Assembly: GCA_964355955.1 (NCBI GenBank) | Contig: CAYHFQ010000012.1 | Coordinates: forward strand, 1 to 31,292 | Source of the DNA: an uncultured Gammaproteobacteria bacterium | Lineage (GTDB): Bacteria; Patescibacteriota; Patescibacteriia; UBA9934 | Direction: 5' to 3' | Length of the DNA stretch: 31,292 nt | Part shown: positions 1 to 31,292 of the stretch, one piece after another | Layout: each line of letters begins with the position of its first letter | How positions within the stretch are numbered: position 1 is the first letter of the stretch | The notes under the pieces: model-generated | The model's input: the letters and a program-made list of their open reading frames with translations, nothing else | Told to the model about the DNA's origin: nothing | Database searches by the model: none | Made by a program: the position numbers and the translations under genes

Positions 1-439
1 CAAGCTCGCCAATGTGCAACCATTTTGTGCCAGGTAACTTGGCTGGTAGTTTGATGTCGACTGGTTGGTGGACGACGAGTTGGGTACTTTCGCTATGAAA
101 GTTGAGGACGGCGGAAAAACTGGACTGTTTGTTGGGGGTGGAGGTAATGAGGGAGGTGTCGACTTTTTGAGCTTTGAGCCAATGCATGGCTACAGTGTGG
201 GTGACATCGCGACCCATAACGGAGAGAACGGCGGTTTTCTTTTTCATTTTGGCAATGCCGACGGCGACGTTCGGGGCACTACCGGCAATTTGCGAGAGGG
301 TGGAGACGACCTCTATTTTATTGCCGTAATCCACGCAGAGTTTGCAGCCTTGCTGTTCCAGGGTGCATTCAATGCTGGCGCGGGGCAAGGTGATGAAGGT
401 GTCGAGCTTGATGTCGCCAATCGTTAGGACGTCGATCAT
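1..439 (-). CDS. PfkB-family (ribokinase-like) carbohydrate kinase, N-terminal part; 3' end lies beyond the window
   Basis: Not in the ORF track because there is no stop inside the window. My translation from ATG 439 reads MIDVLTIGDIKLDTFITLPRASIECT...QIAGSAPNVAVGIAKMKKK... The N-terminal DvltIGd strand and the xGSxxNVAVGxA glycine motif are PfkB hallmarks. The + ORF 65..427 is its G/D-rich antisense shadow. Confidence 0.6.
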   Translation of the reverse strand, partial: MIDVLTIGDIKLDTFITLPRASIECTLEQQGCKLCVDYGNKIEVVSTLSQIAGSAPNVAVGIAKMKKKTAVLSVMGRDVTHTVAMHWLKAQKVDTSLITSTPNKQSSFSAVLNFHSESTQLVVHQPVDIKLPAKLPGTKWLHIGEL

Positions 440-447
440 ATGGCTAC

Positions 448-456
448 ATTCTATCA
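448..456 (-). promoter_or_regulatory. extended -10 box TGaTAGAAT, 8 nt upstream of the pfkB-like ATG (leaderless-type arrangement)
   Basis: Minus strand reads ggTGaTAGAATgtagccatATG. The same TGaTAGAAT box precedes the transketolase gene. Confidence 0.45.
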
Positions 457-505
457 CCTTTTCGGGGAATGGAAGGGGAGAAAGGACAACATATACACAG
501 CATTC

Positions 506-692
506 GTCTTTGCGAGCGTCAGCGAAGCAATCTAGGCTTTGTCGCTCGCAACTGTCGTATCTCCTGTTCCTAGCTGCACCTCGTCAACCGTGCCAGCCGG
601 CTCACCTCGTCTGACTCGGGGGCTGGCACAGGGCCGAGGCTGGCGTCGTCACAAGAGACACGGCAGTCGCTCGCTCTTAAAAGGCTCTGGCT
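506..692. repeat. palindromic intergenic repeat family, copy 1
   Basis: Shares the core cctagctgcacctcgtcaaccgtgccagcYggctcacctcgtctgactcgggRgctggcacagggccgaggctggcgtcgtca with 15462-15615 and 22441-22630. It contains a GTGCCAGCC/GGCTGGCAC stem plus outer complementary arms. Confidence 0.8.
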
Positions 693-720
693 GCGGATGA
701 AGTAATCTACCGACTACCAA

Positions 721-1290
721 CTACAATCTACCAACTTTATTATTACTAAACTGATCGCCGCGGTAAATGTACACAGGGAGGAGATTAGGGCCGGAGATGA
801 CCTGGATGGGGGTGATATTGGGGAGGGGCCAGGCTTCCAGGACGACGGTGGCGTGAGGGGGGAGGCTGGCGAGTTTGGCGATGAGGCGGGGGTAGATGCG
901 GCGCATGAGAAAGATGAGGACAACGTCGGCTTGGGAAATATCTGCGTGCCAGAGGTTGCCGAAACGCAGACTAACGTGCGAGAATTTTTTAAACGATAAA
1001 AGTTTGCGGAGTTGGCCGATGATAAGGGGGAAGAGAGAGATGTCGTAGCCGATGGCTTCGGCAGTTTGGTATTGCCTCGCAAACGTAAACAACCAGGACC
1101 CATCTCCACAACCCAGGTCCACAATAGTAAAGCCCCCTCCAACTCCCCCATAGCTGGGGGAGAGTTTCAGGTTATCGAGGACGAGTTGGCGCTGGGCTGA
1201 TTTGGTGGGAACCCAAGGAGCGGCAGAATAGCCAGCGTAGGCAGCGCTGATGACGATAGCTAGAACAATGAGGAAAATGAAGGGGCTCAT
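721..1290 (-). CDS. class I SAM-dependent methyltransferase with N-terminal membrane anchor
   Basis: 189-aa ORF with hydrophobic N-terminus MSPFIFLIVLAIVISAAYA and SAM motif I IVDLGCGDGSW. The overlapping ORF 714..1151 is an off-frame shadow. Confidence 0.7.
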   Translation of the reverse strand: MSPFIFLIVLAIVISAAYAGYSAAPWVPTKSAQRQLVLDNLKLSPSYGGVGGGFTIVDLGCGDGSWLFTFARQYQTAEAIGYDISLFPLIIGQLRKLLSFKKFSHVSLRFGNLWHADISQADVVLIFLMRRIYPRLIAKLASLPPHATVVLEAWPLPNITPIQVISGPNLLPVYIYRGDQFSNNKVGRL

Positions 1291-1294
1291 GCTG

Positions 1295-2011
1295 TTATTC
1301 AGCGGGAGTATGGTTGAGAGTAGTGAGAAGCGTAGTTTCTTCTTCGGGCGTCAGTAAGCGCCATTTACCTGGCGGGATGTCGTCCAAACGGATGTTCATG
1401 ACGCGAATGCGCTTGAGGGAAATGACGGTGCGGTGCAGAGCCTCACACATTTTACGGATTTGGCGATTGCGGCCTTCCACGAGAGTGATAGCGAACATTT
1501 GAGGGCCCATTTTGACGGCTTTGCAGGGGAGGGTTTTGTAGCCGTCGATCATGACGCCTTCGCGCAGTGCAGTAATGAAATCATCGGTAACGTCTTCCTG
1601 AATGCGGACGATGTATTCCTTTTGGTTTTTGCCTTCAGCGCGCAGGATTTTGTTGACAATAGCGCCGTCGTTAGTGAGGAGGATGAGGCCAGAGGAGGCA
1701 ACGTCCAAGCGACCAATGTGAAAAATGCGTTCTGGATAATTTATGGTTTCAATGATGTTGTCCTTGGCTAACGGGTCGCTAGTGCAAATAATGCCGACCG
1801 GCTTATGGTAGGCTAAATAGATCCGTTTGCTACGGTTTTGGCCGACGACATTACCATCAAAGGTGATGGTTTCGCTGCCGTCGACTTTGACGCCGAGCTC
1901 TGGCTTGAGGCCGTTAACGGTGACTCGACCCTCGGTAATGGCCCGGTCCGCGGCGCGACGTGAACACACGCCTTGGTCGACTAGGAATTTGTTTAAACGC
2001 ATGAGTTCCAT
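1295..2011 (-). CDS. pseudouridine synthase, RsuA/RluB family, with N-terminal S4 domain
   Basis: S4-like RLNKFLVDQGVCSRRAADRAI and catalytic motif HIGRLDVASSGLILLTNDG. I chose the first ATG (MELMRLNKF); the track start at 2020 is TTG. Confidence 0.85.
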   Translation of the reverse strand: MELMRLNKFLVDQGVCSRRAADRAITEGRVTVNGLKPELGVKVDGSETITFDGNVVGQNRSKRIYLAYHKPVGIICTSDPLAKDNIIETINYPERIFHIGRLDVASSGLILLTNDGAIVNKILRAEGKNQKEYIVRIQEDVTDDFITALREGVMIDGYKTLPCKAVKMGPQMFAITLVEGRNRQIRKMCEALHRTVISLKRIRVMNIRLDDIPPGKWRLLTPEEETTLLTTLNHTPAE

Positions 2012-2183
2012 ATTGGGCAAAACTAGTTTATTTGGCCTATTTTAGGCTTGTCGCGGCGTCGACTTCCTCATCTTAGAATCAACTAAGCCTCAGAAGCTCT
2101 CCTTGCTCCGCACCTAAACTAGTCTCAAATAAACTAGTTTTAATAATTATGAAAATGATAGCAAAAGTTGAGGAAAATGTACA

Positions 2184-2192
2184 TGGTATACT
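2184..2192 (+). promoter_or_regulatory. extended -10 box TGgTATACT upstream of the 405-aa gene
   Basis: catGGTATACT reads TG-g-TATACT, 21 nt before ATG 2214. Confidence 0.4.
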
Positions 2193-2213
2193 GTAGGAAA
2201 CGTAATTCTTGGA

Positions 2214-3431
2214 ATGGATTTTATGCGTGGTCGAGAATTTTCGGGGTATAAGATACCAGAGCATCTGGTTAGACCGTCAAAGGTAGAGATAGATACCGCT
2301 GGGACTGATTTGGCGAATTTGGAAGTTTTAAAGCAACGAGCATTGGTTTCCGAGCCGATTGGGGCAGAAACCTGGGGTTTGGTACTGCCAAAAGGGAAGA
2401 CTTATACGACTGGAGCCGGTTTGGATAATATGTTGTTTGTGGCGCGGGCGCATGAAAGATTGATTGATGTGGCGCAATTAAATACTCAGCAATTGCAGCG
2501 ATTGCTGGAGATGGCCGAGCAGTTACAGCAGGTTTATAAGCAACAAGAAGACCCTAATAATCCGTTAATTTTGCAAACGGTGGCGTTGAATTATCACGCT
2601 AATCCAGTAGCGAGAGATGTTTTTAAGAAAAAGCTAGCGGCCCAAACTTTAAAAGATTTACACTTTCATGTTGTTGGGTTTAGGGCGAGTGATGTGGAAG
2701 GTGAGAAAAAGTTAGAGCGAGAGCAGGTGACTAAGCAAGATTGGCGTGATATTCACGACCCGTTTTTGAAGGTGACAGAAAGATTATGGGCTCAGCCAGC
2801 GGTGCGTGCTAGTCTCATGGAGAACTTACAGATTCTGCGACCGGTAGAACAGGCTGATTTAGCTGGAGTTAATTTTTCTGTGCTACCCGATGAAATAACT
2901 TCACCTGAGTTAGCTAATGACTTGCAGACACTGCATAATAATTATTTGGCCGTATACAAACGAATAGCTGGATTGTTTGTGGATTTGACTAAACAGGATG
3001 CGACTGGGATGCCGCAGCTTTTAGCTGAAGACCAGCGAGTTGAAGCGATTGAGCGGTTTAGGCAAGAATTATTGGCAGAAGCACCAGACGAGGCTTCGAT
3101 TCAGATTTTGTTTAAATGGTTATTGCGGATGAGTAAGATATTAGTTTCGGGTGAGAAGATACGTGATAGCGTGCAGGCAGCAAAGGATAAAACTGTATTT
3201 ATTCGGGACCCGGCTTACACTATGTCGTTAACGCGAGAGTTGGGGAGTGATCAGGTGCTAGTAAATTTAGCACCACGTATATTGTCGACGGGAAACTTTT
3301 TAGCGGCCCTTGGTTTGCATCGAGTGATGGGCGGGGAGGTGACGGCTGAGTGGTTGGCAGAGAGGGAGAAGAATGAGCAGGCGATTGTGAGTCATTTTGC
3401 GGATGAGCGAAGGGAGCTGGCGGCGAAATAG
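2214..3431 (+). CDS. hypothetical protein (405 aa), family not recognised
   Basis: Long ORF with normal composition, followed by an intrinsic terminator. The only motif I noticed is LHFHVVG, a weak HIT-like His-x-His pattern, which is not sufficient for a call. Confidence 0.6.
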   Translation: MDFMRGREFSGYKIPEHLVRPSKVEIDTAGTDLANLEVLKQRALVSEPIGAETWGLVLPKGKTYTTGAGLDNMLFVARAHERLIDVAQLNTQQLQRLLEMAEQLQQVYKQQEDPNNPLILQTVALNYHANPVARDVFKKKLAAQTLKDLHFHVVGFRASDVEGEKKLEREQVTKQDWRDIHDPFLKVTERLWAQPAVRASLMENLQILRPVEQADLAGVNFSVLPDEITSPELANDLQTLHNNYLAVYKRIAGLFVDLTKQDATGMPQLLAEDQRVEAIERFRQELLAEAPDEASIQILFKWLLRMSKILVSGEKIRDSVQAAKDKTVFIRDPAYTMSLTRELGSDQVLVNLAPRILSTGNFLAALGLHRVMGGEVTAEWLAEREKNEQAIVSHFADERRELAAK

Positions 3432-3448
3432 AAGTTTGGTAAAAATAA

Positions 3449-3484
3449 CAAACCCGGCTGCGAGAACAGTCGGGTTTATTTACT
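3449..3484 (+). terminator. bidirectional rho-independent terminator; left border of island 1
   Basis: aacccggctg-cgagaa-cagtcgggtt stem (one G.T pair). It is followed by tttattt on + and preceded by aaaaataaca, which gives a T-run on the minus strand. Confidence 0.7.
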
Positions 3485-3540
3485 ATCATGAGCTTGGTAG
3501 GCAGAGGAGAGAGTCAACCGAGTACCTGGCTGATGATAGG

Positions 3541-3681
3541 AGTTTTGAGCTTTTGAGGGCTCGAGACTCTCGAACGGCGTAATGGGGGATTACGAAGTTG
3601 GAGAGTCCCCGCAAGCTAGCTGTTGTGCACAGAAAGTTGCGGGACGTTGGTGTGTCCCCCGGAGCAAGCTCGACGGGGGAC
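3541..3681 (-). repeat. island-1 intergenic hairpin module, copy 1 (downstream of the 168-aa gene)
   Basis: Minus strand carries GTCCCCCG..CGGGGGAC, then GTCCCGCAA-N22-TTGCGGGGAC, then GACTCTC-N29-GAGAGTC, then CCCTCAAAAGCTCAAAACTCC. Confidence 0.6.
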
Positions 3682-3693
3682 TGGTGGTGGTTT

Positions 3694-4200
3694 CTACCCG
3701 AGGATCGGGTAGGGGTCGGCCGGGTCGTCCCAGGCAAAAACGGGGATGCCGTTTCGCCTGGAGGAGGCGTTCTTGCCGAGGCGCATGAGTTGCACCCCGG
3801 AAAGGGTGAACCTGAGCTTGTGCTCCGTCCCTCCTCCGCCGTAGCCACCACTGCCCGGGGTGGGGTGGGACTCGAAGGTCCAGTCGATCGGCCCGGCGAA
3901 CCGGGCGACTTCCTGGATCCATTCTGCCGCGGCTTCCTCCGAGTGGAGCTTGACGCTCCCCTTGAGGTGGGCGATGCTCACCTGCTGGCCGTAGTGGCCA
4001 CGGGAGGTGACAATCTTGAGCGCGAAGTGCGCTCTAGGAAAGTGGACTTTGGCCTTCCCAGGCAGGCCCTCTTCATCGTCCCCGACGACGTCGGGGACCT
4101 CGATGCTCATGGGAGCACCGAGGTTTTTGTTGAGGAGCTGCGAGAGCTCCCCGACCAGGAAACGGGCGATGAAGGGGAGGTGGATGCGGATGGAAGCCAT
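3694..4200 (-). CDS. hypothetical protein (168 aa), island-1 orphan
   Basis: ATG 4200 has GAAGGAG 6 nt upstream. Third codon positions are almost all G/C. The + ORF 3598..4272 is a shadow. No family recognised. Confidence 0.65.
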   Translation of the reverse strand: MASIRIHLPFIARFLVGELSQLLNKNLGAPMSIEVPDVVGDDEEGLPGKAKVHFPRAHFALKIVTSRGHYGQQVSIAHLKGSVKLHSEEAAAEWIQEVARFAGPIDWTFESHPTPGSGGYGGGGTEHKLRFTLSGVQLMRLGKNASSRRNGIPVFAWDDPADPYPILG

Positions 4201-4317
4201 GATTGCTCCTTCGTGCATTTATGCACAGTGAGCGGCGCCGGGAGTGTTCCCGGTTCATGTATGCCGACCTGAGTAAATTAAACTCAGGATTTCGCGCTTT
4301 TGACGGGATGTCTAAGT

Positions 4318-4397
4318 GCTTTCGAAAACCACAATTAAATAATTATGGGTTTTGAGAGTCCCCGCAAGCTAGCTGTGTGCCAGAAAGTTTGCGGGAC
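4318..4397 (-). repeat. island-1 intergenic hairpin module, copy 2
   Basis: Minus strand carries GTCCCGCAAA-N21-TTGCGGGGAC, then TCTCAAAACC..GGTTTTCGA. The stem is near-identical to copy 1. Confidence 0.6.
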
Positions 4398-4503
4398 GTG
4401 TCCACCGGAGCTGTGCAGCTCGGATGGTTGGATTTGCTGGACGATGCCCGCCAGCGACGGAGTAGACTATGACTGGTCTACCAGCAGTGTTTGGTTGTCG
4501 GGG

Positions 4504-6528
4504 CTAGCGGCGACCGAACTTGCCGAGGAGCAGGGCACGCTCCTCAGCGGACATGGCCCGAGGGGCGGGCTTCTCGGCCGGGGTGGCGGGGGTGGCTTTT
4601 GGCGCGACCGGCTTGCCGAGATTCCAGCCGTTGCCGACGGGGGGTGAGACGGTTCTGCCGGACATGCCGGTTTGACCGTCCCACTCCTTGGCGAGGTTCT
4701 GCTCGAGGTTGGCAACGGTTGCCCGTTGTGCCTCGGTCAGTCCCGCCAGGGGGAGCTTGACCACCTCGAAGCGGTGGTCCGCGGCGCGGTAGTTCTTGAA
4801 CCACCGCAGTGCCAACTCGCCGGCCTCGACTTGGTGCCAGGTGCGACCCTGGTCACCGTCGCGGAGCGAGCCGTCGGGGCGGACAACCCAGGCTTCAACG
4901 AACTTGTCGTCGGTCCTGTACCAGTTGCCGCCGGTGACCTTGAAGTTGGAAAGCGTTCCCGCCTTCGCTTCCTGGGCTCGCTCGGCTGCGACTCGCGCCT
5001 CTTCGGCAGCGACTCGTTCGGCCTCAACCCTGTTGGCTTCGCGTTGGGCCAATTCCTTTGCTTCGCGCTGGGCTTTGAGGGCTTCGAGGTCTGGCTTGAC
5101 CACCGTCTTCCAGTTCTCCAGTTTGACCCAGAGGCCGGAGACAGTTGTCTCGGTCGGCTCAGACTTACCCTCCCACTGGAGGTTGAGCGTCACGCCGTCC
5201 TTGCGGATGGCGAGCAACTCTCCCTCGTGGGTCTGCTCGAGGCTCATCCGCCCATCGTTCCGGAAGAACTGATGGACGGTGACGACCCGGCCGATCCACT
5301 CTGCGGGGATGGCGGCAAAGGGTGCCTGGCCCTTGGCAAGGTATGCCGCGGGATTGGCCGCGGCGTCCCGAGCTTGCCAAAGCTCGGTGGGCTCCGTGGA
5401 AAGGGTGCCACCCTCCCCACAGGAAATTGCCCAGCCCGGATTCCTGTAGGAACCGACGTTCAGGCTTTCACCTGCACGCAGTACCCACAACTCATCCGGA
5501 GTGGACTCGGCATGCCCCGCGGTGCCACCCGCGAAGTTGCCGGCGGCGAGACACGTCGGGTTGCCCCGAAGTATCTCGACCGATCGTGCGACCCGGTTGG
5601 TCAGGGGCGGAGCGATGCGAATGAGCACCGCGCCCGCCTCGATCTGCCCGCTCTGGGTGAGCCCGTAGATGACTTTCGTCTTTTTGGGTTCCCACGAGGG
5701 GGCTGCGACGGCCTGCTCCGAGAGCTTGGCAATCGCGACCGCCTCGAGCCGCTCACCGGGGGTGAACCCGATGATGGCGACCTGGGCCAGGACGCGACCG
5801 CGACCGGTCTCACCGAGCACGACTGCTGGGCCGGTGACGCCAGTCTTCACGCTGATGCCGGGGCGGATTTCGCCGCGTCCGACATAAGTGAAGGTCGACA
5901 TCGACCCGAAGGCCAGGTCGAGCGCTTGGCCTGTGGTTTCGGTCTCGGCAATCACTGCCTCGACCTGGGCCACGGCCACGAGCTGCTCGTAGTCCGCCCA
6001 GGGGCTGGTCTTGACGACCCCGGCTTCATCCACCCAGAGGGCGAAGGAGCTGGTGCCGTTGACCTCGCGGCTGGGGCGAACCTTCAAGACGTCGCCGGGG
6101 CGCATCTTGATGATGCCGTCGTTCCAGCTCCCGATGCGCCCGGCATCGCCGAATGCACCGAAACCGGAGATGAGGGTCTCCGGTGCGCCGGCCACGATGG
6201 ACCAGACGCCGCTTCCGCCGCGGATGTAGCTGGTGTAGGTGTTTACCCTCACCAAGCAGTCCCAGCCGCCGCCGGTGGTGGGGCGCTCCAGGACGTAAAA
6301 CGTCTTGGCGGGCTTGCCGCCGGACGCGGGGAGAGAAACCTTGCGAGGCATCGCCTCCAGGATCTTTCCGTCGACAATGTCGGCAGGGACTCGACGATCG
6401 AGCCCCACCTTTTCATATTGCCTCCCGCGACCTTCTTCGCCCAAGTAGATGACGGCGCCGAGGCGCTCGTCGGACTTGGTGGAAATCCCGGAGGAGAGGC
6501 GGCCTGCGGCCCAGGTGTAGGTTCTCAT
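4504..6528 (-). CDS. hypothetical protein (674 aa) with central Ala/Glu/Arg coiled coil, island-1 orphan
   Basis: ATG 6528 has AGGAG 7 nt upstream and GC3 is very high. The layout is a beta-rich N-terminal ~470 aa, a heptad-like KAQREAKELAQREANRVEAERVAAEEARVAAERAQEAK segment, a C-terminal ~150 aa, and a Pro/Lys/Ala tail. The 654-aa + ORF 4672..6636 is a shadow. Confidence 0.75.
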   Translation of the reverse strand: MRTYTWAAGRLSSGISTKSDERLGAVIYLGEEGRGRQYEKVGLDRRVPADIVDGKILEAMPRKVSLPASGGKPAKTFYVLERPTTGGGWDCLVRVNTYTSYIRGGSGVWSIVAGAPETLISGFGAFGDAGRIGSWNDGIIKMRPGDVLKVRPSREVNGTSSFALWVDEAGVVKTSPWADYEQLVAVAQVEAVIAETETTGQALDLAFGSMSTFTYVGRGEIRPGISVKTGVTGPAVVLGETGRGRVLAQVAIIGFTPGERLEAVAIAKLSEQAVAAPSWEPKKTKVIYGLTQSGQIEAGAVLIRIAPPLTNRVARSVEILRGNPTCLAAGNFAGGTAGHAESTPDELWVLRAGESLNVGSYRNPGWAISCGEGGTLSTEPTELWQARDAAANPAAYLAKGQAPFAAIPAEWIGRVVTVHQFFRNDGRMSLEQTHEGELLAIRKDGVTLNLQWEGKSEPTETTVSGLWVKLENWKTVVKPDLEALKAQREAKELAQREANRVEAERVAAEEARVAAERAQEAKAGTLSNFKVTGGNWYRTDDKFVEAWVVRPDGSLRDGDQGRTWHQVEAGELALRWFKNYRAADHRFEVVKLPLAGLTEAQRATVANLEQNLAKEWDGQTGMSGRTVSPPVGNGWNLGKPVAPKATPATPAEKPAPRAMSAEERALLLGKFGRR

Positions 6529-6604
6529 GATGAACTCCTAGCTCGTAGATCGAGCTGGTGTGAGGCTAGGCCTCGTGGTGAGCGTCGACGCAGGATGCGA
6601 AGAA

Positions 6605-6680
6605 CGACCCTCGAAGTTCACGAGATGAACTCATGAGTTTTGAGAGTCTCCGCAACCAGCTAGTGCTAGTGGTTGCGGGA
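6605..6680 (-). repeat. island-1 intergenic hairpin module, copy 3
   Basis: Minus strand carries CCGCAACCACTAG-ca-CTAGCTGGTTGCGG (13-bp stem), then GAGACTCTCAAAACTCATGAGTTCATCTCGTGAACTTCGAGGGTCGTTC. Confidence 0.6.
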
Positions 6681-6726
6681 TGGTGCATCTGCTCATAACC
6701 CCGAGCGGACGGAGGGGCGAATTTAC

Positions 6727-7068
6727 CTAACGAACCTCCTTGTAGGAGATCGACCAGCTAGAGCGGCTGGTGGTGGACTTCCTGATCTCGGCGGTGCCGA
6801 GCAGGATGAACTTTTCGGTCTGGCCTGTGGGCCAGTAACCGTACTCAAGATTCTCCTCGGCCGCGAAGCCGAAAGACGGATCTTTTTCGGCCAGCCTTAT
6901 GAGCGGGCCGACGAGGTCGATGGTCACGACTAGCCTGGCAATGCCGGGGAGGTCGCAACCGTCGAGGGTCTCGAATACAAATGGCGCCAAAGGCGCCGTT
7001 TGTTTGTCGTAGTTACATCGGCGAATGCCGACGTCGTGTTTCCGTTGTCGTAATTTTTCGCAAGCCAT
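6727..7068 (-). CDS. hypothetical protein (113 aa), island-1 orphan
   Basis: Internal ATG 7068 has AGGAG 7 nt upstream. The track start 7161 is a GTG inside the conserved hairpin. GC3 is high. No family recognised. Confidence 0.55.
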   Translation of the reverse strand: MACEKLRQRKHDVGIRRCNYDKQTAPLAPFVFETLDGCDLPGIARLVVTIDLVGPLIRLAEKDPSFGFAAEENLEYGYWPTGQTEKFILLGTAEIRKSTTSRSSWSISYKEVR

Positions 7069-7126
7069 AGTGGCTCCTGGGCTGAGGTTAGATTGTCCCT
7101 CTAACTTCTCCAGTAATAACGACTGA

Positions 7127-7305
7127 AGAGTTCGGAGGGATCGGGAAACTTGGTGGTGCACACCAGAGGTTTCCCGGGAGAGGGTGAGTGAAGTCAGCCA
7201 GTGACTCCGTGCCGTTCTGTCTAGCTCAGAAGACGTTGGCTAGAAGACCCGCGTGGCCTTTGGCGACTATTTATGTAAGCGCTGTCGTCGGCGCTGTGAA
7301 CCTTG
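7127..7305 (-). repeat. duplicated leader block, copy A (hairpin module copy 4 plus 113-nt conserved block 7193-7305)
   Basis: Hairpin TCGGGAAAC..GTTTCCCGG lies at 7141-7177. The block 7193-7305 matches 8501-8613 at 109/113 positions (my count; all four differences are transitions). Confidence 0.85.
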
Positions 7306-7689
7306 CCGATAGTTGACTCCGTAAGGTTGGGGTGGAAAAGCTGAAGGACGTCAGCTAACGCGATGAAGCAGTCATCTCTGGTCTCGCTGGTATCGAAACG
7401 GTGTAGCACCAGTGACCGTTGGGCCTTAACTACTTTTTATACCGCGCCGTAGTCAGCGCTTGGGTGTCGACGATTGCGACCTCCTTTGGGTTGGGGTTTT
7501 GGTATTGAGAATCAGGAAGATCCTCGATTGACGACTCGAATGTTCTCGGAATAGAGATTCAAGTGGTCGATAGAAGACCCCACCAACGCGATGTGCGTCG
7601 AGCTGGTGGGAAATTCGTGCTGTGACTTTGTTGTGGTTGGGGTGTGATGAACTTGAATAGGAGTCGTCACGTCTCCTGGGAGGCTGCGC

Positions 7690-8289
7690 CTACTGCGCGG
7701 TGGCCTCCTGGAGGGAGGCGAGCTCGGCCGTGAGCCGGGTCACCTCCTTCTTCGCGGAGAAGCCGCTGTACCCCTTTCCGCCCGTGAGGACGAGCTTGCG
7801 CTCGGCCTCGACCAGTGCGGACTTGGCTGCCGCGATCTTGCCGGCTGCCTGGTTCCTCGCGGCCAGTTTTTCGGCAGCGGCGAGGGCCGCCTCCTTCTCG
7901 TCGCGGCGGGCGACCGCGACCTTATGGTCGGCGCGGGCGGCCGTGAGGGCCGCTCCCACCTTGTCGGCGGGGACGGTGCCCACAGAACGGGGAGTGTTGC
8001 AGCACCGATACCAGCCGAGTTCCGTTTCCGCGTTGCGGAGCTTACGCTCCGCGACCAGAACCTGGGCCTCGGCGGCCGCGACCTGCGCGACCGGGGCCGT
8101 GAGGCGGTCCTCTACCGCCTCCGAAAACTCCACCTCCGCGGCCGTGACGGCCGCCTCGAGGTCGAGGGTCTTGGCCGCCGCCGCCACGCGGCGGTTGATC
8201 TCGGCCTCGAGGACGGCGATTTCGCTGGCGAGCAGGGACAGGAGGGGAGCCGCGACGATGGGGGAGGTGCTGGAGATAGATGCGGTCAT
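7690..8289 (-). CDS. Ala-rich coiled-coil protein (199 aa), island-1 orphan
   Basis: ATG 8289 has AGAGGG 5-6 nt upstream and GC3 is high. Long heptad-like Ala/Glu/Lys/Arg segments are interrupted by GWYRCCNTPRSVGTVPADK. The + ORFs 7700..8305 and 7924..8301 are shadows. Confidence 0.65.
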   Translation of the reverse strand: MTASISSTSPIVAAPLLSLLASEIAVLEAEINRRVAAAAKTLDLEAAVTAAEVEFSEAVEDRLTAPVAQVAAAEAQVLVAERKLRNAETELGWYRCCNTPRSVGTVPADKVGAALTAARADHKVAVARRDEKEAALAAAEKLAARNQAAGKIAAAKSALVEAERKLVLTGGKGYSGFSAKKEVTRLTAELASLQEATAQ

Positions 8290-8419
8290 GGGACCCTCTG
8301 ATTGAACGTTGAATGCAGTTGGACTGACGCTAGACATCGAACCGGCCAAATTGCCGATCACAACATTTTGCGTAAATCGTTCTGCGAACGCCCTCGAACT
8401 TCACGATTGGATCAATCAT

Positions 8420-8613
8420 GAGTTTTGAGGGAATCGGGAAACTTGGTGGTGCACACCAGAGGTTTCCCGGGAGATATCGAGTTGGCGCTCGATGCGCAGA
8501 GTCAGTCAGTGACTCCGTGCTGTTCTGTCTAGCTCAGAAGGCGTTGGCTAGAAGGCCCGCGTGGCCTTTGGCGACTATTTATGTAAGCGCTGTCGTCGGC
8601 GCTGTGAACCTTG
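8420..8613 (-). repeat. duplicated leader block, copy B (hairpin module copy 5 plus 113-nt conserved block 8501-8613)
   Basis: Hairpin at 8434-8470 is identical to copy A. Relative to A there is a 28-nt versus 13-nt indel between hairpin and block. The sequence continues as CCCTCAAAACTCATGATTGATCCAATCGTGAAGTTCGAGGGCGTTC on the minus strand. Confidence 0.85.
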
Positions 8614-9369
8614 AAGATGACTTTCTCCAGTGGGCGTATATTGCCCGGTGATGATCTCGCTTCCCGCAGCCTGGATTGACACAGATATGTGCCGTCGCGC
8701 TGGCTGGTGGAGTTAGAGATCGAGTGCTGTGTCGACGTCGACGTTGTACGGGCAGGATTGCCGGGTACTGTCAGCCGTGACTCTGCAGCGCTCTCGAACG
8801 TCACCAGCGAGTGATGAAGTTGGAGAGCCCCTGAAGTAGATGCGAGGCATCACTTCAGGGCTAGGTCCCGTCAACACGAGGGCTGACGGGACACGAGTTA
8901 CGTTGTTCGTAACGTGAAGTATAATTTCCACGGGTTCCTAATGGACGGGCTCGAGAGTTGGCGAATCGGCGCAGGGCGTCGTCGTCAGTCGAGTAACCGT
9001 CGCCGGAAGGGCGCAGATACTTCTGTGTGTTAACTCTTCAGTTGTGAAGGTTCAGTTCCTTTGCCACGGTGGCTAAGCCTTGCGGCTGTTGGTAAGGACT
9101 GCAGGAGGTTCAAAACTGTTTTGAACTCCCGCGCACTCATTACCACGGTTATTTTCTCTGTTGTAACCGGGGGAAGTCTGGTGTGTTGGCCGAGCGTACT
9201 CAGTTACCACTTGCCAGGTTCCGACGTTCCGGCGGAGCCGGAGTGAGAACATAGGTGCTATCGAGTAAAAGTCTCTCTCACCCACTGTGGGGAATTGGCC
9301 TCGAGGGACCAGCTTTTGCTCAATGTCAGCTATGTGAGGGCCTTTTGTTCTCAAGCCTTGCGGCGAGAA
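8614..9369 (-). other. ORF-free, hairpin-dense segment (candidate long structured leader or ncRNA)
   Basis: No ORF over 93 aa on any frame, and none has an SD or island-like GC3. Many perfect stems are present: CCCTGAAGT/ACTTCAGGG 8829-8860, GTCCCGTCA/TGACGGGAC 8866-8891, GTTACG/CGTAAC, and GGTTCAAAAC/GTTTTGAAC ~9107-9127. Two GCC-GCAA-GGC GNRA-capped hairpins lie at 9079-9088 and 9356-9365. Confidence 0.35.
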
Positions 9370-9596
9370 GCAAAAAGGCAGGATTCAGTCTATCTAGTGT
9401 GGGGTTGCCCACGGAGAGAGAATGAATCCTGCCTTGGCAAACGCTACCTATGTAGGCTTGTCTAGTGTGGTACGAAGTAGAGCTGAGCTCACTTCATACC
9501 TGTGCCCCGTTTTTACCGGCACCCGTACTCTCTCTTAAGTTGTAAGGAACTAGTTTCTTGTAGGGCTGTTGGGCTTTCTCGTTCCCCTCAGCTTGT
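9370..9596 (-). ncRNA. candidate ~230-nt small RNA or leader bounded by a consensus promoter and an intrinsic terminator; class not recognised
   Basis: The predicted TSS is ~7 nt after the TATGAT box. The body contains stems GGTAtGAAGT..ACTTCgTACC and GTGCC..GGCAC. The 3' end is the terminator at 9371-9434. There is no ORF. I could not match it to SRP, 6S, tmRNA, T-box or the common riboswitch cores I know. Confidence 0.45.
9371..9434 (-). terminator. intrinsic terminator or attenuator
   Basis: Minus strand has a 12-bp stem AGGCAGGATTCA (9434-9423) / TGAATCCTGCCT (9387-9376). It encloses an inner GTGGG-caac-CCCAC hairpin and is followed by TTTTGCTTCT. Confidence 0.55.
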
Positions 9597-9602
9597 AGAC
9601 AC

Positions 9603-9631
9603 ATCATACCATTTTCTACGACTTCTGTCAA
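9603..9631 (-). promoter_or_regulatory. near-consensus sigma70 promoter pointing into island 1
   Basis: Minus strand has TTGACA (9631-9626), a 17-nt spacer GAAGTCGTAGAAAATGG, then TATGAT (9608-9603), with a TGg extended -10. Confidence 0.7.
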
Positions 9632-9690
9632 CTGCTGTGTGGCATGAATGCTAGAATAAGGCTAAGATTAGCTTATAAATTATCCACACC

Positions 9691-9725
9691 CTGTCATTTA
9701 CATTATGACAGTAAGGTGAAATAAT
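9691..9725 (+). promoter_or_regulatory. putative TrmB-gene promoter (TTTACA-17-AATAAT with TGa) overlapped by palindrome CTGTCAT-N7-ATGACAG
   Basis: The 21-nt palindrome at 9691-9711 covers the -35 hexamer at 9697-9702. It lies ~65 nt from the divergent island-1 promoter. Confidence 0.4.
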
Positions 9726-9790
9726 AGAGCCGGATAGGGTTAAATCAGGGCGGGGGACGGTGACCCCGCCTATTAAAGAGAGGCTATAAT

Positions 9791-10540
9791 ATGTATCAGG
9801 AAATACTGACTAAACTCGGGTTAAACGCGAATGAGGCCCATATTTACGAGCTTTTGCTGACTAAAGGCCGGACTAAGGCCCGGGATTTGCTGACGGATAG
9901 CGGCTTAGGCCGGGGCAACCTCTACAATGTGCTGACTAGTTTGGTCTCCCAGGGCTTGGCGACGGTGACAGAAGGGAAGCAGCAGATATATGAAGCGGCG
10001 GAGCCATCGCATCTCTCAACCCTCGTCGACGACCAGAAACGCCGAGCTGATCGCTTGGCGCAGGAGTTCCAGGGGGAGTTGCCGAAGTTGCTCTCGACGT
10101 TTAATTTAACGACAGGGAAGCCGGCGATTCAGGTGTTTGAGGGGATAGAGGGTGCAGAAATGGCTTTGATGGAATCATTGCAGGCTTCGAAGATAATTTA
10201 TACTTACGTTGATCCATCTACTTTTACCGAAGAAATTAAAGACTTGAACAGACGTTATGTACCTCAGCGTGAAAAGAAGGGAATACAAAAAAAGATTATA
10301 TTATGTGATAGTGAATGGGCACAAAAACATGCGTTAGCAGCTACTACTCAATTAACAGAGTATTTGTTAATTAAAGATTTCCCGCCAATGCACGATGTAG
10401 CCGTGGAAATGTATGATGATACAATTTCATATTTGGGTTTACGCGATGGAAAGACTATTTCTGTGATTGTGCATGATCCAGCAATAGCAAGAATGCATAT
10501 CGCTCAGTTTGAGTTTTTATGGAAAACCTTTAAACATTAA
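9791..10540 (+). CDS. TrmB-family transcriptional regulator
   Basis: N-terminal winged HTH LGLNANEAHIYELLLTKGRTKARDLLTDSGLGRGNLYNVLTSLVSQGL is typical of TrmB (PF01978-like). AGAGAGG lies upstream of the ATG. Confidence 0.75.
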   Translation: MYQEILTKLGLNANEAHIYELLLTKGRTKARDLLTDSGLGRGNLYNVLTSLVSQGLATVTEGKQQIYEAAEPSHLSTLVDDQKRRADRLAQEFQGELPKLLSTFNLTTGKPAIQVFEGIEGAEMALMESLQASKIIYTYVDPSTFTEEIKDLNRRYVPQREKKGIQKKIILCDSEWAQKHALAATTQLTEYLLIKDFPPMHDVAVEMYDDTISYLGLRDGKTISVIVHDPAIARMHIAQFEFLWKTFKH

Positions 10541-12975
10541 GTAGCCTTCTTTTCAAAAACAAAGGCACGCTTTGTCTTGTCTTTGTTTGGCATGTAAAAG
10601 CGTGTTGCTACAAAACCTTTGTCAAACATTTGTTTGCAATACTCAACCATATCTGAAGATTGTGACGGAAGAGAGAAAATGACCGGTGTTTGTTTATTTT
10701 TTGTCATCTCTGATTTTTCTTGATATTTAGTATTTTCTTTGTCATTACGACGTATTTTGAAGCGCAGAGTATTTTGACCAACTGAATCTACGCCGTTGAT
10801 AACGAATTTTTGGTCTTCTACATATGAAGTGCCAGCATCAAGGCCGATAGCGAAATCTGCTAATATGGTGTGTTTTTCGGCTAATGGCTTGAGCACTTCG
10901 TAGAAAAGTTGTTTGCCAAGACCAGAATCTTGAAGTGCTGGATCTACATTCAACGATCCTGCATAAAGTGCGTTTGGTTCTAAGCCTGGTACGTCGTCGA
11001 TACGGATAAAAGCCGCAATTTTGTCATGATATAAAATCATGGTGAAGGTTGAAGGAACATCTCCGGCGAGCGCGTGTTCCATTTTTTCACGTACTCGGGT
11101 AAATTCTGAAGATGACTTCATTTTCCAATTGTCATCAAAGATACGGTACAGATCCTTCTGTTCAAGATCTGTAAGCTCTACTCCTCGACGTTGCAGGAAA
11201 TTAACCCCCTGTAGATTTTCGATAGATAATTGACCTTCTTTGCCAACTGTACGGAGCGAAGAACCGAAAAGAGCCAGGTCGGTATTGCGACGAGCGAGGT
11301 CTTGTTTGAAGGTATCGAGCGTGGGTTTATCTTGTAGCGTGGCGGTGCGGGCTACGTCCTCCATGGCTGTGATGGCGCTGGCGACACGGCGGGTGAGTTC
11401 GTATTTGGCAACGCGACCTTGCTCGGGGGTCATTTGGCCTAAAGTGACGGCGGCAGCGACTTCGGCTAGCATTTGGCGACGGGTGCTACCAGCTTCGATG
11501 ACAGATTCGGCCAGTAAGGTGGCTTCGCTGGTGCGGAGTTCGGCAGCTACACGGAGATATTCGCGAGCGATATCTGGGAGGTCGGCGATTTCAGCGATGC
11601 TTTGGAGACCGGGTTCACCAATCTCTTTGGTGAGAGTGATAATTTGTTCGGTGTAGGGTGCGAGTTTGCTGATATTGCGGCGGAAGTGTTCGCGGGTAGC
11701 TAGGGGGAGGGCTTGGTCGACGTCGAGGCTGGCAGCACGGAGTTCATTATTGAAACCAGCCCAGACTGTTAGATTGTCGATAGCAGCTTTTAGTTCAGGG
11801 TTTTGGGCGGTGTCGACTAAATCGAGTAGGGTTGATTGGGTGAGTTCGACAGGTGCAGCGTAGCTGAGGGCGCCTTGGCCGTTATCGTAAGTTGTGAGCC
11901 GGGCGTCGCCTTTACGGAAGCGATTGATGAGAGAAATAGGCGTGAGGACGCCGTCTTCGTCGAGGACGATGGCCGACTGTTCGGGCGTGAGCTGCTCAAC
12001 CCGGACGGTGTGACCACCGAAGGCTCGACCAAGATTGTGTTTGACGCCGTCTATAGAGAGTAGACCTTTTGATGTGACAAGGCTTGCTTCGAGGCGGGTG
12101 CGAGTTTGGTGACGAGAGGCGGTGAAGTCGCTGTCACGAAGGAGACCTTCGGTGAAGAGGGTGGGGCAGTATTCTTTGAGGGCGGCGAGGGGGCGATCGA
12201 AGAGTAGTCCAGTGGATTTTTCGTTGCCTAGAGCTAGGCCTGGTTGAGCTCGAAACCAGTCGGCTGTTAGGGTATGACGTTTACCATCGTGATAGCGAAC
12301 CTCGAGTTTACCTTGGGCGTTGCGCTTAGCGTCACCAAATTTGGGGTTATATAAAATGGCCGCGACGGCAGTTTCTAAGGCTTTAGAATTATCGAGGGTA
12401 CGAGGAGCTGTAGCTGTTTTAATATCTTTTTTAGATAACCAGTCGGGTAATTCCCAGTAGCCTAAATGAAAGTCAGCGGCCTTGATGGCGTCGACGTCAA
12501 AGGCTTGTTCTTTGGTTTGGGGAGAGTAGACGAGTTGTTTAGCACCGTTTTCTGGTTTGTTGCGTAGTGTAACCGGTTCATCGCCAAAAGCATTAGCTAG
12601 GTAGTCGCCGCGGGTCCGTGAGAATGATTGGCCGTTTTCTGGGACAAAATCGGCGAATTTATGTTTGTTAAAGCGTTCTAGAGAAAAACCGTTTTTTGTT
12701 AGGAATGTGCCTTGCGTCAAGCGATGTTTAACCTGAGCAGAAAATTCAGTACGGGTTATTTTACCGGTTAAGATTTTGGCGATGTCTCGACCTTGAGGGA
12801 CTTCGCCACGCTCTACAGCGGCTTGAAGAAAATGAGTGAGTTCGGTGATGACCTCGGGGCCATAGTCGGCGGCGAGAGCATCAAACATTTGGCCAATATC
12901 TTTGGCTTTAGGTTTCTCTGGAGTGGGAGCGCGTTCTGCGCGACCAAAGCGCTGAGTACCGACCCATAATTCCAT
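10537..12975 (-). CDS. large hypothetical protein (812 aa) with C-terminal GNAT-like acetyltransferase fold motif
   Basis: The C-terminal ~170 aa contain AFIRIDDV..LYAGSLNVDPALQDSGLGKQLFYEVLKPLAEKH, which resembles GNAT motif A (Q/R-x-x-G-x-G/A). I do not recognise the N-terminal ~600 aa. Confidence 0.6.
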   Translation of the reverse strand: MELWVGTQRFGRAERAPTPEKPKAKDIGQMFDALAADYGPEVITELTHFLQAAVERGEVPQGRDIAKILTGKITRTEFSAQVKHRLTQGTFLTKNGFSLERFNKHKFADFVPENGQSFSRTRGDYLANAFGDEPVTLRNKPENGAKQLVYSPQTKEQAFDVDAIKAADFHLGYWELPDWLSKKDIKTATAPRTLDNSKALETAVAAILYNPKFGDAKRNAQGKLEVRYHDGKRHTLTADWFRAQPGLALGNEKSTGLLFDRPLAALKEYCPTLFTEGLLRDSDFTASRHQTRTRLEASLVTSKGLLSIDGVKHNLGRAFGGHTVRVEQLTPEQSAIVLDEDGVLTPISLINRFRKGDARLTTYDNGQGALSYAAPVELTQSTLLDLVDTAQNPELKAAIDNLTVWAGFNNELRAASLDVDQALPLATREHFRRNISKLAPYTEQIITLTKEIGEPGLQSIAEIADLPDIAREYLRVAAELRTSEATLLAESVIEAGSTRRQMLAEVAAAVTLGQMTPEQGRVAKYELTRRVASAITAMEDVARTATLQDKPTLDTFKQDLARRNTDLALFGSSLRTVGKEGQLSIENLQGVNFLQRRGVELTDLEQKDLYRIFDDNWKMKSSSEFTRVREKMEHALAGDVPSTFTMILYHDKIAAFIRIDDVPGLEPNALYAGSLNVDPALQDSGLGKQLFYEVLKPLAEKHTILADFAIGLDAGTSYVEDQKFVINGVDSVGQNTLRFKIRRNDKENTKYQEKSEMTKNKQTPVIFSLPSQSSDMVEYCKQMFDKGFVATRFYMPNKDKTKRAFVFEKKAT

Positions 12976-12977
12976 AC

Positions 12978-13973
12978 CTACTTCTTTACCTTGCGTTTCA
13001 TGACTTTCTGCACAGCCTTGGCGATCCAGGGGGCGGTGAGATGGTAGTGTTCCAGGAGTTCGCGGGGGGTGCCGGATTGGCCGAAGTCGTCCTGGAGACC
13101 GATACGCTCGATGGGCACGGGGTGAACGCTCGAGAGAAGTTCGCAGATGACGCTGCCGAGACCGCCGGCGGCTTGGGCTTCTTCTACGGTGACGATGGCA
13201 CCACAGTCTTTGGCGGCGGTGATGATGGTCGCTTCGTCGAGGGGTTTAATGGAGGGGCAGTTGATGACGCGAACGTCGAGGCCGAGCTTTTCCAGGCTAC
13301 GGGCGGCGAGCAAGGCTTCGTGGACTAGAATGCCGCAAGCGATGATGGCGACGTCGCTACCTTTGCGGAAGATTTGGGCTTGGCCGACCTCGAAAGGGGT
13401 GGCGTCCGTGGTAAAGACGGGGCTTTCACTGCGGGCAAAGCGGATGTAAACGGGCCCGTCGATTTGCGCGGCAGCGAGGGTGGCTTTGCGGGTTTCAATA
13501 GCGTCGCACGGGACGAGCACTGTCATGTTGGGGAGAACGCGCATGAGGGCAATGTCTTCCGTCATCTGGTGGGTAGCGCCGTCTGGGCCGACAGAAACGC
13601 CAGCGTGTGCGCCAGCAATTTTGACGTTGGTTTTGGGAATACAGATAGTGGTGCGAATTTGTTCCCAGTTGCGGCCAGGGGAGAAGCAGGCGTAGCTGGC
13701 AATAAAGGGGACTTTTCCGGCCAAGGCTAGGCCAGCGGCGATGGCAGCCAAGGATTGTTCGCTGACGCCCATTTGGATGAAGCGTTCCGGGTAGGCAGTC
13801 TTGAAGCCGAGGACGCGAGTGGATTCGGTTAGGTCGGCTGAGAGGGCGACGATACGCTCATCTTCCTTGCCGGCAATAATTAAACCATCGCCGAAGCCGT
13901 GGCGGGTGGGCTTTTGCTCGACGTCGGCCGAGAATAATTTGCGGGACAAACGCATTAACGAATTGATGGCCAT
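12978..13973 (-). CDS. transketolase, C-terminal (pyrimidine-binding plus C-terminal domain) subunit
   Basis: From ATG 13973: MAINSLMRLSRKLF..PTRHGFGDGL..ERFIQMGVSEQSLAAIAAGLALAGKVPFIASYACF..GPDGATHQ. This is the classic split-transketolase second half. The track N-terminal extension overlaps the NUDIX gene. Confidence 0.85.
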   Translation of the reverse strand: MAINSLMRLSRKLFSADVEQKPTRHGFGDGLIIAGKEDERIVALSADLTESTRVLGFKTAYPERFIQMGVSEQSLAAIAAGLALAGKVPFIASYACFSPGRNWEQIRTTICIPKTNVKIAGAHAGVSVGPDGATHQMTEDIALMRVLPNMTVLVPCDAIETRKATLAAAQIDGPVYIRFARSESPVFTTDATPFEVGQAQIFRKGSDVAIIACGILVHEALLAARSLEKLGLDVRVINCPSIKPLDEATIITAAKDCGAIVTVEEAQAAGGLGSVICELLSSVHPVPIERIGLQDDFGQSGTPRELLEHYHLTAPWIAKAVQKVMKRKVKK

Positions 13974-13983
13974 AGTTGATAGT

Positions 13984-13992
13984 ATTCTATCA
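13984..13992 (-). promoter_or_regulatory. extended -10 box TGaTAGAAT, 10 nt upstream of the transketolase ATG
   Basis: Minus strand reads cgTGaTAGAATactatcaactATG. No SD is present. Confidence 0.45.
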
Positions 13993-14017
13993 CGAGATGG
14001 CATTACTCGTCTTTGTC

Positions 14018-14455
14018 TTATTCGGCGGATTCGCTGTAGGTGATATTGTTGGCGATGAGTTCGAGGGCTTGGCGGACTACGGAGATAGTATTTTCGGGCA
14101 GATTGTTTAGTGGGAACCAGGTGAGACCAGCACATTTGTGCGGTTCGGTGTTGGTGATGTCGCCCGACCAGCGAGTGCAGCTAAAGTAAAAATCAATGCG
14201 TTCGCCGTCGTCAGCGTCGCGGTGCATGACGTGTAAGAAAGTGAGATCAACTGGGGCGATATCTATGCCAGCCTCTTCTTTGGCTTCGCGACACATGGCT
14301 TCTTTAAGCGTCTGCCCGCCGTCGTGATGGCCAGCCGGCAAGCCCCAAAAACCGTCCATGTAGCCGGTGTTTTGACGTTGGAGGAGTAGAACTTGATTGT
14401 CCTTTCGTAAAACGAGGTAGACAGCGGGGGTGAATTTGAAGTGGGGAGTACTCAT
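14018..14455 (-). CDS. NUDIX hydrolase
   Basis: Nudix box GLPAGHHDGGQTLKEAMCREAKEEAGI (G-x5-E-x7-REUxEExGU). Confidence 0.85.
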   Translation of the reverse strand: MSTPHFKFTPAVYLVLRKDNQVLLLQRQNTGYMDGFWGLPAGHHDGGQTLKEAMCREAKEEAGIDIAPVDLTFLHVMHRDADDGERIDFYFSCTRWSGDITNTEPHKCAGLTWFPLNNLPENTISVVRQALELIANNITYSESAE

Positions 14456-14468
14456 ATTTATAGATAGT

Positions 14469-14491
14469 AGATTGTAGAAGGTAGAAGGTAG
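14469..14491. repeat. left arm of the inverted repeat flanking the four-helix-bundle gene
   Basis: agattgtagaaggtagaaggtag is made of GTAGAAG units. It matches the reverse complement of 14867-14889 at 21/23 positions (my count). Confidence 0.75.
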
Positions 14492-14493
14492 GT

Positions 14494-14847
14494 TTAGAGG
14501 GTTATATTGTTGATGAAAGAGTTTAACATGCGCATTGTTTCACTGAGTAGTTCCTCGATCCGTTGTTTTGTGTTTTTTGATAAATACCCGAAATCTTTTG
14601 CTAGAATTAATTGTGTTTCTAATTCAGCTCCCGATCCGTAAGCTATGTAAAGAAATTTTCTGAAGTCTTTTTGACTTCCTCGTCGTGATCCTTCTGCAAT
14701 ATTACTTGGGATAGATATTGAAGCACGTCGCATTTGAGAAGTTAGTCCAAATCTTTCATGATGAGGAAAGGTGTTCGTCAACTGATAAACTTCGCGACAA
14801 ACATCCATGCTCTTTTGCCAAATCAGTAATTCATTATAGGCAGCCAT
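14494..14847 (-). CDS. four-helix-bundle protein (the family formerly called 23S rRNA intervening-sequence protein)
   Basis: 117 aa. LIWQKSMDVCREVYQLTNTFPHHERFGLTSQMRRASISIPSNIAEGSRRGSQKDFRKFLYIAYGSGAELETQL is the characteristic family pattern. Confidence 0.85.
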   Translation of the reverse strand: MAAYNELLIWQKSMDVCREVYQLTNTFPHHERFGLTSQMRRASISIPSNIAEGSRRGSQKDFRKFLYIAYGSGAELETQLILAKDFGYLSKNTKQRIEELLSETMRMLNSFINNITL

Positions 14848-14866
14848 ATATTCGCTAGTCTACTTT

Positions 14867-14889
14867 CTACCGTCTACATTCTACAATCT
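14867..14889. repeat. right arm of the inverted repeat flanking the four-helix-bundle gene
   Basis: The reverse complement reads agattgtagaatgtagacggtag. Confidence 0.75.
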
Positions 14890-14895
14890 CATATT

Positions 14896-15444
14896 CTATA
14901 CTCCCCCTGGCCTAAAGCACTGCCGGCAGCGAGCTTCATACGAGTCTGTGGCGCCGACGATGACGAGCTCTTGAGAAGTGCCGAGGCGTTGGGTTTGGGT
15001 GCCACTGCCGCCGCAGACCATGCAGACGGCGTGCATTTTGCTGACGTTTTCCGCAATGGCTAGGAGTTGGGGCATGGCGCCAAAGGGGAGGCCGCGGAAG
15101 TCACTGTCGAGTCCGGCGATGATGACTTGGCGGCCGCGATCGGCGAGCTCCATGACAAAGGGGACAATGCTGTCGTCATAGAACTGGGCTTCGTCGATGC
15201 CGATAACTTGAGCGTGGGGGTCGAGCTTGCTACGAAGTTCCGCGACGGTCATGGCGCCGGTGGCTGGCAGCTTCATGGAGGAATGACTTTCGACGTGGCC
15301 GCTGGTGTAGCGTTCGTCCAAGGCGTGCTTGAAAAGTTGCACCGGCAAGCGGGCTAGTTCGCTGCGTCGAATACGCCTGAGCAACTCTTCGGTTTTGCCG
15401 GAGAACATGCAACCTGAGATAACTTCGATGCCGCCTCTATACAT
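14896..15444 (-). CDS. tdk: thymidine kinase
   Basis: P-loop VISGCMFSGKTEELLRR, and C-terminal zinc-ribbon cysteines CMVCG...CRQC. Confidence 0.9.
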   Translation of the reverse strand: MYRGGIEVISGCMFSGKTEELLRRIRRSELARLPVQLFKHALDERYTSGHVESHSSMKLPATGAMTVAELRSKLDPHAQVIGIDEAQFYDDSIVPFVMELADRGRQVIIAGLDSDFRGLPFGAMPQLLAIAENVSKMHAVCMVCGGSGTQTQRLGTSQELVIVGATDSYEARCRQCFRPGGV

Positions 15445-15461
15445 AGATTTGTTTTTAAGAG

Positions 15462-15615
15462 TTCGCTCGCAACTGACGGATTATCCTATTCCTAGCTGCG
15501 CCTCGTCAACCGTACCAGCCGTCTCACCTCGTATGACTCGGGCGCTGGTACAGGGCCGAGGCTGGCGTCGTCATAGGACAACCCGCCAGCTGCTCGCTCC
15601 TACAAGGCTCAGGCT
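15462..15615. repeat. palindromic intergenic repeat family, copy 2 (5'-truncated)
   Basis: Same core as copies 1 and 3, in the same orientation, in the divergent tdk/GT4 intergenic region. Confidence 0.8.
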
Positions 15616-15670
15616 CAACAAGATTTGTACACAGCTTAACATATATCTGCACACAATTTGTCCACAGGCG

Positions 15671-15679
15671 TGTTATAAT
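15671..15679 (+). promoter_or_regulatory. extended -10 TGtTATAAT, 6 nt upstream of ATG 15686 (predicts a leaderless mRNA)
   Basis: tgttataat-gtggat-ATG. A TSS ~7 nt after the hexamer coincides with the A of the ATG. Confidence 0.55.
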
Positions 15680-15685
15680 GTGGAT

Positions 15686-16819
15686 ATGAGGATTGGTATT
15701 GATGCAAGATTTTACGGTCCACGAACAGGCGGTGGTGGCCTCGGTCGCTATGTCGCTGAGTTAGTTACGCACTTGCAGAGTGTGGATAAACTCAATTCGT
15801 ACGTGATTTTCTTGCGTAAAGCTAATTTTCACGAGTGCGTAATTACGAACCATAATTTTAGTAAGCGACTTGTCGACGTGGCTTGGTATACGCTCGCCGA
15901 ACAGATAGTAATGCGTCGCGAAGTGGCGGCCGCGGGGGTCGACCTGATGCATTATCCACACTGGAACGTGCCGATCTTTTCCCGCGTACCGTTTGTGGTG
16001 ACAATTCATGATCTCATTTTGCTCGAAGACGCGGCGTCGGCTCATGCCACAACGCGTAATCCGTTTATTCATGGGATTAAGCAGATCGGGCACAGGTTGG
16101 CGTTAGAGCACGCAGTTCACCGGAGTCGGCAGATCATTGCGGTGTCGGAGTTCACTAAAGCGTCGATATTACGACATTACCGAGTAAAGTCCCAGAAAAT
16201 TACGGTCATTCACAACGGCGTGACGGTACCACTTGATGGCAGCAGGGTTAGTTTACGCGATTTGGGCGTGTACGAGCCGTATTTCCTGTACGTTGGGAAC
16301 GCTTATCCGCACAAGAATTTGGCGTTTATGCTGGAATCTTTCGCGAAGTTTCATCATAAGCACCCGTCAATGCAAGTGGTGTTAGCTGGTAAGCGCGACA
16401 TATTTTCTAGGCAGTTGGAACTGGAAGCAAGAGAATTAGGGATTCCGAGCGACTCGATAAGATTTATAGATTTGCCAACGGATGAGGAAATTGCCGCGTT
16501 ATATAGCCACGCTAACCTGTTCATTTACCCGTCACGAATTGAAGGGTTCGGTATTCCGCCACTTGAAGCGCTGAGTCATGGCACGCCGGTTGCGTCGAGT
16601 AAGGCGGCTTCGATGCCAGAGATTCTAGGGGAGGATGTGCGGTACTTTGATCCGGATGATGAAGAAGAATTGATGAAGATAATGAATGATGCGGCCGAGG
16701 GCCACGCGGTGACGGACTTAATGCAGCAAAGAGGCAGACGACGAGCTGAGAGGTACCACTGGGAACTGACGGCTAAGAAAACTTTAGAACTTTATGCGGC
16801 AGCCAAAAAACTTCACTAA
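15686..16819 (+). CDS. glycosyltransferase family 4 (GT-B)
   Basis: From MRIGIDARFYGPRTGGGGLGRYV. C-terminal EGFGIPPLEALSHGTPV is the E-x7-E region. The track N-terminal 119 aa cross the repeat and intergenic region and are spurious. Confidence 0.85.
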   Translation: MRIGIDARFYGPRTGGGGLGRYVAELVTHLQSVDKLNSYVIFLRKANFHECVITNHNFSKRLVDVAWYTLAEQIVMRREVAAAGVDLMHYPHWNVPIFSRVPFVVTIHDLILLEDAASAHATTRNPFIHGIKQIGHRLALEHAVHRSRQIIAVSEFTKASILRHYRVKSQKITVIHNGVTVPLDGSRVSLRDLGVYEPYFLYVGNAYPHKNLAFMLESFAKFHHKHPSMQVVLAGKRDIFSRQLELEARELGIPSDSIRFIDLPTDEEIAALYSHANLFIYPSRIEGFGIPPLEALSHGTPVASSKAASMPEILGEDVRYFDPDDEEELMKIMNDAAEGHAVTDLMQQRGRRRAERYHWELTAKKTLELYAAAKKLH

Positions 16820-16832
16820 GCAACGAAAGAAC

Positions 16833-19475
16833 ATGACCGTGGTATCAGCACCCGGTATGTTTGATGATGCGTTGCCGGTGTCGTTGCAAAATGTGGCCGA
16901 CGTGAGAATGGAGCGGCATATTCGCGTTGAACGAGGGCTCGGTAATGCGCCTTCGCCGTACATTATTAAACTGTCGCGTGAGGGTGAGGTACAGCCGTTG
17001 CTTGAGGCGAACGGCGTAGAAGCGTTGGCGGCGAGTTTGATTTTTGATGTTGGAGAAGAGGATGAGGCGGTGCCGCTCAGTTTGGCCCGCCCAGAATTTT
17101 TGACGACAACGGAAGAATTGCGCGGGCAGTTGTCCGAGATGGATATAACGCTCGATATTCCGACGTTTGATGAAGCTGACAGAAGAGAGAAGATTTCCTC
17201 GGCGGTGAATTCGTTTAATCATTTTGCTTTACCGACGGTAGATTTGGAAGATGCTTTGCCCGGAAATTTGGCGCCTGAGACCATTAGCGACAAGACTGAG
17301 ATGACGAGTGAGGCTAGTCCTTCAGTGGTATTTTTGTTGTGTGAAGCGGCTGGTCAACAACCGGTCGAGCTTAGCTCGATTGGTGGTACGCGACCAACGC
17401 TGAGCGTTGGTGGAATAGCGGAGGCTAAGGAGGAGATTGCTGTATCGGAAGAAGCTGTACAGGTAGTTACGCGCTGGCGGTTGTTTGCTATGCCCCAGGG
17501 TTGGCAACGAGCGTTGGCGGCGTTTACGGGTTTGGCGATGCTTTTGGTGTTGCCGCTCCACGCTTTGCAAGCCTTTGGATCTGCTAAAGCTGATTCGGCG
17601 GCCATTGCGGCCTCGAGCGCGGCAGCTTTGGGTGATTTTGGACATGGGGCGGCGGACTTGGCTGGACAGCGCTATGACGTGGCGAATGACGAGTTCTCAC
17701 GAGCTGCGGCGCAGTTCTCGGAAGCGCAGGCCAAACTTGATGGTATGCAGTCATCCGTGGTGGCAGTCGTTAACGTTATTCCGCAAACTGACCGAACCTA
17801 TAATTCCGTGAAGGGTTTGATTACGGCTGGCCGTGAATTGACGACCGTAGCCCAGACCATGAACACGATGGCGGCGAGTGTGAGTGGTAAGGAGTCGACG
17901 GATGTGGTGGCGAAGTTGTCGCTTTTGACGACGGCGGTATCTGACATGTCGCCGCACGTTGACGCGGCTATGGCTGGCCTCAAAATGGTAGACGCCAAAG
18001 TAGTGCCGCTTGATTACCAGCAGAAGGTGACTGATTTGCAGACTTATGTGCCACAGTTGTCGACGGCAATGCACGAGTTCATAACTTTCTCGGCGGCCTT
18101 ACAGACGATGCTCGGTGCCCAAGGTGACATGCGTTACCTTGTGGCTTTCCAGAATAATACAGAATTGCGACCAACCGGCGGTTTTATTGGTAGCTTTGCG
18201 CAGATGGACGTGCATCATGGAACGATTGCTAAAATGGATGTGCCGGGTGGCGGAACTTATGCGGTGCAAGGCCAATTGACTAAGTTTGTGGCGGCGCCGG
18301 GACCGTTGCAGTTACTTAAGGCACGTTGGGAGCTACAGGACTCTAACTGGTTCCCGGATTTCCCAACGTCGGCTAAGAAGTTCCAGTGGTTTTACGAACA
18401 CGCTGGTGGCCCAACAACTGACGGTGTGTTAGCGGTGAATGCGACTTTCATTACCAAGTTGCTGGCATTGACCGGCCCGATTGAGATGCTTGACTACGGC
18501 ATTACAATTGATGCAGAAAACTTCTTGTTTGAAACGGAAAAGGCGGTGGAAATTGATGCTGACAAAACACTCAATACGCCAAAGGCTTTCTTGCGTGACT
18601 TGGCACCAATTTTGCTTGAGCGCATGACTAAGGCTGATATGCCAACCTTCATGGCGATGCTCGACGTGGTCGGACAAGGTTTGCACAATAAAGATATTCA
18701 AGTCTTCTTTAACAATAACGAGTTGCAGGCGGCGATGAACGGTTTGGGCTGGACAGGAGCTGTTAAGAACACGACGGGGGATTATTTGATGATGGTGAAT
18801 ACAAACTTGGGTGGAGGCAAGACTGACGCGGTGATTGAACAGCGAGTGGAAGTGGTGGCGGACGTGGCGGCTGATGGTAGTGTGGTCGACAAAGTGACGA
18901 TCACTAAGATTCACCATGGTTTGCCAGATGCGGTGTTTACTGGCCGTAATAACGTAGATTATTTGCGCTTGTATGTGCCGCAAGGGAGCCAATTGTTGTC
19001 GGCTGACGGTTTTGAAGTACCTGACGAAACGCTGTTTGAGACGTCTGATGTGCCGCTCGCTAATGACGAGGATTTAACCATGGCGATGACCAGGGTGACA
19101 AAGGATTTGGTGACTGGAACTGATGTGTGGGAAGAGCAGGGTAAGACGGTGTTTGGTAATTGGATGCAAACGGCACCAGGTGAGACACAGGTGGTGCACC
19201 TAACTTACCGCTTACCATTTTCAGTATTGCCGGTTCAGACTGGAGGCTTGGTCGGCTTTGCGAAGGCAGAGCTTGGTTTGGGCAAATTATTGCCGTACAC
19301 GATGTTAGTGCAGAAGCAACCTGGGGTGGAGTCGCGACAGACGGCGGTGACACTTGATTTACCAACTAATTTAGCCACGGTTTGGGCGTCGACGGAAGGC
19401 TTTGGTAGTAAGGAGGCGGTGCAAAATGATAATGAAAGTGATCAGTTTTACCGAGCATTACTAAGCAAGGAATAG
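16833..19475 (+). CDS. membrane-anchored DUF4012-like protein
   Basis: One TM segment (ALAAFTGLAMLLVLPL). The segment FQNNTELRPTGGFIGSFA resembles, from memory, the conserved DUF4012 core. The genomic context is a glycan locus. The start could instead be 16794. Confidence 0.6.
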   Translation: MTVVSAPGMFDDALPVSLQNVADVRMERHIRVERGLGNAPSPYIIKLSREGEVQPLLEANGVEALAASLIFDVGEEDEAVPLSLARPEFLTTTEELRGQLSEMDITLDIPTFDEADRREKISSAVNSFNHFALPTVDLEDALPGNLAPETISDKTEMTSEASPSVVFLLCEAAGQQPVELSSIGGTRPTLSVGGIAEAKEEIAVSEEAVQVVTRWRLFAMPQGWQRALAAFTGLAMLLVLPLHALQAFGSAKADSAAIAASSAAALGDFGHGAADLAGQRYDVANDEFSRAAAQFSEAQAKLDGMQSSVVAVVNVIPQTDRTYNSVKGLITAGRELTTVAQTMNTMAASVSGKESTDVVAKLSLLTTAVSDMSPHVDAAMAGLKMVDAKVVPLDYQQKVTDLQTYVPQLSTAMHEFITFSAALQTMLGAQGDMRYLVAFQNNTELRPTGGFIGSFAQMDVHHGTIAKMDVPGGGTYAVQGQLTKFVAAPGPLQLLKARWELQDSNWFPDFPTSAKKFQWFYEHAGGPTTDGVLAVNATFITKLLALTGPIEMLDYGITIDAENFLFETEKAVEIDADKTLNTPKAFLRDLAPILLERMTKADMPTFMAMLDVVGQGLHNKDIQVFFNNNELQAAMNGLGWTGAVKNTTGDYLMMVNTNLGGGKTDAVIEQRVEVVADVAADGSVVDKVTITKIHHGLPDAVFTGRNNVDYLRLYVPQGSQLLSADGFEVPDETLFETSDVPLANDEDLTMAMTRVTKDLVTGTDVWEEQGKTVFGNWMQTAPGETQVVHLTYRLPFSVLPVQTGGLVGFAKAELGLGKLLPYTMLVQKQPGVESRQTAVTLDLPTNLATVWASTEGFGSKEAVQNDNESDQFYRALLSKE

Positions 19476-19476
19476 T

Positions 19477-21312
19477 ATGCTTAAAAAGAAAATGCATTTG
19501 CCAAAGATCGAGGAGGAGGCCGAAGTCTCGCCGGAACAGGCGATGGACGAAGGTTTGGCGGCAATTTATGGGGAAAAGCGCGATGATTTGGGGAAGCTCG
19601 ACCAAGCCGGATCGCGAGTTACCAGGTGGCTGGTGACAATTGTTTTGTCATTGCTGATAGCGGCTATTTTGGCAGTGATTGGGTTCGTGCTTTACATGAA
19701 TTTTTTTGCGGTGGCTAAGACAGATCCGTTGATGATGAGTATTGAAATGCCAACTGAGATTGCGAGTGGCACGGTAGCTACGGTGACGGTGCACTACAAG
19801 AATAACGGCCGAGTGCCGTTGGCTAATTTAAATATTGATGTAAATGTGCCGGCTGGTTTTGTACCGACAACTATTGAACCTGTACCGACAGATTTGGTTA
19901 AACAGACTTTTGAGTTGGGCAGTATGCAGGCTGGGATAGAGGGAAGCGTCATAATGACTGGTACTTGGCTGGCAACGGTGCCTTCGACTAATACCGTGCA
20001 AGCGTTGGCAACCTACCGACCAGCTAATTTTAATGCAGATTTTACGGCTGTGGCGTCGACGACAGCTAGTAGTAATACGAGTAGTTTGCTGTTAGCGATG
20101 AGTGGACCAGATAAAGCGTCCCCGGGGGAGAGCGCTGTATATACGCTGACTTTGGAGAACGCGAGTGAGGTAAATGCAACAAATGTGACAACTGAGGTGA
20201 CAATTCCGGCTGGCTTTTTGTTGACTGCAAGTGATCCAGCTTTGGTACCAGCTGGGCCAACCGCTTGGACGTTGGCGGACTTGGCACCACACGCTAAGCA
20301 GGTTATGACGCTGACTGGGTCGTGGTCGGCAGATATGAGTGACGTGGTACAGATGGTTGGTAAGGTGAGTACTAAACTTAATGACGTGACGATGGTGCAG
20401 AGTCAGGCCACAGTATTCACGAATATTATTGGGAATGGTTTGCGCTTGAGTTTAGTGGCGAATGGGGCGACGAGTAATGTGACGCTTGACCCGGGGAGCC
20501 AGTTGCGACTGACGGTTGGTTATGAAGATACGGGGGAAGAGCCGTTGACCGGAGTTAGCATGGTGGTTGATTTTCAGTCGGCGGCTGATAAGAAGGTTCC
20601 TATTACTTGGAAGGAAGCTACACTTGATGGTGGTAGACTGACGGCGGATGGTATTAGTTTTGACGCTAAGACTTTGGGCACGCTACCAGTGCATGAAAGT
20701 AAGACGCGAAATTTGATCTTCCCGGTGAAGGCTGTAGTTGCTGTGACTGAGGCGCAGAGTTGGACGGTGGCCGTGCATGCGACGGTGAACGGGGTGACGA
20801 TTTCCAGTCAGCCGTTGACGATTACTTTGAACTCGGACACGCATTTTACGGCAGCGGCACGTTATTTTACAGCGGAAGGGGCGCCACTTGGGAGTGGTCC
20901 GTTACCACCAAAGGTTGGACAGGCGACATCCTATAATTTACTTTGGACGTTGAATAATACTTTACACCCATTAACTGAGGTGCGAGTTTCCGCGACGTTG
21001 CCGCCGGGCGTAACCTGGACGAACGCGACAGCGGCAGATTCTGGTAGTGTGAGCTACGACGCAGCCTCGCGAGTGGTGAGCTGGACGGTGGCGAGTGCGG
21101 CGGCTTCGAGTACGCCAGTAACTGCGAATTTTGAGGTGAGTGTGACGCCGAGCGTGAATGACGCTGGGACATTCGTTAAATTATTATCGGGTAGTGCATT
21201 TAGAGCGACGGATAGTGTGACGGCTTCTTCACTCCAGCAGACGGGGGAGATTTTGACGACGGAATGTACGGGTGATGCTGGTGTGACGGGTAAGGGTTAT
21301 GTGAGTGAGTAG
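19477..21312 (+). CDS. membrane-anchored surface protein with repeated DUF11/CARDB-like beta-sandwich modules
   Basis: N-terminal TM (WLVTIVLSLLIAAILAVIGFVLYM). Recurring segments include TVTVHYKNNGRVPLANLNIDVNVPAGF and AVYTLTLENASEVNATNVTTEVTIPAGF. Confidence 0.55.
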   Translation: MLKKKMHLPKIEEEAEVSPEQAMDEGLAAIYGEKRDDLGKLDQAGSRVTRWLVTIVLSLLIAAILAVIGFVLYMNFFAVAKTDPLMMSIEMPTEIASGTVATVTVHYKNNGRVPLANLNIDVNVPAGFVPTTIEPVPTDLVKQTFELGSMQAGIEGSVIMTGTWLATVPSTNTVQALATYRPANFNADFTAVASTTASSNTSSLLLAMSGPDKASPGESAVYTLTLENASEVNATNVTTEVTIPAGFLLTASDPALVPAGPTAWTLADLAPHAKQVMTLTGSWSADMSDVVQMVGKVSTKLNDVTMVQSQATVFTNIIGNGLRLSLVANGATSNVTLDPGSQLRLTVGYEDTGEEPLTGVSMVVDFQSAADKKVPITWKEATLDGGRLTADGISFDAKTLGTLPVHESKTRNLIFPVKAVVAVTEAQSWTVAVHATVNGVTISSQPLTITLNSDTHFTAAARYFTAEGAPLGSGPLPPKVGQATSYNLLWTLNNTLHPLTEVRVSATLPPGVTWTNATAADSGSVSYDAASRVVSWTVASAAASSTPVTANFEVSVTPSVNDAGTFVKLLSGSAFRATDSVTASSLQQTGEILTTECTGDAGVTGKGYVSE

Positions 21313-22430
21313 AGAGCGTCGAGGGTGAGGGCAGCGGTTTTGTCCCAGGTGAATTGACGAGCGCGGAGAGGACCCTGAGTGCGGAAGGATTGCCTGAGGG
21401 AGGGGGAGGCGAGAAGCTGGGTGAGGGCGGTGGTGAGATCCGTGATGTTGAAAGGGTCAGTCATGAGGCCGGCGTCGCCTAAGAGTTCGGGGAGAGAACT
21501 GGTGAAGCTCGTGATGACGGGCGTGCCGCAAGCCATGGCCTCGAGGACAGGTAAGCCGAAGCCTTCGTAAAATGAGGGGAAGAGAAAGGTTTGGGCGCCG
21601 CGGTAGAGCGCTGGTTTGTGCTTTTCGTGGATGTAGCCCAAGAAGATGATATCCGCGGCGTAGGGGGAGGCCTTAGCAGCGTCCAGAATGCTTTGGTATT
21701 TCCAGCCTTTGGCACCACCGATAGCTAGCTGTAGGCGAGTAGGTGAGGTGGCGCGATAATTATTAAAGGCGGTGATGATGCTCTCCACATTTTTGCGTGG
21801 TTCTTGGGTGCCGAGCGATAAAATATAAGGGCCGTTTAAACCGTAGCCACGTTGGTAATTGGTGTCACTTGGGGCAACGTGCGAGGTGAATTGAGAGCCG
21901 ACACCGAGATGAGTGACGGTAATTTTGCGCTCGTCGATGTGCCAGCGATTGACTAGGTCGAGTTTGGTGCTGTGCGAGACGGCGAGAATGGTGCGAGCCT
22001 GGTTAGTTAACTTTTTGACGTTGGCGACACGGTTGCGGAGGCGATCCTTGAAAGTGAAGTACTGCGGTAAAATGTCGTGCGATAAATCATGGACGGTGAG
22101 GGCGTAGGGGAGGTTGGTGCGAATTATGTTGGCGTCTGGGAAGAGCCAGCAGTCGACGGGACTTGGCAGAAAAGATTCAAGTGTTGGCCCGCCTGGTAGA
22201 CTTAGTAAAGCGAAAAGTAAGCGATTGGGGATTTGTTTGGTGACGATGGTGATGTTGGGGGCGGTGATGATGGGAAGACGGGCTAGTGTTTTTTTACTGC
22301 CGCTGGCGAAGAGGACGAATTCGACCTGAGGGGCACACCGTGCGAGGGCACGAATAAGATTGACGGTGTAAAGGCCGACGCCGGAGAGTTGGGGGTGTGT
22401 TAGATGACGAATGTCGATCGCGACCTTCAT
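21297..22430 (-). CDS. glycosyltransferase family 4
   Basis: From MKVAIDIRHLTHPQLSGVGLYT. C-terminal FPSFYEGFGLPVLEAMACGTPVI. Confidence 0.85.
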   Translation of the reverse strand: MKVAIDIRHLTHPQLSGVGLYTVNLIRALARCAPQVEFVLFASGSKKTLARLPIITAPNITIVTKQIPNRLLFALLSLPGGPTLESFLPSPVDCWLFPDANIIRTNLPYALTVHDLSHDILPQYFTFKDRLRNRVANVKKLTNQARTILAVSHSTKLDLVNRWHIDERKITVTHLGVGSQFTSHVAPSDTNYQRGYGLNGPYILSLGTQEPRKNVESIITAFNNYRATSPTRLQLAIGGAKGWKYQSILDAAKASPYAADIIFLGYIHEKHKPALYRGAQTFLFPSFYEGFGLPVLEAMACGTPVITSFTSSLPELLGDAGLMTDPFNITDLTTALTQLLASPSLRQSFRTQGPLRARQFTWDKTAALTLDALYSLT

Positions 22431-22440
22431 ATTTAGTATT

Positions 22441-22630
22441 GTCTTTGCGAGCATCAGCGAAGCAATCAAGGCGTATCGCTCGCGATTGCCACATCTCCTA
22501 TTCCTAGCTGCACCTCGTCAACCGTGCCAGCTGGCTCACCTCGTCTGACTCGGGAGCTGGCACAGGGCCGAGGCTGGCGTCGTCATAGGAGATGTGGCAA
22601 CCGCTGCCCCACTCTACAAGCCTCAGGTTC
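22441..22630. repeat. palindromic intergenic repeat family, copy 3 (best outer stem)
   Basis: The 13-nt arms CCACATCTCCTAT / ATAGGAGATGTGG enclose the conserved core. It starts 10 nt from the GT4 ATG. Confidence 0.8.
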
Positions 22631-22652
22631 GGTTTATCTTTTACGAGTTCGA

Positions 22653-23768
22653 TTAGAGCAAACCCAACTTCTCCTGCTTGTGCGTGGCCCATTTTTGGTT
22701 GACGAAGGTGCTGAAGGCTTGGCGGAAGACGGTGTCACTGAATTTGAGGGCGTGGGCGCGGATGGTTTGAGGGTTGAATTTAGTGTCGTCGAAGCGGAGG
22801 ACGACGTCGGCTAATTCTTCCCAGCTTTGTTCGTCGAATAGCTGGCCGGTGACGCCATCGATGACAGTTTCGAGTGCGCCGCCACGACGGAAAGCGATGA
22901 CAGGGCGACCGGCGGCCATGCTTTCGACAGCAGTAATGCCGAAGTCTTCTTCGTGCGGATGAAGGAAGGCGATCGCGTCTTCAAATAGTTTAACGCGTTC
23001 GTCGTCGCTGACGCGGCCAAGGAACTCGATGTTGGGACCAGCGATTTTACGGAGAGCAGCCTCGGCGGGACCGGAGCCGAAGATTTTAAGGGGGAGGCCG
23101 AGTTTGGTGAAAGCTTCGACCACAATGTCAAAGCGTTTGTAGGCGACAAGGCGTCCGCCGATGAGGAAATACTTTTTTGGAGCGTCGCTGATTTGGAATT
23201 TGTCGACGGTGACAGGCGGGTAGATGACAGTGCTGTCACGGCGATAGTACTTGGTGATGCGTTGTTTGACGGCTTCGGAGTTAGCGACGAAATGGTCGAC
23301 CCTGTCGGCGGCCAGTTTGTCCCAAGCGCGGAGCCAGGTGAACATGAAGGGGAGTAAGTGTTTGACGAAGCCGGGAGCCTTCAGTTCGTCGACGTAGCTT
23401 AAGCTGTCGCTCCAGAGATAACGAGTTGGGGTGTGGCAATAACAGATGTGCACCGTGTGATCTGTGGTGATGACACCTTTGGCAAAAGCGCTGCAGCTTG
23501 AGATAACGACGTCGAAATTAGAGAGATCGTAGCGTTCGGTGGCGGTTGGCATAAACGGCAAAAACCAGCGGAGTTTGGAGAGGCCGCCAGGGAAGTGCTG
23601 CAGAAAAGAGGTGCGGATGTCGCGGTGGCCAAATTCCGCGTTCATGTGGCGCTTGTCGTAGGCCAAAGTGAAGGTAGGGGCGTCGGGCCACATGGCCTGG
23701 AGGGTCGACAAAACTCGTTCAGCACCTCCATTCTGAATCAAGTGATCATGCACGAAGGCGACACGCAT
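22653..23768 (-). CDS. glycosyltransferase family 4
   Basis: MRVAFVHDHLIQNGGAERV N-terminus, and PHEEDFGITAVESMAAGRPVIA. Confidence 0.85.
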   Translation of the reverse strand: MRVAFVHDHLIQNGGAERVLSTLQAMWPDAPTFTLAYDKRHMNAEFGHRDIRTSFLQHFPGGLSKLRWFLPFMPTATERYDLSNFDVVISSCSAFAKGVITTDHTVHICYCHTPTRYLWSDSLSYVDELKAPGFVKHLLPFMFTWLRAWDKLAADRVDHFVANSEAVKQRITKYYRRDSTVIYPPVTVDKFQISDAPKKYFLIGGRLVAYKRFDIVVEAFTKLGLPLKIFGSGPAEAALRKIAGPNIEFLGRVSDDERVKLFEDAIAFLHPHEEDFGITAVESMAAGRPVIAFRRGGALETVIDGVTGQLFDEQSWEELADVVLRFDDTKFNPQTIRAHALKFSDTVFRQAFSTFVNQKWATHKQEKLGLL

Positions 23769-23783
23769 AGTTAAAACTTAGCT

Positions 23784-25181
23784 CTAGTAAGCGCCGGTTT
23801 TGCCGAAGACGGCTAGGGGCGTTTTGAGCAAAATGATAAGGTCGAGCCAGGGGCTCCAGTTTTCGATGTAATACATATCCAGTCTTACCTCATCTGCGAA
23901 ATCTAGGCTAGCCCGGCCGCTGACTTGAGCCATGCCGGTAATGCCTGGTTTGATGGTGAGGACTTGGCGTTGTTCCGGGCGGTAGCTGGCGACTTCTTCG
24001 GGGAGATGAGGGCGAGGGCCGACCAAACTCATGGTGCCGCTTAAGACCAGGTAAAATTGGGGGATTTCGTCTAGGCTCCAAGCGCGGAGGAGTTTGCCGA
24101 CCTTGGTGACGCGAGGGTCGTTGTGGAGTTTGAAGAGTGGGGTGCCTTCGCGTTCGTTGCCGTATTTTTTGATGAAGTCGGGATCGAAGCGGAGTTTGTG
24201 GGCGTCGCGTACCATGGTGCGGAATTTGAGGAAGGGGAAGGTGTGACCGCCTTGGCCGACGCGGTGGAGGCCGAAGAAAATTGGCCCGGGATTTTCGATC
24301 ATGATAGCCAGGGCGATGATGATTTGCAGGGGAAGAGTGAGAATGATGAGAATGAGGGAGACTAGAATGTCGAAGCTGCGCTTATAAATGGCACCCCAGC
24401 CACCCATGGGAGTTTTAGGGACTTCAATAACGGGGAGGCCAGCGAAGGTGTGAATGATTGGCCGAGCGGTGCCGCTTGGGACGAGATCTGCTGAGTAGGC
24501 GAAAGTTAAGTGTTCAACGTCGGTGAAGAACTTGATGTCTTCCACTTCTTGGCGGCTGAGGTTAGGATCCGCGGCAATGATGAGGTCTAAACTGTCGTGA
24601 TGCTTGAGGTTGAGGAGGGTCGACTTGGCGCTGGCAAAATCGGCAGTTTGGGCGACAACGTGATAGCCGTGACGACGAGTGGCGGTGAAGTAGTCACGGA
24701 GGGCGTCACCGCTTTTGGTTTTGCCAATGATGGCGACGTTCGTTAAGCCAATGTCAAAAGAGCGGAGTGAACGTTGCAGGCCGCGCAAGGCTAGACGGCC
24801 GATGATGACAAAGACGACGGCGAGGGCCCAGGCGGCCAACATGATAAAACGTGATTCAAAAAGAGTGCGGGAGAAGAAGGCGATGGCGAGAACGGCGGCG
24901 AAACTGGTGGAGGTAGCTAGGAAGACGCGGCTAGCTTCGACAGCGATACCGCGAGGGCTCAAGCGGTAGAGGCCGGTCATGGCGAAGACGACAATGAAAA
25001 CGAGGGCGATAAGCAGGACGACGTGGAGGTAACTGGCGAAGGGGAGGGAAAAGGAGACCGGGCGCTGGCGGATGATGGCGTCGGCAAAGCGGAGACTGTA
25101 AGCAGCGGCAGCGGCTCCGACTAAGGCGAGATAGTCGAGTGGCACGGTGGCGGCAGCGAAGGCGAGATTGGCACGTTTCAT
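23784..25181 (-). CDS. polyprenyl glycosylphosphotransferase (bacterial sugar transferase, WbaP/WcaJ-like)
   Basis: Several N-terminal TM helices. The C-terminal domain reads KRSFDILVSLILIILTLPLQ..FLKFRTMV..DEIPQFYLVLSGTMSLVGPRP. ATG 25181 was chosen. Confidence 0.85.
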   Translation of the reverse strand: MKRANLAFAAATVPLDYLALVGAAAAAYSLRFADAIIRQRPVSFSLPFASYLHVVLLIALVFIVVFAMTGLYRLSPRGIAVEASRVFLATSTSFAAVLAIAFFSRTLFESRFIMLAAWALAVVFVIIGRLALRGLQRSLRSFDIGLTNVAIIGKTKSGDALRDYFTATRRHGYHVVAQTADFASAKSTLLNLKHHDSLDLIIAADPNLSRQEVEDIKFFTDVEHLTFAYSADLVPSGTARPIIHTFAGLPVIEVPKTPMGGWGAIYKRSFDILVSLILIILTLPLQIIIALAIMIENPGPIFFGLHRVGQGGHTFPFLKFRTMVRDAHKLRFDPDFIKKYGNEREGTPLFKLHNDPRVTKVGKLLRAWSLDEIPQFYLVLSGTMSLVGPRPHLPEEVASYRPEQRQVLTIKPGITGMAQVSGRASLDFADEVRLDMYYIENWSPWLDLIILLKTPLAVFGKTGAY

Positions 25182-25200
25182 AATGCGTTTAGTGTAACAC

Positions 25201-25222
25201 AAAACCGTCCTTTTGGGACGGC
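25201..25222 (-). terminator. intrinsic terminator downstream of RNase P RNA
   Basis: Minus strand reads GGCCGTCC-caaaag-GGACGG followed by TTTTGTGTT. Confidence 0.7.
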
Positions 25223-25249
25223 CTTATGATAGTGGGGGATGGGAGTCAC

Positions 25250-25646
25250 AATTGGTGTTCAGGGGGAGCCGATAAGCCGGATTTTGTCATGGACGGTAAT
25301 CTCTCTAGGCCCACGATTGCTCGGGGGCTCAGGCGAACGACCAAACTTGTTCTTGCACCAAGACGGGTTTGCCACAACTCCGTGTCACCACGGGTTGACC
25401 ACTGTAGCGACATAACTGCTATGTCACACCAGTAGACTTTTCACGTTTCACTCGGTCATTGCTGACCGGGCTAGTATAGTCTCTGTGGTACTTTCCCTAG
25501 GCTTTGCGTCTTGCGACGTTTATACCCGATCGCCGTTAGCGATGTCTTTTGGCCCGTAACCTTACGGCTATGGAGGTGTCCGGACTTTCCTCTTGATGGA
25601 GTCGCAAGCGGCTCGCACAAGTAACCGTCTAGCTACCCTGAACGCT
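25250..25646 (-). ncRNA. rnpB: RNase P RNA, bacterial type A
   Basis: Minus strand carries GAGGAAAGTCCGGACACCTCCATAG (25592-25568; compare E. coli GAGGAAAGUCCGGGCUCCAUAG). It also carries ACAAAATCCGGCTTATCGG (25286-25268; compare ACAGAACCCGGCUUAUCGG). The P1 pairing is GTTCAGGG (25643-25636) with CCCTGAAC (25263-25256). Confidence 0.9.
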
Positions 25647-25649
25647 GCG

Positions 25650-25678
25650 AGTATAGCAAAAATTAGTTGTTTTGTAAA
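25650..25678 (-). promoter_or_regulatory. rnpB promoter TTTACA-17-TATACT with TGc extended -10
   Basis: I counted the spacer AAACAACTAATTTTTGC as 17 nt. The predicted TSS coincides with the start of P1. Confidence 0.7.
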
Positions 25679-25705
25679 GCAAATTCCCCAGGCGGAGCTG
25701 GGGAA
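25676..25705 (-). terminator. intrinsic terminator ending the island-2 operon; overlaps the rnpB -35
   Basis: Minus strand reads TTCCCCA-gctccgcc-TGGGGAA followed by TTTGCTTT. Confidence 0.6.
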
Positions 25706-25777
25706 TGAGACGGGCCACAGTCGTTCGCGAACGACGTGGCGGGTGTTCAGCGCGATTACATCGGCTGAACGAGACGG

Positions 25778-25864
25778 TTACGGGGAGTGGCGAGAGCGCC
25801 AGATGACGATGGCGAGGCCAAGCACCACGGCGGCGGCTAGCCAGTAGTCAGCAGCAGTGCGCAT
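25778..25864 (-). CDS. possible 28-aa single-TM micropeptide (MRTAADYWLAAAVVLGLAIVIWRSRHSP)
   Basis: Hand-translated and below the ORF-track cutoff. It overlaps the end of the 58-aa ORF in another frame. It has a hydrophobic core and a basic tail. I saw no clear SD. Confidence 0.25.
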   Translation of the reverse strand: MRTAADYWLAAAVVLGLAIVIWRSRHSP

Positions 25865-26013
25865 TCGGCCACCTCCTCTTCGGGGCTACAGGCGTCCCAG
25901 TCGTCGAGGGTCAACTCGTGAACTCGGCCATCGGCGTGGTGGATGGTAGCCTGGCCGCCTGGTCCGACTACGACCAGGTAGCTGGTCGACGACTTGATCT
26001 TGTCGTCGCTCAT
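25837..26013 (-). CDS. small acidic hypothetical protein (58 aa), island 2
   Basis: ATG 26013 overlaps the upstream stop as ATGA (26013-26010), which suggests translational coupling. GC3 is high. Confidence 0.5.
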   Translation of the reverse strand: MSDDKIKSSTSYLVVVGPGGQATIHHADGRVHELTLDDWDACSPEEEVAECALLLTTG

Positions 26014-26528
26014 GAGCCCACCTGCTGAACCACGTTCTTGCCGGTGGCGATGTCCCAGTAGCGGATCTGCTCGATCAGTCCCGACCAATCCTTGACCGAG
26101 GCCCAAGCAATCTTGGGGCAATCCTCGGGGTCGACGAGCAACAGCAGGTCGGCCGGGACGTTCGGGTAGATCGAAACTTCCTGCCTAGAGCCACTGGCCG
26201 CGAGATGTCGAGGATGGAAAGGGCCCTCGTTATCCCAGACATCGTGGTGCCGGGCGTCGCCGATGATCTCGAGCTTGGCGTTGTCGCCGAACTTGAGGCC
26301 CTTGCCGAGGTCGAGTTCGGTGAGCCTGGCCTCGCCTTGGGTGGCGGTGACGACGATGGCGGCGACCTGGCCGTGGGCGCGACACTCCTCAGCCGTGTTT
26401 GGCGTGAAGCTGACGGTCAGGATGGCCGGCAAGGTGTTGGTGGCGACGAAGCTCGGGTCGATCTCACCGTCAACCGGTGCGCAGGAGGTGGCGAGGCCGA
26501 GGGAAAGGGCGAGGATGAAGTTGCGCAT
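26010..26528 (-). CDS. putative lipoprotein (172 aa), island 2
   Basis: ATG 26528 has GGAGG 5 nt upstream. The signal peptide is MRNFILALSLGLATSC with a relaxed lipobox. The track N-terminal extension crosses the leader repeat. Confidence 0.65.
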   Translation of the reverse strand: MRNFILALSLGLATSCAPVDGEIDPSFVATNTLPAILTVSFTPNTAEECRAHGQVAAIVVTATQGEARLTELDLGKGLKFGDNAKLEIIGDARHHDVWDNEGPFHPRHLAASGSRQEVSIYPNVPADLLLLVDPEDCPKIAWASVKDWSGLIEQIRYWDIATGKNVVQQVGS

Positions 26529-26580
26529 GGGCGCCTCCGAAAGGGGGTGAGGGGTGGGTGGTGAATTTAGGGAGGGAATG

Positions 26581-26656
26581 TCCGCCCTTCGCTGCGCATG
26601 AGCCTTTGATGTTGGAGCTCGTGAACAAGGAAGGGCCGGCCGAGTGTGAGAACTCG
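26581..26656 (-). repeat. island-2 structured leader element, copy 1
   Basis: Minus strand reads CCGAGT-tctcac-ACTCGG, GCCGGCCCTTCCTTGTTCACGAGC...GCTCATGCGCAGCGAAGGGCGGA. P1 is CCCTTC/GAAGGG and encloses a CACGAGC hairpin. Confidence 0.75.
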
Positions 26657-26682
26657 ACGGGACTTGCGGGTGGATGATGAGC

Positions 26683-27078
26683 TCAAGCATTGATGTAACA
26701 CTTGAGGACATCGGTGGCGGCCCTGCTCAACGTCGCGGCGTCGGGCCGGAAATTGCCAGTGGGGCCGAGCACGGAGTCGATGGTGCCGTCGGAGTTGTCG
26801 TCGCCCAGGTGGAGGGTGACGAAGCCGCCGACGTCGCCGTTCGTGTTCTGCACGGTCATGATGAGGTAGAGCGTGCGCAGGCCGTTGTCGCGAACGGTGA
26901 GGCCGACGCTGTTGCTCAAGCCGACTGGGCAGTCGAAGCTGTCAAAGTAGTCGGTGGCACCGTTGACCGCAATGGCTCGGCTGGTGCTGCTCAGCTTGAG
27001 ATCCGCGGCGGCAGCGAGCGCGCTCGGCACAGTGGGTTGGCCGGCGGCGAGGGCGAGGGTGACGAGGGTGGGAATCAT
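26683..27078 (-). CDS. small secreted protein (131 aa, two Cys), island 2
   Basis: GGAG lies 6 nt upstream. The signal-like N-terminus is MIPTLVTLALAAGQPTVPSALAAAAD. GC3 is near-saturated. Confidence 0.65.
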   Translation of the reverse strand: MIPTLVTLALAAGQPTVPSALAAAADLKLSSTSRAIAVNGATDYFDSFDCPVGLSNSVGLTVRDNGLRTLYLIMTVQNTNGDVGGFVTLHLGDDNSDGTIDSVLGPTGNFRPDAATLSRAATDVLKCYINA

Positions 27079-27109
27079 GGGTGCTCCAGAGTTTCAGGGA
27101 AGAGTGATT

Positions 27110-27176
27110 TCCGCCCTTCGCTGGGCACGAGATAGGCTCGTGAACAAGGAAGGGCCGGCCGAGTGTGAGAACTCGG
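27110..27176 (-). repeat. island-2 structured leader element, copy 2
   Basis: Nearly identical to copy 1 outside the inner loop. It abuts the stop codon of the 66-aa gene. Confidence 0.75.
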
Positions 27177-27377
27177 CTAGAGGGAGGCGACAGCGGGGCT
27201 GGTGGGAGCAGGACGGTAGAAGTCCTCCAGACCGGCGTCGTCGCGGTAGATCTGCCAGATGGCAGGGAGAGCTGGCGTGGACTCGGCCGGGATGGCGCCG
27301 AGATCGATGACGACCGGGGCGCTGGCCATGGGCTTGGTGGAAGTGCAGGCCAAAAGGGCAAGGATAAGAAGGGTCAT
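27177..27377 (-). CDS. small lipoprotein (66 aa), island 2
   Basis: MTLLILALLAC has a canonical L-L-A-C lipobox. GGAG lies 9 nt upstream. Confidence 0.6.
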   Translation of the reverse strand: MTLLILALLACTSTKPMASAPVVIDLGAIPAESTPALPAIWQIYRDDAGLEDFYRPAPTSPAVASL

Positions 27378-27412
27378 GGGGTGGCTCCGGTGGCTGGTAG
27401 GGAAGATTGATT

Positions 27413-27488
27413 TCCGCCCTTCGCTGAGCGCGAGAATGGCTCGTGTTCAAGGAAGGGACGGGTAGGTGCGAGAAGGCGCACACTACCC
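27413..27488 (-). repeat. island-2 structured leader element, copy 3 (divergent first hairpin)
   Basis: The core CCCTTCCTTGAACACGAGC..CTCAGCGAAGGGCGGAAATCA is conserved. The upstream hairpin is replaced by GGGTAGTGTGCGCC..GCGCACCTACCC. Confidence 0.7.
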
Positions 27489-27510
27489 AGAACGCGGCTC
27501 ACTGGTGGCC

Positions 27511-27690
27511 CTAGAAGAGGCCAGCCACGAAGTGCCAGGCGAGGGCGATGTCGGTGACGAAGTTGGTGCTGGCGGCGAGCGCGATGCTCGCGTAGGCCAG
27601 GATGATGATCAACATCATGCGGGTTTGACCGCTGGTGATGATGTTGTCGTTGCCGAGGGTGTCGAAGTATGTGACCGGGGTGTTGGACAT
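27511..27690 (-). CDS. small membrane protein (59 aa), island 2
   Basis: ATG 27690 has GGAG 9 nt upstream. A polar 24-aa N-terminus precedes the hydrophobic MMLIIILAYASIALAAS..IALAWHFVAGLF. Confidence 0.5.
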   Translation of the reverse strand: MSNTPVTYFDTLGNDNIITSGQTRMMLIIILAYASIALAASTNFVTDIALAWHFVAGLF

Positions 27691-27823
27691 GGCGGGTGCT
27701 CCGGGAGTTGGTGGGCTGTTCGGCTGCGGAAATGCAGACCGGTGATGCGCAGAACCCGAGGAGACGGGTGGGTTCTGCACACGGCCGGTGCGGCCTCAGT
27801 GAGAGGCCGCGGTGGCGACGAGA

Positions 27824-28228
27824 TCAGCTGCGGTTGTCCGGCAGCTGCCAGCGCCCATCGACTTCCACCAGCTTGATGGGGTGGTCGGCGCACCAGGGCA
27901 AGACCTGGCTCGGCTGCGTGGGTTTGTAGCTCGCGAAGTCGTGGCAGATGTCGCCGACGATGGGGCGCTCTGTCGGGAAGAGGAGCATGCCCACGATGCC
28001 GCCGATGGCTGCGCAGATCATGACTGCCAGGCCGAGGACTGGCCAGGAGAAGATGTCCCAGCTCGTGTACAGGGTCGAGGCGACGCCGATGATGGCACCG
28101 ACCAGCGCACCGATGAAGGACCGGCGGTTGAAGACCGGGATCAGCAGGTCGATGACGAAGAACGTGAAGATGGTGAGGAACAGAAAGACGGTGGTGATGA
28201 CGATGCCGAGGAGGCGAAGAAGGCGCAT
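27824..28228 (-). CDS. integral membrane protein (134 aa, about 3 TM) with Cys/Trp-containing C-terminal tail, island 2
   Basis: ATG 28228 has GGAG 6 nt upstream. GC3 is near-saturated in this frame only. The competing ORFs 27615..28265 (-) and 27812..28255 (+) are Pro/Arg/His- or Asp/Gly-rich shadows. Confidence 0.65.
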   Translation of the reverse strand: MRLLRLLGIVITTVFLFLTIFTFFVIDLLIPVFNRRSFIGALVGAIIGVASTLYTSWDIFSWPVLGLAVMICAAIGGIVGMLLFPTERPIVGDICHDFASYKPTQPSQVLPWCADHPIKLVEVDGRWQLPDNRS

Positions 28229-28265
28229 GGAGACTCCGGGGGTTTGGGGGGATAGTAGCCCACAT

Positions 28266-28294
28266 ATAATAGCAAAAAATGGCCTGTTTGTCAA
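28266..28294 (-). promoter_or_regulatory. sigma70 promoter TTGACA-17-TATTAT (TGc extended -10) driving island 2
   Basis: I counted the spacer AACAGGCCATTTTTTGC as 17 nt. The -35 hexamer sits in the loop of the trpS terminator. Confidence 0.65.
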
Positions 28295-28302
28295 GCCATT
28301 TT
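28272..28302 (-). terminator. trpS intrinsic terminator
   Basis: Minus strand reads AAAATGGC-ttgacaaacag-GCCATTTT followed by TTGC. Confidence 0.6.
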
Positions 28303-28316
28303 GAGCTAAATTTGCT

Positions 28317-29300
28317 TTAGGTTAGCAACATTCCCATTTTCTGTTTGGCCTCCTGAACCTTCTTTTTGGCTAAAATGTCGGCCTTAACGCTACCTTGACG
28401 GAGAAGCTCGATGAGGGCTGGTTCGTCCGCTAACAGCAGGTTAATTTTGCTTTGCAGGGGAAGGAGGAAGGCAATGATGGCCTCGGCGAGATCCGTTTTG
28501 AGGTACTTGGCCCCGAGATTCTCGTACTTGAGGGCGAGGTCGGCAGCTTGAGTACCAGTGACGAGAGAGAAGATGGTGAGGAGGTTGTAGAGGCCGGGGC
28601 GGTTGGGGTCGAGAGTAATATGTGGGTCGCTGTCGGTGACGGCGGACATGATCTTTTTGGTGATGACGTCAGCGTCGTCCATGAGGGAGATGTAGCTTTT
28701 GGCGTTCGGGGCACTCTTGCTCATTTTCTTCTCCGGTTCGGTTAAGGACTTGAGGCGAGCGCCGGTAGTTCGGATGAGGGGTTTGGGGACAATGAAGGTT
28801 GGGCCGAAGTCGCGGTTGAAACGTTCGGCGAGATCGCGGGCTAACTCGACGTGTTGCTTTTGGTCTTCGCCGACTGGAACAGTAGCAACGTCGTAGAGGA
28901 GAATATCGGCGGCCATGAGAATAGGGTAGGTGAAGAGGCCGACCGAGACATTTTCGCCTTTGCCGGTCGCCTTGTCCTTGTACTGCGTCATGCGTTCCGC
29001 TTCACCCATGCGGCAGACGGTTTGCAAGAGCCAAGCGAGTTCGGCGTGCGCGGGTACGGTGGATTGCTGCCAGAGGATGGTTTTGTTGGGGTCGACGCCA
29101 GCAGCTAAGTAAGTGGCGGCCAGGAAGAGAATGTTTTTGCGTAAGGCGGCCGGGTCTTGCGGCACGGTGATGGCGTGTAAGTCCACGATCATCATGAGGA
29201 GCTCCGAGGAGTCCTGAAGTTCCAGCGCGGGCAAGATGGCGCCGAAGTAGTTGCCGAGGTGGAGGATGTTGGTGGGCTGAATGCCGGTGATGGTACGCAT
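28317..29300 (-). CDS. trpS: tryptophan--tRNA ligase
   Basis: 327 aa. It has TGIQPTNILHLGNYFGA (HIGH-type motif) and KMSKS, with a typical TrpRS length. Confidence 0.92.
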   Translation of the reverse strand: MRTITGIQPTNILHLGNYFGAILPALELQDSSELLMMIVDLHAITVPQDPAALRKNILFLAATYLAAGVDPNKTILWQQSTVPAHAELAWLLQTVCRMGEAERMTQYKDKATGKGENVSVGLFTYPILMAADILLYDVATVPVGEDQKQHVELARDLAERFNRDFGPTFIVPKPLIRTTGARLKSLTEPEKKMSKSAPNAKSYISLMDDADVITKKIMSAVTDSDPHITLDPNRPGLYNLLTIFSLVTGTQAADLALKYENLGAKYLKTDLAEAIIAFLLPLQSKINLLLADEPALIELLRQGSVKADILAKKKVQEAKQKMGMLLT

Positions 29301-29308
29301 ATAGGACT

Positions 29309-29317
29309 AGAGTAACA
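29309..29317 (-). promoter_or_regulatory. extended -10 TGtTACTCT, 8 nt upstream of the trpS ATG
   Basis: Minus strand reads ttTGtTACTCTagtcctatATG. No SD is present. Confidence 0.4.
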
Positions 29318-29326
29318 AATTTTGAG

Positions 29327-29369
29327 AAAAAAAACACCTCGCCGGACGCTTGCACGCGATCCGGGAGGT
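29327..29369 (-). terminator. rnj intrinsic terminator
   Basis: Minus strand reads ACCTCCCGGA-tcgcgtgcaagcg-TCCGGCGAGGT followed by a run of 8 T. Confidence 0.8.
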
Positions 29370-29381
29370 ATTTTTTGTGCG

Positions 29382-31292
29382 TTAGACCTCGATGACGACC
29401 GGGAGGATCATTGGGCGGCGTTGAGTTTTGACAAAGATGAATTTGCCGAGCTCTTCGCGGACTTTGTCCTTGATGCCGTTAGGATCTGCCATGGAGGCTG
29501 GATCGATATCACTTAAGGCTTTGCGGATAGTGGCACCGGCCTCGATGATGAGTTCCTTGTTTTCTTTGGTGTGGATGAAACCGCGGGTGACGATGTCTGG
29601 CTCGCCGACCAAGCGGCCGGTTTGCTTTTCCACCTGAGTGATGACGACGACCATGCCGTCTTCGGCAAGAGCCTGACGATCGCGGAGAACCACCTGGCTG
29701 ATGTCGCCCACGCCCAAACCGTCAACGAAGACGTAATCGGACGGAACCTTTTCTGTCATGAGGGCACCAACGCCCTGACCGGTTGCAGCGTCCTTCCAGA
29801 ATTCCAGGATTTGGCCGTTGTCGGCAACGAAGACGTCTTCTTCCTTCCAGCCCATGGAGTAGGCGACTTCCGCGTTTTCACGGAGCAAGAAGTGGTTGCC
29901 TTCGATTGGCATGTAGTACTTTGGCTTGAAGAGGGAAAGCATGAGCTTCACGTCCTCTTTCTTGGCGTGACCACCAGCGTGGATGTCCATCATGTCCTTG
30001 TGGATGACGCGAGCGCGCTTGCGGTAAAGCACATCCTTGAGGCGCTGGACGGTGTTCTCGTTACCCGGAATGACGGAGCTCGAGAAGATAATGGTGTCGT
30101 CGCGCTCGATGCGGATGAAGCGATGTTCGTCGTTGGCAATGCGGCTCATAGCAGCACGCTGTTCGCCCTGCGCACCGGTACAGATGATAGTCACTTTGTT
30201 TGGGGCGTAGTCGCCGACGTTTTCGATGGAGATGATGGACTTGGGATTGATGTTGATGAAGCCAAGCTCGCGGGCGATTTCCACGTTAGTTTTCATGGAG
30301 TAGCCTTCAAGGGCGATTTTACGGCCGAGGCTCTCACTGATTTCCATGAGTTGCTTCACGCGGGAAAGGAGGGAAGCAAAGGTACCAACAATGACGCGGC
30401 CCTTGGCTTTTTCCAAAATGGTGCGGAGTTCCTCACCAATGACGGCTTCCGAGGTCTGTTGACCTGGCTGGCCGGCGTTCGTCGAGTCGCCCATGAGGAG
30501 CATGACGCCATTCATACCAACCTGGGCAATCTTGTGGAGATCGGCTGGTGGGGTACCGACTGGGTGGTAGTCGAACTTCCAGTCGCCAGTGTGACAAATG
30601 GTACCGGCTGGGGTCTCTACGACGATACCAGCGGAGTCAGGGATGTTGTGGTTAATGTGGAAGAAGTGGACCTTGAATACACCGAGCTGCAATTCCGACT
30701 GAACGGTGATTGGTTTAACAATAATCTTGCTGCCTGGATAATCCGTTTGACGCTTGTTGATGATACCAGCGGCGATTGGGAGGGCGTAGACAACTGGGTT
30801 GCCGATAGCTGGAATGATATGAGGGATGGCACCAATGTGGTCGTAGTGACCGTGGGTGATGACGACACCACGAACATTTTTTTCCTTGCCCTTCAAGTAG
30901 GCCATGTTAGGGATGATGTAGTCGACGCCAGGCATGTCTTCGTCCGGGAACTGCAAACCAAGGTCGATGATGATGATATCGTCCTTGTATTCAATGAGGG
31001 TGCAGTTACGGCCGACTTCTTCGAGGCCACCCATGACGATCACGCGAACGTGCTCACCGCCGGGACCGGCAAAAGTTTGTTCGCTAATTAAGCCTTCGTG
31101 GGTTTTGAGTGTGCCTTCCGCGCTGCGGTTGCTCATTGGGTTCGAGCTGCGGGATTGGTTACCACGGTAAGGTGGACGACCACCAGCAGGGCGAGGACCT
31201 GATGGACGAGGAGCGCCGGCTGGACGTGGAGCGCCAGCGGGGCGGTTGTTGGAACTTGGCGGACGGGGTCCGCGGGGTTTGAAATTACCCAT
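29382..31292 (-). CDS. rnj: ribonuclease J with Pro/Arg/Gly-rich N-terminal extension
   Basis: Metallo-beta-lactamase motif VVITHGHYDHIG. The domain order is beta-CASP plus C-terminal domain. ATG sits at 31292. The 506-aa + ORF 29571..31091 is a shadow. Confidence 0.92.
   Translation of the reverse strand: MGNFKPRGPRPPSSNNRPAGAPRPAGAPRPSGPRPAGGRPPYRGNQSRSSNPMSNRSAEGTLKTHEGLISEQTFAGPGGEHVRVIVMGGLEEVGRNCTLIEYKDDIIIIDLGLQFPDEDMPGVDYIIPNMAYLKGKEKNVRGVVITHGHYDHIGAIPHIIPAIGNPVVYALPIAAGIINKRQTDYPGSKIIVKPITVQSELQLGVFKVHFFHINHNIPDSAGIVVETPAGTICHTGDWKFDYHPVGTPPADLHKIAQVGMNGVMLLMGDSTNAGQPGQQTSEAVIGEELRTILEKAKGRVIVGTFASLLSRVKQLMEISESLGRKIALEGYSMKTNVEIARELGFININPKSIISIENVGDYAPNKVTIICTGAQGEQRAAMSRIANDEHRFIRIERDDTIIFSSSVIPGNENTVQRLKDVLYRKRARVIHKDMMDIHAGGHAKKEDVKLMLSLFKPKYYMPIEGNHFLLRENAEVAYSMGWKEEDVFVADNGQILEFWKDAATGQGVGALMTEKVPSDYVFVDGLGVGDISQVVLRDRQALAEDGMVVVITQVEKQTGRLVGEPDIVTRGFIHTKENKELIIEAGATIRKALSDIDPASMADPNGIKDKVREELGKFIFVKTQRRPMILPVVIEV

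Follow-up and report, generated by a model that had tools for sequence, protein, structure and literature searches.

A conserved, GC-elevated Patescibacteria locus that may form a leader-gated operon processed at RNA modules

Region 3450-9631 of the window (the whole stretch of 31,292 nt analysed) is best read as the version, in this ultra-small bacterium, of a locus conserved among Patescibacteria (CPR), not as a recent foreign insert, and its sequence suggests a leader-gated operon whose RNA would be processed at intergenic modules. We give this reading a probability of roughly 0.55. The plan of the locus comprises, 3' of a leader, one gene for a conserved protein of ~700 aa and lineage-specific ORFans, all on the same strand, GC-elevated and led by Shine-Dalgarno (SD) sites. 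In the window, a consensus promoter of host type probably drives this island as a single transcription unit, which has the following genes and signals:

9791-10540, plus strand: divergent gene of a TrmB-family regulator, 249 aa (Pfam TrmB HTH, E=1.7e-15)
9603-9631, minus strand, into the island: near-consensus sigma-70 promoter with extended -10 (TTGACA-17-TG-TATGAT; 11/12 match)
9366-9596, minus strand: structured leader RNA of ~230 nt (MFE -86.8 kcal/mol, z=-5.0)
7690-8289, minus strand: Ala-rich coiled-coil ORFan of 199 aa (ORF and SD site)
6727-7068, minus strand: ORFan of 113 aa
4504-6528, minus strand: gene of the 674-aa anchor protein (33 homologues; AlphaFold pLDDT 83.8)
3694-4200, minus strand: strict ORFan of 168 aa
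3450-3477, both strands: terminator hairpin closing the unit (11-bp stem, then a T-run), common to the convergent 405-aa gene

The four minus-strand ORFs described in the first-pass annotation (199, 113, 674 and 168 aa) are present at those lengths, the 199-aa one reaching 223 aa if counted from a GTG further upstream instead of the ATG, and both the promoter and the terminator that it had proposed were confirmed. It had placed none of the proteins in a family; likewise, Pfam, PHROGs, NCBIfam and PADLOC returned zero matches, and none of the four falls in a curated family. The 199-aa protein has no family match and no homologue in related loci. The 168-aa protein matched only itself among 5.8 billion proteins and, therefore, no donor can be named for it. 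Since the three small ORFs lack homologues, their coding status relies on periodicity and SD sites only. A plus-strand ORF of 654 aa (4672-6636) was rejected as a shadow ORF such as GC-rich DNA produces: the opposite minus frame has homologues, a confident AlphaFold model and GC3>GC1>GC2 periodicity.

The 674-aa protein is a member of a large unannotated family, with at least 1000 cluster representatives at E<=1e-3 and 546 at E<=1e-10. It contains two tandem beta-rich domains of ~185 aa, with GRGR and GAFGDAGRIG motifs and an internal duplication. Besides these, it has a third domain of beta type, a coiled coil and a C-terminal beta/alpha module, as well as a Pro/Ala linker and, at the end, an amphipathic helix. 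Full-length homologues occur in MAGs of Paceibacterota, Parcubacteria, Saccharibacteria and Doudnabacteria, and were not found in IMG/VR. On large phage (IMG/VR) contigs, the N-terminal domain exists as a protein of its own, adjoined in one of them (L008) by a helicase gene; another helicase gene adjoins the homologue in a 3.7-Mb genome (L007), where the neighbours are small ORFs, a tRNA, DEAD/HA2 helicases and a Gad2-domain gene. Other proteins have the C-terminal module fused to DExH/HA2 helicases. These fusions, together with the GRGR motif, point to a probable association of the anchor protein with nucleic acid, of which RNA seems the likeliest. With the N-terminal domain on phage contigs and the C-terminal module in helicases, the virus-derived, structural or scaffold-like nature first suggested for the coiled-coil and large beta-rich proteins may apply.

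Comparison with other CPR genomes, as the first-pass annotation had advised, revealed the anchor gene, the TrmB gene and the promoter in synteny, whereas the ORFans of the island were not shared. In 10 distinct Patescibacteria loci, a divergent TrmB-family gene precedes the anchor gene by 0.7-9 kb, and an extended -10 promoter of the same type is found at the same position in each of the eight TrmB-linked loci examined (window/L001, L004, L006, L015, L016, L017, L018 and L020). Of the loci having several kb of upstream sequence, about half had no TrmB detected in it; divergence may hide it. Between genomes, identity is 36-55% for the anchor protein and 23-42% for the adjacent TrmB; an anchor about as diverged as its neighbour fits long co-residence. 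Gene content shows rapid turnover between lineages. In the window, the TrmB gene has its own promoter-like site (TTTACA-17-AATAAT, 9697-9725), back to back with that of the island. It resembles TrmB-family regulators in its winged-helix domain but no sugar-metabolism genes lie nearby, and regulation of the island by TrmB is suggested by synteny only. Chimerism at the junctions where it had been contemplated, ~3486 and ~9600, is unlikely: the former is crossed by an independent Logan assembly (L002), and the latter is supported by the TrmB synteny kept in the relatives.

The island was first singled out by its composition and translation signals, which are confirmed with some qualifications. 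In 500-nt windows, GC is 0.52-0.68 over 3501-9500 against 0.38-0.61 for most of the backbone, and GC3 reaches 0.84, 0.80, 0.72 and 0.89 in the 168-, 674-, 113- and 199-aa genes, against 0.31-0.73 in backbone genes. G3 (0.31 versus 0.14) and T3 (0.09 versus 0.19) also differ from co-oriented backbone genes. However, C3 is equal (0.51 versus 0.53) and, on the main codon-usage axis, the island clusters with ordinary minus-strand genes. The distinctive SD usage was borne out: sites GAAGGAG, AGGAG, AGGAG and GAGGG lie 4-6 nt 5' of the four island ATGs, with a predicted anti-SD duplex of <=-6.3 kcal/mol in 4/4 genes, whereas only 4/16 backbone genes reach <=-5 (Fisher p=0.014); many backbone genes have a -10-like box immediately 5' of the ATG. 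A second region (26010-27483) has the GC3 and SD features of the island too.

Across genomes, island GC exceeds that of the flanks in 10/10 loci tested (by 0.08-0.19, mean 0.13; Wilcoxon p=0.002) and scales with it (r=0.84), a constant offset and tracking that a fixed high-GC donor would not give. Since rpoB and rpoC in L006 have GC at backbone level, the excess is not general to well-expressed core genes. It appears to be a property of the locus kept in every lineage, for which selection on RNA structure or stability and recombination-linked GC bias are candidate causes.

The leader carries a GAGAGAG box (9528-9535) and ends in a terminator made of a long hairpin (inverted repeat with arms 9435-9415 and 9395-9375, and CUCUCUCC inside at 9420-9413) followed by a T-run. 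It had no Rfam match. Across loci, the module of a GAGAGAG box and a large-loop CUCUC terminator was found 12 times in sense and twice in antisense orientation (p=0.013). In L018 it is present at both island ends, and the copy that follows the island appears to have a -10 box of its own; L030 has a variant without T-run, and the module is not universal. The order of strong promoter, structured leader of ~150-230 nt with intrinsic terminator, and long operon is that of known leader-gated systems, such as lambda PR'-tR' with Q, LoaP- and EAR-type leaders and riboswitch attenuators, although the window has no identified Q, NusG paralogue or known riboswitch aptamer. To our knowledge, the conserved GAGAGAG box with a CUCUC terminator loop has no described counterpart.

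Downstream of the leader, every island gene is bracketed by tandem-hairpin elements (A-F), two of which overlap a duplication of ~190 nt. The elements are scored with R1, a covariance model of them:

8789-8860, minus strand: element F, hairpin 1 at 8860-8828 and hairpin 2 at 8827-8791, in the ORF-less leader (pattern and fold; 50.4 bits)
8430-8618, minus strand: ~190-nt repeat copy 1, including hairpin 1 of element D
8389-8474, minus strand: element D, upstream of the 199-aa gene (DNA fold z=-5.8; 57.2 bits)
7137-7310, minus strand: ~190-nt repeat copy 2, including hairpin 1 of element E
7095-7181, minus strand: element E, upstream of the 113-aa gene (DNA fold z=-5.0; 42.7 bits)
6606-6679, minus strand: element C, ~80 nt 5' of the 674-aa gene (DNA fold z=-4.4; 53.8 bits)
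4319-4395, minus strand: element B, between the 674-aa and 168-aa genes (fold z only -1.9; 54.1 bits)
3565-3643, minus strand: element A, after the last gene (DNA fold z=-4.7; 51.6 bits)

R1 found these six, which score 43-57 bits and all lie on the sense strand, and no others in the 31 kb; fold z-scores are -4.4 to -5.8 for 5/6 elements. Their base is conserved (CUCUC-n-AAC...GUU-n-GAGAG) and the inner stem covaries: 88.5% of the cells are paired and 10 cells have compensatory changes, a number reached by 0/500 shuffles. A U-G pair, possible on the sense strand only, is kept in 5/6 copies. The ~190-nt copies are paired by direct repeats of 95% (D2) and 98% (D9) identity. The first reading, which saw no flanking direct repeat, was correct for the flanks but had overlooked these internal repeats, both the six elements and the duplication. 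Searches of other CPR loci and of the closest relative (72% protein identity) found no member of this sequence family; the intergenic DNA of that relative is not alignable with that of the window.

The slot of element C, upstream of the anchor gene, holds a hammerhead ribozyme in relatives. Type-III hammerheads were found in their loci 12 times in sense and never in antisense orientation (p=0.0005). Most of them lie 70-130 nt 5' of the anchor gene or flank it, with cores on both sides in L032; in L016, Rfam Hammerhead_3 scored 27 and 21.9 bits, below the Rfam gathering threshold. Relatives resemble hammerhead-punctuated bacterial and phage operons, with cores CUGAUGAG...CGAAAC between same-strand genes, and the window elements fill the same slots. 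They differ in being built of two hairpins in tandem, in which few unpaired bases are conserved; they have no hammerhead core and match no Rfam ribozyme, and any self-cleavage is putative. From position only, we infer that they are the counterparts of the hammerheads; alternatively, they may act as terminators, as stabilisers or as sites of protein binding. The early operon of phage T7, a polycistronic array with a strong promoter and intercistronic RNase III processing hairpins, offers another likeness: one strong promoter, cistrons separated by irregular hairpins with internal loops, and 3' hairpins that could stabilise upstream mRNAs. However, the window locus is chromosomal and of CPR type, its hairpins come in tandem pairs with a base motif unrelated to T7 sites, and RNase III cleavage is putative.

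Smaller hairpins lie at the SD sites of two genes:

6529-6585, minus strand: 5'-UTR of the 674-aa gene, GCTCAC...ACGAGC-TAGGAG, hairpin overlapping the SD (fold)
4205-4233, minus strand: short hairpin before the SD of the 168-aa gene, GCUC-AC-UGUGCA-uaaa-UGCACG-AA-GGAGC, 3' arm overlapping the SD (fold z=-4.3)

Thirteen relatives have the motif GCYC-AC-GCC...GGC-AM-GRGC just 5' of the SD, with compensatory changes in 5/11 pairs; the copy before the 674-aa gene of the window aligns poorly to it. In L016, the architecture seen before the 168-aa gene precedes each island gene.

Recent horizontal capture of the four-gene module from a high-GC donor (e.g., an actinobacterial host) behind a resident promoter, as initially speculated, would explain GC and GC3 well over those of the flanks, an SD use unlike that of the backbone and three ORFans among four proteins. 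Likewise, a G3 double that of co-oriented backbone genes, with weaker strand skew, is expected for unequilibrated DNA. This origin is nevertheless very improbable, being contradicted by the CPR homologues, by the synteny of anchor gene, promoter, leader and TrmB neighbour over divergent CPR genomes, by an island GC that tracks host GC, and by an anchor as diverged as TrmB; in addition, C3 and the main codon-usage axis are those of native minus-strand genes, and no donor homologues were found. As the first-pass annotation had noted, the window has no integrase or transposase and the island region no tRNA or flanking repeat. Since relatives of the N-terminal domain also occur on high-GC, possibly non-CPR contigs, an ancient transfer is possible. 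We find it very doubtful that the island is a decayed prophage, satellite or defence island with the 674-aa protein as a phage-derived or anti-phage factor. The stand-alone domain beside a phage helicase gene and the neighbourhood in L007 point that way, and bacterial hammerheads are often phage-associated, but neither the island proteins nor the helicase fusions match PHROG or PADLOC, the full-length family was not found in IMG/VR, structural, lysis and integration genes are absent, and the chromosomal position beside TrmB is conserved.

The hairpins themselves invite two other explanations. They might be attC-like recombination sites of a DNA-level cassette array (integron- or CALIN-like), exchanging ORFan cassettes through AAC/GTT boxes, with frequent recombination raising GC. 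Promoterless same-strand ORFans behind one promoter, elements equalling the genes plus spare ones, imperfect hairpins whose base (CTCTC-n-AAC...GTT-n-GAGAG) resembles R''/R' boxes flanking a variable centre, fast gene turnover, unalignable intergenic DNA and a 190-nt duplication terminating at a hairpin all recall such arrays. Yet a tyrosine recombinase is absent from the window and from annotated relatives, the boxes misfit RYYYAAC/GTTRRRY at purine/pyrimidine positions, typical attC sites are longer than the elements, the strand favoured by the conserved T-G pair is the sense (top) one although attC works via the bottom strand, and relatives have RNA-level elements, the hammerheads, at homologous positions; we regard this explanation as very unlikely. 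It is also unlikely that the genes are independent transcription units, with hairpins as terminators or attenuators and mRNA 3'-end stabilisers and the ~230-nt leader as a free-standing small RNA gene unrelated to them. The good intrinsic terminator of the leader, the second RNA module of L018 with its apparent -10 box and the GC-rich hairpin 1 after each stop codon would fit, but a single promoter-like site (9603-9631) was found on the island sense strand, hairpins 1 and 2 lack T-runs, and many genomes have the leader 5' of the island, in the same position and direction.

For the leader-gated, RNA-processed operon that we favour, a single transcript, control of read-through and RNA processing are all deduced from sequence. 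Transcription would start at ~9596 and, by default, stop at the leader terminator, releasing a short RNA; conditional read-through, possibly modulated by GAGAGAG/CUCUC pairing or by a TrmB-type protein, would open the operon. The polycistronic RNA would then be segmented and/or stabilised at the intergenic modules, by hammerhead self-cleavage in relatives and, in the window, either by a nuclease (of RNase III type or another) that acts on the tandem hairpins or by a catalytic motif so far unrecognised, while SD-proximal hairpins may tune the translation of each cistron. The locus would thereby supply its CPR cell with one conserved, probably nucleic-acid-associated protein together with a set of lineage-specific ORFans.

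The island between the terminator at 3450-3477, which was upheld by a terminator check, and the promoter at 9631-9603, which scores 11/12 and possesses the TG extension, carries the four open reading frames placed there by the first-pass annotation:

7690-8289, minus strand: gene of the 199-aa protein
6727-7068, minus strand: gene of the 113-aa protein
4504-6528, minus strand: gene of the 674-aa protein (anchor protein)
3694-4200, minus strand: gene of the 168-aa protein

As that annotation had claimed, the island is GC-rich (0.52-0.68 per 500-nt window across 3501-9500 vs 0.38-0.61 in most of the backbone, i.e., the window genes outside it). Its genes have a high GC3 (0.72, 0.80, 0.84, and 0.89 vs 0.31-0.73 in backbone genes) and are set apart by their Shine-Dalgarno (SD) use, with an SD-like sequence 4-6 nt before the ATG in all four (Fisher p=0.014); backbone genes mostly lack an SD, and in them the ATG instead follows immediately on a -10-like box. 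The four proteins gave no match in Pfam, PHROGs, NCBIfam, or PADLOC, which agrees with their description as members of no recognizable family, and the worry about a chimeric junction at 3486 was not borne out, as an independent assembly (L002) spans this position. Starts of backbone genes, for example those at 9791 (+), 14455 (-), 28265 (-), and 29300 (-), exhibit a TAnnnT -10-like box immediately 5' of the ATG and no SD, which suggests that many mRNAs of this genome are leaderless or have very short leaders. At 26010-27483 (minus strand), another SD-led array with high GC3 (0.76-0.86) was observed. It comprises three small ORFs of about 65, 131, and 172 aa, with signal-peptide or lipoprotein-like N-termini and no Pfam match, each with a copy of a structured ~100-nt repeat ahead of it (copy ends near 26528, 27078, and 27385), and it resembles variable surface lipoprotein families with a common 5' region.

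The foreign-composition signal noted in the first pass is real, but it does not correspond to an alien codon dialect; it is rather the native pattern exaggerated, with a weaker strand skew. Third-position strand asymmetry is extreme in the backbone (C3 0.53 and G3 0.14 in minus-strand genes, C3 0.14 and G3 0.38 in plus-strand genes), and the first axis of codon usage separates the strands, with the island genes grouping with ordinary minus-strand genes. The C3 of the island matches that of co-oriented native genes; compared with these neighbours, G3 is higher (0.31 vs 0.14), as are GC1 and GC2, and T3 and A3 are lower. GC skew on the plus strand is positive almost everywhere in the window. The most AT-rich window gene (14494-14847; GC 0.37, GC3 0.31) encodes a 23S-rRNA-IVP/bAvd-like four-helix protein and is bracketed by 28-nt inverted repeats (14464-14491 / 14867-14894, 86% complementary, with a related arm at 704-739), together with which it may form a small inserted cassette; no reverse transcriptase was found in the window. 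There is also a family of 130-nt intergenic repeats with 72-88% identity (542-671, 15464-15593, and 22476-22605), one copy of which has terminal inverted repeats (22482-22501 / 22585-22604) and, thus, may be a MITE-like element.

The neighbour at 9791-10540 (+), divergent from the island, encodes a regulator with an N-terminal TrmB winged-helix domain (PF01978, 57 bits vs a cut-off of 25.6). As in the window, a divergent TrmB-family gene lies 0.7-9 kb upstream of the anchor homologue in 10 distinct CPR loci, and a near-consensus extended -10 promoter faces the island in all eight TrmB-linked loci examined for promoters. An 812-aa GNAT-domain neighbour is also conserved in some loci. Between genomes, the anchor protein and the TrmB protein have similar identities (36-55% and 23-42%, respectively). 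Among MAGs, full-length anchor relatives were found under the labels Paceibacterota, Parcubacteria, Saccharibacteria, Doudnabacteria, and Patescibacteria; ~1-Mb genomes that bear the label Gammaproteobacteria, in our view wrongly, have them as well. The three small island proteins had no relative in any fetched locus (tblastn and blastp), with no homologue of the 168-aa protein among 5.8 billion sequences, and are lineage-specific. Island GC exceeded that of the flanks in 10 of 10 loci (by 0.08-0.19, mean 0.13, p=0.002; flank GC 0.33-0.53) and tracked it across them (r=0.84). In locus L004, small paralogous genes of low GC (3203-4045, 7395-7757, and 12894-13241) lie on the opposite strand amid the GC-rich island genes, and an intergenic repeat of the TTTGAGGACTTTGAGAAGAA type occurs in this island in eight copies.

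Recent transfer of the island from a high-GC donor, the origin suggested in the first pass, would account for its deviant composition (average GC 0.61 vs 0.50 in the flanks), as in a classical genomic island. However, the window contains no tRNA target, integrase, or transposase, as already noted in the first pass, no flanking direct repeats were found around the island, and the linkage of the anchor gene to a divergently oriented TrmB gene, seen in 10 separate CPR loci, is at odds with a patchy distribution. This synteny, the shared promoter type, the similar divergence, and the GC offset that follows the flanks fit a resident locus under a GC-raising regime of its own and do not fit a fixed high-GC import. 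We therefore consider recent transfer quite improbable, and the resident locus largely replaces the captured module. The GC excess may derive from selection on RNA structure or stability, or from recombination-linked GC bias in a fast-turnover region; high GC as a mark of high expression was rejected on the indirect test that rpoB and rpoC of locus L006 are at backbone GC.

The anchor protein is the conserved core of this locus. A word-indexed search retrieved 33 homologues and an exhaustive HMMER search at least 1000 cluster representatives at E≤1e-3 (546 at E≤1e-10), none of them annotated. Its AlphaFold model (pLDDT 83.8) predicts two tandem ~185-aa all-beta domains and a third beta domain, followed by a coiled coil of ~40 residues and a C-terminal module of beta/alpha type; a Pro/Ala linker, which is disordered, and a terminal helix complete the chain. 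Foldseek against PDB and BFVD found nothing at E≤1e-3 (the best matches being unspecific beta-propellers and small barrels), nor did a PDB sequence-profile search. C-termini in the family carry an amphipathic motif, L-AL+-KFG+K or DL--LFGG----RRR, possibly a membrane-binding or docking helix. The N-terminal domain occurs in many small proteins and alone as a ~180-aa protein on large IMG/VR contigs, in one locus (L008) beside a helicase gene. Proteins of 1070-1710 aa also end in the C-terminal module. The six of them that were scanned (P0152, P0156, P0161, P0163, P0165, and P0168) all have DEAD/DEAH-type helicase domains at the N-terminus, joined in most by Helicase_C or HA2 domains; PADLOC assigned them to no defence family, giving only weak generic helicase matches. 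In a 3.7-Mb genome (L007), an anchor homologue lies directly upstream of DEAD and HA2 genes. These helicase fusions and neighbours, together with a GRGR motif, suggest by association a nucleic-acid-related role for the anchor protein, perhaps with RNA as a guess, and the fusions represent the first functional handle on the family.

The RNA encoded by the island appears highly structured. Each gene is bracketed by tandem-hairpin elements, with an extra ORF-less segment between elements F and D, and a leader RNA follows the promoter:

about 9596 to about 9366, minus (sense) strand: leader RNA (fold z=-5.0)
9435-9415 / 9395-9375, minus strand: arms of the leader terminator hairpin, followed by a T-run (inverted repeat)
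8789-8860, minus (sense) strand: element F (covariance model)
8389-8474, minus (sense) strand: element D (covariance model)
7095-7181, minus (sense) strand: element E (covariance model)
6606-6679, minus (sense) strand: element C (covariance model)
4319-4395, minus (sense) strand: element B (covariance model)
3565-3643, minus (sense) strand: element A (covariance model)

Hairpin 1 of the elements is variable in sequence and paired in all copies; in hairpin 2, the base is conserved, with the order C(U/C)CUC, 1-2 nt, AAC ... GUU, 1 nt, GAG(A/G)G, and the paired interior varies. The covariance model matched exactly these six sites (43-57 bits, all sense) and no other in the 31 kb, with only weak matches in other loci. 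Pairing amounts to 88.5% with 10 compensatory cells, a level reached by 0 of 500 shuffles. A U-G pair is kept in five of the six copies, where the opposite strand would give a C-A mismatch. Hairpin 1 of elements D and E stems from a 190-nt duplication (7137-7310 / 8430-8618, 95-98% identity). As irregular intercistronic hairpins of 16 pairs each, with internal loops and covariation, the six elements resemble RNase III-type sites in structure. No covariance match was found to the self-cleaving families twister, twister-sister, pistol, hatchet, HDV-like, or hairpin (E≤1 over 3300-9900 and E≤10 over 8360-8900). At both gathering and permissive thresholds, the sole Rfam match in the window was the bacterial class A RNase P RNA at 25256-25640 (minus strand, 140 bits), outside the island. 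A generic scan for CTC...GAG hairpins was discarded, since GC-rich coding DNA made it far too unspecific. In IMG/VR, a search with the base motif of hairpin 2 yielded 36 stretches, not above a rough chance estimate, with the exception of one viral contig (L121, IMGVR_UViG_3300020578_000308). At 3600-5450 and ~7090, this contig carries 23-nt units, aatCTCTCaaacgaatgaagtat, with TATAAT-CTCTC inside, repeated in tandem. Every such array ends in ...AAGTTCGAGAG, the hairpin-2 base motif lacking a paired interior, and an ORF-poor stretch of 3.5 kb contains at least six units. Given their tandem 23-nt units, these repeats are probably a different element.

In the leader, a GAGAGAG box (9528-9535) is complementary to CUCUCUCC within the terminator, whose loop is unusually large and contains CUCUC. 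The same arrangement recurs in L004, L006, L015, L016, L018 (two copies, one on each side of the island), L020, and L023, in the order consensus promoter, 5' CAAGaUGAGa-like start, GAGAGAG or AAGGAGAGAG box (often within a hairpin loop), and large-loop CUCUC terminator; L030 has a variant form. Across loci, 12 modules are sense and 2 antisense. The leader matched nothing in Rfam, and its identification as 6S, SRP, or another known RNA was rejected for lack of Rfam support. L018 has two like-oriented copies of the 3' module (GAGAGAG box, AT-rich stretch, and CUCU-loop terminator), at 6040-6190 and 13080-13260 on either side of the GC-rich island, with 73% identity and compensatory differences; the two copies could be small-RNA genes or the footprint of island insertion or exchange.

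Relatives of the locus possess candidate hammerhead ribozymes. Cores of the form CUGAUGAG...CGAAAC were spotted in L016, and a core-plus-stem scan of all loci for type III hammerheads (defined by the core CUGANGA ... GAAA, stems I-III, and a UH cleavage site) gave 12 matches on the anchor-gene strand and 0 on the opposite one (p=0.0005):

L016, 8055-8109 and 9121-9197, sense strand: hammerhead candidates (L016 counts once among the 12)
L017, near 9110 and 9908, sense strand: two candidates
L020, near 7944 and 11140, sense strand: two candidates
L032, near 5518 and 7970, sense strand: two candidates
L014, L044, L051, and L054, sense strand: candidates
L011, sense strand: doubtful candidate

Further variants were recognized by eye in L030 and L064, and at least 10 loci have the core and stems. 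Since the Rfam Hammerhead_3 scores in L016, 27 bits (E=0.02) and 21.9 bits, are below the gathering score of 48.5, we take them as good candidates and not as proven ribozymes. They usually lie 70-130 nt 5' of the anchor ATG, a slot occupied in the window by element C, which ends ~80 nt from that ATG (6528) on its 5' side. The window itself had no core-plus-stem match, and Rfam on 8360-8900 was empty even at E≤10. Positional replacement of a hammerhead by another structured element is the type of lead that has previously yielded new ribozyme classes. In L032, the candidates flank the anchor gene; if both cleave, they would leave 5'-OH and 2',3'-cyclic-phosphate ends, in principle ligatable into a circle.

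Structured RNA also extends to the ribosome-binding sites. In the window, hairpins lie on or just 5' of the SD of the 674-aa and 168-aa genes. In 13 relatives, a 5'-UTR motif, GCYC-AC-GCC...GGC-AM-GRGC, directly precedes the anchor SD, with compensatory change in 5 of 11 pairs, and L016 has a short form ahead of every island gene; the window copy aligns poorly to the 5'-UTR motif. The 250 nt upstream of the anchor gene in the closest relative (72% protein identity) are unalignable except for the SD and spacer, yet a hairpin of different sequence still abuts the SD, suggesting that the intergenic RNA elements turn over fast and that their architecture persists.

Judging from these parts and their conservation, the locus would most likely work as follows. 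The strong promoter would fire and, given the attenuation-type order of promoter, structured leader, intrinsic terminator, and genes on the same strand, the leader terminator would act as a gate. Read-through RNA would span all four genes, as no second promoter-like site was found on the sense strand of the island. The intergenic modules would then cut and/or protect this RNA, in relatives via the candidate hammerheads and in the window via a nuclease that targets the tandem hairpins or via some unrecognized activity, and the SD-proximal hairpins would set translation. Control of the two divergent promoters probably falls to the TrmB-type neighbour.

Several other explanations have to be weighed against such a system. 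Same-strand ORFans with hairpins between them recall an integron- or CALIN-like DNA cassette array, a reading that we rejected and consider very unlikely: there is no IntI or other recombinase domain in the window or in annotated relatives, AAC/GTT occurs in three to four of the six copies but with flanking positions that misfit the RYYYAAC / GTTRRRY boxes of attC, and it is the top (sense) strand alone that can form the conserved T-G pair, whereas the recombinogenic strand of attC is the bottom one. A prophage or defence remnant, for which the viral contigs carrying the N-terminal anchor domain might speak and the empty PHROGs and PADLOC scans do not, seems very unlikely. Independent genes accompanied by a free-standing small RNA, a view compatible with the duplicated leader modules of L018 and less so with the single promoter-like site on the sense strand of the island, are doubtful. 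A bolder reading, which joins two ideas, is also improbable (about 0.12): the tandem hairpins (variable hairpin 1, then CUCUC-n-AAC...GUU-n-GAGAG with the conserved U-G pair) could represent a new type of RNA, self-cleaving, otherwise catalytic, or involved in processing, in place of the hammerheads of relatives, and the locus could be an unrecognized CPR-wide, leader-gated system in which a transcript is cut into cassettes, with rapidly invented ORFans and a conserved RNA-associated protein. Should the cassette segments have ribozyme-made ends, they might even circularize. The hammerhead link makes the hypothesis of processing at the intergenic modules directly testable.

Searchable literature on Saccharibacteria islands, Patescibacteria integrons, and CPR hammerheads contained nothing relevant, nor any description of the locus that we could find; the anchor family, leader RNA, 5'-UTR motif, and tandem-hairpin element appear undescribed. 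The locus is also a cautionary example, its foreign-looking GC, GC3, and SD use being a locus-specific property kept across lineages. CPR/Patescibacteria genomes are tiny and mostly uncharacterized. A locus kept across several of their classes, with its own composition, a dedicated regulator, promoter, and leader RNA, intergenic ribozymes or structured RNA, and a family of at least 1000 clusters annotated by nobody, offers a concrete target for their study.

Follow-up and report, generated by a model that had tools for sequence, protein, structure and literature searches.

RNase III processes the early and late transcripts of phage T7 at stems of about 20 bp with internal loops that lie between the cistrons, and after cleavage the 3' hairpin stabilises the upstream RNA. 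A two-hairpin geometry is known from HK022 put RNA. The attC sites of integrons are imperfect hairpins, 57 to about 140 nt long, whose terminal structure varies; they occur once per cassette and in one orientation, and their structure is kept more than their sequence. All attC sites have a single conserved stretch in common, the 5'-AAC-3'/5'-GTT-3' triplet in the R box (PMC5027507). The ESAS/SAS elements of Cluster K mycobacteriophages are imperfect inverted repeats (about 17 bp, separated by 4-13 bp) directly upstream of a conserved start-associated motif (PMC3203893). In our study we analysed a 31,292-nt stretch of DNA (the window) from a Candidatus Uhrbacteria (CPR) genome which holds a locus resembling an integron in its layout, namely a promoterless, fast-changing array of unknown genes. 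A search of the literature returned nothing relevant on integrons, cassettes or large RNAs in CPR or Uhrbacteria. The units of the array are separated by modules of two hairpins. Our preferred but tentative reading, to which we give somewhat less than an even chance, is that these modules are signals for the processing and stabilisation of RNA between cistrons and that, being repeated, they also drive the shuffling of the cassettes.

The whole array, which lies on the minus strand, is bracketed by one promoter and one canonical terminator. The sigma-70 promoter at 9631-9603 (TTGACA-N17-TATGAT with a TG extension, 11 of 12 matches) is the only strong one on the array strand between 3300 and 9800 and is kept in six related loci. 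The intrinsic terminator at 3477-3441 was read from the sequence as AAACCCGaCTG...CAGcCGGGTTT followed by GTTATTTTT; the prediction tool placed its stem at 3450-3477. A scan of the region in between revealed neither internal promoters nor terminator-like modules. Starting from the promoter, a leader RNA of about 700 nt is followed by about 5.3 kb of promoterless units and then by the terminator. The array comprises six units, namely the leader RNA, unit A and four ORFan genes, each of which is followed by one module. Unit A (8472-8789) is probably non-coding, with only a weak 91-aa ORF and no gene called on the array strand; relatives have kept it, and a second copy of its 3' part lies at 7192-7310 (D1, 95% identity). 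Cassette B (7690-8289) encodes an Ala-rich ORFan protein of 199 aa (GC3 0.89), cassette C (6727-7068) an ORFan protein of 113 aa and cassette E (3694-4200) an ORFan protein of 168 aa (GC3 0.84). The 674-aa product of cassette D (4504-6528) has 33 homologues, of which several are encoded in further arrays linked to TrmB; its AlphaFold model is confident (pLDDT 83.9) and mostly beta, and had no significant match in PDB or BFVD. Pfam, PHROGs, NCBIfam and PADLOC gave no convincing family match for at least 15 array proteins. The GC3 of the cassettes is high (0.72-0.89 versus 0.45-0.73 in the backbone). A tRNA scan found none, and RNase P (25256-25640) was the only Rfam 15 family in the window that passed its gathering score. 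The earlier note on this DNA had recognised neither the organisation as one operon nor the hypervariable setting of the cassettes, nor the large structured RNA and the TrmB gene at the array head.

Six modules were found on the minus strand between 3565 and 8860. Each consists of a GC-rich hairpin (H1) and, after 0-5 nt, a second hairpin of 37-43 nt (H2) with conserved ends (CYCTC-N-AA...TT-C-GARRG). M0 (8790-8860, 57.2 bits) comprises H1 at 8829-8860 (CCCTGAAGT...ACTTCAGGG) and H2 at 8790-8828, the latter being kept at the same place in the related loci L009-L012. In M1 (8391-8471, 55.1 bits) H1 spans 8435-8471 (CCCGGGAAAC...GTTTCCCG) and H2 8391-8431. M2 (7097-7178, 40.7 bits; H1 7142-7178, H2 7097-7139; repeat D5, 98% identity) has an H1 identical to that of M1 and a different inner palindrome in H2. 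M3 (6606-6678, 53.6 bits) contains H1 at 6650-6678 (CCGCAACCACTAG...CTAGCTGGTTGCGG) and H2 at 6606-6648, and M4 (4319-4395, 54.2 bits) H1 at 4361-4395 and H2 at 4319-4358. In the last module, M5 (3565-3643, 53.8 bits; H1 3608-3643, H2 3565-3607), H2 and the sequence downstream of it belong to the conserved backbone in L009 and L012, and H1 varies by genome. The earlier note had described five copies, all of which lie on the minus strand where it had placed them; M0 had been missed, and its stem (CCCTGAAGT/ACTTCAGGG) adds a fourth variant to the three first-stem sequences correctly listed there. Likewise, the first stem and the pairing back of CYCTC to GARRG in the second hairpin were confirmed, but the supposed loop of about 20 nt is itself a nested mini-stem (e.g. 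TGGTG-TGCAC-CACCA). Five 91-nt modules fold as two adjacent hairpins with z-scores of -6.2, -4.5, -6.1, -2.9 and -6.6 relative to dinucleotide shuffles, of which 0-1 in 200 fold equally well, and the opposite DNA strand folds similarly. The modules sit between ORFs and their variation in the alignment is paired and not triplet-periodic, which excludes coding sequence, a possibility already considered unlikely in the earlier note.

The hairpins are followed by GGGGACTCTC (after H1) or by CGCT, TCGT or CACT (after H2), so that, as reported before, no T-run is present behind either of them. Strong tandem hairpins in the untranslated gaps of an operon of about 6 kb without an internal promoter might slow or shield transcription, as factor-dependent or 'I-shaped' attenuators, pauses, Rho shields or put-like antiterminators, and the pair of hairpins with its 0-5-nt spacer recalls HK022 put RNA. 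We regard such a role as improbable. The modules lack a T-run, and the organism closes this very unit with a canonical T-run terminator; moreover, six terminating copies would silence the distal cassettes, and a generic shield or pause needs no conserved base sequence in H2. I-shaped terminators share the GC-rich stem without a T-run with the modules, but the array has its own canonical terminator. With one promoter at 9631-9603, this one terminator at 3477-3441 and no module being terminator-like, the U-tract-less terminator proposed as a candidate in the earlier note is disfavoured.

Compensatory changes in the H1 stem give only weak covariation within the window because no more than three to four variants are independent (M1 equals M2, and M4 resembles M5); the significance comes from the relatives. 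In an alignment of 22 H2 copies from five related genomes, 79.8% of the cells were paired compared to 67.1% in shuffles and 32-43% in slid controls. Both sides change in 13 of 21 pairs, and none of 500 shuffles reached the score. H2 has about 19-21 stacked positions; one mismatch is invariant, a further position is unpaired in most copies, and a U.G pair is conserved. The column pair 10-42 is unpaired in all 22 copies and the column pair 14-38 in 19 of them, and the three pairs between these two do form. The arms are 17-19 nt long and the loops 3-7 nt in the clade of the window; the arms are gap-free in 22 of 22 copies, and the minimum-energy folds of M1 and M2 adopt a shifted register with one bulged A. 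AA/TT is invariant and is followed at the third position by A-U in 8 copies, C-G in 7, G-C in 3 and others in 4, the triplet in the window being CTT in M3 and TTT in M4. Each strand of H2 carries one conserved wobble and one conserved mismatch. Outside the conserved column we counted 12 G.T versus 15 A.C wobbles, and the antisense strand folds better by about 1.8 kcal/mol on average, the sense strand being more stable in 7 of 23 copies. Covariance-model searches, as suggested in the earlier note, matched equivalent arrays only, and only on the array strand, in 1.28 Mb of Patescibacteria sequence, and the module is absent from the rest of the 31-kb window. The H2 covariation and the strand-specific matches of 40-65 bits support the earlier claim that the element is non-coding and structure-dependent, its stem changing by compensation beside a conserved flank. 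The Rfam scan, also suggested there, assigned the modules to no family and returned nothing meaningful at E<=5 over 3300-9800. Viral and metagenome collections gave 0 matches to the H2 consensus and leader block in a scanned set that evidently lacks the array-bearing JGI contig L088.

The main rival explanation, which we consider possible but doubtful, is that H2 is an attC-like single-strand site for a tyrosine recombinase encoded elsewhere in the genome. H2 would then have an outer box (about 7 bp) and an inner box (about 8 bp), separated by a spacer of some 6 positions, part of them unpaired; cassettes would enter and leave at H2 as in an integron or CALIN array, and H1 would be a cassette-borne 3' structure. 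Processing and recombination sites had both been among the functions proposed in the earlier note. The conserved outer stem, the inner stem that is variable yet covaries, the invariant mismatch and the unpaired position agree with this view, as does the equivalent hairpin of the distant L004 array, the only one with such an apex insert, whose apex holds 3 to about 100 nt and resembles a variable terminal structure. Moreover, as in sedentary chromosomal integrons (PMC5027507), the copies of one lineage are alike and occur in the array only. However, the AAC/GTT triplet is not conserved at its third position and RYYYAAC/GTTRRRY is unmatched, with C instead of a purine after TT, and neither G:T pairs nor folding energy show a strand skew. 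Extrahelical bases are not clear in the gap-free arms, although the lowest-energy folds of M1 and M2 bulge one A, and the 'spacer' is mostly paired but includes the two unpaired column pairs given above. At 37-43 nt and with loops of 3-7 nt in its clade, H2 is shorter than known attC sites (at least 57 nt), and the modules carry an obligatory extra hairpin, H1, outside the site.

The turnover of the array is integron-like as well. Gene content differs among the window, L009, L010, L012 and L095, the flanks being 76-88% identical, and the content varies between species and even between strains. The arrays of L088-L091, of L012/L094 and of L095/L096 are identical; the sole strain-level difference, between L011 and L095, is a replacement of the whole array, and single-cassette insertions or deletions were seen in none of these comparisons. 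Co-oriented, mostly promoterless and variable ORFan cassettes behind one upstream promoter are found in integrons and CALIN arrays, and the orientation of the modules is constant even where cassette genes are reversed (L004; HicAB in an L012-type array). Reversed toxin-antitoxin cassettes and rapid turnover are features of attC/CALIN arrays as well. Nevertheless, no recombinase was found in the window or beside any related array examined, and an integrase domain was absent from all large ORFs of the window and from the genes listed for related arrays. Where intI and attI would be expected, the array has the TrmB gene and a large structured RNA, with no adjacent intI. Furthermore, the most conserved unit is the promoter-proximal one, which is the opposite of what insertion at an attI-like site would give.

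The intergenic frames are mosaics of a U element, six H1 types, H2 inner types and downstream leaders. H1 types and H2 inner types assort independently (M1/M2, M4/M5 and M5 of the window versus L009), and such joints at H2 would suit an attC-like site. From the same three comparisons a fixed crossover at the 5' arm of H2 was considered and rejected, as counter-examples break elsewhere. Breakpoints were found on the 5' side of the inner stem of H2, on the 3' side of H2 (M0 in five genomes; M1 of the window versus L010), inside the leader (L011 versus L095) and at ORF edges, i.e. on both sides of H2 and beyond, which argues against the attC-like view; scattered breakpoints are predicted by homologous exchange and not by a fixed crossover point.

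Mosaic combination of intergenic blocks, some of them 90-95% identical between genomes with backbones of about 85% identity, could also be explained by selfish or neutral palindromic repeats (REP/BIME, MITE or PATE) that multiplied inside the locus, are homogenised by gene conversion and have no dedicated function. REP/BIME elements are likewise mosaic imperfect palindromes in 3' UTRs and operons and can stabilise the upstream mRNA. They are, however, scattered genome-wide in both orientations, with a GTAG head and RAYT transposases, whereas the modules occupy one array in one orientation; a GTAG head is not visible in the H2 alignment, and neither target-site duplications nor a transposase were seen. 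Compensatory changes at orthologous positions together with invariant mismatches indicate purifying selection on structure, and distant lineages have pairs of hairpins of the same design but of unrelated sequence. In the sequence examined the copies are restricted to the array and their substitutions are structurally constrained. We therefore think it quite improbable that the modules are mere repeats.

According to our preferred reading as RNA signals, the modules would punctuate one long transcript that runs from the promoter through the leader RNA and the units to the terminator. H1, a very stable GC hairpin, may protect 3' ends, and H2 may be the recognition site of an endonuclease or another protein, by its geometry of the RNase III type; cut at H2, the transcript would yield RNA units that are each stable on their own. 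In this reading, RNA as the folding molecule, its cleavage or binding and the enzyme involved are inferred. The 19-21 stacked positions are compatible with an RNase III processing site. Like the T7 sites, the modules are repeated intercistronic stems of about 20 bp that are similar within one genome; T7 sites are single hairpins instead of pairs of H1 and H2, share no sequence with the modules, and cleavage of the latter is our proposal. M0 follows the non-coding leader and M1 follows unit A, which probably codes for no protein either, so that the modules delimit RNA units and not ORFs.

The whole intergenic frame is repeated at 85-99% identity and therefore probably serves as homology for recombination or gene conversion, by which cassettes would be swapped, duplicated and deleted; such exchange would result in hypervariable gene content. 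The conserved stretch begins directly behind the stop codon of the preceding ORF and ends shortly beyond the following ATG; the ORFs themselves differ. This pattern points to expression signals. In relatives many H2 copies are followed by a common 5' UTR motif and ribosome-binding site (ACCCTTACCATGGGGTTT...AAGGAGGT...ATG), which are also common to the L010 modules at 5470 and 8608. Different cassettes with common 5' UTRs and ribosome-binding sites are unlike integron cassettes. At other junctions of the same arrays, pairs of adjacent hairpins of other kinds or runs of several hairpins are present, without exception on the sense strand; this variety is easier to reconcile with intercistronic RNA that generally has to be structured than with one recombination site. 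ESAS/SAS are similar in that their imperfect inverted repeats (about 17 bp, with a spacer that is short and variable) all have one orientation, lie between genes of an ORFan-rich region and have a consensus differing by sub-lineage (PMC3203893). They belong to phages, though, whereas the modules are part of a cellular CPR chromosome, show no sequence similarity and include an H1 without counterpart. In addition, the last module has no downstream gene, and the ORFs of the window, which begin 27-117 nt downstream of the modules, have no motif in common near their start codons.

Several observations speak against the RNA reading. The wobble statistics and folding energies given above show no preference for the sense strand. 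If the module were a general RNase site, other operons should have it too, but it is confined to the array in the 31-kb window and in the 1.28 Mb searched, and the conserved, lineage-specific base sequence of H2 implies a dedicated partner. Besides, the integron-like traits, i.e. promoterless ORFan cassettes, reversed HicAB cassettes, strain-level replacement and the GC3 contrast, are not predicted by the RNA model itself.

The head of the array contains a candidate structured RNA of about 700 nt (8865-9596) which ends in hairpin e (8865-8892). RNAalifold gave 227 pairs, 28 of them with compensatory changes. In the core, 92% is paired compared to 70% in shuffles, and 47 of 67 pairs are compensatory (17 distinct sequences, in an alignment fitted to the model); in hairpin e, compensatory changes between orthologous copies occur at pairs 748-765 and 750-763. 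Region 8780-9660 had no match in Rfam at E<=10, and the covariance model of the leader matched upstream of TrmB in 10 further loci. The leader is thus a candidate for a new large structured RNA family that, according to these models, is kept beside a TrmB-like regulator across Patescibacteria. The TrmB-like winged-helix protein (9791-10540, plus strand; Pfam PF01978, E=1.7e-15; PDB 3qph TrmB, E=2e-5) is encoded divergently from the array by the only protein gene consistently linked to it in relatives, with orthologues of 30-78% identity at the same position in L009-L027. Neither this protein, which matches only TrmB regulators, nor the neighbouring 812-aa GNAT protein, which has only a GNAT-like C-terminus in common with its L007 counterpart, qualified as a hidden recombinase.

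The constant linkage of the TrmB gene, together with an H2 base consensus that differs by lineage as the TrmB sequences do, would suit inverted H2 ends that act as a double-stranded operator by which this regulator silences or regulates each cassette. We consider this highly unlikely: an operator has no need of an inner stem that covaries, its half-sites would be separated by 17-25 bp, and typical operator palindromes unlike H2 (CTGTCAT-N7-ATGACAG and GCTAA-TC-TTAGC) are present in the TrmB/leader promoter region. The double-stranded version of the protein-binding site proposed in the earlier note would leave the inner-stem covariation unexplained. A more far-reaching interpretation, which appears improbable to us, is that the modules are the working sites of an undescribed cassette platform without an integrase. 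The RNA of about 700 nt under TrmB would replace intI and attI as guide, scaffold or ribozyme, and cassettes would be captured, excised or processed at H2. If true, this would be an RNA-centred counterpart of the integron.

CPR bacteria (Patescibacteria) have tiny genomes and depend on host cells, and the gain and turnover of their accessory genes are poorly understood. The locus described here is a hotspot of ORFan turnover that persists across a lineage and is built like an integron without an integrase. It yields a covariance model for finding further arrays, sites for end mapping and a candidate for a new large RNA family. If the modules are recombination sites, attC-like biology would extend beyond the known attC rules; if they are RNA processing signals, they would form a modular frame for the expression of unrelated, exchangeable genes.

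The array carries six copies of the two-hairpin module, M0 to M5, all within 3565-8860 and on the minus strand. Each combines H1, a GC-rich hairpin, with H2, a hairpin of 37-43 nt with conserved ends: M0 (H1 8829-8860, H2 8790-8828), M1 (8435-8471, 8391-8431), M2 (7142-7178, 7097-7139), M3 (6650-6678, 6606-6648), M4 (4361-4395, 4319-4358) and M5 (3608-3643, 3565-3607). The earlier note had placed five such copies; these positions stand, as all five fold (z-scores from -2.9 to -6.6 relative to dinucleotide shuffles), but its count was too low. A seventh copy was found in the 31-kb window neither by a regular-expression scan nor by a covariance model. The H1 stem comprises 8-13 bp and its 'loop' forms a nested mini-stem. 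H2 begins 0-5 nt after H1 and follows the pattern CYCTC-N-AA-(variable palindrome)-TT-C-GARRG.

A structure-dependent element with compensatory changes had also been proposed, and the covariation of H2 bears this out. In a gap-free alignment of 22 copies, in which column i pairs with column 52-i, 79.8% of the cells were paired, where shuffles gave 67.1% and slid controls 32-43%. Two-sided changes occurred in 13 of 21 pairs and the covariation score was attained by none of 500 shuffles, these counts taking in related sequences of a small clade with the module family in five species. The outer CTC/GAG and the AA/TT did not vary at all. Conserved irregularities were seen at pair 10-42, which was unpaired in all copies (A.C or C.C), at position 14-38, where 19 of 22 copies formed no pair, and at position 18-34 (T.G in 18 of 22). 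The first stem indeed changes in sequence and keeps its pairing: H1 occurred in at least six sequence types with a hairpin in every one, and these types were found again in different genomes. Compensatory changes were also present between orthologous copies of hairpin e (8865-8892), the last hairpin of the leader that heads the array.

The covariance model R1, built on the 22 H2 copies, was searched in 1.28 Mb of Patescibacteria loci and revealed homologous copies in the arrays of related genomes. Matches of 40-65 bits were confined to these arrays and to their array strand; the reverse strand gave 17-26 bits. The viral and metagenome collections scanned contained no matches, and the literature library searched yielded nothing relevant. 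Selfish repeats would be a minor explanation for such copies. That the modules are confined to a cassette array whose biology resembles that of an integron is best explained by the main rival reading, an attC-like single-strand recombination site with a recombinase encoded elsewhere, which we consider rather unlikely. H2 resembles attC, as defined in PMC5027507, in hairpin logic, lineage-specific homogeneity and array context. However, it carries neither the AAC/GTT triplet nor the RYYYAAC/GTTRRRY consensus, and it lacks the length, the strand skew and the adjacent integrase of attC. Extrahelical bases and the central spacer are ambiguous features: the arms align gap-free in all 22 copies while the minimum-energy folds of M1 and M2 bulge one A, and the three pairs between 10-42 and 14-38 do form. 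H2 is not a canonical attC, but it may work in a similar way.

In a promoter and terminator scan of 3300-9800, the array strand had a single strong promoter (9631-9603, TTGACA-17-TATGAT with TG). The scan also picked up the divergent promoter of TrmB, and none of the modules came out as terminator-like. Every H1 and H2 hairpin in the window lacks a T-run, in agreement with the earlier note, which had seen no U-run after the stems and had held that they were not canonical terminators. A canonical hairpin with a T-run lies at 3477-3441, about 90 nt past M5. One promoter, no terminator-like module and one T-run hairpin after M5 together suggest that the array is a single transcription unit which the modules punctuate internally rather than terminate. 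Attenuators or Rho shields are a minor alternative. The six modules stand against six units, namely the leader RNA, unit A (8472-8789, probably non-coding) and ORFan genes of 199, 113, 674 and 168 aa.

The leader (8865-9631 with its own strong sigma-70 promoter) is a candidate for a new large structured RNA. Over about 700 nt between promoter and M0 (about 9596-8865, minus strand), 227 pairs were predicted from five sequences, and 28 of these pairs showed compensatory changes. A 226-nt core model (window 9001-9226) detected homologues (E 3e-5 to 6e-13) in a further ten Patescibacteria loci, in the equivalent position upstream of TrmB, and many loci found with it also show repeated intergenic blocks downstream. 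The core was 92% paired compared with 70% in shuffles, and 47 of 67 pairs were compensatory across 17 distinct sequences in an alignment fitted to the model. The leader had no match in Rfam. It is kept beside the TrmB-like regulator across Patescibacteria loci, down to a TrmB identity of 30%; any role for it in the handling of cassettes is purely speculative. Between the two divergent promoters, 9632-9790 holds the conserved operator-like palindromes CTGTCAT-N7-ATGACAG and GCTAA-TC-TTAGC, likely TrmB binding sites. For the modules, a TrmB operator is a minor alternative.

The window lies on a contig of 1.085 Mb. Its TrmB-like gene (9791-10540) is most closely related to genes of Candidatus Uhrbacteria and of further Patescibacteria. 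L009-L012, the four closest species with a TrmB identity of 60-78%, and L095, which is another strain of one of these species, have the same layout of TrmB, a non-coding leader of about 900 nt and an opposite-strand array. The array flanks, i.e. TrmB and leader to M0 as well as H2 of M5 and the downstream backbone, are 76-88% identical across genomes; the interiors differ, and their common parts are mainly intergenic blocks of 60-250 nt. L011 and L095 have an approximately 99.5% identical backbone and different arrays from about 100 nt before M0 on, which points to array replacement at the strain level. Array genes show a GC3 of 0.72-0.89 compared with 0.45-0.73 for backbone genes, and had no convincing family match in Pfam, PHROGs, NCBIfam or PADLOC. 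Related arrays contain reversed HicAB or HicB cassettes, and the related locus L004 has several reversed cassette genes, yet every module lies on one strand.

The 674-aa protein (4504-6528, minus strand) has 33 homologues, some in TrmB-linked arrays of L004 and L007 and one in a 3.7-Mb genome (L008), within an array of ORFans. In other TrmB-linked arrays and in the 3.7-Mb genome, homologues lie beside DEAD/HA2 helicase-domain and Gad2-domain genes. An ORFan array of L008 harbours a tRNA-like sequence (about 8410-8480) immediately after a two-hairpin repeat. The fold of the 674-aa protein is predicted with confidence (pLDDT 84) and consists largely of beta structure; its two N-terminal halves resemble each other, and it includes a long helix. 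It had no significant match in PDB or BFVD.

Elsewhere in the window, a 405-aa ORFan of low GC (0.46; 2214-3431, plus strand) without a family match separates the array terminator from rluB; at the equivalent place in L009 and L012 it is missing, and it is therefore a separate insertion. Convergent with TrmB is an 812-aa protein (10537-12975, minus strand) with a C-terminal GNAT domain. Large convergent proteins also occur in L007, with a GNAT-like C-terminus and 27% identity to it, and in L004, with methyltransferase domains. A 117-aa protein (14494-14847, minus strand) matches 23S_rRNA_IVP and bAvd, a diversity-generating retroelement accessory protein fold; no reverse transcriptase was seen close to it. 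Another stretch of high GC (0.63; 26000-28300) with two ORFans of 233 and 216 aa adjoins the RNase P RNA gene (25256-25640) and contains no H1/H2 modules.

H1 types, H2 inner palindromes and upstream and downstream flanking blocks combine freely. Similarity breaks 5' of the H2 inner stem between M1 and M2, M4 and M5, M5 and L009, and L010_8338 and L095_2641. It breaks 3' of H2 at M0, which is kept in five genomes with four different downstream sequences, and likewise between M1 and L010_8715. L009_7319 and L012_6246 have the same flanks and different inner stems. For the L010 modules 5470 and 8608, conservation extends over the whole frame, from shortly past the upstream stop codon to shortly beyond the next ATG. 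As module comparisons thus show breaks on both sides of H2, differing inner stems and conservation of whole frames, the idea of a single fixed crossover point was withdrawn. A duplication of about 175-190 nt (7137-7310 and 8430-8618, approximately 95-98% identical) spans a multi-hairpin non-coding block, H1 and the first H2 bases, with similarity ending at the H2 5' arm; the block also precedes the same H1 type in L009, L010 and L012.

Multi-hairpin junctions occur in the same arrays, as does another module family, in which GAGCTCG...CGAGCTC precedes TCCTCTATCGAC...GTCAATCGAGGA. In L010, a second two-hairpin family with the outer stem TCCTC-TA/AAT...GAGGA (5774-5880, 6975-7060 and 8135-8225, sense coordinates) shares a single array with the first. 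A similar family, with copies at 14084-14180 and 15101-15190 of L007, is used in the L007 lineage. Downstream of many H2 copies in L009-L012 and L095, unrelated cassette ORFs are preceded by a common 5' UTR motif, ACCCTTACCATGGGGTTT, with AAGGAGGT and ATG after it. The motif is absent from the window and is reminiscent of the start-associated sequences in Cluster K mycobacteriophages (PMC3203893). The distant arrays L007, L013, L014 and L004 have adjacent hairpin pairs of unrelated sequence. A design of at least two sense-strand hairpins per junction is conserved more widely than any single sequence.

We tentatively favour a role of the modules at the RNA level, to which we give somewhat less than an even chance, because there is one promoter and one terminator, each RNA unit, non-coding included, has one module, whole expression frames are conserved, hairpin sets are diverse and breakpoints are scattered. 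An attC-like recombination role is not mutually exclusive with it, and both may coexist. In the RNA-level reading, H1 would protect 3' ends and H2 would serve as a processing or recognition hairpin within one long transcript, while the repeated frames would double as the homology by which cassettes are shuffled.

Follow-up and report, generated by a model that had tools for sequence, protein, structure and literature searches.

The putL and putR RNAs of phage HK022 are about 70 nt long, form two stem-loops and occur one per promoter. The early and late mRNAs of phage T7 carry intercistronic RNase III processing hairpins, which are two-tier structures with internal loops. Integrons can contain ORF-less cassettes, for example the Treponema and oral-metagenome cassettes (Tansirichaiya et al. 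2019, PMC6557892). In T4-type phages, PeSL (promoter-early stem-loop) elements are promoter-plus-terminator composites found at every junction (Arbiol et al. 2010, PMC2839356; Comeau et al. 2014, PMC4122927). The locus described here is a row of orphan genes that varies between strains and is foreign in composition, with array-specific hairpin modules and without integron machinery. We found that a block repeated within it is very probably a conserved, structured, non-coding module of the array, formed on the gene-sense strand.

The window (the whole stretch of DNA analysed, 31,292 nt) belongs to the tiny genome (1.098 Mb) of a member of the Uhrbacteria (CPR). On its minus strand lies an array of orphan cassettes punctuated by hairpins, with one promoter and one terminator (at about 3441; Table 1), and with a TrmB-type regulator, a large GNAT-domain protein and transketolase as neighbours. 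The promoter is the sole strong sigma-70-type site on the minus strand from 9900 to 3300; it is invariant in four genomes of the genus and recognisable in the distant L070, L073, L074, L075 and G029. The module studied here is the ORF-less last unit of the conserved leader of about 1.2 kb. Part A of this leader is 77–88% identical across the genus, with invariant runs of up to 51 nt, indels that are not multiples of 3, and a conserved, terminator-like long hairpin followed by a T-run (9433–9370). It has no Rfam match. In other lineages its homologues have diverged while staying colinear, and their stems carry compensatory changes. The variable stretch between M0 and the block is mostly deleted in G001 and G007.

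Table 1. Coordinates of the array features in the window, in order of the minus strand
Feature	Position	Strand	Remarks
Array promoter TTGACA-17-TATGAT (TG-extended)	9603–9631	−	11/12 match
Leader part A	8834–9597	−	about 760 nt; ORF-free, hairpin-rich, highly conserved
M0, terminal two-tier hairpin of part A (GCTCTC...GAGAGC)	8790–8828	−	type of the junction M modules; weak match to the junction HMM
Variable stretch, M0 to block	8619–8789	−	98–100% identical to G002, whereas the whole leader is about 83% identical
Block copy c2, syntenic copy	8473–8618	−	contains 8501–8613; covariance model 175.5 bits (R1), 161.7 bits (R2)
c2 P1	8586–8603	−	
c2 A-rich joiner	8573–8585	−	
c2 P2	8554–8566	−	
c2 S1	8547–8552/8528–8533	−	
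c2 S2	8535–8539/8523–8527	−	
c2 P4	8497–8517	−	
c2 P5	8476–8493	−	
Hairpin H1d	8430–8474	−	CGGGAAAC...GUUUCCCG, inner UGGUG-UGCAC-CACCA; invariant in 5/5 genus copies
Junction module Md	8386–8428	−	CCCTC...AACT...inner hairpin...AGTT...GAGGG
Cassette gene p199	7690–8289	−	Ala-rich coiled-coil orphan, GC3 0.89; between c2 and c0/c1
Second junction type	7506–7621	−	hairpin CCCACCAGC...TTGGTGGG at 7579–7610, then M-like part
Block copy c0, diverged, in tandem with c1	7336–7474	−	helices all kept, sequences differ
c0 P1	7444–7459	−	
c0 S1	7408–7412/7387–7391	−	
c0 S2	7394–7399/7381–7386	−	
c0 P4	7362–7376	−	
c0 P5	7339–7356	−	
Block copy c1	7168–7310	−	contains 7193–7305; 139 bits (R1), 129.9 bits (R2)
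Hairpin H1e	7137–7181	−	copy of H1d, 44/45
Junction module Me	7095–7135	−	first 15 nt are the G007 version, unlike Md
Cassette gene p113	6727–7068	−	orphan, GC3 0.72
Array end	3441–3664	−	last junction module (H1a+Ma, 3664–3556), conserved tail, intrinsic terminator (3477–3441)

The second junction type is found again in G002 (four times), G001 (twice) and G007 (once). Matches to an HMM of the hairpin/junction modules were confined to this array in the 1.1-Mb genome, which rules out a generic REP or terminator element. H1d and H1e do not have the makings of intrinsic terminators: they are followed by AUUCCCUC and AUCCCUCC, respectively, and the scan made no call at either. A terminator-like hairpin lies at 6997–6983.

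Direct comparison of the two block copies, c1 and c2, reproduced the identity of 109/113 given by the original prediction; the four differences (c1/c2) are all transitions, C/T at 7198 and 7213 and A/G at 7233 and 7247. A repeat search of the window returned the same pair as 7192–7310 and 8500–8618 (95%) and, after the block, the 45-nt hairpin block with its 44 identical positions. Start-to-start spacings between the copies are 1308 nt for the block and 1293 nt for the hairpin, giving the same net spacer indel of 15 nt as the predicted spacers of 13 and 28 nt, and the blocks lie as far from the ATGs at 7068 and 8289 as earlier reported. The view that the sequence distal to the blocks is unrelated held except for about 15–19 nt upstream of c1 (to about 7325) and a module of about 45 nt after the c1 hairpin; both of these flanks have their homologues at the corresponding positions of other genomes, not in c2. 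Both copies recur in the same arrangement in three assemblies of this species made independently from different samples (ERZ4201064, a 1.08-Mb contig; ERZ27287891; ERZ4201065), which excludes an assembly artefact.

BLAST of the genome found just c1 and c2. A covariance model of the block, run on the same genome, revealed a third, diverged copy, c0, directly upstream of c1. The genome-wide search that the original prediction had called for thus yielded a further copy, and its picture of two copies upstream of two genes was incomplete. The tie to those two genes did not stand either, as the module belongs to the array leader and to junctions rather than to particular genes. Indeed, six different genes follow the module groups that we examined across genomes, and they are mutually unrelated, bar one homologous pair (in G001 and G002). 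We also considered that the module accompanies an Ala-rich coiled-coil gene (in G000 and G029) and rejected this, as the proteins have no sequence homology and their likeness was treated as compositional.

The module is about 146 nt long and, read in the gene sense (minus strand), consists of P1, an A-rich single-stranded joiner (A-N-A-N-AAAU-R-S-C), P2, the interleaved helices S1 and S2, P4 with a CUGNC loop, and P5; in the genus it is followed by the invariant H1d. As modelled, S1 and S2 would form either a pseudoknot-type core or two alternative states. The helices of c1 are those of c2 minus P5, which is deleted, so that c1 may be a decaying copy; its homology to copies in other genomes extends to about 7325.

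The first model (R1), built from five BLAST-level copies with c0 left out, found c0 (20.3 bits, E about 1e-3) and a copy in G014 (24.3 bits). A second model (R2) scored c0 at 90.8 bits and went on to detect a tandem set of three in G029 and a single copy in G144, from another family. Single copies are present in three genomes of the same genus, and three other genera have copies, one of them as the tandem triplet. The copy beside the TrmB-type gene, c2, is syntenic in G001, G002 and G007. Several relatives that have both the leader and the array (G004/L066, L070, L073 and L075) lack the module, so it is dispensable for the array as such.

The sole gathering match of Rfam 15 in the window was RNase P (25256–25640), and the block had none; an Rfam E-value search of 6900–9900 and of the G029 leader with its tandem copies gave chance-level matches only, outside the block. 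A hammerhead-like CUGAUGAG...GAAAC at the start of the leader in G001, G002 and G007 was set aside, being not conserved here and receiving no Rfam call. The exact H1d or P4 motif was not found in IMG/VR, and the island proteins have no PHROG matches; a phage origin was accordingly dropped. A pattern scan of metagenomes gave no match to H1d, and the two contigs that matched the P4 pattern fail the model and look like chance. The odd repeat has thereby become a defined, searchable RNA family, with a covariance model, helices P1–P5 and a pseudoknot-type core. This family is without an Rfam entry and previously uncatalogued; it occurs in at least four Uhrbacteria genera, always inside the same type of locus.

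The fold is carried by compensatory changes. In five genus sequences, all cells (100%) of S2 are paired and four of its five pairs show double changes; S1 and S2 together are fully paired in 6/6 genus copies, which represent five sequence versions, with loops fixed at 6–8, 1–2 and 0 nt. An alignment of seven sequences had 92% of cells paired and double changes in 12 of 21 pairs, a result reached by 0 of 500 shuffles, while slid controls gave 31–43%. With 11 sequences the values rose to 97.5% and 16 of 21, figures to be read with the limits that the larger alignments, having been fitted to the model, lean towards the structure, and that the lineages are few (about five versions in the genus and about six distant copies). 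Four hairpins in the module covary. The strand can also be read from these data: in the modelled helices G·U pairs outnumber A·C by 14 to 1 on the minus (gene-sense) strand, P4 has a conserved G·U pair, the folding z-score against shuffles is −4.6 on the minus strand and −2.8 on the plus strand, and the copies in G014 and G029 are on the gene-sense strand too. The block thus shows compensatory changes above controls on one strand, as expected of conserved structured RNA. Folding, suggested earlier as a check, supported the stems, whose palindromes covary; of the readings then offered for a conserved non-coding cis element, a shared 5′ leader or RNA element fits best. All stems of the module are palindromic in DNA, and single-stranded DNA would also be able to form them.

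An ORF tail crosses both copies on the minus strand (7221–7409 and 8529–8804), and the block could be read as the C terminus of a small protein (KVHSADDSAYINSRQRPRG...), the more so as a 93-aa frame is open in G007. In the aligned orthologues, however, the frame is broken by gaps of 1 nt and 13 nt (G007 and G001) and the peptide past 'KVH' is unrelated, so that neither frame nor residues are conserved. The two window ORFs are also unrelated to each other in their N-terminal parts, as had been noticed, the GC3 of the tails is 0.62–0.63 versus 0.72–0.89 in island genes, Pfam and PHROG gave no matches, and the substitutions compensate in stems instead. We therefore give a protein almost no credence, in line with the original prediction that the ORF is not real. 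The same prediction had proposed a promoter or operator. Indeed, c1, c2 and G002 have TTCACA (5/6) 17 nt from TACATA (3/6), which could drive the next gene, and a repressor would bind at the palindrome of P1, within the spacer; the gene for a TrmB-type regulator lies beside the array, and promoter activity of ORF-less integron cassettes is documented (PMC6557892). Yet the site is below the threshold of the promoter scan, which made no call in c1 or c2, and the −10-like string is without the key final T. Neither the hexamers nor their spacing are conserved across homologues: G007 and G001 have a spacing of 16 nt instead of 17, and G014, G029 and G144 keep the hairpins and neither hexamer. Since the palindromes in P1 and P4 covary rather than keep the sequence of their half-sites, they are better explained as RNA stems than as a DNA operator, and we consider an internal promoter very unlikely.

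Two further explanations were considered. The block and hairpins might act as DNA, folded single-stranded or as bound duplex, at a joint where cassettes are inserted or excised. Such a joint could resemble an integron attI/attC site, or an att repeat formed when an element integrates into an RNA gene at its 3′ end, and the pair of copies would bracket the p199 cassette as the resulting direct repeats. They do flank p199 directly as repeats of about 225 nt, gene content between genomes switches exactly at the hairpin modules, the copies are mosaic in identity, and the stems are conserved as structure and not as sequence, like attC sites. Plain homologous recombination between repeated modules, however, explains the flanking repeats equally well, and the G·U:A·C ratio on the gene-sense strand fits RNA. 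No integrase lies beside the array, the sole tyrosine recombinase (309 aa) is on another contig, and the genome has no reverse transcriptase. Inspection of five junction modules by eye found no attC core sites (RYYYAAC...GTTRRRY), the closest strings, GTTCGAG and GTTAGAG, not fitting. The block is missing at the other four junctions of this array and in most arrays, so it is not a general joint, and tandem copies (c0–c1; three in G029) are unlike remnants of att sites. A recombination site is thus rather improbable. It is about equally unlikely that the module is a free-standing RNA cut from the long transcript, such as a trans-acting small RNA, a protein-binding decoy or a self-cleaving ribozyme. 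A compact multi-helix fold with a pseudoknot-type core and conserved unpaired nucleotides, tandem copies and a function seemingly independent of the downstream gene would suit such an RNA, and the structured modules on both sides (M0 or 7506–7621 upstream, H1/M downstream) are possible processing sites. Against it, the scans gave the module no promoter or terminator of its own, none of the Rfam ribozyme or sRNA families match, a target or partner is not identifiable, and the sequence evidence does not separate this reading from a cis role.

The origin of the copies can be read from their flanks. On the 5′ side of c1, 19 nt match G007 at 84% and c2 at 53%, and c2 is itself a mosaic, with a 5′ part 98–100% like G002 and a 3′ part 98% like G001. 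As the flanks of c1 resemble another lineage, the duplication appears to reflect recombination between array modules; the mosaic identity agrees with the earlier proposal that gene conversion or recombination shaped the copies. Homologous array modules would have recombined to give the extra copies, whose core would later have been homogenised; selection to co-regulate the two genes that follow is probably not the cause. Mosaic identity is direct evidence that non-coding modules, besides genes, are exchanged between lineages at this locus. A template/variable repeat pair of a DGR was rejected, as the differences are two C/T and two A/G and RVT_1 is absent from the genome.

We favour, with a probability of about 0.6 for the statement as a whole, a folded, non-coding, transcribed and cis-acting array module whose copies arose by recombination. 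It would be transcribed within the polycistronic array RNA, which we infer to run from the promoter at 9631–9603 to the terminator at about 3441; c2 lies at the end of the leader, and c0 and c1 stand in tandem after the first cassette gene. The module would act in cis through its fold, most plausibly in processing, stability or insulation of the downstream RNA. A specific cis role in processing or stability is a tentative proposal that we consider less likely than not. The fixed loops of S1/S2, the conserved, unpaired A-rich joiner and the tandem copies would fit a self-cleaving ribozyme or an exoribonuclease-stalling pseudoknot. The block could then be a new class of functional RNA fold, punctuating the polycistronic transcripts of cassettes in CPR bacteria, but we regard this as a long shot. 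In its exoribonuclease-stalling version, the module could be a bacterial counterpart of the xrRNAs that flaviviruses carry in tandem, setting the 5′ ends and half-lives of the downstream cassette mRNAs. If the module governs processing or stability of the array RNA, it offers a handle on the expression and exchange of accessory genes in tiny uncultured bacteria.

By analogy, the block resembles putL and putR in being a near-identical structured RNA element present twice per genome, with a promoter upstream and unrelated genes downstream, that would act in cis on transcription. It is larger than these and in tandem, and has no demonstrated terminators to override, bar the terminator-like hairpin noted above. 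The H1 and M modules may likewise be compared with the RNase III hairpins of T7, as two-tier hairpins between cistrons of one long transcript; the block is more than a simple hairpin of that kind. TIGR arrays (PMC12045711) have a different layout, since the hairpins here are separated by protein genes and each unit measures 146 nt. In contrast to integrons, the array has no IntI adjacent to an attI site and cassette promoter (the sole PF00589 match is at C1:85385–85906) and no attC core sites; its junctions are array-specific double hairpins, and the block, unlike attC, is not at every junction. What sets it apart from ORF-less integron cassettes is a conserved RNA fold of several helices in place of promoter activity. 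It shares with them the arrangement of gene-free units among protein-coding cassettes, in a co-directional array with one upstream promoter, and is present, absent or duplicated independently of its neighbour genes. PeSL junctions differ in their signals: the array as a whole received one promoter call on the minus strand and none at the junctions, where a hairpin with a T-run was not found either, and the 146-nt folded block occurs at some positions only and in a bacterial chromosome. As in the PeSL system, however, short conserved non-coding motifs flank variable orphan genes, and recombination shuffles, duplicates and deletes the genes between them; shuffling of this kind matches both the mosaic identity of the module and the direct repeats around p199.

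Direct comparison of 7193-7305 with 8501-8613 found 109 of 113 positions identical and all four mismatches (7198 C/T, 7213 C/T, 7233 A/G and 7247 A/G) to be transitions, as originally predicted. A repeat finder run on the window reported the same block pair as 7192-7310 and 8500-8618, along with a second pair, a 45-nt hairpin block (7137-7181 and 8430-8474; 44/45 identical); the start-to-start spacings of 1308 and 1293 nt mean that the stretch from block to hairpin differs by an indel of net 15 nt. Both copies recurred in unchanged arrangement in three assemblies, independent and of different samples, including one 1.08-Mb contig, which rules out an assembly artefact, a caveat of the original prediction, as the source of the duplication. 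BLAST of the 1,098,433-base, 41-contig genome, in which the window is contig C12, found no block copies beyond these two (c1 and c2).

All island genes lie on the minus strand, on which the region is read here (see the table). The only strong promoter is followed by ~1.3 kb without a convincing gene. GC3 of the cassette genes was 0.72-0.89, in contrast to 0.45-0.48 for the flanking core genes (genome G+C, 51%), and the cassette genes had zero matches in Pfam and PHROG. An HMM of the five H1+M modules (hairpin plus junction module), run on the whole genome, matched this array only and, weakly, the leader-end hairpin M0; the modules are thus array-specific, which excludes generic terminators or REP elements.

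Layout of the array, in the direction of reading
Feature	Position	Strand	Remark
Promoter TTGACA-17-TATGAT	9631-9603	-	sole strong sigma-70-type promoter (promoter scan)
Leader part A	about 9597-8834	-	ends in M0
M0, two-tier hairpin	8828-8790	-	
Variable stretch	8789-8619	-	
Block copy c2	8618-8473	-	
Hairpin H1d	8474-8430	-	
Module Md	8428-8386	-	
Gene p199	8289-7690	-	
Junction module, second type	7621-7506	-	
Block copy c0	7474-7336	-	
Block copy c1	7310-7168	-	
Hairpin H1e	7181-7137	-	
Module Me	7135-7095	-	
Gene p113	7068-6727	-	H1c/Mc next
Gene p674		-	after H1c/Mc; H1b/Mb next
Gene p174		-	after H1b/Mb; H1a/Ma next
Conserved tail		-	after H1a/Ma
Intrinsic terminator	3477-3441	-	after conserved tail

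Other hairpins were noted in this region. The apex of H1d and H1e is the self-complementary GUGCAC, the same palindrome as in one HIV-1 dimerisation loop, and a UGCAC loop, with a different stem below it, also caps the hairpin past the last tandem block of G029, a genome of another genus; the copies might conceivably touch through their loops (kissing contact). About 230 nt past the leader start, a long terminator-like hairpin (9370-9433, minus strand; GGCAGGATTCA...TGAATCCTGCC plus a T-run) is kept with compensatory changes in all lineages examined, among them the distant L070, L073, L075 and G029; it could act as an attenuator or mark where a ~230-nt RNA ends. The hairpin at 6975-7005 (A-tract, GGCGCC-TTT-GGCGCC, T-tract) is terminator-like on both strands and lies about 70 nt into the p113 frame, just past a plus-strand 86-aa ORF (6673-6933); the coding assignment there deserves a check.

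We compared the array with those of three genomes of the same genus, G001, G002 and G007. Each has one copy of the block and H1d, in synteny, with a divergently transcribed TrmB-type gene about 1.2 kb away. The DNA from block to conserved tail spans 2.8 kb in G001, 3.9 kb in G007, 9.4 kb in G002 and 4.8 kb in the window genome; its gene content is different in each, and the junction-module families recur across all four arrays. Across the genus, leader part A shares 77-88% identity; runs of up to 51 nt are invariant, and indel lengths are not multiples of three. In more distant relatives, found via TrmB homologues of 48-57% identity, part A is colinear but diverged, and the promoter and, through compensatory changes, several stems are kept; none of those with part A has the block. 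Thus c2 is the ancestral copy, in the syntenic position, and makes up an optional final unit of the leader that contains no ORF. In all relatives examined the TrmB-type gene has a conserved convergent neighbour, with 3′ ends that overlap or abut; it encodes a large protein (10537-12975, minus strand; 753-958 aa across homologues) with only a weak C-terminal GNAT match, which may belong functionally to the locus.

The ORF tail that crosses the block copies has a GC3 of 0.62; in the aligned blocks of G007 and G001 its frame is broken by 1-nt and 13-nt gaps, and the residues past 'KVH' are unrelated. These results reject a small protein and bear out the doubt already cast on this ORF. An internal promoter is an alternative to which the promoter-like TTCACA-17-TACATA of c1, c2 and G002 would lend itself. 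It is improbable, since these hexamers score below the scan threshold, are spaced by 16 nt in G007 and G001, and are both lost in homologues of other genera, which keep the hairpins. The block palindromes vary in half-site sequence and keep complementarity, the behaviour of RNA stems and not of an operator. The promoter or operator option of the original prediction is not supported.

The core of the fold is formed by two interleaved helices, S1 and S2: of four successive strands (a, b, c, d), a pairs with c and b with d. They thus form a pseudoknot or else two alternative states, and selection acts on both. A hand check found S1 and S2 fully paired in 6/6 genus copies, with loop lengths fixed at 6-8, 1-2 and 0 nt; versions include, for example, UCUAGC/GCUAGA, CCUAGU/ACUAGG, UCCAGC/GCUGGA and CUGGU/ACCAG for S1, and are UUCUG/CAGAA, CUUCG/CGAAG, CCCCG/CGGGG, CCUCG/CGGGG and GUUUCG/CGAGAC for S2. 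In five genus sequences every S2 cell was paired, and both sides had changed in four of the five pairs. Helix P4 reads CGGAGUCA-CUGRC-UGACUCUG, with a conserved G·U pair. In P5, G007 carries an insertion that is compensated, and in G002 a C-G pair has become G-C. The folding z-score of the block segment was -4.6 on the minus strand versus -2.8 on the plus strand, and G·U outnumbered A·C in the modelled helices by 14 to 1. The module lies on the gene-sense strand in G014 and G029 too.

R1, a covariance model trained on the five copies only, retrieved two unseen ones: c0 (20.3 bits), directly upstream of c1 and a third copy in the genome where BLAST had stopped at two, and a copy in G014, of another genus (24.3 bits). 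Both keep P1, S2, P4 and P5 with different sequences, and the P4 CUGNC loop is conserved. A later model, R2, found three tandem copies in G029, of a third genus, between leader and array genes in a locus of the same layout (TrmB, promoter, leader), and a weaker copy in G144, of another family; by eye, a fourth G029 copy lies right behind the leader. The module is rare and patchy: within the order, roughly 155 distinct genomes were searched and 8 gave a match. Every version of it gave zero matches in Rfam. Paired cells reached 92% in a 7-sequence alignment (both-side changes, 12/21 pairs; shuffles as good, 0/500; slid controls, 31-43%) and 97.5% in an 11-sequence one (16/21; 0/500; 31-47%), both alignments being model-fitted, biased towards structure and drawn from few lineages. 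The main weight was placed on the model-independent counts (S2 in five sequences, the S1/S2 hand check) and on the blind finds of R1. We conclude that the block defines a family of structured RNA whose core is of pseudoknot type.

A different intergenic element of ~130-150 nt, in three copies 72-88% identical (542-671, 15464-15593 and 22476-22605, plus strand), has a long internal hairpin with a compensatory change between copies (GTGCCAGC...GCTGGCAC versus GTACCAGC...GCTGGTAC) and no Rfam match; it may be another structured RNA or a regulatory repeat.

The 19-nt stretch 5′ of c1 matches G007 at 84%, G002 at 79% and c2 at only 53%. In the 5′ half of the block c1 and c2 are identical and differ from G002 at 1 of 51 bases; in the 3′ half c1 is 89% identical to c2 versus 58-66% to the orthologues. 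P5 is deleted from c1, H1 is invariant, and the first 15 nt of Me are the G007 version, unlike Md. This mosaic identity contradicts a simple local duplication and suggests that homologous modules were exchanged repeatedly among related arrays to give these copies, with the core of the block homogenised or recently recombined. Copy c2 is recombinant as well: 8809-8634 is 98-100% like G002 (rest of the leader, about 83%) and 8519-8436 is 98% like G001. The likeness of 8634-8809 to G002 suggests that the two species recently exchanged this non-coding segment. Where selection or gene conversion on a shared cis element had been proposed, recombination or gene conversion did shape the copies, which probably did not arise by selection for joint regulation of the two genes that follow.

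Elsewhere in the window, a second high-GC stretch (about 25500-28000) adjoins the RNase P RNA (25256-25640) and contains a 75-110-nt repeat (TTTCCGCCCTTCGCTG...GGCTCGTGAACAAGGAAGGGCCGGCCGAGTGTGAGAACTCG; 26578-27478) three times, at spacings of 303-529 nt; it may be another cassette-like array that has junction modules of its own. From the pseudouridine synthase gene to the array terminator runs a low-GC (43-45%) patch with a 405-aa orphan gene (2214-3431, plus strand), probably a separate insertion because the whole patch is absent from the same place in G001.

The block is a conserved, non-coding, strand-specific fold that goes with the array leader and junctions rather than with individual genes; across genomes, the block module groups examined are followed by six different genes. 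Of the earlier suggestions, a shared 5′ leader fits best, and we infer its transcription: the module would be transcribed from the 9631 promoter inside a polycistronic array RNA and would act in cis through its fold. Most plausibly, it would serve, jointly with the downstream H1/M hairpins, as a processing, stability or insulation element. Alternatively, the fold could be that of a processed free RNA or a ribozyme. A DNA recombination joint is a further alternative: c1 and c2 are direct repeats flanking the p199 cassette, as expected from recombination through the module; against it, no integrase was found near the array, the single tyrosine recombinase of the genome being on another contig. 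What is new here is the definition of the RNA family, with its third copy in this genome, its tandem copies, its occurrence in other genera and its mosaic recombination history.

No reverse transcriptase was found in the genome, so a gene at 14494-14847 (minus strand) with matches to the bAvd/23S-rRNA-IVP family (a four-helix-bundle protein) is not part of a complete DGR. Tests of the block for the hallmarks of integrons, PeSLs, promoters, terminators and DGRs, one class at a time, were all negative. Among described systems, those nearest to it include the put RNAs that occur in duplicate in HK022 and the RNase III sites of T7. Equally among the nearest are the ORF-less cassettes of integrons (PMC6557892) and the PeSL shuffling modules of T4-type phages (PMC2839356, PMC4122927).

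Follow-up and report, generated by a model that had tools for sequence, protein, structure and literature searches.

We report that an ORF-free stretch at the head of an island of orphan genes probably specifies, on the minus strand, a giant cis-acting structured leader RNA, a reading that leaves room for a possible stable RNA product. The stretch was studied within a window of 31,292 nt (the whole piece of DNA analyzed), which belongs to a 1.09-Mb contig and whose coordinates are used throughout. The structured RNA is about 0.8-1.2 kb long and represents a previously undescribed family that we file under no known one. A sequence-only reading of this DNA had proposed either a large structured RNA or a giant leader, and that proposal is supported by conservation, covariation, the absence of a gene and the lack of any Rfam match, with transcription itself being inferred.

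The RNA opens a GC-rich island (~3440-9600) whose genes are all encoded on the minus strand. The variable part of the island (3443-8289) carries four orphan genes, at 8289-7690, 7068-6727, 6528-4504 and 4200-3694, encoding proteins of 199, 113, 674 and 168 aa, and a terminator scan places a bidirectional terminator (3477-3450) at the island end, after the last of the M hairpins described below. None of the four proteins has a match in Pfam, PHROG, PADLOC or NCBIfam, and a comparison with PDB sequences returned only a marginal similarity of one island protein to an L,D-transpeptidase chain (E = 0.012, ~65 residues), which we treat as chance. The 674-aa protein defines a small family (33 clusters) whose members come chiefly from CPR bacteria; its AlphaFold model is good (pLDDT 84) and yields no PDB or BFVD match with Foldseek at E≤0.001. 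GC3 reaches 0.80-0.85 in three of the genes and 0.68 in the second (113 aa), compared with 0.45-0.65 in host genes, and the island genes are foreign-looking orphans. An RNase J gene is also present within the 31-kb window.

A sigma-70-type promoter lies on the minus strand at 9603-9631, comprising TTGACA (9631-9626), a 17-nt spacer, and the extended -10 element TGgTATGAT (TG at 9611-9610, TATGAT at 9608-9603). The consensus promoter claimed from the sequence alone is thus confirmed, with an 11/12 match plus the extended -10, and the scan finds no other promoter-like site on the minus strand between 3300 and 9900. It shows no variation across five clade-A sequences, and equivalent TTGACA/extended -10 promoters stand at the leader heads of L008, L015, L017, L019, L037 and L041. 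We infer that the leader transcript starts at ~9596, in the absence of expression data. On the other side, a gene for a TrmB-family regulator (9791-10540, plus strand; Pfam TrmB, 1.7e-15) is divergent from the island, here and at no fewer than 13 further loci. Between the divergent trmB and RNA promoter sits a palindrome read from the sequence (CTGTCAT-AATGTAA-ATGACAG, 9692-9712) that is near-invariant in three genomes and is overlapped by a plus-strand promoter-like site (9697-9725, promoter scan). Between clades A and B, plain blastn picks up this block and nothing else, and the palindrome is a plausible candidate for the TrmB operator, a role that is inferred. The TrmB gene is a conserved partner of the leader and island.

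No protein-coding gene or pseudogene accounts for the stretch. All six frames of 8362-9640 contain several TAA, TAG and TGA stops each, so that no recoding rescues an ORF: reassigning TGA, TAG or TAA in an alternative genetic code opens no frame. The public gene call puts the start of the first island gene at ATG 8289, which bears out the claim that no protein gene follows the promoter for ~1.3 kb; the boundary originally drawn at 8614 did not hold, as the ORF-free stretch actually reaches 8290. The small ORFs inside it have a GC3 of 0.52-0.63, against the 0.80-0.85 of three of the four island genes, in line with the claim that none has island-like codon bias. Variable alignment columns are distributed over the codon phases as 63/63/62, without 3-nt periodicity, and the indels, mostly of lengths not divisible by three, coincide with entire hairpins, which excludes ORFs of 91-93 aa as coding. 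A 29-aa ORF from ATG 8421 and other small ORFs overlapping M hairpins were rejected, being unconserved between copies. The homologous gaps of relatives, where a frameshifted or decayed gene would have refuted the RNA reading, contain no called gene and no gene or pseudogene that could be found in any of them.

The stretch is conserved beyond what its neighborhood would predict. The closest named relative of the window, identified via TrmB homologues, is a Candidatus Uhrbacteria genome, and closer relatives were retrieved through the same homologues, giving syntenic loci with an ORF-free gap of 1.05-1.6 kb beside trmB (L029, L030, L031/32, L035/36, L037-40 and L041/42). In L029, L030, L031 and L035 the gap is 78-87% identical to that of the window across 900-1400 nt. 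The earlier suggestion that lack of conservation would count against an RNA can be answered directly: in four syntenic genomes, DNA identity is 77-91% in the leader core and 64-76% in the adjacent trmB coding sequence. Flanking genes of the syntenic genomes have diverged to 55-78% amino-acid identity, and the downstream genes are unrelated while the leader and its modules persist. Between L037 and L041, identity is 70% over 1.2-1.3 kb; a profile built from five clade-A sequences retrieves the clade-B L037 (E = 1e-18), and motif order and helices are preserved in clade B even though nucleotide identity is only ~50%. The motif order also holds in two more relatives and in one distant genome, with motifs b, d, e, f and g collinear in L017. 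The element is always sense-oriented, at the island head and beside trmB, and is present in a single copy per locus in clades A and B.

The family is small, with only 7 distinct full members and 1 distant member. At least eight distant loci also have trmB divergently upstream of an island, the ORF-poor gap measuring 0.66-1.7 kb; plain blastn finds no match between these gaps and that of the window. A scan of JGI metagenomes with TrmB returned only remote relatives and was not informative; blastn against GenBank phages and a 30-mer search of IMG/VR gave no match, and none of the 36 matches of a 15-mer search of IMG/VR fits the RNA profile. The RNA is so far restricted to Uhrbacteria-like CPR bacteria and one distant genome.

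Folding and covariation both point to a structured molecule. The minimum free energy of 9596-8788 (809 nt) is -312 kcal/mol, compared with -244±9 in dinucleotide shuffles (z = -7.3), so the impression of a hairpin-dense stretch goes beyond chance, and the two GCAA-capped hairpins already seen in the sequence are both present (9364-9355 and 9077-9066). RNAalifold predicts 228 pairs from 5 sequences, 28 of them compensated on both sides, and 144 consensus pairs from 7 sequences, 50 of which show compensatory double changes. In a separate pair count, 92.4% of cells are standard pairs, falling to 37-45% once pairing partners are shifted by 1-3 columns. The 50 double-change pairs compare with 21.9±3.3 in shuffles (0/500 reach 50) and with 6-15 when slid, and the covariation that had been called for is therefore strong, with the caveat that a single alignment served both to derive the consensus structure and to count its pairs. 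Counts of G-U versus A-C pairs do not settle the strand and the antisense strand folds at least as stably, so that the strand call rests on the promoter and on the tetraloop types. Only in the minus-strand sense are the capping loops classic RNA tetraloops (GNRA, UNCG): a GCAA loop in clade A becomes GAAA in L037 and GAGA in L041 above a covarying stem, and UACG and UUCG alternate on another.

The first domain of the RNA is a 5' module (9365-9596; covariance model R2, E = 8e-41, and motif comparison) that could serve as an attenuator or a short RNA. It contains, in order, a P1 hairpin (~9592-9565), CCUUACAAC, a AGAGAGAG box (9535-9528), a GGUAAAAAC hairpin, one variable hairpin and a long terminator-like hairpin (9372-9435). 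In the latter, AAGGCAGGATTCA (9435-9423) pairs with TGAATCCTGCCTT (9387-9375) in a 13-bp basal stem, above which UCUCUCU/AGAUAGA forms an upper stem, and a U-run follows (T5 at 9376-9372, two of these Ts lying inside the stem); the hairpin and T-run described earlier are thus present, with an outer stem of 13 rather than 12 bp. The basal stem (helix 5) has 12/13 pairs invariant and 1 compensated in the seven sequences, and the hairpin has a free energy of -35.6 kcal/mol. With 13 bp and U5 it meets the criterion for an intrinsic terminator, a G+C-rich stem directly before a U-tract. A simple terminator scan (loop 3-8) does not call it because its upper part, which folds into further stems, is long.

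The U-run has more than one possible role. In the full-length fold it pairs with a downstream AAAAG to build a GCAA-capped helix (helix 6, UUUUUGCUUCUCGCC-GCAA-GGCUUGAGAACAAAAG, 9342-9376) that shows double changes in 5/12 pairs, and in clade B the U-run is weak (UUUGUGUAUUUG). Since the U-run pairs downstream in this fold, the hairpin is at most a conditional terminator and does not define a fixed 3' end. The proposal of a terminator-bounded ~230-nt RNA or attenuator accordingly survives as far as the 5' unit is concerned, which recurs with covarying stems, but not in its fixed terminator.

The 5' module also extends beyond the close relatives. Distant TrmB/island leaders with equally good TTGACA/extended -10 starts include L008, L014, L015, L016, L017 and L019, the -35 being imperfect in L014 and L016. 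After the promoter, their 5' end is rich in purines and they carry CCUUMA together with between one and four GGAGAGAG-type boxes; L008, L014, L017 and L019 then have a long hairpin (-19 to -32 kcal/mol) with a YCUCUY upper arm followed by U5-6, and its stem is different in every lineage, fully covarying. Common to the recurring 5' units are the promoter, the GAGAGAG box and a long hairpin that has CUCUC in its upper stem and is trailed by a U-run. R2, which was built without L019, matches this held-out leader at the expected site with a marginal E = 0.03, and it matches a second copy of the module in L017 (L017:13101-13267, E = 1e-4), also behind a TTGACA/extended -10 promoter. On distant loci, neither R2 nor the central-domain model R1 recovers L008 or L014, whose relationship rests on architecture only, read by eye. 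Judged by these sequence comparisons, the 5' module is both portable and older. Of what a riboswitch would need, a conserved 5' domain and a terminator-like platform are present; the downstream genes, being orphans, give no clue to a ligand. A hammerhead ribozyme was considered for the 5' end, where clade A has CUGAUGAG...GAAAC and the window reads CUGAGGGG; it was rejected, as no stem II is possible and the boxes are the two sides of P1, and the Rfam hammerhead has no match in 8362-9640.

Downstream lies the large structured part of the core. Its central domain (9087-9227, model R1, helices 12-15) runs through ACGUCGGAAC, a UNCG-capped hairpin, CCCCC, GUGGUAAUGAGUGCG, a long hairpin and CAGUCCUUACCA. 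GUGGUAAUGAGUGCG and CAGUCCUUACCA are invariant, and the UACG/UUCG loops stay while their stems covary. R1 scores 168 bits in the window and 84 bits in clade B, and a search of distant loci matched only the seven known members. The 3' multi-helix domain (8916-9023, helices 16-21) is the region richest in compensatory changes: both partners have changed in 20/34 pairs, and the share of paired cells is 83-100%.

From ~8827 on, the ORF-free stretch is a succession of repeated hairpin modules, which are found again between all the island genes. We recognize, by alignment and module comparison, a punctuation unit of paired hairpins, H and M, joined at a conserved GGGGA|CUCUC junction. The first unit (8791-8892) comprises an H hairpin, GUCCCGUC/GACGGGAC (8892-8865), an extra hairpin specific to the window (8860-8828) and an M hairpin of the form CUCUCcAAC...GUUcGAGAG (8827-8791). 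Homology between genomes breaks directly after it. A consensus of 22 M copies contains 15 pairs, and compensatory changes occur in 10 of these. An H/M unit stands ~70-110 nt before every island ORF, with M starting at 8431, 7139, 6646 and 4358 before the four genes and a last M at 3605, and the units are 80-95% shared with other genomes, so that conserved punctuation surrounds non-homologous genes. None of the intergenic hairpins has a U-run. Between the first unit and the first gene, comparative alignment delimits an ORF-less spacer or 'empty cassette' (8390-8790): segment 8785-8660 is found only in the window and L030, and is followed by a second conserved block that includes a 190-nt direct repeat (8430-8618, with a duplicate at 7137-7310) and the second H/M unit (M 8431-8391).

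The RNA corresponds to none of the families compared. A search of the whole window against Rfam 15 at the gathering threshold returned only RNase P (25256-25640), and a search of 6500-9800 gave no match in 8362-9640 at E≤10. Rfam 15 includes GOLLD, ROOL, OLE, HEARO, raiA, T-box, riboswitches, hammerhead, group I/II introns, 6S, tmRNA, SRP and EAR, and the result agrees with the earlier failure to match SRP, 6S, tmRNA, T-box or riboswitch cores. The homologous leaders of L037, L017 and L008 have no Rfam match at E≤1, and searches of full-text literature turned up no account of an RNA of this kind from CPR bacteria.

These observations suggest the following model. The extended -10 promoter (9631-9603) would start a transcript at ~9596, possibly modulated by TrmB through the palindrome at 9692-9712. 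The first ~225 nt would form the 5' module, whose hairpin and U-run (9435-9372) may act as a conditional terminator; termination there would release a short RNA. In transcripts that read through, the U-run would fold into the next GNRA-capped helix and the RNA would continue to ~8790 as a ~600-nt multi-domain structure with conserved junctions and variable peripheral helices. The two fates of the U-run, terminator tail or arm of the next helix, would by analogy follow the usual logic of conditional termination. The transcript would then enter the array of GC3-rich orphan genes, where the H + M pair before each is probably a processing or stability signal for the polycistronic RNA. The sequence data themselves demonstrate structure, conservation and genomic context; transcription, read-through, the 3' ends, TrmB control and H/M processing are all inferred here, as is whether the large domain acts only in cis.

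A different reading is that the product is not a cis leader but one or a pair of independent non-coding RNAs acting in trans: a ~225-nt RNA ending at 9372, and an ornate RNA or RNP scaffold of ~600-800 nt processed at the first H/M unit. The 5' module is indeed portable with its own promoter and terminator-like end, as the second copy in L017 illustrates, the end of the core coincides exactly with the first H/M unit, the point at which genomes cease to be homologous, and its size, junctions, GNRA loops and variable peripheral helices resemble those of large ornate RNAs. We regard this as a real but rather unlikely possibility, as scans detect neither a further promoter nor a terminator in the interval that separates the core from the first gene, and the element keeps its sense placement at the island head beside trmB, in a single copy per locus in clades A and B. 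The hairpins could instead act as DNA, in an integron-like platform where the 5' segment would correspond to attI/Pc and the H/M units to attC-like single-stranded sites. This would fit the island's promoterless, unrelated ORFs in the same orientation behind one strong promoter, a criterion of integrons that is met, as well as the conserved imperfect separator hairpins with basal arms YYYYYnAAC...GTTnRRRRR, the one cassette-sized unit without an ORF, the homology breakpoints at module ends, and a cassette content that varies between genomes sharing modules at 80-95%. Yet no integron IntI or other recombinase domain was found among the scanned ORFs of at least 100 aa in the 31-kb window; the M arms (CTCTCnAAC...GTTnGAGAG) misfit the R and Y positions of the attC criterion RYYYAAC...GTTRRRY; and the modules lie upstream of each ORF at the distance of an RNA leader. 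The ~800-nt core, with its RNA-specific GNRA and UNCG loops and its covarying multi-helix domain, would remain unexplained, and we consider a DNA-level function very unlikely.

It could also be argued that the stretch is a non-functional remnant, a decayed gene or mobile fragment whose similarity between genomes reflects recent transfer and not selection. The foreign composition of the island (GC3 of 0.8 versus 0.45-0.65 in the host), the frequent repeats in it, and a 77-aa plus-strand ORF (8418-8651) reported by one gene caller all lend themselves to this argument, to which we give hardly any credence: the ORF is absent from the calls in L029, L030, L031 and L035, frames are broken by indels and show no periodicity, substitutions within helices are compensatory, the syntenic position holds despite flanking genes at 55-78% amino-acid identity, and clade B preserves motif order and helices at ~50% nucleotide identity. 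Beyond the cis-acting leader RNA that we favor, a bolder and, in our judgment, quite unlikely idea is that the ~0.8-kb core constitutes a new class of large functional RNA (ribozyme, ornate RNA or RNP scaffold) acting on its own transcript or locus, which together with the H/M units, TrmB and a co-travelling 812-aa GNAT protein would form an integrase-less platform by which CPR bacteria capture and express foreign cassettes.

To our knowledge, very few bacterial structured RNAs larger than ~500 nt exist other than rRNA, and the discovery of OLE, GOLLD, ROOL and HEARO each opened a new line of work. In the tightly packed CPR/Patescibacteria genomes of ~1 Mb, keeping 1.2 kb of non-coding DNA conserved is costly. 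Since the hypervariable orphan-gene island headed by the RNA is found beside a TrmB regulator in several CPR lineages, the RNA may offer a way into the regulation or acquisition of accessory functions by these episymbionts. The evidence is weakest in two respects, the small size of the family and the lack of expression data. The RNA is well defined, with inferred ends, in its domains and junctions and in seven aligned, covarying sequences, which is enough for probing, cryo-EM and transcription assays.

The element shares features with several known systems. The early operon of phage T7 produces a polycistronic RNA punctuated by RNase III, and here as well a strong promoter is followed by an imperfect hairpin of ~15-20 bp before each gene, which could leave stabilizing ends after cleavage, although there are no cleavage data; unlike in T7, the hairpins come in H + M pairs with a GGGGA|CUCUC junction, and the genes are chromosomal orphans rather than phage genes. 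Integron arrays offer another parallel, with one strong promoter, variable promoterless cassettes on the same strand, ORF-less units, and conserved imperfect hairpins with AAC...GTT in their basal arms, but the island has no integrase, does not meet the core-site consensus, and carries a giant structured RNA at the position of attI. Leader RNAs of processive antitermination, such as EAR of the Bacillus eps operon and put of phage HK022, are 70-120 nt long. They too are leader elements of long accessory operons, acting on the transcribing polymerase; unlike them, the present RNA has no match to EAR, which is in Rfam, and since the intergenic hairpins lack U-runs there is no obvious terminator to override. 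In common with terminator-based attenuators and riboswitch leaders, the RNA has a conserved 5' domain within ~150-230 nt of the start and a stable hairpin with a U-run, whose stem covaries between lineages and whose U-run can pair downstream instead; it differs from them in that no known aptamer matches, the hairpin is unusually long at ~60 nt, and ~600 nt of further conserved structure precede any gene. In kind, the RNA also resembles the large ornate bacterial RNAs GOLLD, ROOL and OLE, for which cryo-EM structures are available (PMC12286853): like them, the RNA exceeds 500 nt, with many helices, conserved junctions, variable peripheral stems and GNRA tetraloops, and like them it occurs in an accessory or variable genomic context with a function that is not evident from sequence. 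Unlike them, it is a leader RNA fixed at the 5' end of an operon, with its own promoter and beside a regulator gene.

Each open reading frame (ORF) of the GC3-rich orphan island is preceded on the minus strand by a unit of two paired hairpins, H (UCCC...GGGGA) and M (CUCUCnAAC...GUUnGAGAG), with the M hairpins read from the sequence as starting at 8827, 8431, 7139, 6646, 4358 and 3605. A third conserved hairpin, CCCACCA..CGACGCACAUCGCG..UGGUGGG, lies 3' of the first island gene (~7604-7519, minus strand). In the closer syntenic relatives L029, L030 and L035, the hairpin units of the window island recur at 80-95% identity, where they flank unrelated genes. The promoter and 5' module of the proposed leader, the large structured RNA inferred at the head of the island, are also found a second time within the island of a distant genome (L017, OZ246408.1, 13064-13260); in this copy, TTGACA/TGGTATAGT is accompanied by a GAGAGAG box and by a hairpin bearing CCUCUC and U6.

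Among the island genes, 4504-6528 (minus strand) encodes a 674-aa protein with an internal duplication (residues 1-187 are similar to 208-378). CPR genomes account for nearly all of the 33 clusters in its family. AlphaFold models the protein confidently (pLDDT 84) as mostly beta, and no structural neighbor was found in PDB or BFVD. On the other side of the leader, trmB is convergent with a gene for an 812-aa protein (10537-12975, minus strand) that harbors a GNAT domain at its C-terminal end; no family match was found for the 600-aa N-terminal part. The GNAT protein accompanies trmB in the syntenic loci; the distant loci L008 and L019 keep this association in part.

The window also carries a second GC-rich orphan region (~25700-28300, minus strand, GC 0.62-0.65), flanked by the genes for RNase P RNA and a class-I tRNA synthetase. 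Its promoter, at ~28295-28265, fits the consensus (TTGACA, 17 nt, TATTAT), the ATG at 28228 opens a membrane-like ORF rich in GC3, and repeats spaced by 303 nt lie at 26578-27478; the region lacks a long leader and gave no Pfam match. Elsewhere, the stretch between the NUDIX and thymidine kinase genes encodes a member of the 23S rRNA intervening-sequence protein/bAvd family (14494-14847, minus strand).

Three intergenic copies of a ~150-nt element lie on the plus strand (500-690, 15422-15612 and 22434-22624) and are 72-88% identical. Their stems GCGAGC/GCTCGC, TCCTAT/ATAGGA and GTGCCAGCC/GGCTGGCAC are nested, and copy 2 shows a single compensatory change. The element, which had no Rfam match, could encode a small structured RNA or represent a miniature repeat element.

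Two further sequence resemblances concern the central domain of the window leader (9087-9227, minus strand) and the leaders of the distant loci L008, L014, L015, L017 and L019. The repeated GGAGAGAG boxes are Shine-Dalgarno-like, and an invariant motif, CA(G/C)UCCUUA(C/U)CA, is similar to the anti-Shine-Dalgarno region at the 3' end of 16S rRNA.

Follow-up and report, generated by a model that had tools for sequence, protein, structure and literature searches.

INTRODUCTION

Hypervariable surface-lipoprotein loci occur in wall-less or host-associated bacteria, e.g. the vlp/vsp loci of Mycoplasma and the vsp/vlp loci of Borrelia. Within polycistronic mRNAs, hairpins between cistrons can act as processing sites or stabilisers, as in the RNase III sites of phage T7 and the REP elements of E. 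coli operons. Clusters of small orphan genes also recall integron cassette arrays and the islands found beside stable RNA genes. In the present study, these systems were compared with a block of small genes between trpS and the RNase P RNA gene rnpB, which lies in a 31,292-nt stretch of DNA (the whole of which we call the window) from a member of the Patescibacteria (CPR), which we take to be tiny and likely symbiotic bacteria. On balance, we consider the block to be probably a hypervariable cell-envelope operon that is specific to this lineage, was already present in the ancestor of a small clade of Uhrbacteria-related CPR and is not a recent insertion.

RESULTS

Layout and boundaries of the operon

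Between a strong promoter and a terminator-like hairpin, with trpS and RNase P RNA as neighbours, there are seven ORFs on the minus strand (g1-g7, 25778-28228). The original prediction had described an operon of small membrane, lipoprotein and secreted orphans here, and all seven ORFs were found on that strand with the sizes it gave. The bounding features are:

28317-29300, trpS (PF00579)
28276..28302, minus strand, trpS terminator-like hairpin (AAAATGGC...GCCATTTT and a T run), 11-pair stem with T tail
28266..28294, minus strand, operon promoter, TTGACA, 17 nt, TG-n-TATTAT, with extended -10, kept in five of five lineages
25683..25777, minus strand, 3′ untranslated region, two hairpins and then the terminator-like hairpin (25706-25683)
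25650..25678, minus strand, rnpB promoter, TTTACA, 17 nt, TG-n-TATACT
25256..25640, minus strand, rnpB (RNase P RNA), the downstream boundary (Rfam RF00010, 140 bits, E 3e-43)

The host-type promoter proposed at 28266-28294 was recovered by a promoter scan (TTGACA-17-TATTAT plus extended TG, 11/12 matches), with its -35 inside the loop of the trpS terminator-like hairpin, and promoter scanning found no internal promoters in the operon. The terminator proposed to overlap the rnpB -35 corresponds to the terminator-like hairpin at 25706-25683, whose tail reaches the -35 at 25678. The operon is predicted to be a single transcription unit. Segment 28313-28254, covering the trpS terminator/promoter region, is 100% identical to that of the related lineage L096; the trpS terminator-like hairpin motif also occurs in the related lineages L087, L090 and L094, and the initial ∼40 nt of the 3′ untranslated region are identical in L090. 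GGAG Shine–Dalgarno motifs, claimed for all genes, are placed 5-9 nt upstream of the ATG in six of the seven, g6 being the one without. A DsbA gene is located ∼5 kb from the operon.

An assembly chimera, raised as a possible artefact, was not found: contigs assembled from five independent samples carry the block sequence with 99.99-100% identity, and variation across these samples amounts to a single SNP (27168). Since the strain is otherwise identical in all five, a hypermutation or phase-variation system is ruled out.

A homologous operon in related lineages

The original prediction took the block for an island wedged into this genome. Instead, homologous operons occupy the identical trpS-rnpB site in at least four related lineages (L087, L090, L094 and L096), which share the promoter, the high GC3 and the order trpS, promoter, small TM genes, g5 homolog, (g6, g7), rnpB and Bac_transf. 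The junction without the block does exist, but only in much more distant Uhrbacteria (trpS 57-61% identical): trpS, promoter and rnpB directly adjoin in L011 and L015, and unrelated genes occupy the junction in L010, L012 and L029. Because the homologous operon is at the same junction in related lineages, it is ancestral to the small Uhrbacteria-related clade of Patescibacteria (CPR) and not a recent foreign insert. It had been reasoned that ancestral genes would have backbone-like composition in relatives; the genes are indeed present at the same place there, but the main ones are likewise GC3-rich (0.83-0.91). Moreover, the similarity order of g6 and g7 equals the order of the flank tree, and L094 is the most distant both in g5 and in the flanks, which points to vertical descent of the operon.

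Comparison with L096 revealed a sharp contrast of evolutionary rates. Flanking proteins are 92-98% identical, versus 41-44% for g5, 60% for g6 and 75% for g7, and DNA identity drops from 100% to ∼30% at 28253, just past the promoter, and is regained at rnpB. Upstream of g5, the gene content is different in each lineage. The flanks have dN of 0.02-0.05 and dS of ∼0.64, while dN reaches 0.50 for g5, 0.27 for g6 and 0.36-0.48 for the TM125 family. Measured against flank dS as a neutral reference, omega over whole genes is ∼0.4-0.8 in the operon versus 0.03-0.09 in the flanks. Since dS within the operon is either saturated or, through GC3 bias, compressed, omega at deep divergence presupposes vertical descent. 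These alignments demonstrate that operon proteins change at an estimated ∼10-25 times the rate of the flanks and that gene content turns over between lineages. In close pairs, dN/dS of g5 is 0.16 and 0.34, thus the genes are coding and constrained. As far as sequence comparison can demonstrate it, the operon genes are real, syntenic in five lineages and under purifying selection in the close comparisons.

Variable 5′ genes and a conserved 3′ core

The seven genes are:

27824-28228, minus strand, g1, 134 aa, three hydrophobic segments and a Cys-containing tail of ∼45 aa, GC3 0.90
27511-27690, minus strand, g2, 59 aa, one TM, GC3 0.93
27177-27377, minus strand, g3, 66-aa proline-rich (8 Pro) putative lipoprotein, LLAC lipobox
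26683-27078, minus strand, g4, 131 aa, hydrophobic N-terminus, Cys50 and Cys127
26010-26528, minus strand, g5, 172-aa predicted lipoprotein, ATSC lipobox, predicted β-sandwich
25837-26013, minus strand, g6, 58-aa acidic protein (11 D+E versus 3 K+R) without hydrophobic segment
25778-25864, minus strand, g7, 28-aa single-TM peptide with basic C-terminus

Predicted export signals include the lipobox of g5 and TM segments in g1, g2 and g7. The g5 sequence MRNFILALSLGLATSC fits the lipobox pattern [LVI][ASTVI][GAS]C at the end of a signal peptide, and its Cys is invariant in 7 homologs, as are two further Cys residues. The fold search with g5 gave no informative match. Counting the query, 5 full-length members of its family occur in a set of 1.84 billion cluster representatives, and P0011 and the L087 copy raise the total to ∼8 known sequences. 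The start of g6 overlaps the stop of g5 (ATGA), and the start of g7 is 28 nt inside g6; both arrangements are retained in four lineages, the 4-nt overlap being kept in L090, L094 and L096 and the g7 homologs of these three lineages (26-28 aa) overlapping g6 by 22-34 nt in every case. The g7 gene, originally listed as a mere possibility, keeps its length and pattern in three other lineages. The conserved core of the operon would be the predicted β-sandwich lipoprotein g5, translationally coupled to g6 and g7. The original prediction lacked the most distinctive features, namely this coupling, the extreme difference in rate between operon and flanks, and the stem-loop spacer in three copies described below.

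Among the 5′ genes, g1 is the positional counterpart of the relatives' first gene and weakly similar to that of L096 and L094 (31% over 51-74 aa, pairwise E 4e-6 to 1e-4 with composition correction off). Neither g2 nor g3 has a detectable homolog in the relatives' loci, and g3 is lineage-specific; its N-terminus, MTLLILALLAC, fits the lipobox pattern with an n-region lacking basic residues. Homologs of g4 were found in L087 (P0003, 54%) and L090 (37%), with Cys50 and Cys127 invariant. The N-terminal region of g4 carries no positive charge, an atypical signal, and its AF2 model was unusable (pLDDT 40). Public gene calls place antisense ORFs instead of g1 (147 aa, 27812-28255) and g4 (153 aa).

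The proteins are orphans as claimed: g1-g7 gave no match in Pfam, NCBIfam, PHROGs or PADLOC, apart from a very weak, sub-threshold similarity of g1 to Bacteriocin_IIc (E 0.058), and the PADLOC anti-phage defence models gave zero matches for all seven proteins at E up to 0.1. A diversity-generating retroelement target was also considered and rejected, there being no RT in the window; a bAvd-like ORF (14494-14847) encodes a 23S_rRNA_IVP family protein. Separately, L090 has a DGR, whose repeat pairs with a 728-aa gene outside the operon.

Intergenic stem-loop elements

Stem-loop spacers of three types separate the genes, type 1 being present in three copies in the window:

27704..27814, minus strand, type-3 element, three hairpins including a 13-bp stem, compensatory changes
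27395..27483, minus strand, type-1 element, copy a, upstream of g3
27091..27180, minus strand, type-1 element, copy b, upstream of g4, holding the sole between-sample SNP (27168)
26564..26666, minus strand, type-1 element, copy c, upstream of g5

The spacers are imperfect palindromes of 60-110 nt with variable terminal loops and hairpin bases of GCCCTTC/GAAGGGC (type 1) or CCCCCG/CGGGGG (type 2). In the type-3 element, 94% of cells are paired and both sides have changed in 8 of 21 pairs, compared with 4.2±1.2 in shuffles and ≤2 in slid controls, i.e. pairing is kept in evolution beyond both kinds of control. The element is 78% identical to that of L096, versus 32% for the adjacent CDS, and its stem is maintained through compensatory changes. 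An ortholog of type-1 copy c is present in L087, L090 and L089. In five of six genome pairs the type-1 core was better conserved than the CDS (69-90% identity between genomes versus 48-56% for g5). Hairpin 2 of type 1 is invariant and so provides no covariation evidence for RNA structure; a role as a DNA site or in protein binding is just as plausible.

The intergenic elements matched no Rfam family: rnpB alone reached the gathering score, and a permissive scan of 25600-28350 returned noise at E>2. Among 1.03 Mb of fetched loci, where own-clade DNA outside the operon makes up just ∼100 kb, the elements were seen in this operon only.

Base composition

GC3 of g1-g7 is 0.76-0.93 versus 0.31-0.73 in backbone genes, and GC of the block is 0.63 versus ∼0.55. 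The shift, which had been placed near the transcription start, begins right after the promoter. It is real, but less extreme than the near-saturated GC3 'unlike the backbone' first described, as the immediate flanks reach 0.66-0.73. Because GC3 of ribosomal protein L19 is only 0.61, the shift is unlikely to result from high expression.

DISCUSSION

Proposed role of the operon

As judged from these comparisons, the likeliest role of the operon is that of a diversifying cell-surface module, with spacers that take part in mRNA processing and cassette loss. The conserved promoter within the trpS terminator would drive all seven small genes. The variable 5′ part (g1-g4) would supply membrane proteins together with small products that are either lipoproteins or exported, and the conserved 3′ core would supply the lipoprotein g5, the coupled g6 and the 28-aa membrane peptide g7. 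According to simple sequence rules, the products may reside on the external side of the membrane. They may be oxidised by the neighbouring DsbA and form a surface module on which encounters with host cells or phages would impose diversifying selection. On the polycistronic mRNA, the stem-loops may act as determinants of processing or stability, and they might incidentally supply the homology for deletion and duplication of cassettes; the gene order of L096 and L094 would be the expected product of recombination between two type-2 copies in an L090-like ancestor. The persistently high GC3 is left unexplained by this envelope-operon model.

Alternative explanations

The composition would be accounted for by an ancient horizontal acquisition, i.e. 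one capture at the base of the clade from a GC-rich donor, such as a host bacterium of high GC or the mobile elements that it carries, which landed just downstream of the then rnpB promoter and was only partly ameliorated. We regard such a capture as possible though rather unlikely. The raised GC3 extends to all lineages, amelioration would be incomplete at flank dS of ∼0.65-0.8, the distant L011 and L015 have the junction without the block, and the 73% identity over 33 nt between the operon and rnpB promoter regions is compatible with promoter duplication at insertion. However, such likeness is expected from the organism's promoter consensus, the separate promoters in L090 and L094 being also alike; no donor is apparent, no homologs outside the clade exist among the 1.84 billion representatives, and neither a phage or plasmid DNA match nor an integrase or other recombinase domain (23 window ORFs scanned) was found. 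An acquisition of this kind would bear on the origin alone and does not conflict with the envelope-operon reading of present function.

What is left of a phage lysis, bacteriocin or immunity cassette could superficially look like this block, which has several TM proteins of tiny size and a 66-aa putative lipoprotein containing 8 Pro. The TM proteins would then be holin-like or immunity proteins, g3 spanin-like and g5-g7 accessory; the weak Bacteriocin_IIc similarity of g1 leans the same way. We consider this improbable, because no endolysin, toxin, peptidase or ABC exporter is in or adjoining the block, matches to PHROG, Pfam and PADLOC are not significant, there is no phage DNA match, and the spacer motif is in no viral contig. 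The conserved part is g5-g7, while g3 is missing from all relatives. Spanins serve diderm envelopes, which CPR are not known to have.

About equally improbable is an integron-like cassette array without integrase (CALIN), in which the spacers would be attC-like sites that capture and shuffle promoterless ORFs behind a single promoter. Differences in cassettes between lineages do map onto the spacers. However, ordinary homologous recombination between the repeats can explain these differences in gene order, the strain is invariant in the five samples, and the outer stems carry no R''/R' boxes (RYYYAAC ... GTTRRRY). Nor was an integrase, which a CALIN does not need, found among the 23 window ORFs scanned or called in the relatives' 10-20 kb loci.

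A recent genomic island, with foreign DNA having entered the trpS-rnpB junction of this strain or species (the view implicit in the original prediction), draws on the composition change right after the promoter, the orphan proteins and the adjoining stable RNA gene, yet it is very improbable and contradicted by the synteny in L087, L090, L094 and L096. The deviant composition expected of an island is there, but the block is not absent from close relatives: four other lineages with flank dS of ∼0.64-0.8 have homologous operons at the identical junction, and the lineages share conserved promoter, terminator and spacer sequences. The block has no mobility genes and is not bounded by att-type direct repeats, the 33-nt promoter similarity being the sole flanking repeat. 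It is equally hard to credit that the block is a GC-rich spacer without coding function whose ORFs are spurious or decaying. The conflicting strand calls for g1 and g4 and the lack of homologs of g2 and g3 would lend this reading some colour, but it is contradicted for g1 and g4-g7 by the strong GC periodicity that the proposed frames show at third positions (mirrored by GC1 of 0.79-0.88 in the antisense ORFs), by GGAG at 6/7 genes, by invariant Cys, Gly and Trp residues in g4-g7 across lineages and by dN/dS of 0.16-0.34 in close pairs.

Comparison with known systems

Like islands beside tRNA, tmRNA or other stable RNA genes, a compositionally deviant orphan block abuts rnpB, and the junction holds unrelated genes in more distant relatives. 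Unlike those islands, the block has no integrase, att-type repeats or mobility genes and is inherited across the clade instead of being strain-specific. It shares with integron arrays and CALINs one upstream promoter followed by short orphan ORFs in the same orientation, split by imperfect palindromes with conserved base and variable tip; it differs from them in that the attC R''/R' consensus is missing, in that no IntI-type integrase was found in the window or the relatives' loci, and in that its elements form three sequence-conserved types and are not conserved in structure only.

Unlike REP elements, which are genome-wide, the spacers are restricted to one operon as far as ∼100 kb of own-clade DNA shows. 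They resemble T7 RNase III sites and REP elements in being predicted stable hairpins that contain internal loops, lack a U tract and separate the cistrons of a single transcript, and in being conserved independently of the CDS.

The operon has no silent cassettes, tandem coding repeats, invertible promoters or homopolymer switches, which sets it apart from vlp/vsp loci, and its proteins have no sequence or fold similarity to vlp/vsp families; nor does it vary within the strain (five samples), its variation being between lineages, by substitution and gene turnover. As in vlp/vsp loci, a cluster of small predicted lipoproteins and membrane proteins outpaces the remaining genome by far in its divergence; the genome is of a reduced, host-dependent type, and an external selective agent is presumed.

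Gene content and boundaries of the block

The minus-strand block between trpS and the RNase P RNA gene (rnpB) was described in the original prediction as a run of small genes enclosed by a promoter and a terminator. All seven ORFs, here numbered g1 to g7 from the promoter end, are present at the coordinates listed for them, and both boundary elements were recovered by our promoter/terminator scan. No convincing internal promoter was returned by the promoter scan of the block.

Features of the block and its borders
28317-29300, trpS (PF00579)
28294-28266, operon promoter, TTGACA-17-TG-n-TATTAT (promoter scan, 11 of 12 matches)
25641-28316, minus strand, whole block, bounded by RNase P RNA and trpS
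27824-28228, minus strand, g1, 134 aa, three hydrophobic segments, two Cys in the C-terminal tail
27511-27690, minus strand, g2, 59 aa, single TM segment
27177-27377, minus strand, g3, 66 aa, lipobox LLAC, eight Pro
26683-27078, minus strand, g4, 131 aa, hydrophobic N-terminus, Cys50 and Cys127
26010-26528, minus strand, g5, 172 aa, lipobox ATSC, Cys49 and Cys137
25837-26013, minus strand, g6, 58 aa, acidic, without hydrophobic segment
25778-25864, minus strand, g7, 28 aa, single TM segment, basic C-terminus
25706-25683, terminator-like hairpin running into the rnpB promoter (25678-25650)
25256-25640, RNase P RNA, rnpB (RF00010, 140 bits)

The trpS terminator hairpin holds the -35 element of the operon promoter in its loop. 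GGAG precedes the ATG in six of the seven genes, the exception being g6, whose start overlaps the g5 stop codon as ATGA; g7 in turn starts 28 nt within g6. GC3 of g1-g7 is 0.76-0.93. Two antisense ORFs, 27812-28255(+) and 26674-27135(+), have the mirror pattern (GC1 0.79-0.88, GC3 ∼0.6) and were regarded as shadows because of this mirrored codon-position GC. Public gene calls (ENA contig k141_313628) place antisense shadow ORFs, 147 and 153 aa long, where g1 and g4 lie, and the NCBI record apparently does the same. Codon-position GC and cross-species conservation show that the minus-strand g1 and g4 are the real genes, so that public calls hold an annotation trap, with the wrong strand for two of seven genes. 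An assembly chimera is ruled out, since the block DNA recurs at 99.99-100% identity in contigs from five independent samples, including one contig of 1.09 Mb, and differs by a single SNP (27168).

A homologous operon at the same junction in related lineages

The window belongs to the CPR (Patescibacteria), as judged from its neighbouring genes (a T4SS-type pilin, DsbA, SecG, RNase J, a glycosyltransferase cluster and DUF4012) together with the best trpS matches among those listed, which are 57-68% identical and come from MAGs of Candidatus Uhrbacteria and other Patescibacteria. The clade of the window was recovered via exact-protein look-ups. A word-indexed homology search with g5 returned g5 alone; its family emerged from a full HMMER search across 1.84 billion cluster representatives, which gave five full-length members, query included. 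A profile search added one member (P0011), and with this protein and the copy in lineage L087 the family comprises about eight known sequences. For g4, one homolog was found among 5.8 billion proteins (P0003, 54%).

All g5 family members on sufficiently long contigs lie at the trpS-rnpB locus, and five lineages (the window, L087, L090, L094 and L096) were compared there. The original prediction took the block for an island wedged into this genome, a view that is not supported, as a homologous operon occupies the identical junction in the four other lineages. It had also reasoned that relatives carrying the genes with backbone-like composition would mark them as ancestral core genes; the relatives do carry the genes, and the composition is equally deviant there, with operon GC of 0.60-0.63 and GC3 of ∼0.83-0.91 in all five lineages, against GC3 of 0.57-0.74 in the flanking genes.

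In relatives, trpS and the shared terminator/promoter motif come first, then one or two small TM genes, other small genes and the g5 homolog, followed by g6 and g7 homologs (absent from L087), a terminator, usually a separate gene of 200-265 aa, rnpB and Bac_transf. Gene content 5′ of g5 is unlike in each lineage. The TM125 family (TM proteins of 121-125 aa) is found in L090, L094 and L096 and is missing from the window and L087; g4 is found in the window, L087 and L090 and is missing from L094 and L096; L094 carries additional genes of 158 and 180 aa, and g2 and g3 have no counterpart in any relative's locus. The first gene is weakly similar across lineages, g1 being 31% identical to its L096 and L094 counterparts over 51-74 aa (pairwise E 4e-6 to 1e-4 with composition correction off). 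No paralogs of the block's genes or of the relatives' extra genes occur elsewhere in the window.

The separate orphan gene between operon terminator and rnpB has its own promoter, is absent from the window, evolves fast (25-44% identity) and is GC3-rich (0.74-0.86).

Copies of the 200-265-aa gene
L087, 1752-2429
L090, 8889-9581
L094, 3264-4061
L096, 10876-11481

Distant relatives show varied layouts of the junction: trpS and rnpB are adjacent in L011 and L015, with gaps of 48-90 nt that hold a terminator and the rnpB promoter; in L010, L012, L029 and L016 unrelated genes occupy 0.7-1.4 kb between the two; and in L007-L009 no rnpB was found within 6 kb of trpS. Thus, the junction is both an old neighbourhood and a variable spot. 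Our literature search turned up no work on this locus or on islands next to rnpB in CPR.

Operon proteins diverge much faster than their flanks

Between the window and L096, amino acid identity is 92% for trpS, 98% for RNase J and 97% for both Bac_transf and GT; within the operon it is 41-44% for g5, 60% for g6 and 75% for g7, and the first genes are barely alignable. The 60-column identity profile of this pair is 100% over the promoter (28313-28254) and ∼30% at 28253, rises locally at the first spacer and at g5-g7, and reaches 83-100% within rnpB. By the Nei-Gojobori method, dN is 0.021-0.052 and dS 0.64-0.73 in the flanks, compared with a dN of 0.50 and a dS of 0.72 in g5. The dS of the operon stays high in closer pairs (1.08 and 0.70) and is therefore saturated or compressed by GC3 bias; hence flank dS was taken as the yardstick. 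Gene-wide omega calculated in this way is ∼0.8 for g5, 0.5 for g4, 0.4 for g6 and 0.5-0.7 for the TM125 family, against 0.03-0.09 for the flanks. In two close g5 pairs dN/dS is 0.16 and 0.34, thus these are constrained protein-coding genes.

The similarity order of g6 and g7 matches the flank tree, in which the window and L096 are closest, and L094 is the most distant lineage in both the g5 and the flank trees. This agreement points to genes that were inherited vertically and diverged fast, more than to genes replaced time and again from outside. In g5, conserved positions (three Cys, QG, FG, W, PR, DC and Y-D) are scattered along the protein, which has no hypervariable tail of the type found with diversity-generating retroelements (DGRs); g5 was rejected as a DGR target. 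A DGR does occur in L090, inserted between rnpB and Bac_transf (10066-14078). It comprises RVT_1, a bAvd accessory gene and two copies of a 128-nt repeat that are 85% identical (11458-11585 and 11896-12023), of which the second lies at the end of a 728-aa PcfJ-like gene; both copies lie outside the operon, whose genes are not targeted.

Predicted properties of the proteins

Searches of g1-g7 against Pfam, NCBIfam, PHROGs and PADLOC gave sub-threshold noise only; the additional genes of the relatives (the TM125 and 200-265-aa families) had no Pfam match, and blastn found no match to the block in phage and plasmid collections. An AF2 model of g5 from a six-sequence alignment is mostly β, with ∼11 strands (pLDDT 76, pTM 0.70). 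Its Foldseek matches in PDB and BFVD (best E 5e-3, TM ≤0.35) show a generic likeness to β-sandwich/jelly-roll, CBM32/35 and TRAP-β folds, which is uninterpretable, and family profile searches of PDB sequences with g5 and g4 gave nothing significant. The g4 model, from a two-sequence alignment, is unusable (pLDDT 40).

A lipoprotein signal peptide is predicted in g5 and is probable in g3, and g1, g2 and g7 are predicted to be membrane-embedded. The invariant Cys pairs of g4 and g5 fit disulfides formed outside the cytoplasm, and DsbA is encoded near the operon. As it is without a hydrophobic segment, g6 is probably cytoplasmic. Translational coupling of g5, g6 and g7 in four lineages suggests that the three form a stoichiometric unit.

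Conserved stem-loop spacers between the genes

The intergenic regions carry stem-loop elements, among them a three-copy repeat (type 1, ∼90 nt) that was absent from the original prediction.

Elements in the window
27395-27483, 27091-27180 and 26564-26666, intergenic, type 1
27704-27814, 3′ of the first gene, type 3, with a 13-bp central stem

Type 1 folds into a first hairpin and then a longer interrupted one, GCCCUUCC..CACGAG-loop-CUCGUG..GAAGGGC, with z-scores of -2.7 to -4.2. It is also found in L087, L090, L096 and a further relative's locus, L089, at orthologous and other intergenic positions. Between genomes the type-1 core keeps 69-90% identity; the neighbouring coding sequence, g5, keeps 48-56% in all but one of six pairs, namely the close pair L087/L089, with 71% for the core and 73% for g5. 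Hairpin 2 is almost invariant and hence uninformative on covariation; the 10-nt variation of its terminal loop speaks against a coding role. For hairpin 1 there are three or more unrelated sequence versions, and both versions in the window fold as hairpins. The sole difference between the window and the ERZ27287891 assembly over 15.3 kb, a SNP at 27168, lies within the type-1 element 5′ of g4, in its hairpin 1.

In the type-3 stem, 94% of cells are paired and both-side changes occur in 8 of 21 pairs, compared with 4.2±1.2 in shuffles and at most 2 in slid controls; the 13-bp stem is maintained by compensatory changes. Type 2 (CCCCCG...CGGGGG) joins or replaces type 1 in L090, L094, L096 and another relative's locus, L088. 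All three types are confined to the operon within 1.03 Mb of fetched loci, of which ∼100 kb is own-clade DNA outside the operon. The spacers have no Rfam match at gathering or permissive thresholds, and they are not canonical terminators, since no U tract follows any element. A pattern scan of viral contigs for type 1 gave no match; a lone match in a metagenome contig was judged to be chance, the contig being GC-rich and its ORFs without similarity to the operon.

In L090 the order is type 1, TM125, type 2, g4, type 1 plus type 2, g5, and in L096 and L094 it is type 1, TM125, type 2, g5. The latter is what would remain if the stretch from one type-2 copy to the other were deleted from an L090-like arrangement. 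A flanking 33-nt repeat was rejected as a target-site duplication because it reflects the promoter consensus.

GC3 excess and other orphan genes in the window

High expression is unlikely to cause the GC3 excess of the operon, because L19 has a GC3 of 0.61. Possible origins are an ancient GC-rich donor whose genes have ameliorated incompletely, or GC-biased gene conversion acting locally at a hot spot of recombination. Three other ORFs in the window are GC3-rich (0.80-0.85) and lack a Pfam domain.

Other GC3-rich orphan ORFs
3694-4218, minus strand
4504-6528, minus strand
7690-8361, minus strand

None of the three is similar in sequence to the operon genes or to the relatives' extra genes. As these are orphans too, a link between high GC3 and orphan status may hold for this genome at large. 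The ORF 7690-8361(-), in the region called island 1 in the original prediction, is bracketed by a 119-nt direct repeat (7192-7310 and 8500-8618, 95% identity), a further case of conserved non-coding repeats around a GC-rich orphan gene. An intergenic repeat of ∼130 nt occurs in three copies (542-671, 15464-15593 and 22476-22605; 72-88% identity) with a nearly invariant, visibly self-complementary core of ∼100 nt (UCCUAU...GCCAGCC...GGCUGGC...AUAGGA); it has no Rfam match at gathering score and may be a structured ncRNA or REP-like element of the window genome. The ORF 14494-14847(-), with a GC3 of 0.31, is a compositional outlier opposite to the operon; its match is to PF05635, the family of 23S rRNA intervening-sequence proteins (E 3e-41), with a weak bAvd-like match besides.

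Discussion

The best-supported reading of the block is a clade-ancestral, hypervariable envelope operon, in which regulatory and intergenic elements are fixed, a lipoprotein-centred core is conserved and small membrane or exported partners are fluid. The original prediction was right in what it observed and is supported in part in its interpretation. Near-neutral protein rates alongside conserved structural residues and expression signals make diversifying selection where the cell meets another cell or a phage the most economical cause we can propose. We think it improbable, at our present estimate, that the three stem-loop types form a new class of cis-elements defining exchangeable cassettes, which would permit integrase-independent, integron-like reshuffling and differential expression of envelope proteins behind a single fixed promoter in tiny symbiotic bacteria; such a role would explain why the elements are better conserved than the genes between them. 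Five other readings, namely a recent insertion, a remnant of a prophage or lysis cassette, a defence system, a target of a DGR and a classical integron, are each contradicted by one or more of the features that we tested.

Patescibacteria genomes are rich in small unannotated membrane and secreted proteins, and to our knowledge host recognition and attachment by CPR cells are largely unknown. The finding at this operon is descriptive, and it offers a compact, well-bounded case in which a fixed promoter and non-coding elements surround proteins changing at near-neutral speed, with a conserved core of lipoprotein, mini-protein and micro-peptide as a candidate complex. If host or phage contact drives the diversification, the operon is a candidate specificity determinant of the clade; if the spacers are functional, they are a new family of RNA or DNA motifs. 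The conserved spacers set against hyperdivergent genes are most worth pursuing. Judged from our searches, the operon proteins and spacers are new families. The overall phenomenon is familiar in type, that of a variable, orphan-rich surface-protein locus of a reduced symbiont genome, and orphan-rich variable regions are common in CPR-type genomes.

Follow-up and report, generated by a model that had tools for sequence, protein, structure and literature searches.

Three minus-strand copies of a two-hairpin module of ~75-90 nt, termed type A, lie between the cistrons of a single operon in a 31,292-nucleotide stretch of DNA (the window) from a bacterium of the Candidate Phyla Radiation (CPR). The type-A module is a genuine, structured and selectively maintained non-coding element. 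We assign a probability of roughly 45% to the reading that these modules are mRNA processing and stability elements, each forming an irregular duplex of ~20 positions that resembles an RNase III site. The coordinates of the modules and of the surrounding genes and signals are given in Table 1.

Table 1. Features of the operon and its intergenic modules in the window
Feature	Coordinates	Strand	Description
Operon body	25837..28228	-	All genes co-directional; GGAG 6-9 nt before each ATG
g1	28228-27824	-	134 aa, membrane
g2	27690-27511	-	59 aa, one TM helix
g3	27377-27177	-	66 aa, lipobox
g4	27078-26683	-	131 aa, signal peptide
g5	26528-26010	-	172 aa, lipoprotein
g6	26013-25837	-	58 aa
Island promoter, sigma-70	28294-28266	-	TTGACA-17-TATTAT, 11/12 match; the island has no other promoter; conserved in relatives
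trpS intrinsic terminator hairpin	28302-28276	-	Overlaps island promoter; conserved in relatives
Operon-ending intrinsic terminator	25683..25706	-	With U-tract; precedes rnpB
rnpB promoter	25678-25650	-	
RNase P RNA	25640-25256	-	
Type-A copy 1	26577..26665	-	Between g4 and g5; direct reading, pattern matches, covariance model; 5' flank AAGTCCC (conserved)
Copy 1, hairpin 1	26658-26639	-	Loop TCTCAC; followed by linker CG
Copy 1, hairpin 2	26636-26584	-	GCCCTTC / C.C / TTG-CAG / 2x2 loop / CACGAG-CTCATG / 11-15 nt loop; tail GGACATT
Type-A copy 2	27106..27177	-	Between g3 and g4; direct reading, patterns, covariance model
Copy 2, hairpin 1	27177-27158	-	
Copy 2, hairpin 2	27155-27113	-	5-nt loop; tail GGAAATC
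Type-A copy 3	27409..27488	-	Between g2 and g3; direct reading, patterns, covariance model
Copy 3, hairpin 1	27488-27460	-	Longer and different; followed by linker GT
Copy 3, hairpin 2	27457-27416	-	Tail GGAAATC
Type-B module	27724..27810	-	Between g1 and g2; sequence, comparison with L165, covariation
Type B, first hairpin	27810-27790	-	GCGGCCTC-tcac-TGAGGCCGC
Type B, long hairpin	27788-27739	-	CCGG CCGTGT GCAGAACCC...GGGTTCTGC GCATCA CCGG
Type B, small hairpin	27737-27724	-	CTGC...GCAG

The type-A module and its operon

All three copies named in the original prediction are present on the minus strand, where they can be read directly in the sequence. The pattern CCCTTCCTTGNNCACGAGC matches three times with no mismatch (26617-26635, 27136-27154 and 27439-27457), against a chance expectation of 0.09 matches even when three mismatches are allowed, and CAGCGAAGGGCGGAMAT also has three exact matches (0.15 expected by chance on a three-mismatch basis). 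Neither these patterns nor covariance model R1, which gives its best score among the type-A copies to copy 2 (81 bits), finds the module elsewhere in the 31-kb window. Over 40 nt at the 5' side, copies 1 and 2 show 100% identity, and copies 2 and 3 have ~20 further nt in common at the 3' side (GGAAATCA.TCTTCCCT), which gives copy 2 a mosaic character, 5' like copy 1 and 3' like copy 3.

The base-pairing originally proposed was recovered, with CCCTTC pairing to GAAGGG and enclosing CACGAG paired to CTCGYG or CTCATG. Hairpin 2 as a whole is an irregular duplex of ~20 positions, built from a base of 6-7 bp, a 1x1 C.C mismatch, 3-4 bp, a 2x2 loop and a further 6 bp (19 pairs and 3 mismatch positions), and the module is simple and unbranched, with no junction and no pseudoknot. 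The preceding hairpin also agrees with its earlier description, reading (G)YCGAGT-TCTCAC-ACTCGGC in copies 1 and 2 and being replaced in copy 3 by an unrelated stem of 11-12 bp (GGGTAGTGTGCG/CGCACCTACCC); that of copy 2 begins at the final base of the g3 stop codon. The terminal loop of hairpin 2 measures 5 nt in copies 2 and 3 and 11-15 nt in copy 1. A few details needed adjustment. The tail of copy 1 is GGACATT rather than GGAAATC, and the distances from the end of the heptamer to the ATG (48, 27 and 31 nt for copies 1, 2 and 3) had been set 4-5 nt too large.

The mRNA strand of the three copies folds well below shuffled controls (z = -4.1, -2.7 and -3.8), and RNAalifold recovers the identical two hairpins. 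Paired cells make up 90% of the type-A alignment, versus 37-52% when the partners are slid. Changes that preserve pairing are found in L169, where U-A and U.G have each become C-G in hairpin 1 and U.G has become U-A in hairpin 2, and in GW_a (C-G to U.G). However, the covariation of type A is not statistically significant because the sequences are too similar, with 12/19 and 15/25 pairs invariant and the observed score reached by 76-78 of 500 shuffles. The base GCCCTTC ... GAAGGGC is present on both strands in all seven type-A copies (7/7). Two columns of hairpin 2 are mismatched on the mRNA strand and would be G.U on the antisense strand, namely A.C in copy 3 and GW_a and C.A in copy 1 and DeMMO. 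When G.U and A.C were counted in the folded gaps of six genomes, the G-rich antisense strand simply refolded, so that this count does not discriminate between the strands. The SD is unpaired in all folds, and the spacing from module to ATG, relatives included, takes values of 27, 31, 48, ~34, ~59 and ~117 nt.

Two kinds of repeat were considered for these copies and rejected. Long ORFs in other frames span the copies (27094-27483 and 26942-27361), yet a coding repeat does not fit, as the copies differ by a 10-nt loop indel and in frame. A DGR template/variable repeat pair does not fit, given that the differences between copies are not adenine-specific and that the window contains no RT.

The modules had been presented as three separate leaders, but they are intercistronic spacers within one polycistronic operon, an island of six or seven small ORFan genes for membrane proteins or lipoproteins. 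Because the first cistron, which has the only promoter, is without a module, the module is tied to cistron junctions and not to translation starts. A sigma-70 scan of the locus returned the promoters at 28294-28266 and 25678-25650 plus a weak 9/12 match inside the g2 coding sequence, and the three type-A gaps hold no promoter-like site and no U-tract terminator-like site. Terminator-like sites on the operon strand occur only at 28302-28276 and 25706-25683; unlike these real terminators of the locus, the type-A hairpins have no T-run and are followed by GGAAATC or a C-rich spacer. Because one promoter and one terminator enclose the six co-directional ORFs, and none lies in the gaps, the hairpins must be transcribed inside the mRNA.

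Upstream of the island are trpS and RNase J, with the RNase J gene located two genes upstream. The statement that the downstream proteins are not paralogous was borne out by all-against-all BLASTP, which gave no matches among g3, g4 and g5, and the module did not arise as a side effect of duplicated genes. Searches of g1 to g6 against Pfam and PHROGs yielded nothing significant, and the signal peptide and lipobox assignments for the island proteins were made by eye. The only relative of g5 among 5.8 billion clustered proteins is g5 itself, and 4 relatives occur in 1.84 billion representatives. AlphaFold2 models of g5 and g4 (pLDDT 35 and 41, respectively) are too poor for a fold search.

Conservation in relatives and sibling modules

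The island is found at the same site in seven related Uhrbacteria-like CPR genomes. The organism studied here is a tiny groundwater (CPR) bacterium, and the proteins of its operon are small, fast-evolving surface proteins. Among the relatives, protein identity is 27-54% for the island ORFs and 88-93% for trpS. DNA identity between the window and the relatives is 75-85% for trpS, 82-91% for rnpB and 52-66% for the island ORFs, and for type A the overall figure is 81-91%, rising to 100% over 40 nt and to 90-100% (about 97%) outside the loop. The DeMMO3_42 orthologue of copy 1 matches it at 100% over 40 nt and at 90-100% outside the loop, with flanking ORF DNA at 55-70%. Because this orthologous copy is retained at ~97% while the neighbouring DNA has fallen to 55-70%, purifying selection is indicated, and not neutral decay. 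Exact conservation across lineages extends to unpaired sites, among them the loop TCTCAC, the linker GCCGG, the C.C mismatch and the tail GGAAATC.

Type-A sequence is confined to three closely related lineages, with modules of two further types, A' and B, filling the remaining gaps, and the module copy number by lineage is 3, 2, 1 or 0. Orthologues of g4, g5 and g6 exist in relatives, g2 and g3 are specific to the window, and G_9788 is specific to the groundwater lineage. The order g1...g4-g5-g6 is collinear in all lineages, with orthologues deeply diverged in place, and within two of the species the array recurs unchanged across independent assemblies (5 and 3). The pair formed by g4 and a type-A module is present in the window and in lineages D and G, and both of its members are absent in L165. 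The description of the module as a leader of the gene that follows needs revision here, in that its link across genomes to the upstream gene g4 is at least as close as that to the downstream gene g5. Furthermore, g4 (in L163 and DeMMO) and g5 (in L165, L170 and L171) have A' instead or no element, which shows that the element does not belong to any particular gene.

In relatives, the same intergenic slots are taken by at least three sibling families of hairpins (A, A' and B), which follow a common plan, with a sequence-conserved base, an internal loop, a top that varies in sequence and length, and ~19-21 stacked positions. The A' siblings carry large nested insertions within the loop, and in L163 an A module is followed in tandem by an A' module with no gene between them. 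The type-B module is 91% identical to its L165 copy, although the flanking ORFs are unalignable. It comprises 13+4 bp with a 2x2 loop, 96% of its cells are paired, and it has 4 compensatory pairs, with 1 of 500 shuffles reaching the observed score. Six wobble cells in type B are all G.U on the mRNA strand, versus one A.C, which for this module indicates RNA rather than duplex DNA.

The suspicion that the motif belongs to no known riboswitch class was supported by Rfam 15, which gave no match on the motif in the window at the gathering threshold or in the island at E<=10; at the gathering threshold, five relatives' loci and the window returned only rnpB and tRNAs. A covariance-model scan of 99 kb with R1 and filters off found no further type-A copies, with weak resemblance only (E 0.02-5) to type B, A' and an island-1 hairpin. 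Copies outside the operon number 0 in the other 28 kb of the window and 0 in 68 kb of the relatives' flanks. The exact pattern occurs once in GTDB, in the DeMMO3_42 assembly, and in none of the others among 185,579 species genomes. In IMG/VR, each half of the motif gave single chance matches only, none with the partner half, and in JGI metagenomes a gapped pattern, too strict for the L163 variant copies, gave 30 matches, all by chance and in unrelated coding DNA. A literature search on integron/attC in Patescibacteria and on CPR intergenic hairpin repeats found nothing relevant. Other hairpin repeat families are present in the genome, among them a 130-nt hairpin in three copies and the island-1 repeats. 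In addition, a CCCGTC hexamer and C/U-rich loops recur in the single-stranded parts of the gaps.

Proposed processing of the operon mRNA and alternative readings

The original prediction had listed a protein-binding leader and a combined processing-and-terminator unit among its options. Processing and protein binding are the kind of function that we favour, but the terminator part is not supported, given that the modules lack the U-tracts of the genuine terminators at this locus. We hypothesize that transcription starts at the consensus promoter after trpS, continues across g1-g6 and ends before rnpB at the terminator with the U-tract. Between cistrons, the transcript would fold hairpin 1 right behind the stop codon and then hairpin 2, whose sequence-conserved base would be the recognition site of a double-strand-specific endoribonuclease, with RNase III as the likeliest candidate. 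The operon mRNA would thus be cut into segments, each with its new 3' end capped by hairpin 1 or a stem remnant and its new 5' end protected against the 5'-3' exonuclease RNase J, and the abundance of each surface-protein cistron could thereby be set independently.

A conserved base, an internal loop, a variable top and a duplex of about two turns constitute the geometry of RNase III substrates such as the T7 R1.1-type sites. The type-A modules present an irregular duplex of ~20 bp with an internal loop, located inside a polycistronic transcript and distinct from a terminator, and RNase J is encoded in the window. From such features we infer that type A functions as RNA rather than as DNA, that RNase III is the recognising factor and that segmental stability is the outcome; cleavage at the modules is conjectured. 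Counted against the processing reading is the cassette-like manner in which gene content around the modules differs between relatives. Moreover, the near-perfect conservation of loop and linker (TCTCAC and GCCGG) exceeds what RNase III or a stabiliser needs, and suggests a more sequence-specific partner.

Such a partner is central to an unlikely though by no means far-fetched explanation, in which each module is an operator for one sequence-specific RNA-binding protein that would jointly repress or activate g3, g4 and g5 at the level of translation or stability, or is excised as an ~80-nt module that acts in trans. This would account for the exact retention across lineages of the unpaired positions named above and for the same element standing before unrelated genes like a regulon tag, and the C/U-rich loops and the recurrent CCCGTC hexamer in single-stranded gap parts fit as well. 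However, no candidate binding protein is known, and direct translational occlusion is unlikely because the module lies anywhere from 27 to 117 nt from the SD, which is never paired. The occurrence of A' or nothing at the same genes in relatives (g4 in L163 and DeMMO; g5 in L165, L170 and L171) also speaks against an operator. Ligand sensing by a riboswitch or similar leader for each downstream gene is very improbable. The element is structured, conserved and upstream of genes, with conserved internal-loop nucleotides, but it is an unbranched hairpin that matches no Rfam family at the gathering threshold or E<=10, it offers no expression platform (no terminator, no SD pairing and no fixed spacing), it precedes unrelated ORFans and it is restricted to three closely related lineages. 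A duplicated promoter or terminator is less credible still, having nothing in its favour beyond the position between genes; the sigma-70 scan has no match in the three type-A gaps, and the hairpins lack the T-runs found at the two operon-strand terminators.

Other readings take the palindromes as DNA elements. The modules might be DNA cassette junctions, that is, attC-like folded sites of an integron-like array in which promoterless units of ORF plus site are shuffled as surface-protein cassettes by a recombinase encoded elsewhere. We regard this as improbable, even though a single upstream promoter precedes small same-strand ORFan genes, each followed by an imperfect palindrome in which a conserved base of 7 bp (GCCCTTC/GAAGGGC) and a second box are separated by an unpaired spacer and the terminal loop varies in length. 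In type A, the C.C mismatch plus 2x2 loop stands as the spacer, the inner box has 6 bp and the loop ranges from 5 to 15 nt. Other points on the same side are the variable island content among close relatives, the joint presence or absence of g4 and a type-A site, the tandem A and A' sites without an intervening gene in L163, the mosaic structure of copy 2, and elements better conserved than the ORFs, as with Vibrio VCRs. Against it, neither strand carries the one invariant signature of attC (R'' RYYYAAC with R' GTTRRRY): the base fits in its R-YYY and RRR-Y parts, but TTC/GAA replaces the AAC/GTT core. No integrase, transposase or RT was found among the ORFs of the 31-kb window that were scanned for domains, or within 7-10 kb of the island in the seven relatives, whose flanks were searched by precomputed Pfam annotation. 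No intI or attI adjoins the promoter, where trpS and RNase J stand instead. The collinear gene order, with orthologues deeply diverged in place, favours vertical descent rather than shuffling; arrays are identical across the 5 and 3 assemblies of two species, and the type-B wobbles favour the RNA strand. A bolder form, in which A, A' and B would be folded recombination sites of an unrecognised, integrase-distant CPR cassette system with non-canonical cores (GCCCTTC/GAAGGGC and CCCCCG/CGGGGG), is somewhat more doubtful again. Such a system would assemble and diversify a surface-protein array behind a fixed promoter at the trpS-rnpB site, and could explain conserved sites between ORFs that are almost unrecognisable among close relatives. 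Finally, it is quite improbable that type A is a selfish repeat of palindromic form (MITE, REP or Correia-like), once spread within the island and now neutral or only incidentally transcribed. Its palindromic form, its copy number of 3, 2, 1 or 0 among lineages, the further hairpin repeat families in the genome and a Y1 transposase in one relative are compatible with such an origin. Yet it is not dispersed in the rest of the window or the relatives' flanks, GTDB holds a single exact-pattern copy and IMG/VR and JGI metagenomes no true match, the copy flanks show no consistent target-site duplication, and its retention at ~97% beside less conserved DNA reflects purifying selection. A link to the transposase was considered and rejected, because the sole Y1_Tnp gene (L161 7199-7777, in a DeMMO relative) is flanked by unrelated 36-nt palindromes.

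To our knowledge, almost nothing is known about post-transcriptional control in CPR bacteria, which are not culturable alone. If the RNA reading is true, type A would be a compact, sequence-defined signal for splitting and stabilising polycistronic mRNA in such a bacterium. The locus is unusual in that its intergenic elements are conserved like RNase P RNA and the small lipoprotein and membrane-protein genes between them are 27-54% identical. By this pattern the operon stands out as a hot spot where surface proteins diversify, plausibly in contact with a host or with phages, and the hairpins are its fixed scaffold. Through a covariance model combined with trpS-rnpB synteny, the element also makes it possible to look for such operons in CPR metagenomes, and the locus offers a test case for distinguishing RNA-level from DNA-level (cassette) selection on intergenic palindromes.

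Comparison with known systems

The island resembles integron arrays with attC sites, or with the Vibrio VCRs of sedentary chromosomal integrons, in having a single promoter followed by a one-orientation array of small promoterless ORFan genes, each with a species-typical imperfect palindrome behind it (a conserved 7-bp base, a spacer, a second box and a variable loop), and in having sites that outlast the ORFs in conservation. It differs in that the R''/R' AAC/GTT core is missing (GCCCTTC/GAAGGGC is found), that neither intI nor attI is present, and that gene order is collinear between lineages with no strain-level rearrangement.

REP/BIME elements of E. coli (for example, at malE-malF) and Correia elements of Neisseria are transcribed and either stabilise upstream mRNA or are cut by RNase III. 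They are likewise palindromic intergenic repeats within operons, with a plausible effect on segmental mRNA stability, and form modular mosaics, to which A, A', B and the differing hairpin 1 and hairpin 3 units correspond here. In contrast to type A, REP and Correia elements are scattered repeats with tens to hundreds of copies, and RAYT or other transposases mobilise them; type A is found in one operon only and has no RAYT link, no GTAG or TIR/TSD signatures, and strong purifying selection.

The RNase III sites of phage T7 early mRNA (R0.3-R1.3) have no sequence similarity to type A, and they come from a phage rather than from an operon on the chromosome of a CPR bacterium. Each module here has an extra short hairpin in front of it, the conservation of primary sequence across species is far above known RNase III recognition needs, and cleavage is in our case a proposal. 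Nevertheless, the T7 sites are also repeated, similar irregular hairpins of ~50-60 nt with an internal loop; they too lie between the cistrons of a long transcript, upstream of the next SD and free of a U-tract, and their duplexes share with the type-A modules a length of about two helical turns, a conserved base and a variable top.

Organization of the operon and its junctions

The host is a CPR/Patescibacteria bacterium whose closest named trpS is that of 'Candidatus Uhrbacteria', and its neighbouring genes encode RNase J, SecG, DsbA-like, T4SS-pilin-like and DUF4012 proteins and GT4 glycosyltransferases. The 63% GC island between trpS and rnpB is one operon, with six co-directional ORFs (g1 to g6), each preceded by GGAG 6-9 nt ahead of its ATG, lying between the island promoter and the single downstream terminator-like site (see table). 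The -35 box of this promoter is inside the loop of the trpS intrinsic terminator hairpin (AAAATGGC-TTGACAAACA-GGCCATTTT) and its -10 box is right past the T-run, an overlap kept at the relatives' loci L161, L163, L165, L166 and L171. No Pfam or PHROGs match was obtained for the proteins g1-g6, and structure predictions for g4 and g5 were unusable.

Three copies of a two-hairpin module, termed type A, were seen on the minus strand of 26200-27800 at the sites originally predicted. These copies occupy the g2-g3, g3-g4 and g4-g5 gaps, and the g1-g2 gap holds type B, a different conserved hairpin set. Because g1 has an unstructured leader of ~30 nt and the copies lie in the gaps between g2 and g5, type A is intercistronic. 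Thus, the original prediction of a shared leader for three genes stands as regards a structured element, but not as regards three independent 5' leaders. The hairpins must be transcribed inside a single operon mRNA.

Coordinates of features in the window, or at a relative's locus where one is named
Feature	Coordinates	Strand	Remarks
trpS terminator hairpin	28302-28276	minus	directly 3' of trpS stop codon
Island promoter (sigma-70, 11/12 match)	28294-28266	minus	TTGACA-17-TATTAT; overlaps loop and 3' side of trpS terminator hairpin
g1		minus	134 aa, membrane; promoter-proximal
g2		minus	59 aa
g3		minus	66 aa, lipobox
g4		minus	131 aa
g5		minus	172 aa, lipoprotein
g6		minus	58 aa, ATGA overlap with g5
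Type B	27724-27810	minus	g1-g2 gap
Type A, copy 3	27409-27488	minus
Type A, copy 2	27106-27177	minus
Type A, copy 1	26577-26665	minus
CCCGTC sites, examples	27768-27763, 27462-27457, 26661-26656, about 25714-25709	minus
Terminator-like site	25706-25683	minus	only other one on operon strand
rnpB promoter	25678-25650	minus	next promoter after the island's
RNase P RNA	25640-25256	minus
Third repeat family	542-671, 15464-15593, 22476-22605		three copies, 72-88% identical
Thymidine kinase gene	14896-15444
GT4 glycosyltransferase gene	21297-22469
Other high-GC island	about 3.5-9 kb		62-66% GC
Repeats of other island	3590-3635, 4343-4388, 6631-6655, 8416-8440; also 7137-7310, 8430-8618
PF05635 ORF	14494-14847	minus	between NUDIX and thymidine kinase genes
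Structured RNA, ~190 nt	L166 7985-8235, L168 2321-2584		island promoter to first ORF
AT-rich insertion, Y1 transposase	L161 6932-7805
DGR-type retroelement	L163 13012-14582		also L162, L164

Fold, conservation and covariation of the modules

Folding indicates that each type-A copy forms two hairpins on the mRNA (minus) strand, with energies 2.7-4.1 sd under those of dinucleotide shuffles. Hairpin 1 is short in copies 1 and 2 ((G)YCGAGT-TCTCAC-ACTCGGC) and is an unrelated stem of 11-12 bp in copy 3. After a 2-nt linker, hairpin 2 comprises G-CCCUUC, a C.C mismatch, UUG-CAG, a 2x2 loop, CACGAG-CUCGYG and a terminal loop of 5-15 nt. The motif is therefore as originally described, except that its spacings to the ATG are 48, 27 and 31 nt and the tail of copy 1 is GGACATT. 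At the 5' side, copies 1 and 2 show no difference over 40 nt, and copies 2 and 3 have ~20 nt extra in common at the 3' side. Each core half matches three times in the 31 kb window with no mismatches (chance 0.09-0.15 even with 3 mismatches allowed), and no further type-A copies came up there, whether by pattern or with a covariance model made from the three. The same strain is present in five assemblies with at most one SNP per 3.3 kb; in one other sample (L128 about 12160, window about 27168), the sole difference in 3.3 kb is a T-to-A change in the hairpin 1 loop of copy 2 (TCTCAC to TCACAC).

An exact-motif scan of 185,579 species genomes yielded one copy, in the MAG DeMMO3_42, and none in others, and no Rfam family matched the motif at the gathering threshold or at E<=10. 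IMG/VR and a single scan of JGI metagenomes gave chance matches only, the JGI pattern being too strict for variants found later. Homologues of trpS and g5 led to six further lineages (L161, which is DeMMO3_42; L162-164, from groundwater; L165; L166/167; L168; and L169-171), for which about 10 kb around each locus was read. Every one carries an array of small same-strand ORFs from trpS to rnpB, and in each the trpS end has this terminator/promoter hairpin. Orthologues are recognisable for g1, g4, g5 and g6 at 27-54% identity, versus 88-93% for trpS, whereas g2, g3 and several of the relatives' genes have no detectable counterpart among the compared lineages. The g5 family has five representatives in 1.84 billion protein clusters.

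DNA identity between the window and these relatives is 75-85% for trpS, 82-91% for rnpB and 52-66% for the island ORFs, compared with 81-91% for type A. Type B is 91% identical to its L165 copy, between flanking ORFs that are unalignable. In a sliding window over the DeMMO3_42 g4-g5 gap, identity is 100% across the element's first 40 nt and 82-90% beyond, with all differences in the terminal loop, and the coding DNA on either side is 45-70% identical. Type A is thus under purifying selection no weaker than that acting on RNase P RNA. Of most interest is that the usual pattern is inverted: the spacers are conserved like a ribozyme, and the genes between them have diverged almost past recognition.

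Type A is limited to three lineages, namely the window strain (3 copies), DeMMO3_42 with the related contig L169 (1) and the groundwater lineage (2). The gap before g5 in L165, L170 and L171 instead holds family A' (hairpin 1, then CCCCCG-...-CGGGGG), which is also found in six gaps of the Uhrbacteria genome L166 and two of L163. Families A, A' and B follow a common plan of about 19-21 stacked positions together, in which a short hairpin after the stop codon is followed by a long hairpin, a C-rich unpaired spacer and GGAG-ATG. The 4-7 bp base of the long hairpin and the adjacent internal loop are conserved in sequence, and its top is free in sequence and length. Because type A has as its inner stem (UCACGAGCC) the one that forms the upper stem of type B in L163, the families swap or share modules. 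Overall, the modules go with cistron junctions and not with particular genes or the SD, selection is on the fold and stronger still on the sequence of the helix base, the loops and the linkers, and the sequence family is undescribed and confined to a small Uhrbacteria-related clade.

Type-A sequences are too alike for covariation statistics: 12/19 and 15/25 pairs show no variation, and shuffles reached the covariation score in 76-78 of 500 trials. The changes present mostly keep pairing on the mRNA strand. The GW_a copy has U.G for C-G in its outer stem, L169 and copy 2 show U.G replaced by U-A and by C-G, and hairpin 1 of L169 carries one complete compensation, from U-A to C-G. Evidence in the other direction comes from two inner-stem columns with A.C or C.A on the mRNA strand, which would be G.U on the antisense. 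Type B, aligned from four lineages, has compensatory double changes in 4 of 13 pairs, with 96% of cells paired and a covariation score matched by 1 of 500 shuffles. Its wobble cells on the mRNA strand are G.U (6/6), against a single A.C. This pattern is the mark of a transcribed RNA helix and not of a palindrome in duplex DNA. A global count of G.U versus A.C over 20 gaps gives no readable strand signal, because the G-rich antisense strand refolds. The type-B upper stem is wholly swapped in L163 (GCAGAACCC/GGGTTCTGC versus TCACGAGCC/GGCTCGTGA), and this swap yields the 4 compensatory pairs.

The 2.7 kb island has four CCCGTC hexamers, all of them non-coding (non-coding DNA being 30% of its length) and all placed by the predicted folds in a hairpin module's loop, linker or flank. 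Hairpin loops of relatives contain related CGTCTC(C) strings. CCCGTC may be a recognition motif.

Other repeats and inserted elements

An unrelated third repeat family forms long imperfect hairpins of ~115-130 nt (minus-strand fold -78 kcal/mol, z -5.8) without an Rfam match. Two copies are just upstream, in the minus sense, of the thymidine kinase and GT4 glycosyltransferase genes, and the family may represent either long structured leaders or something MITE-like. The other high-GC island has ORFs without Pfam matches and its own intergenic repeats, among them a hairpin (GAGAGTCCCCGCAAGCTAGCTGT...TTGCGGGAC) in 3-4 copies and a 119+45 nt repeat in two copies of 95-98% identity. It thus seems that this genome repeatedly combines high-GC islands of ORFan genes with hairpin repeats private to each island. 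In the more distant relatives L166 and L168, the very stable structured RNA ahead of the first ORF matches nothing in Rfam, and the window strain lacks it.

The DeMMO3_42 insertion encodes an IS200-like Y1 transposase (192 aa) with near-identical 36-nt perfect palindromes (CTGTATAAGCTGAGCGTCGACGCTCAGCTTATACAG) on both sides, a RAYT/REP-like arrangement, and is missing from the equivalent window site; no link between this transposase and the motif was found. In L162-164, genes for a reverse transcriptase (RVT_1) and for a bAvd-like accessory protein are inserted directly past rnpB, adjoining the island. The window itself has an ORF matching the 23S rRNA intervening-sequence protein family (PF05635, E 3e-41; weak bAvd-like match), which stands alone with no RT nearby.

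Candidate function and known systems

We hypothesize, with a probability of roughly 45%, that the module is an intercistronic mRNA processing and stability element; that it acts as RNA in general is probable. Each module provides a duplex of about two turns, broken by internal loops. A double-strand-specific endonuclease, most simply RNase III, would cut the lower stem, leaving an upstream segment with a hairpin-capped 3' end and a downstream segment whose structured 5' end would resist RNase J. Separate levels for individual surface-protein cistrons might result.

The exceptional sequence conservation would also suit a binding site for a dedicated RNA-binding protein or the source of a small RNA made by processing, to which we assign a small chance. 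A DNA-level, attC-like recombination site is likewise doubtful: the cassette-like architecture, lineage-specific content, tandem sites and mosaic copy 2 favour it, but the sites are without an AAC/GTT core, there is no integrase, gene order is collinear and type-B wobbles fall on the RNA strand. The window contains no recombinase, transposase or RT. A domesticated MITE is unlikely; about 100 kb of the clade's DNA contains no copies of the motif beyond the operon, such as a dispersed repeat would have. A riboswitch is very unlikely given the anatomy, an unbranched hairpin with no expression platform, an ATG 27-117 nt away and unrelated genes downstream. Least probable is a promoter or terminator, since neither a promoter nor a U-tract terminator was found at the motif. 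A coding repeat was rejected, given a 10-nt indel in the loop between copies and a frame that, relative to the neighbours, changes from copy to copy.

Among known systems, the closest functional analogues of the proposed processing element include the intergenic RNase III sites of early T7 transcripts and those REP/BIME or Correia repeats that lie within operons; in architecture, the nearest is a chromosomal integron array whose attC sites are species-specific. The modules depart from the REP/BIME or Correia repeats and from the attC sites in at least one tested defining feature each. We rate them as belonging among intercistronic mRNA hairpin modules, a known kind.
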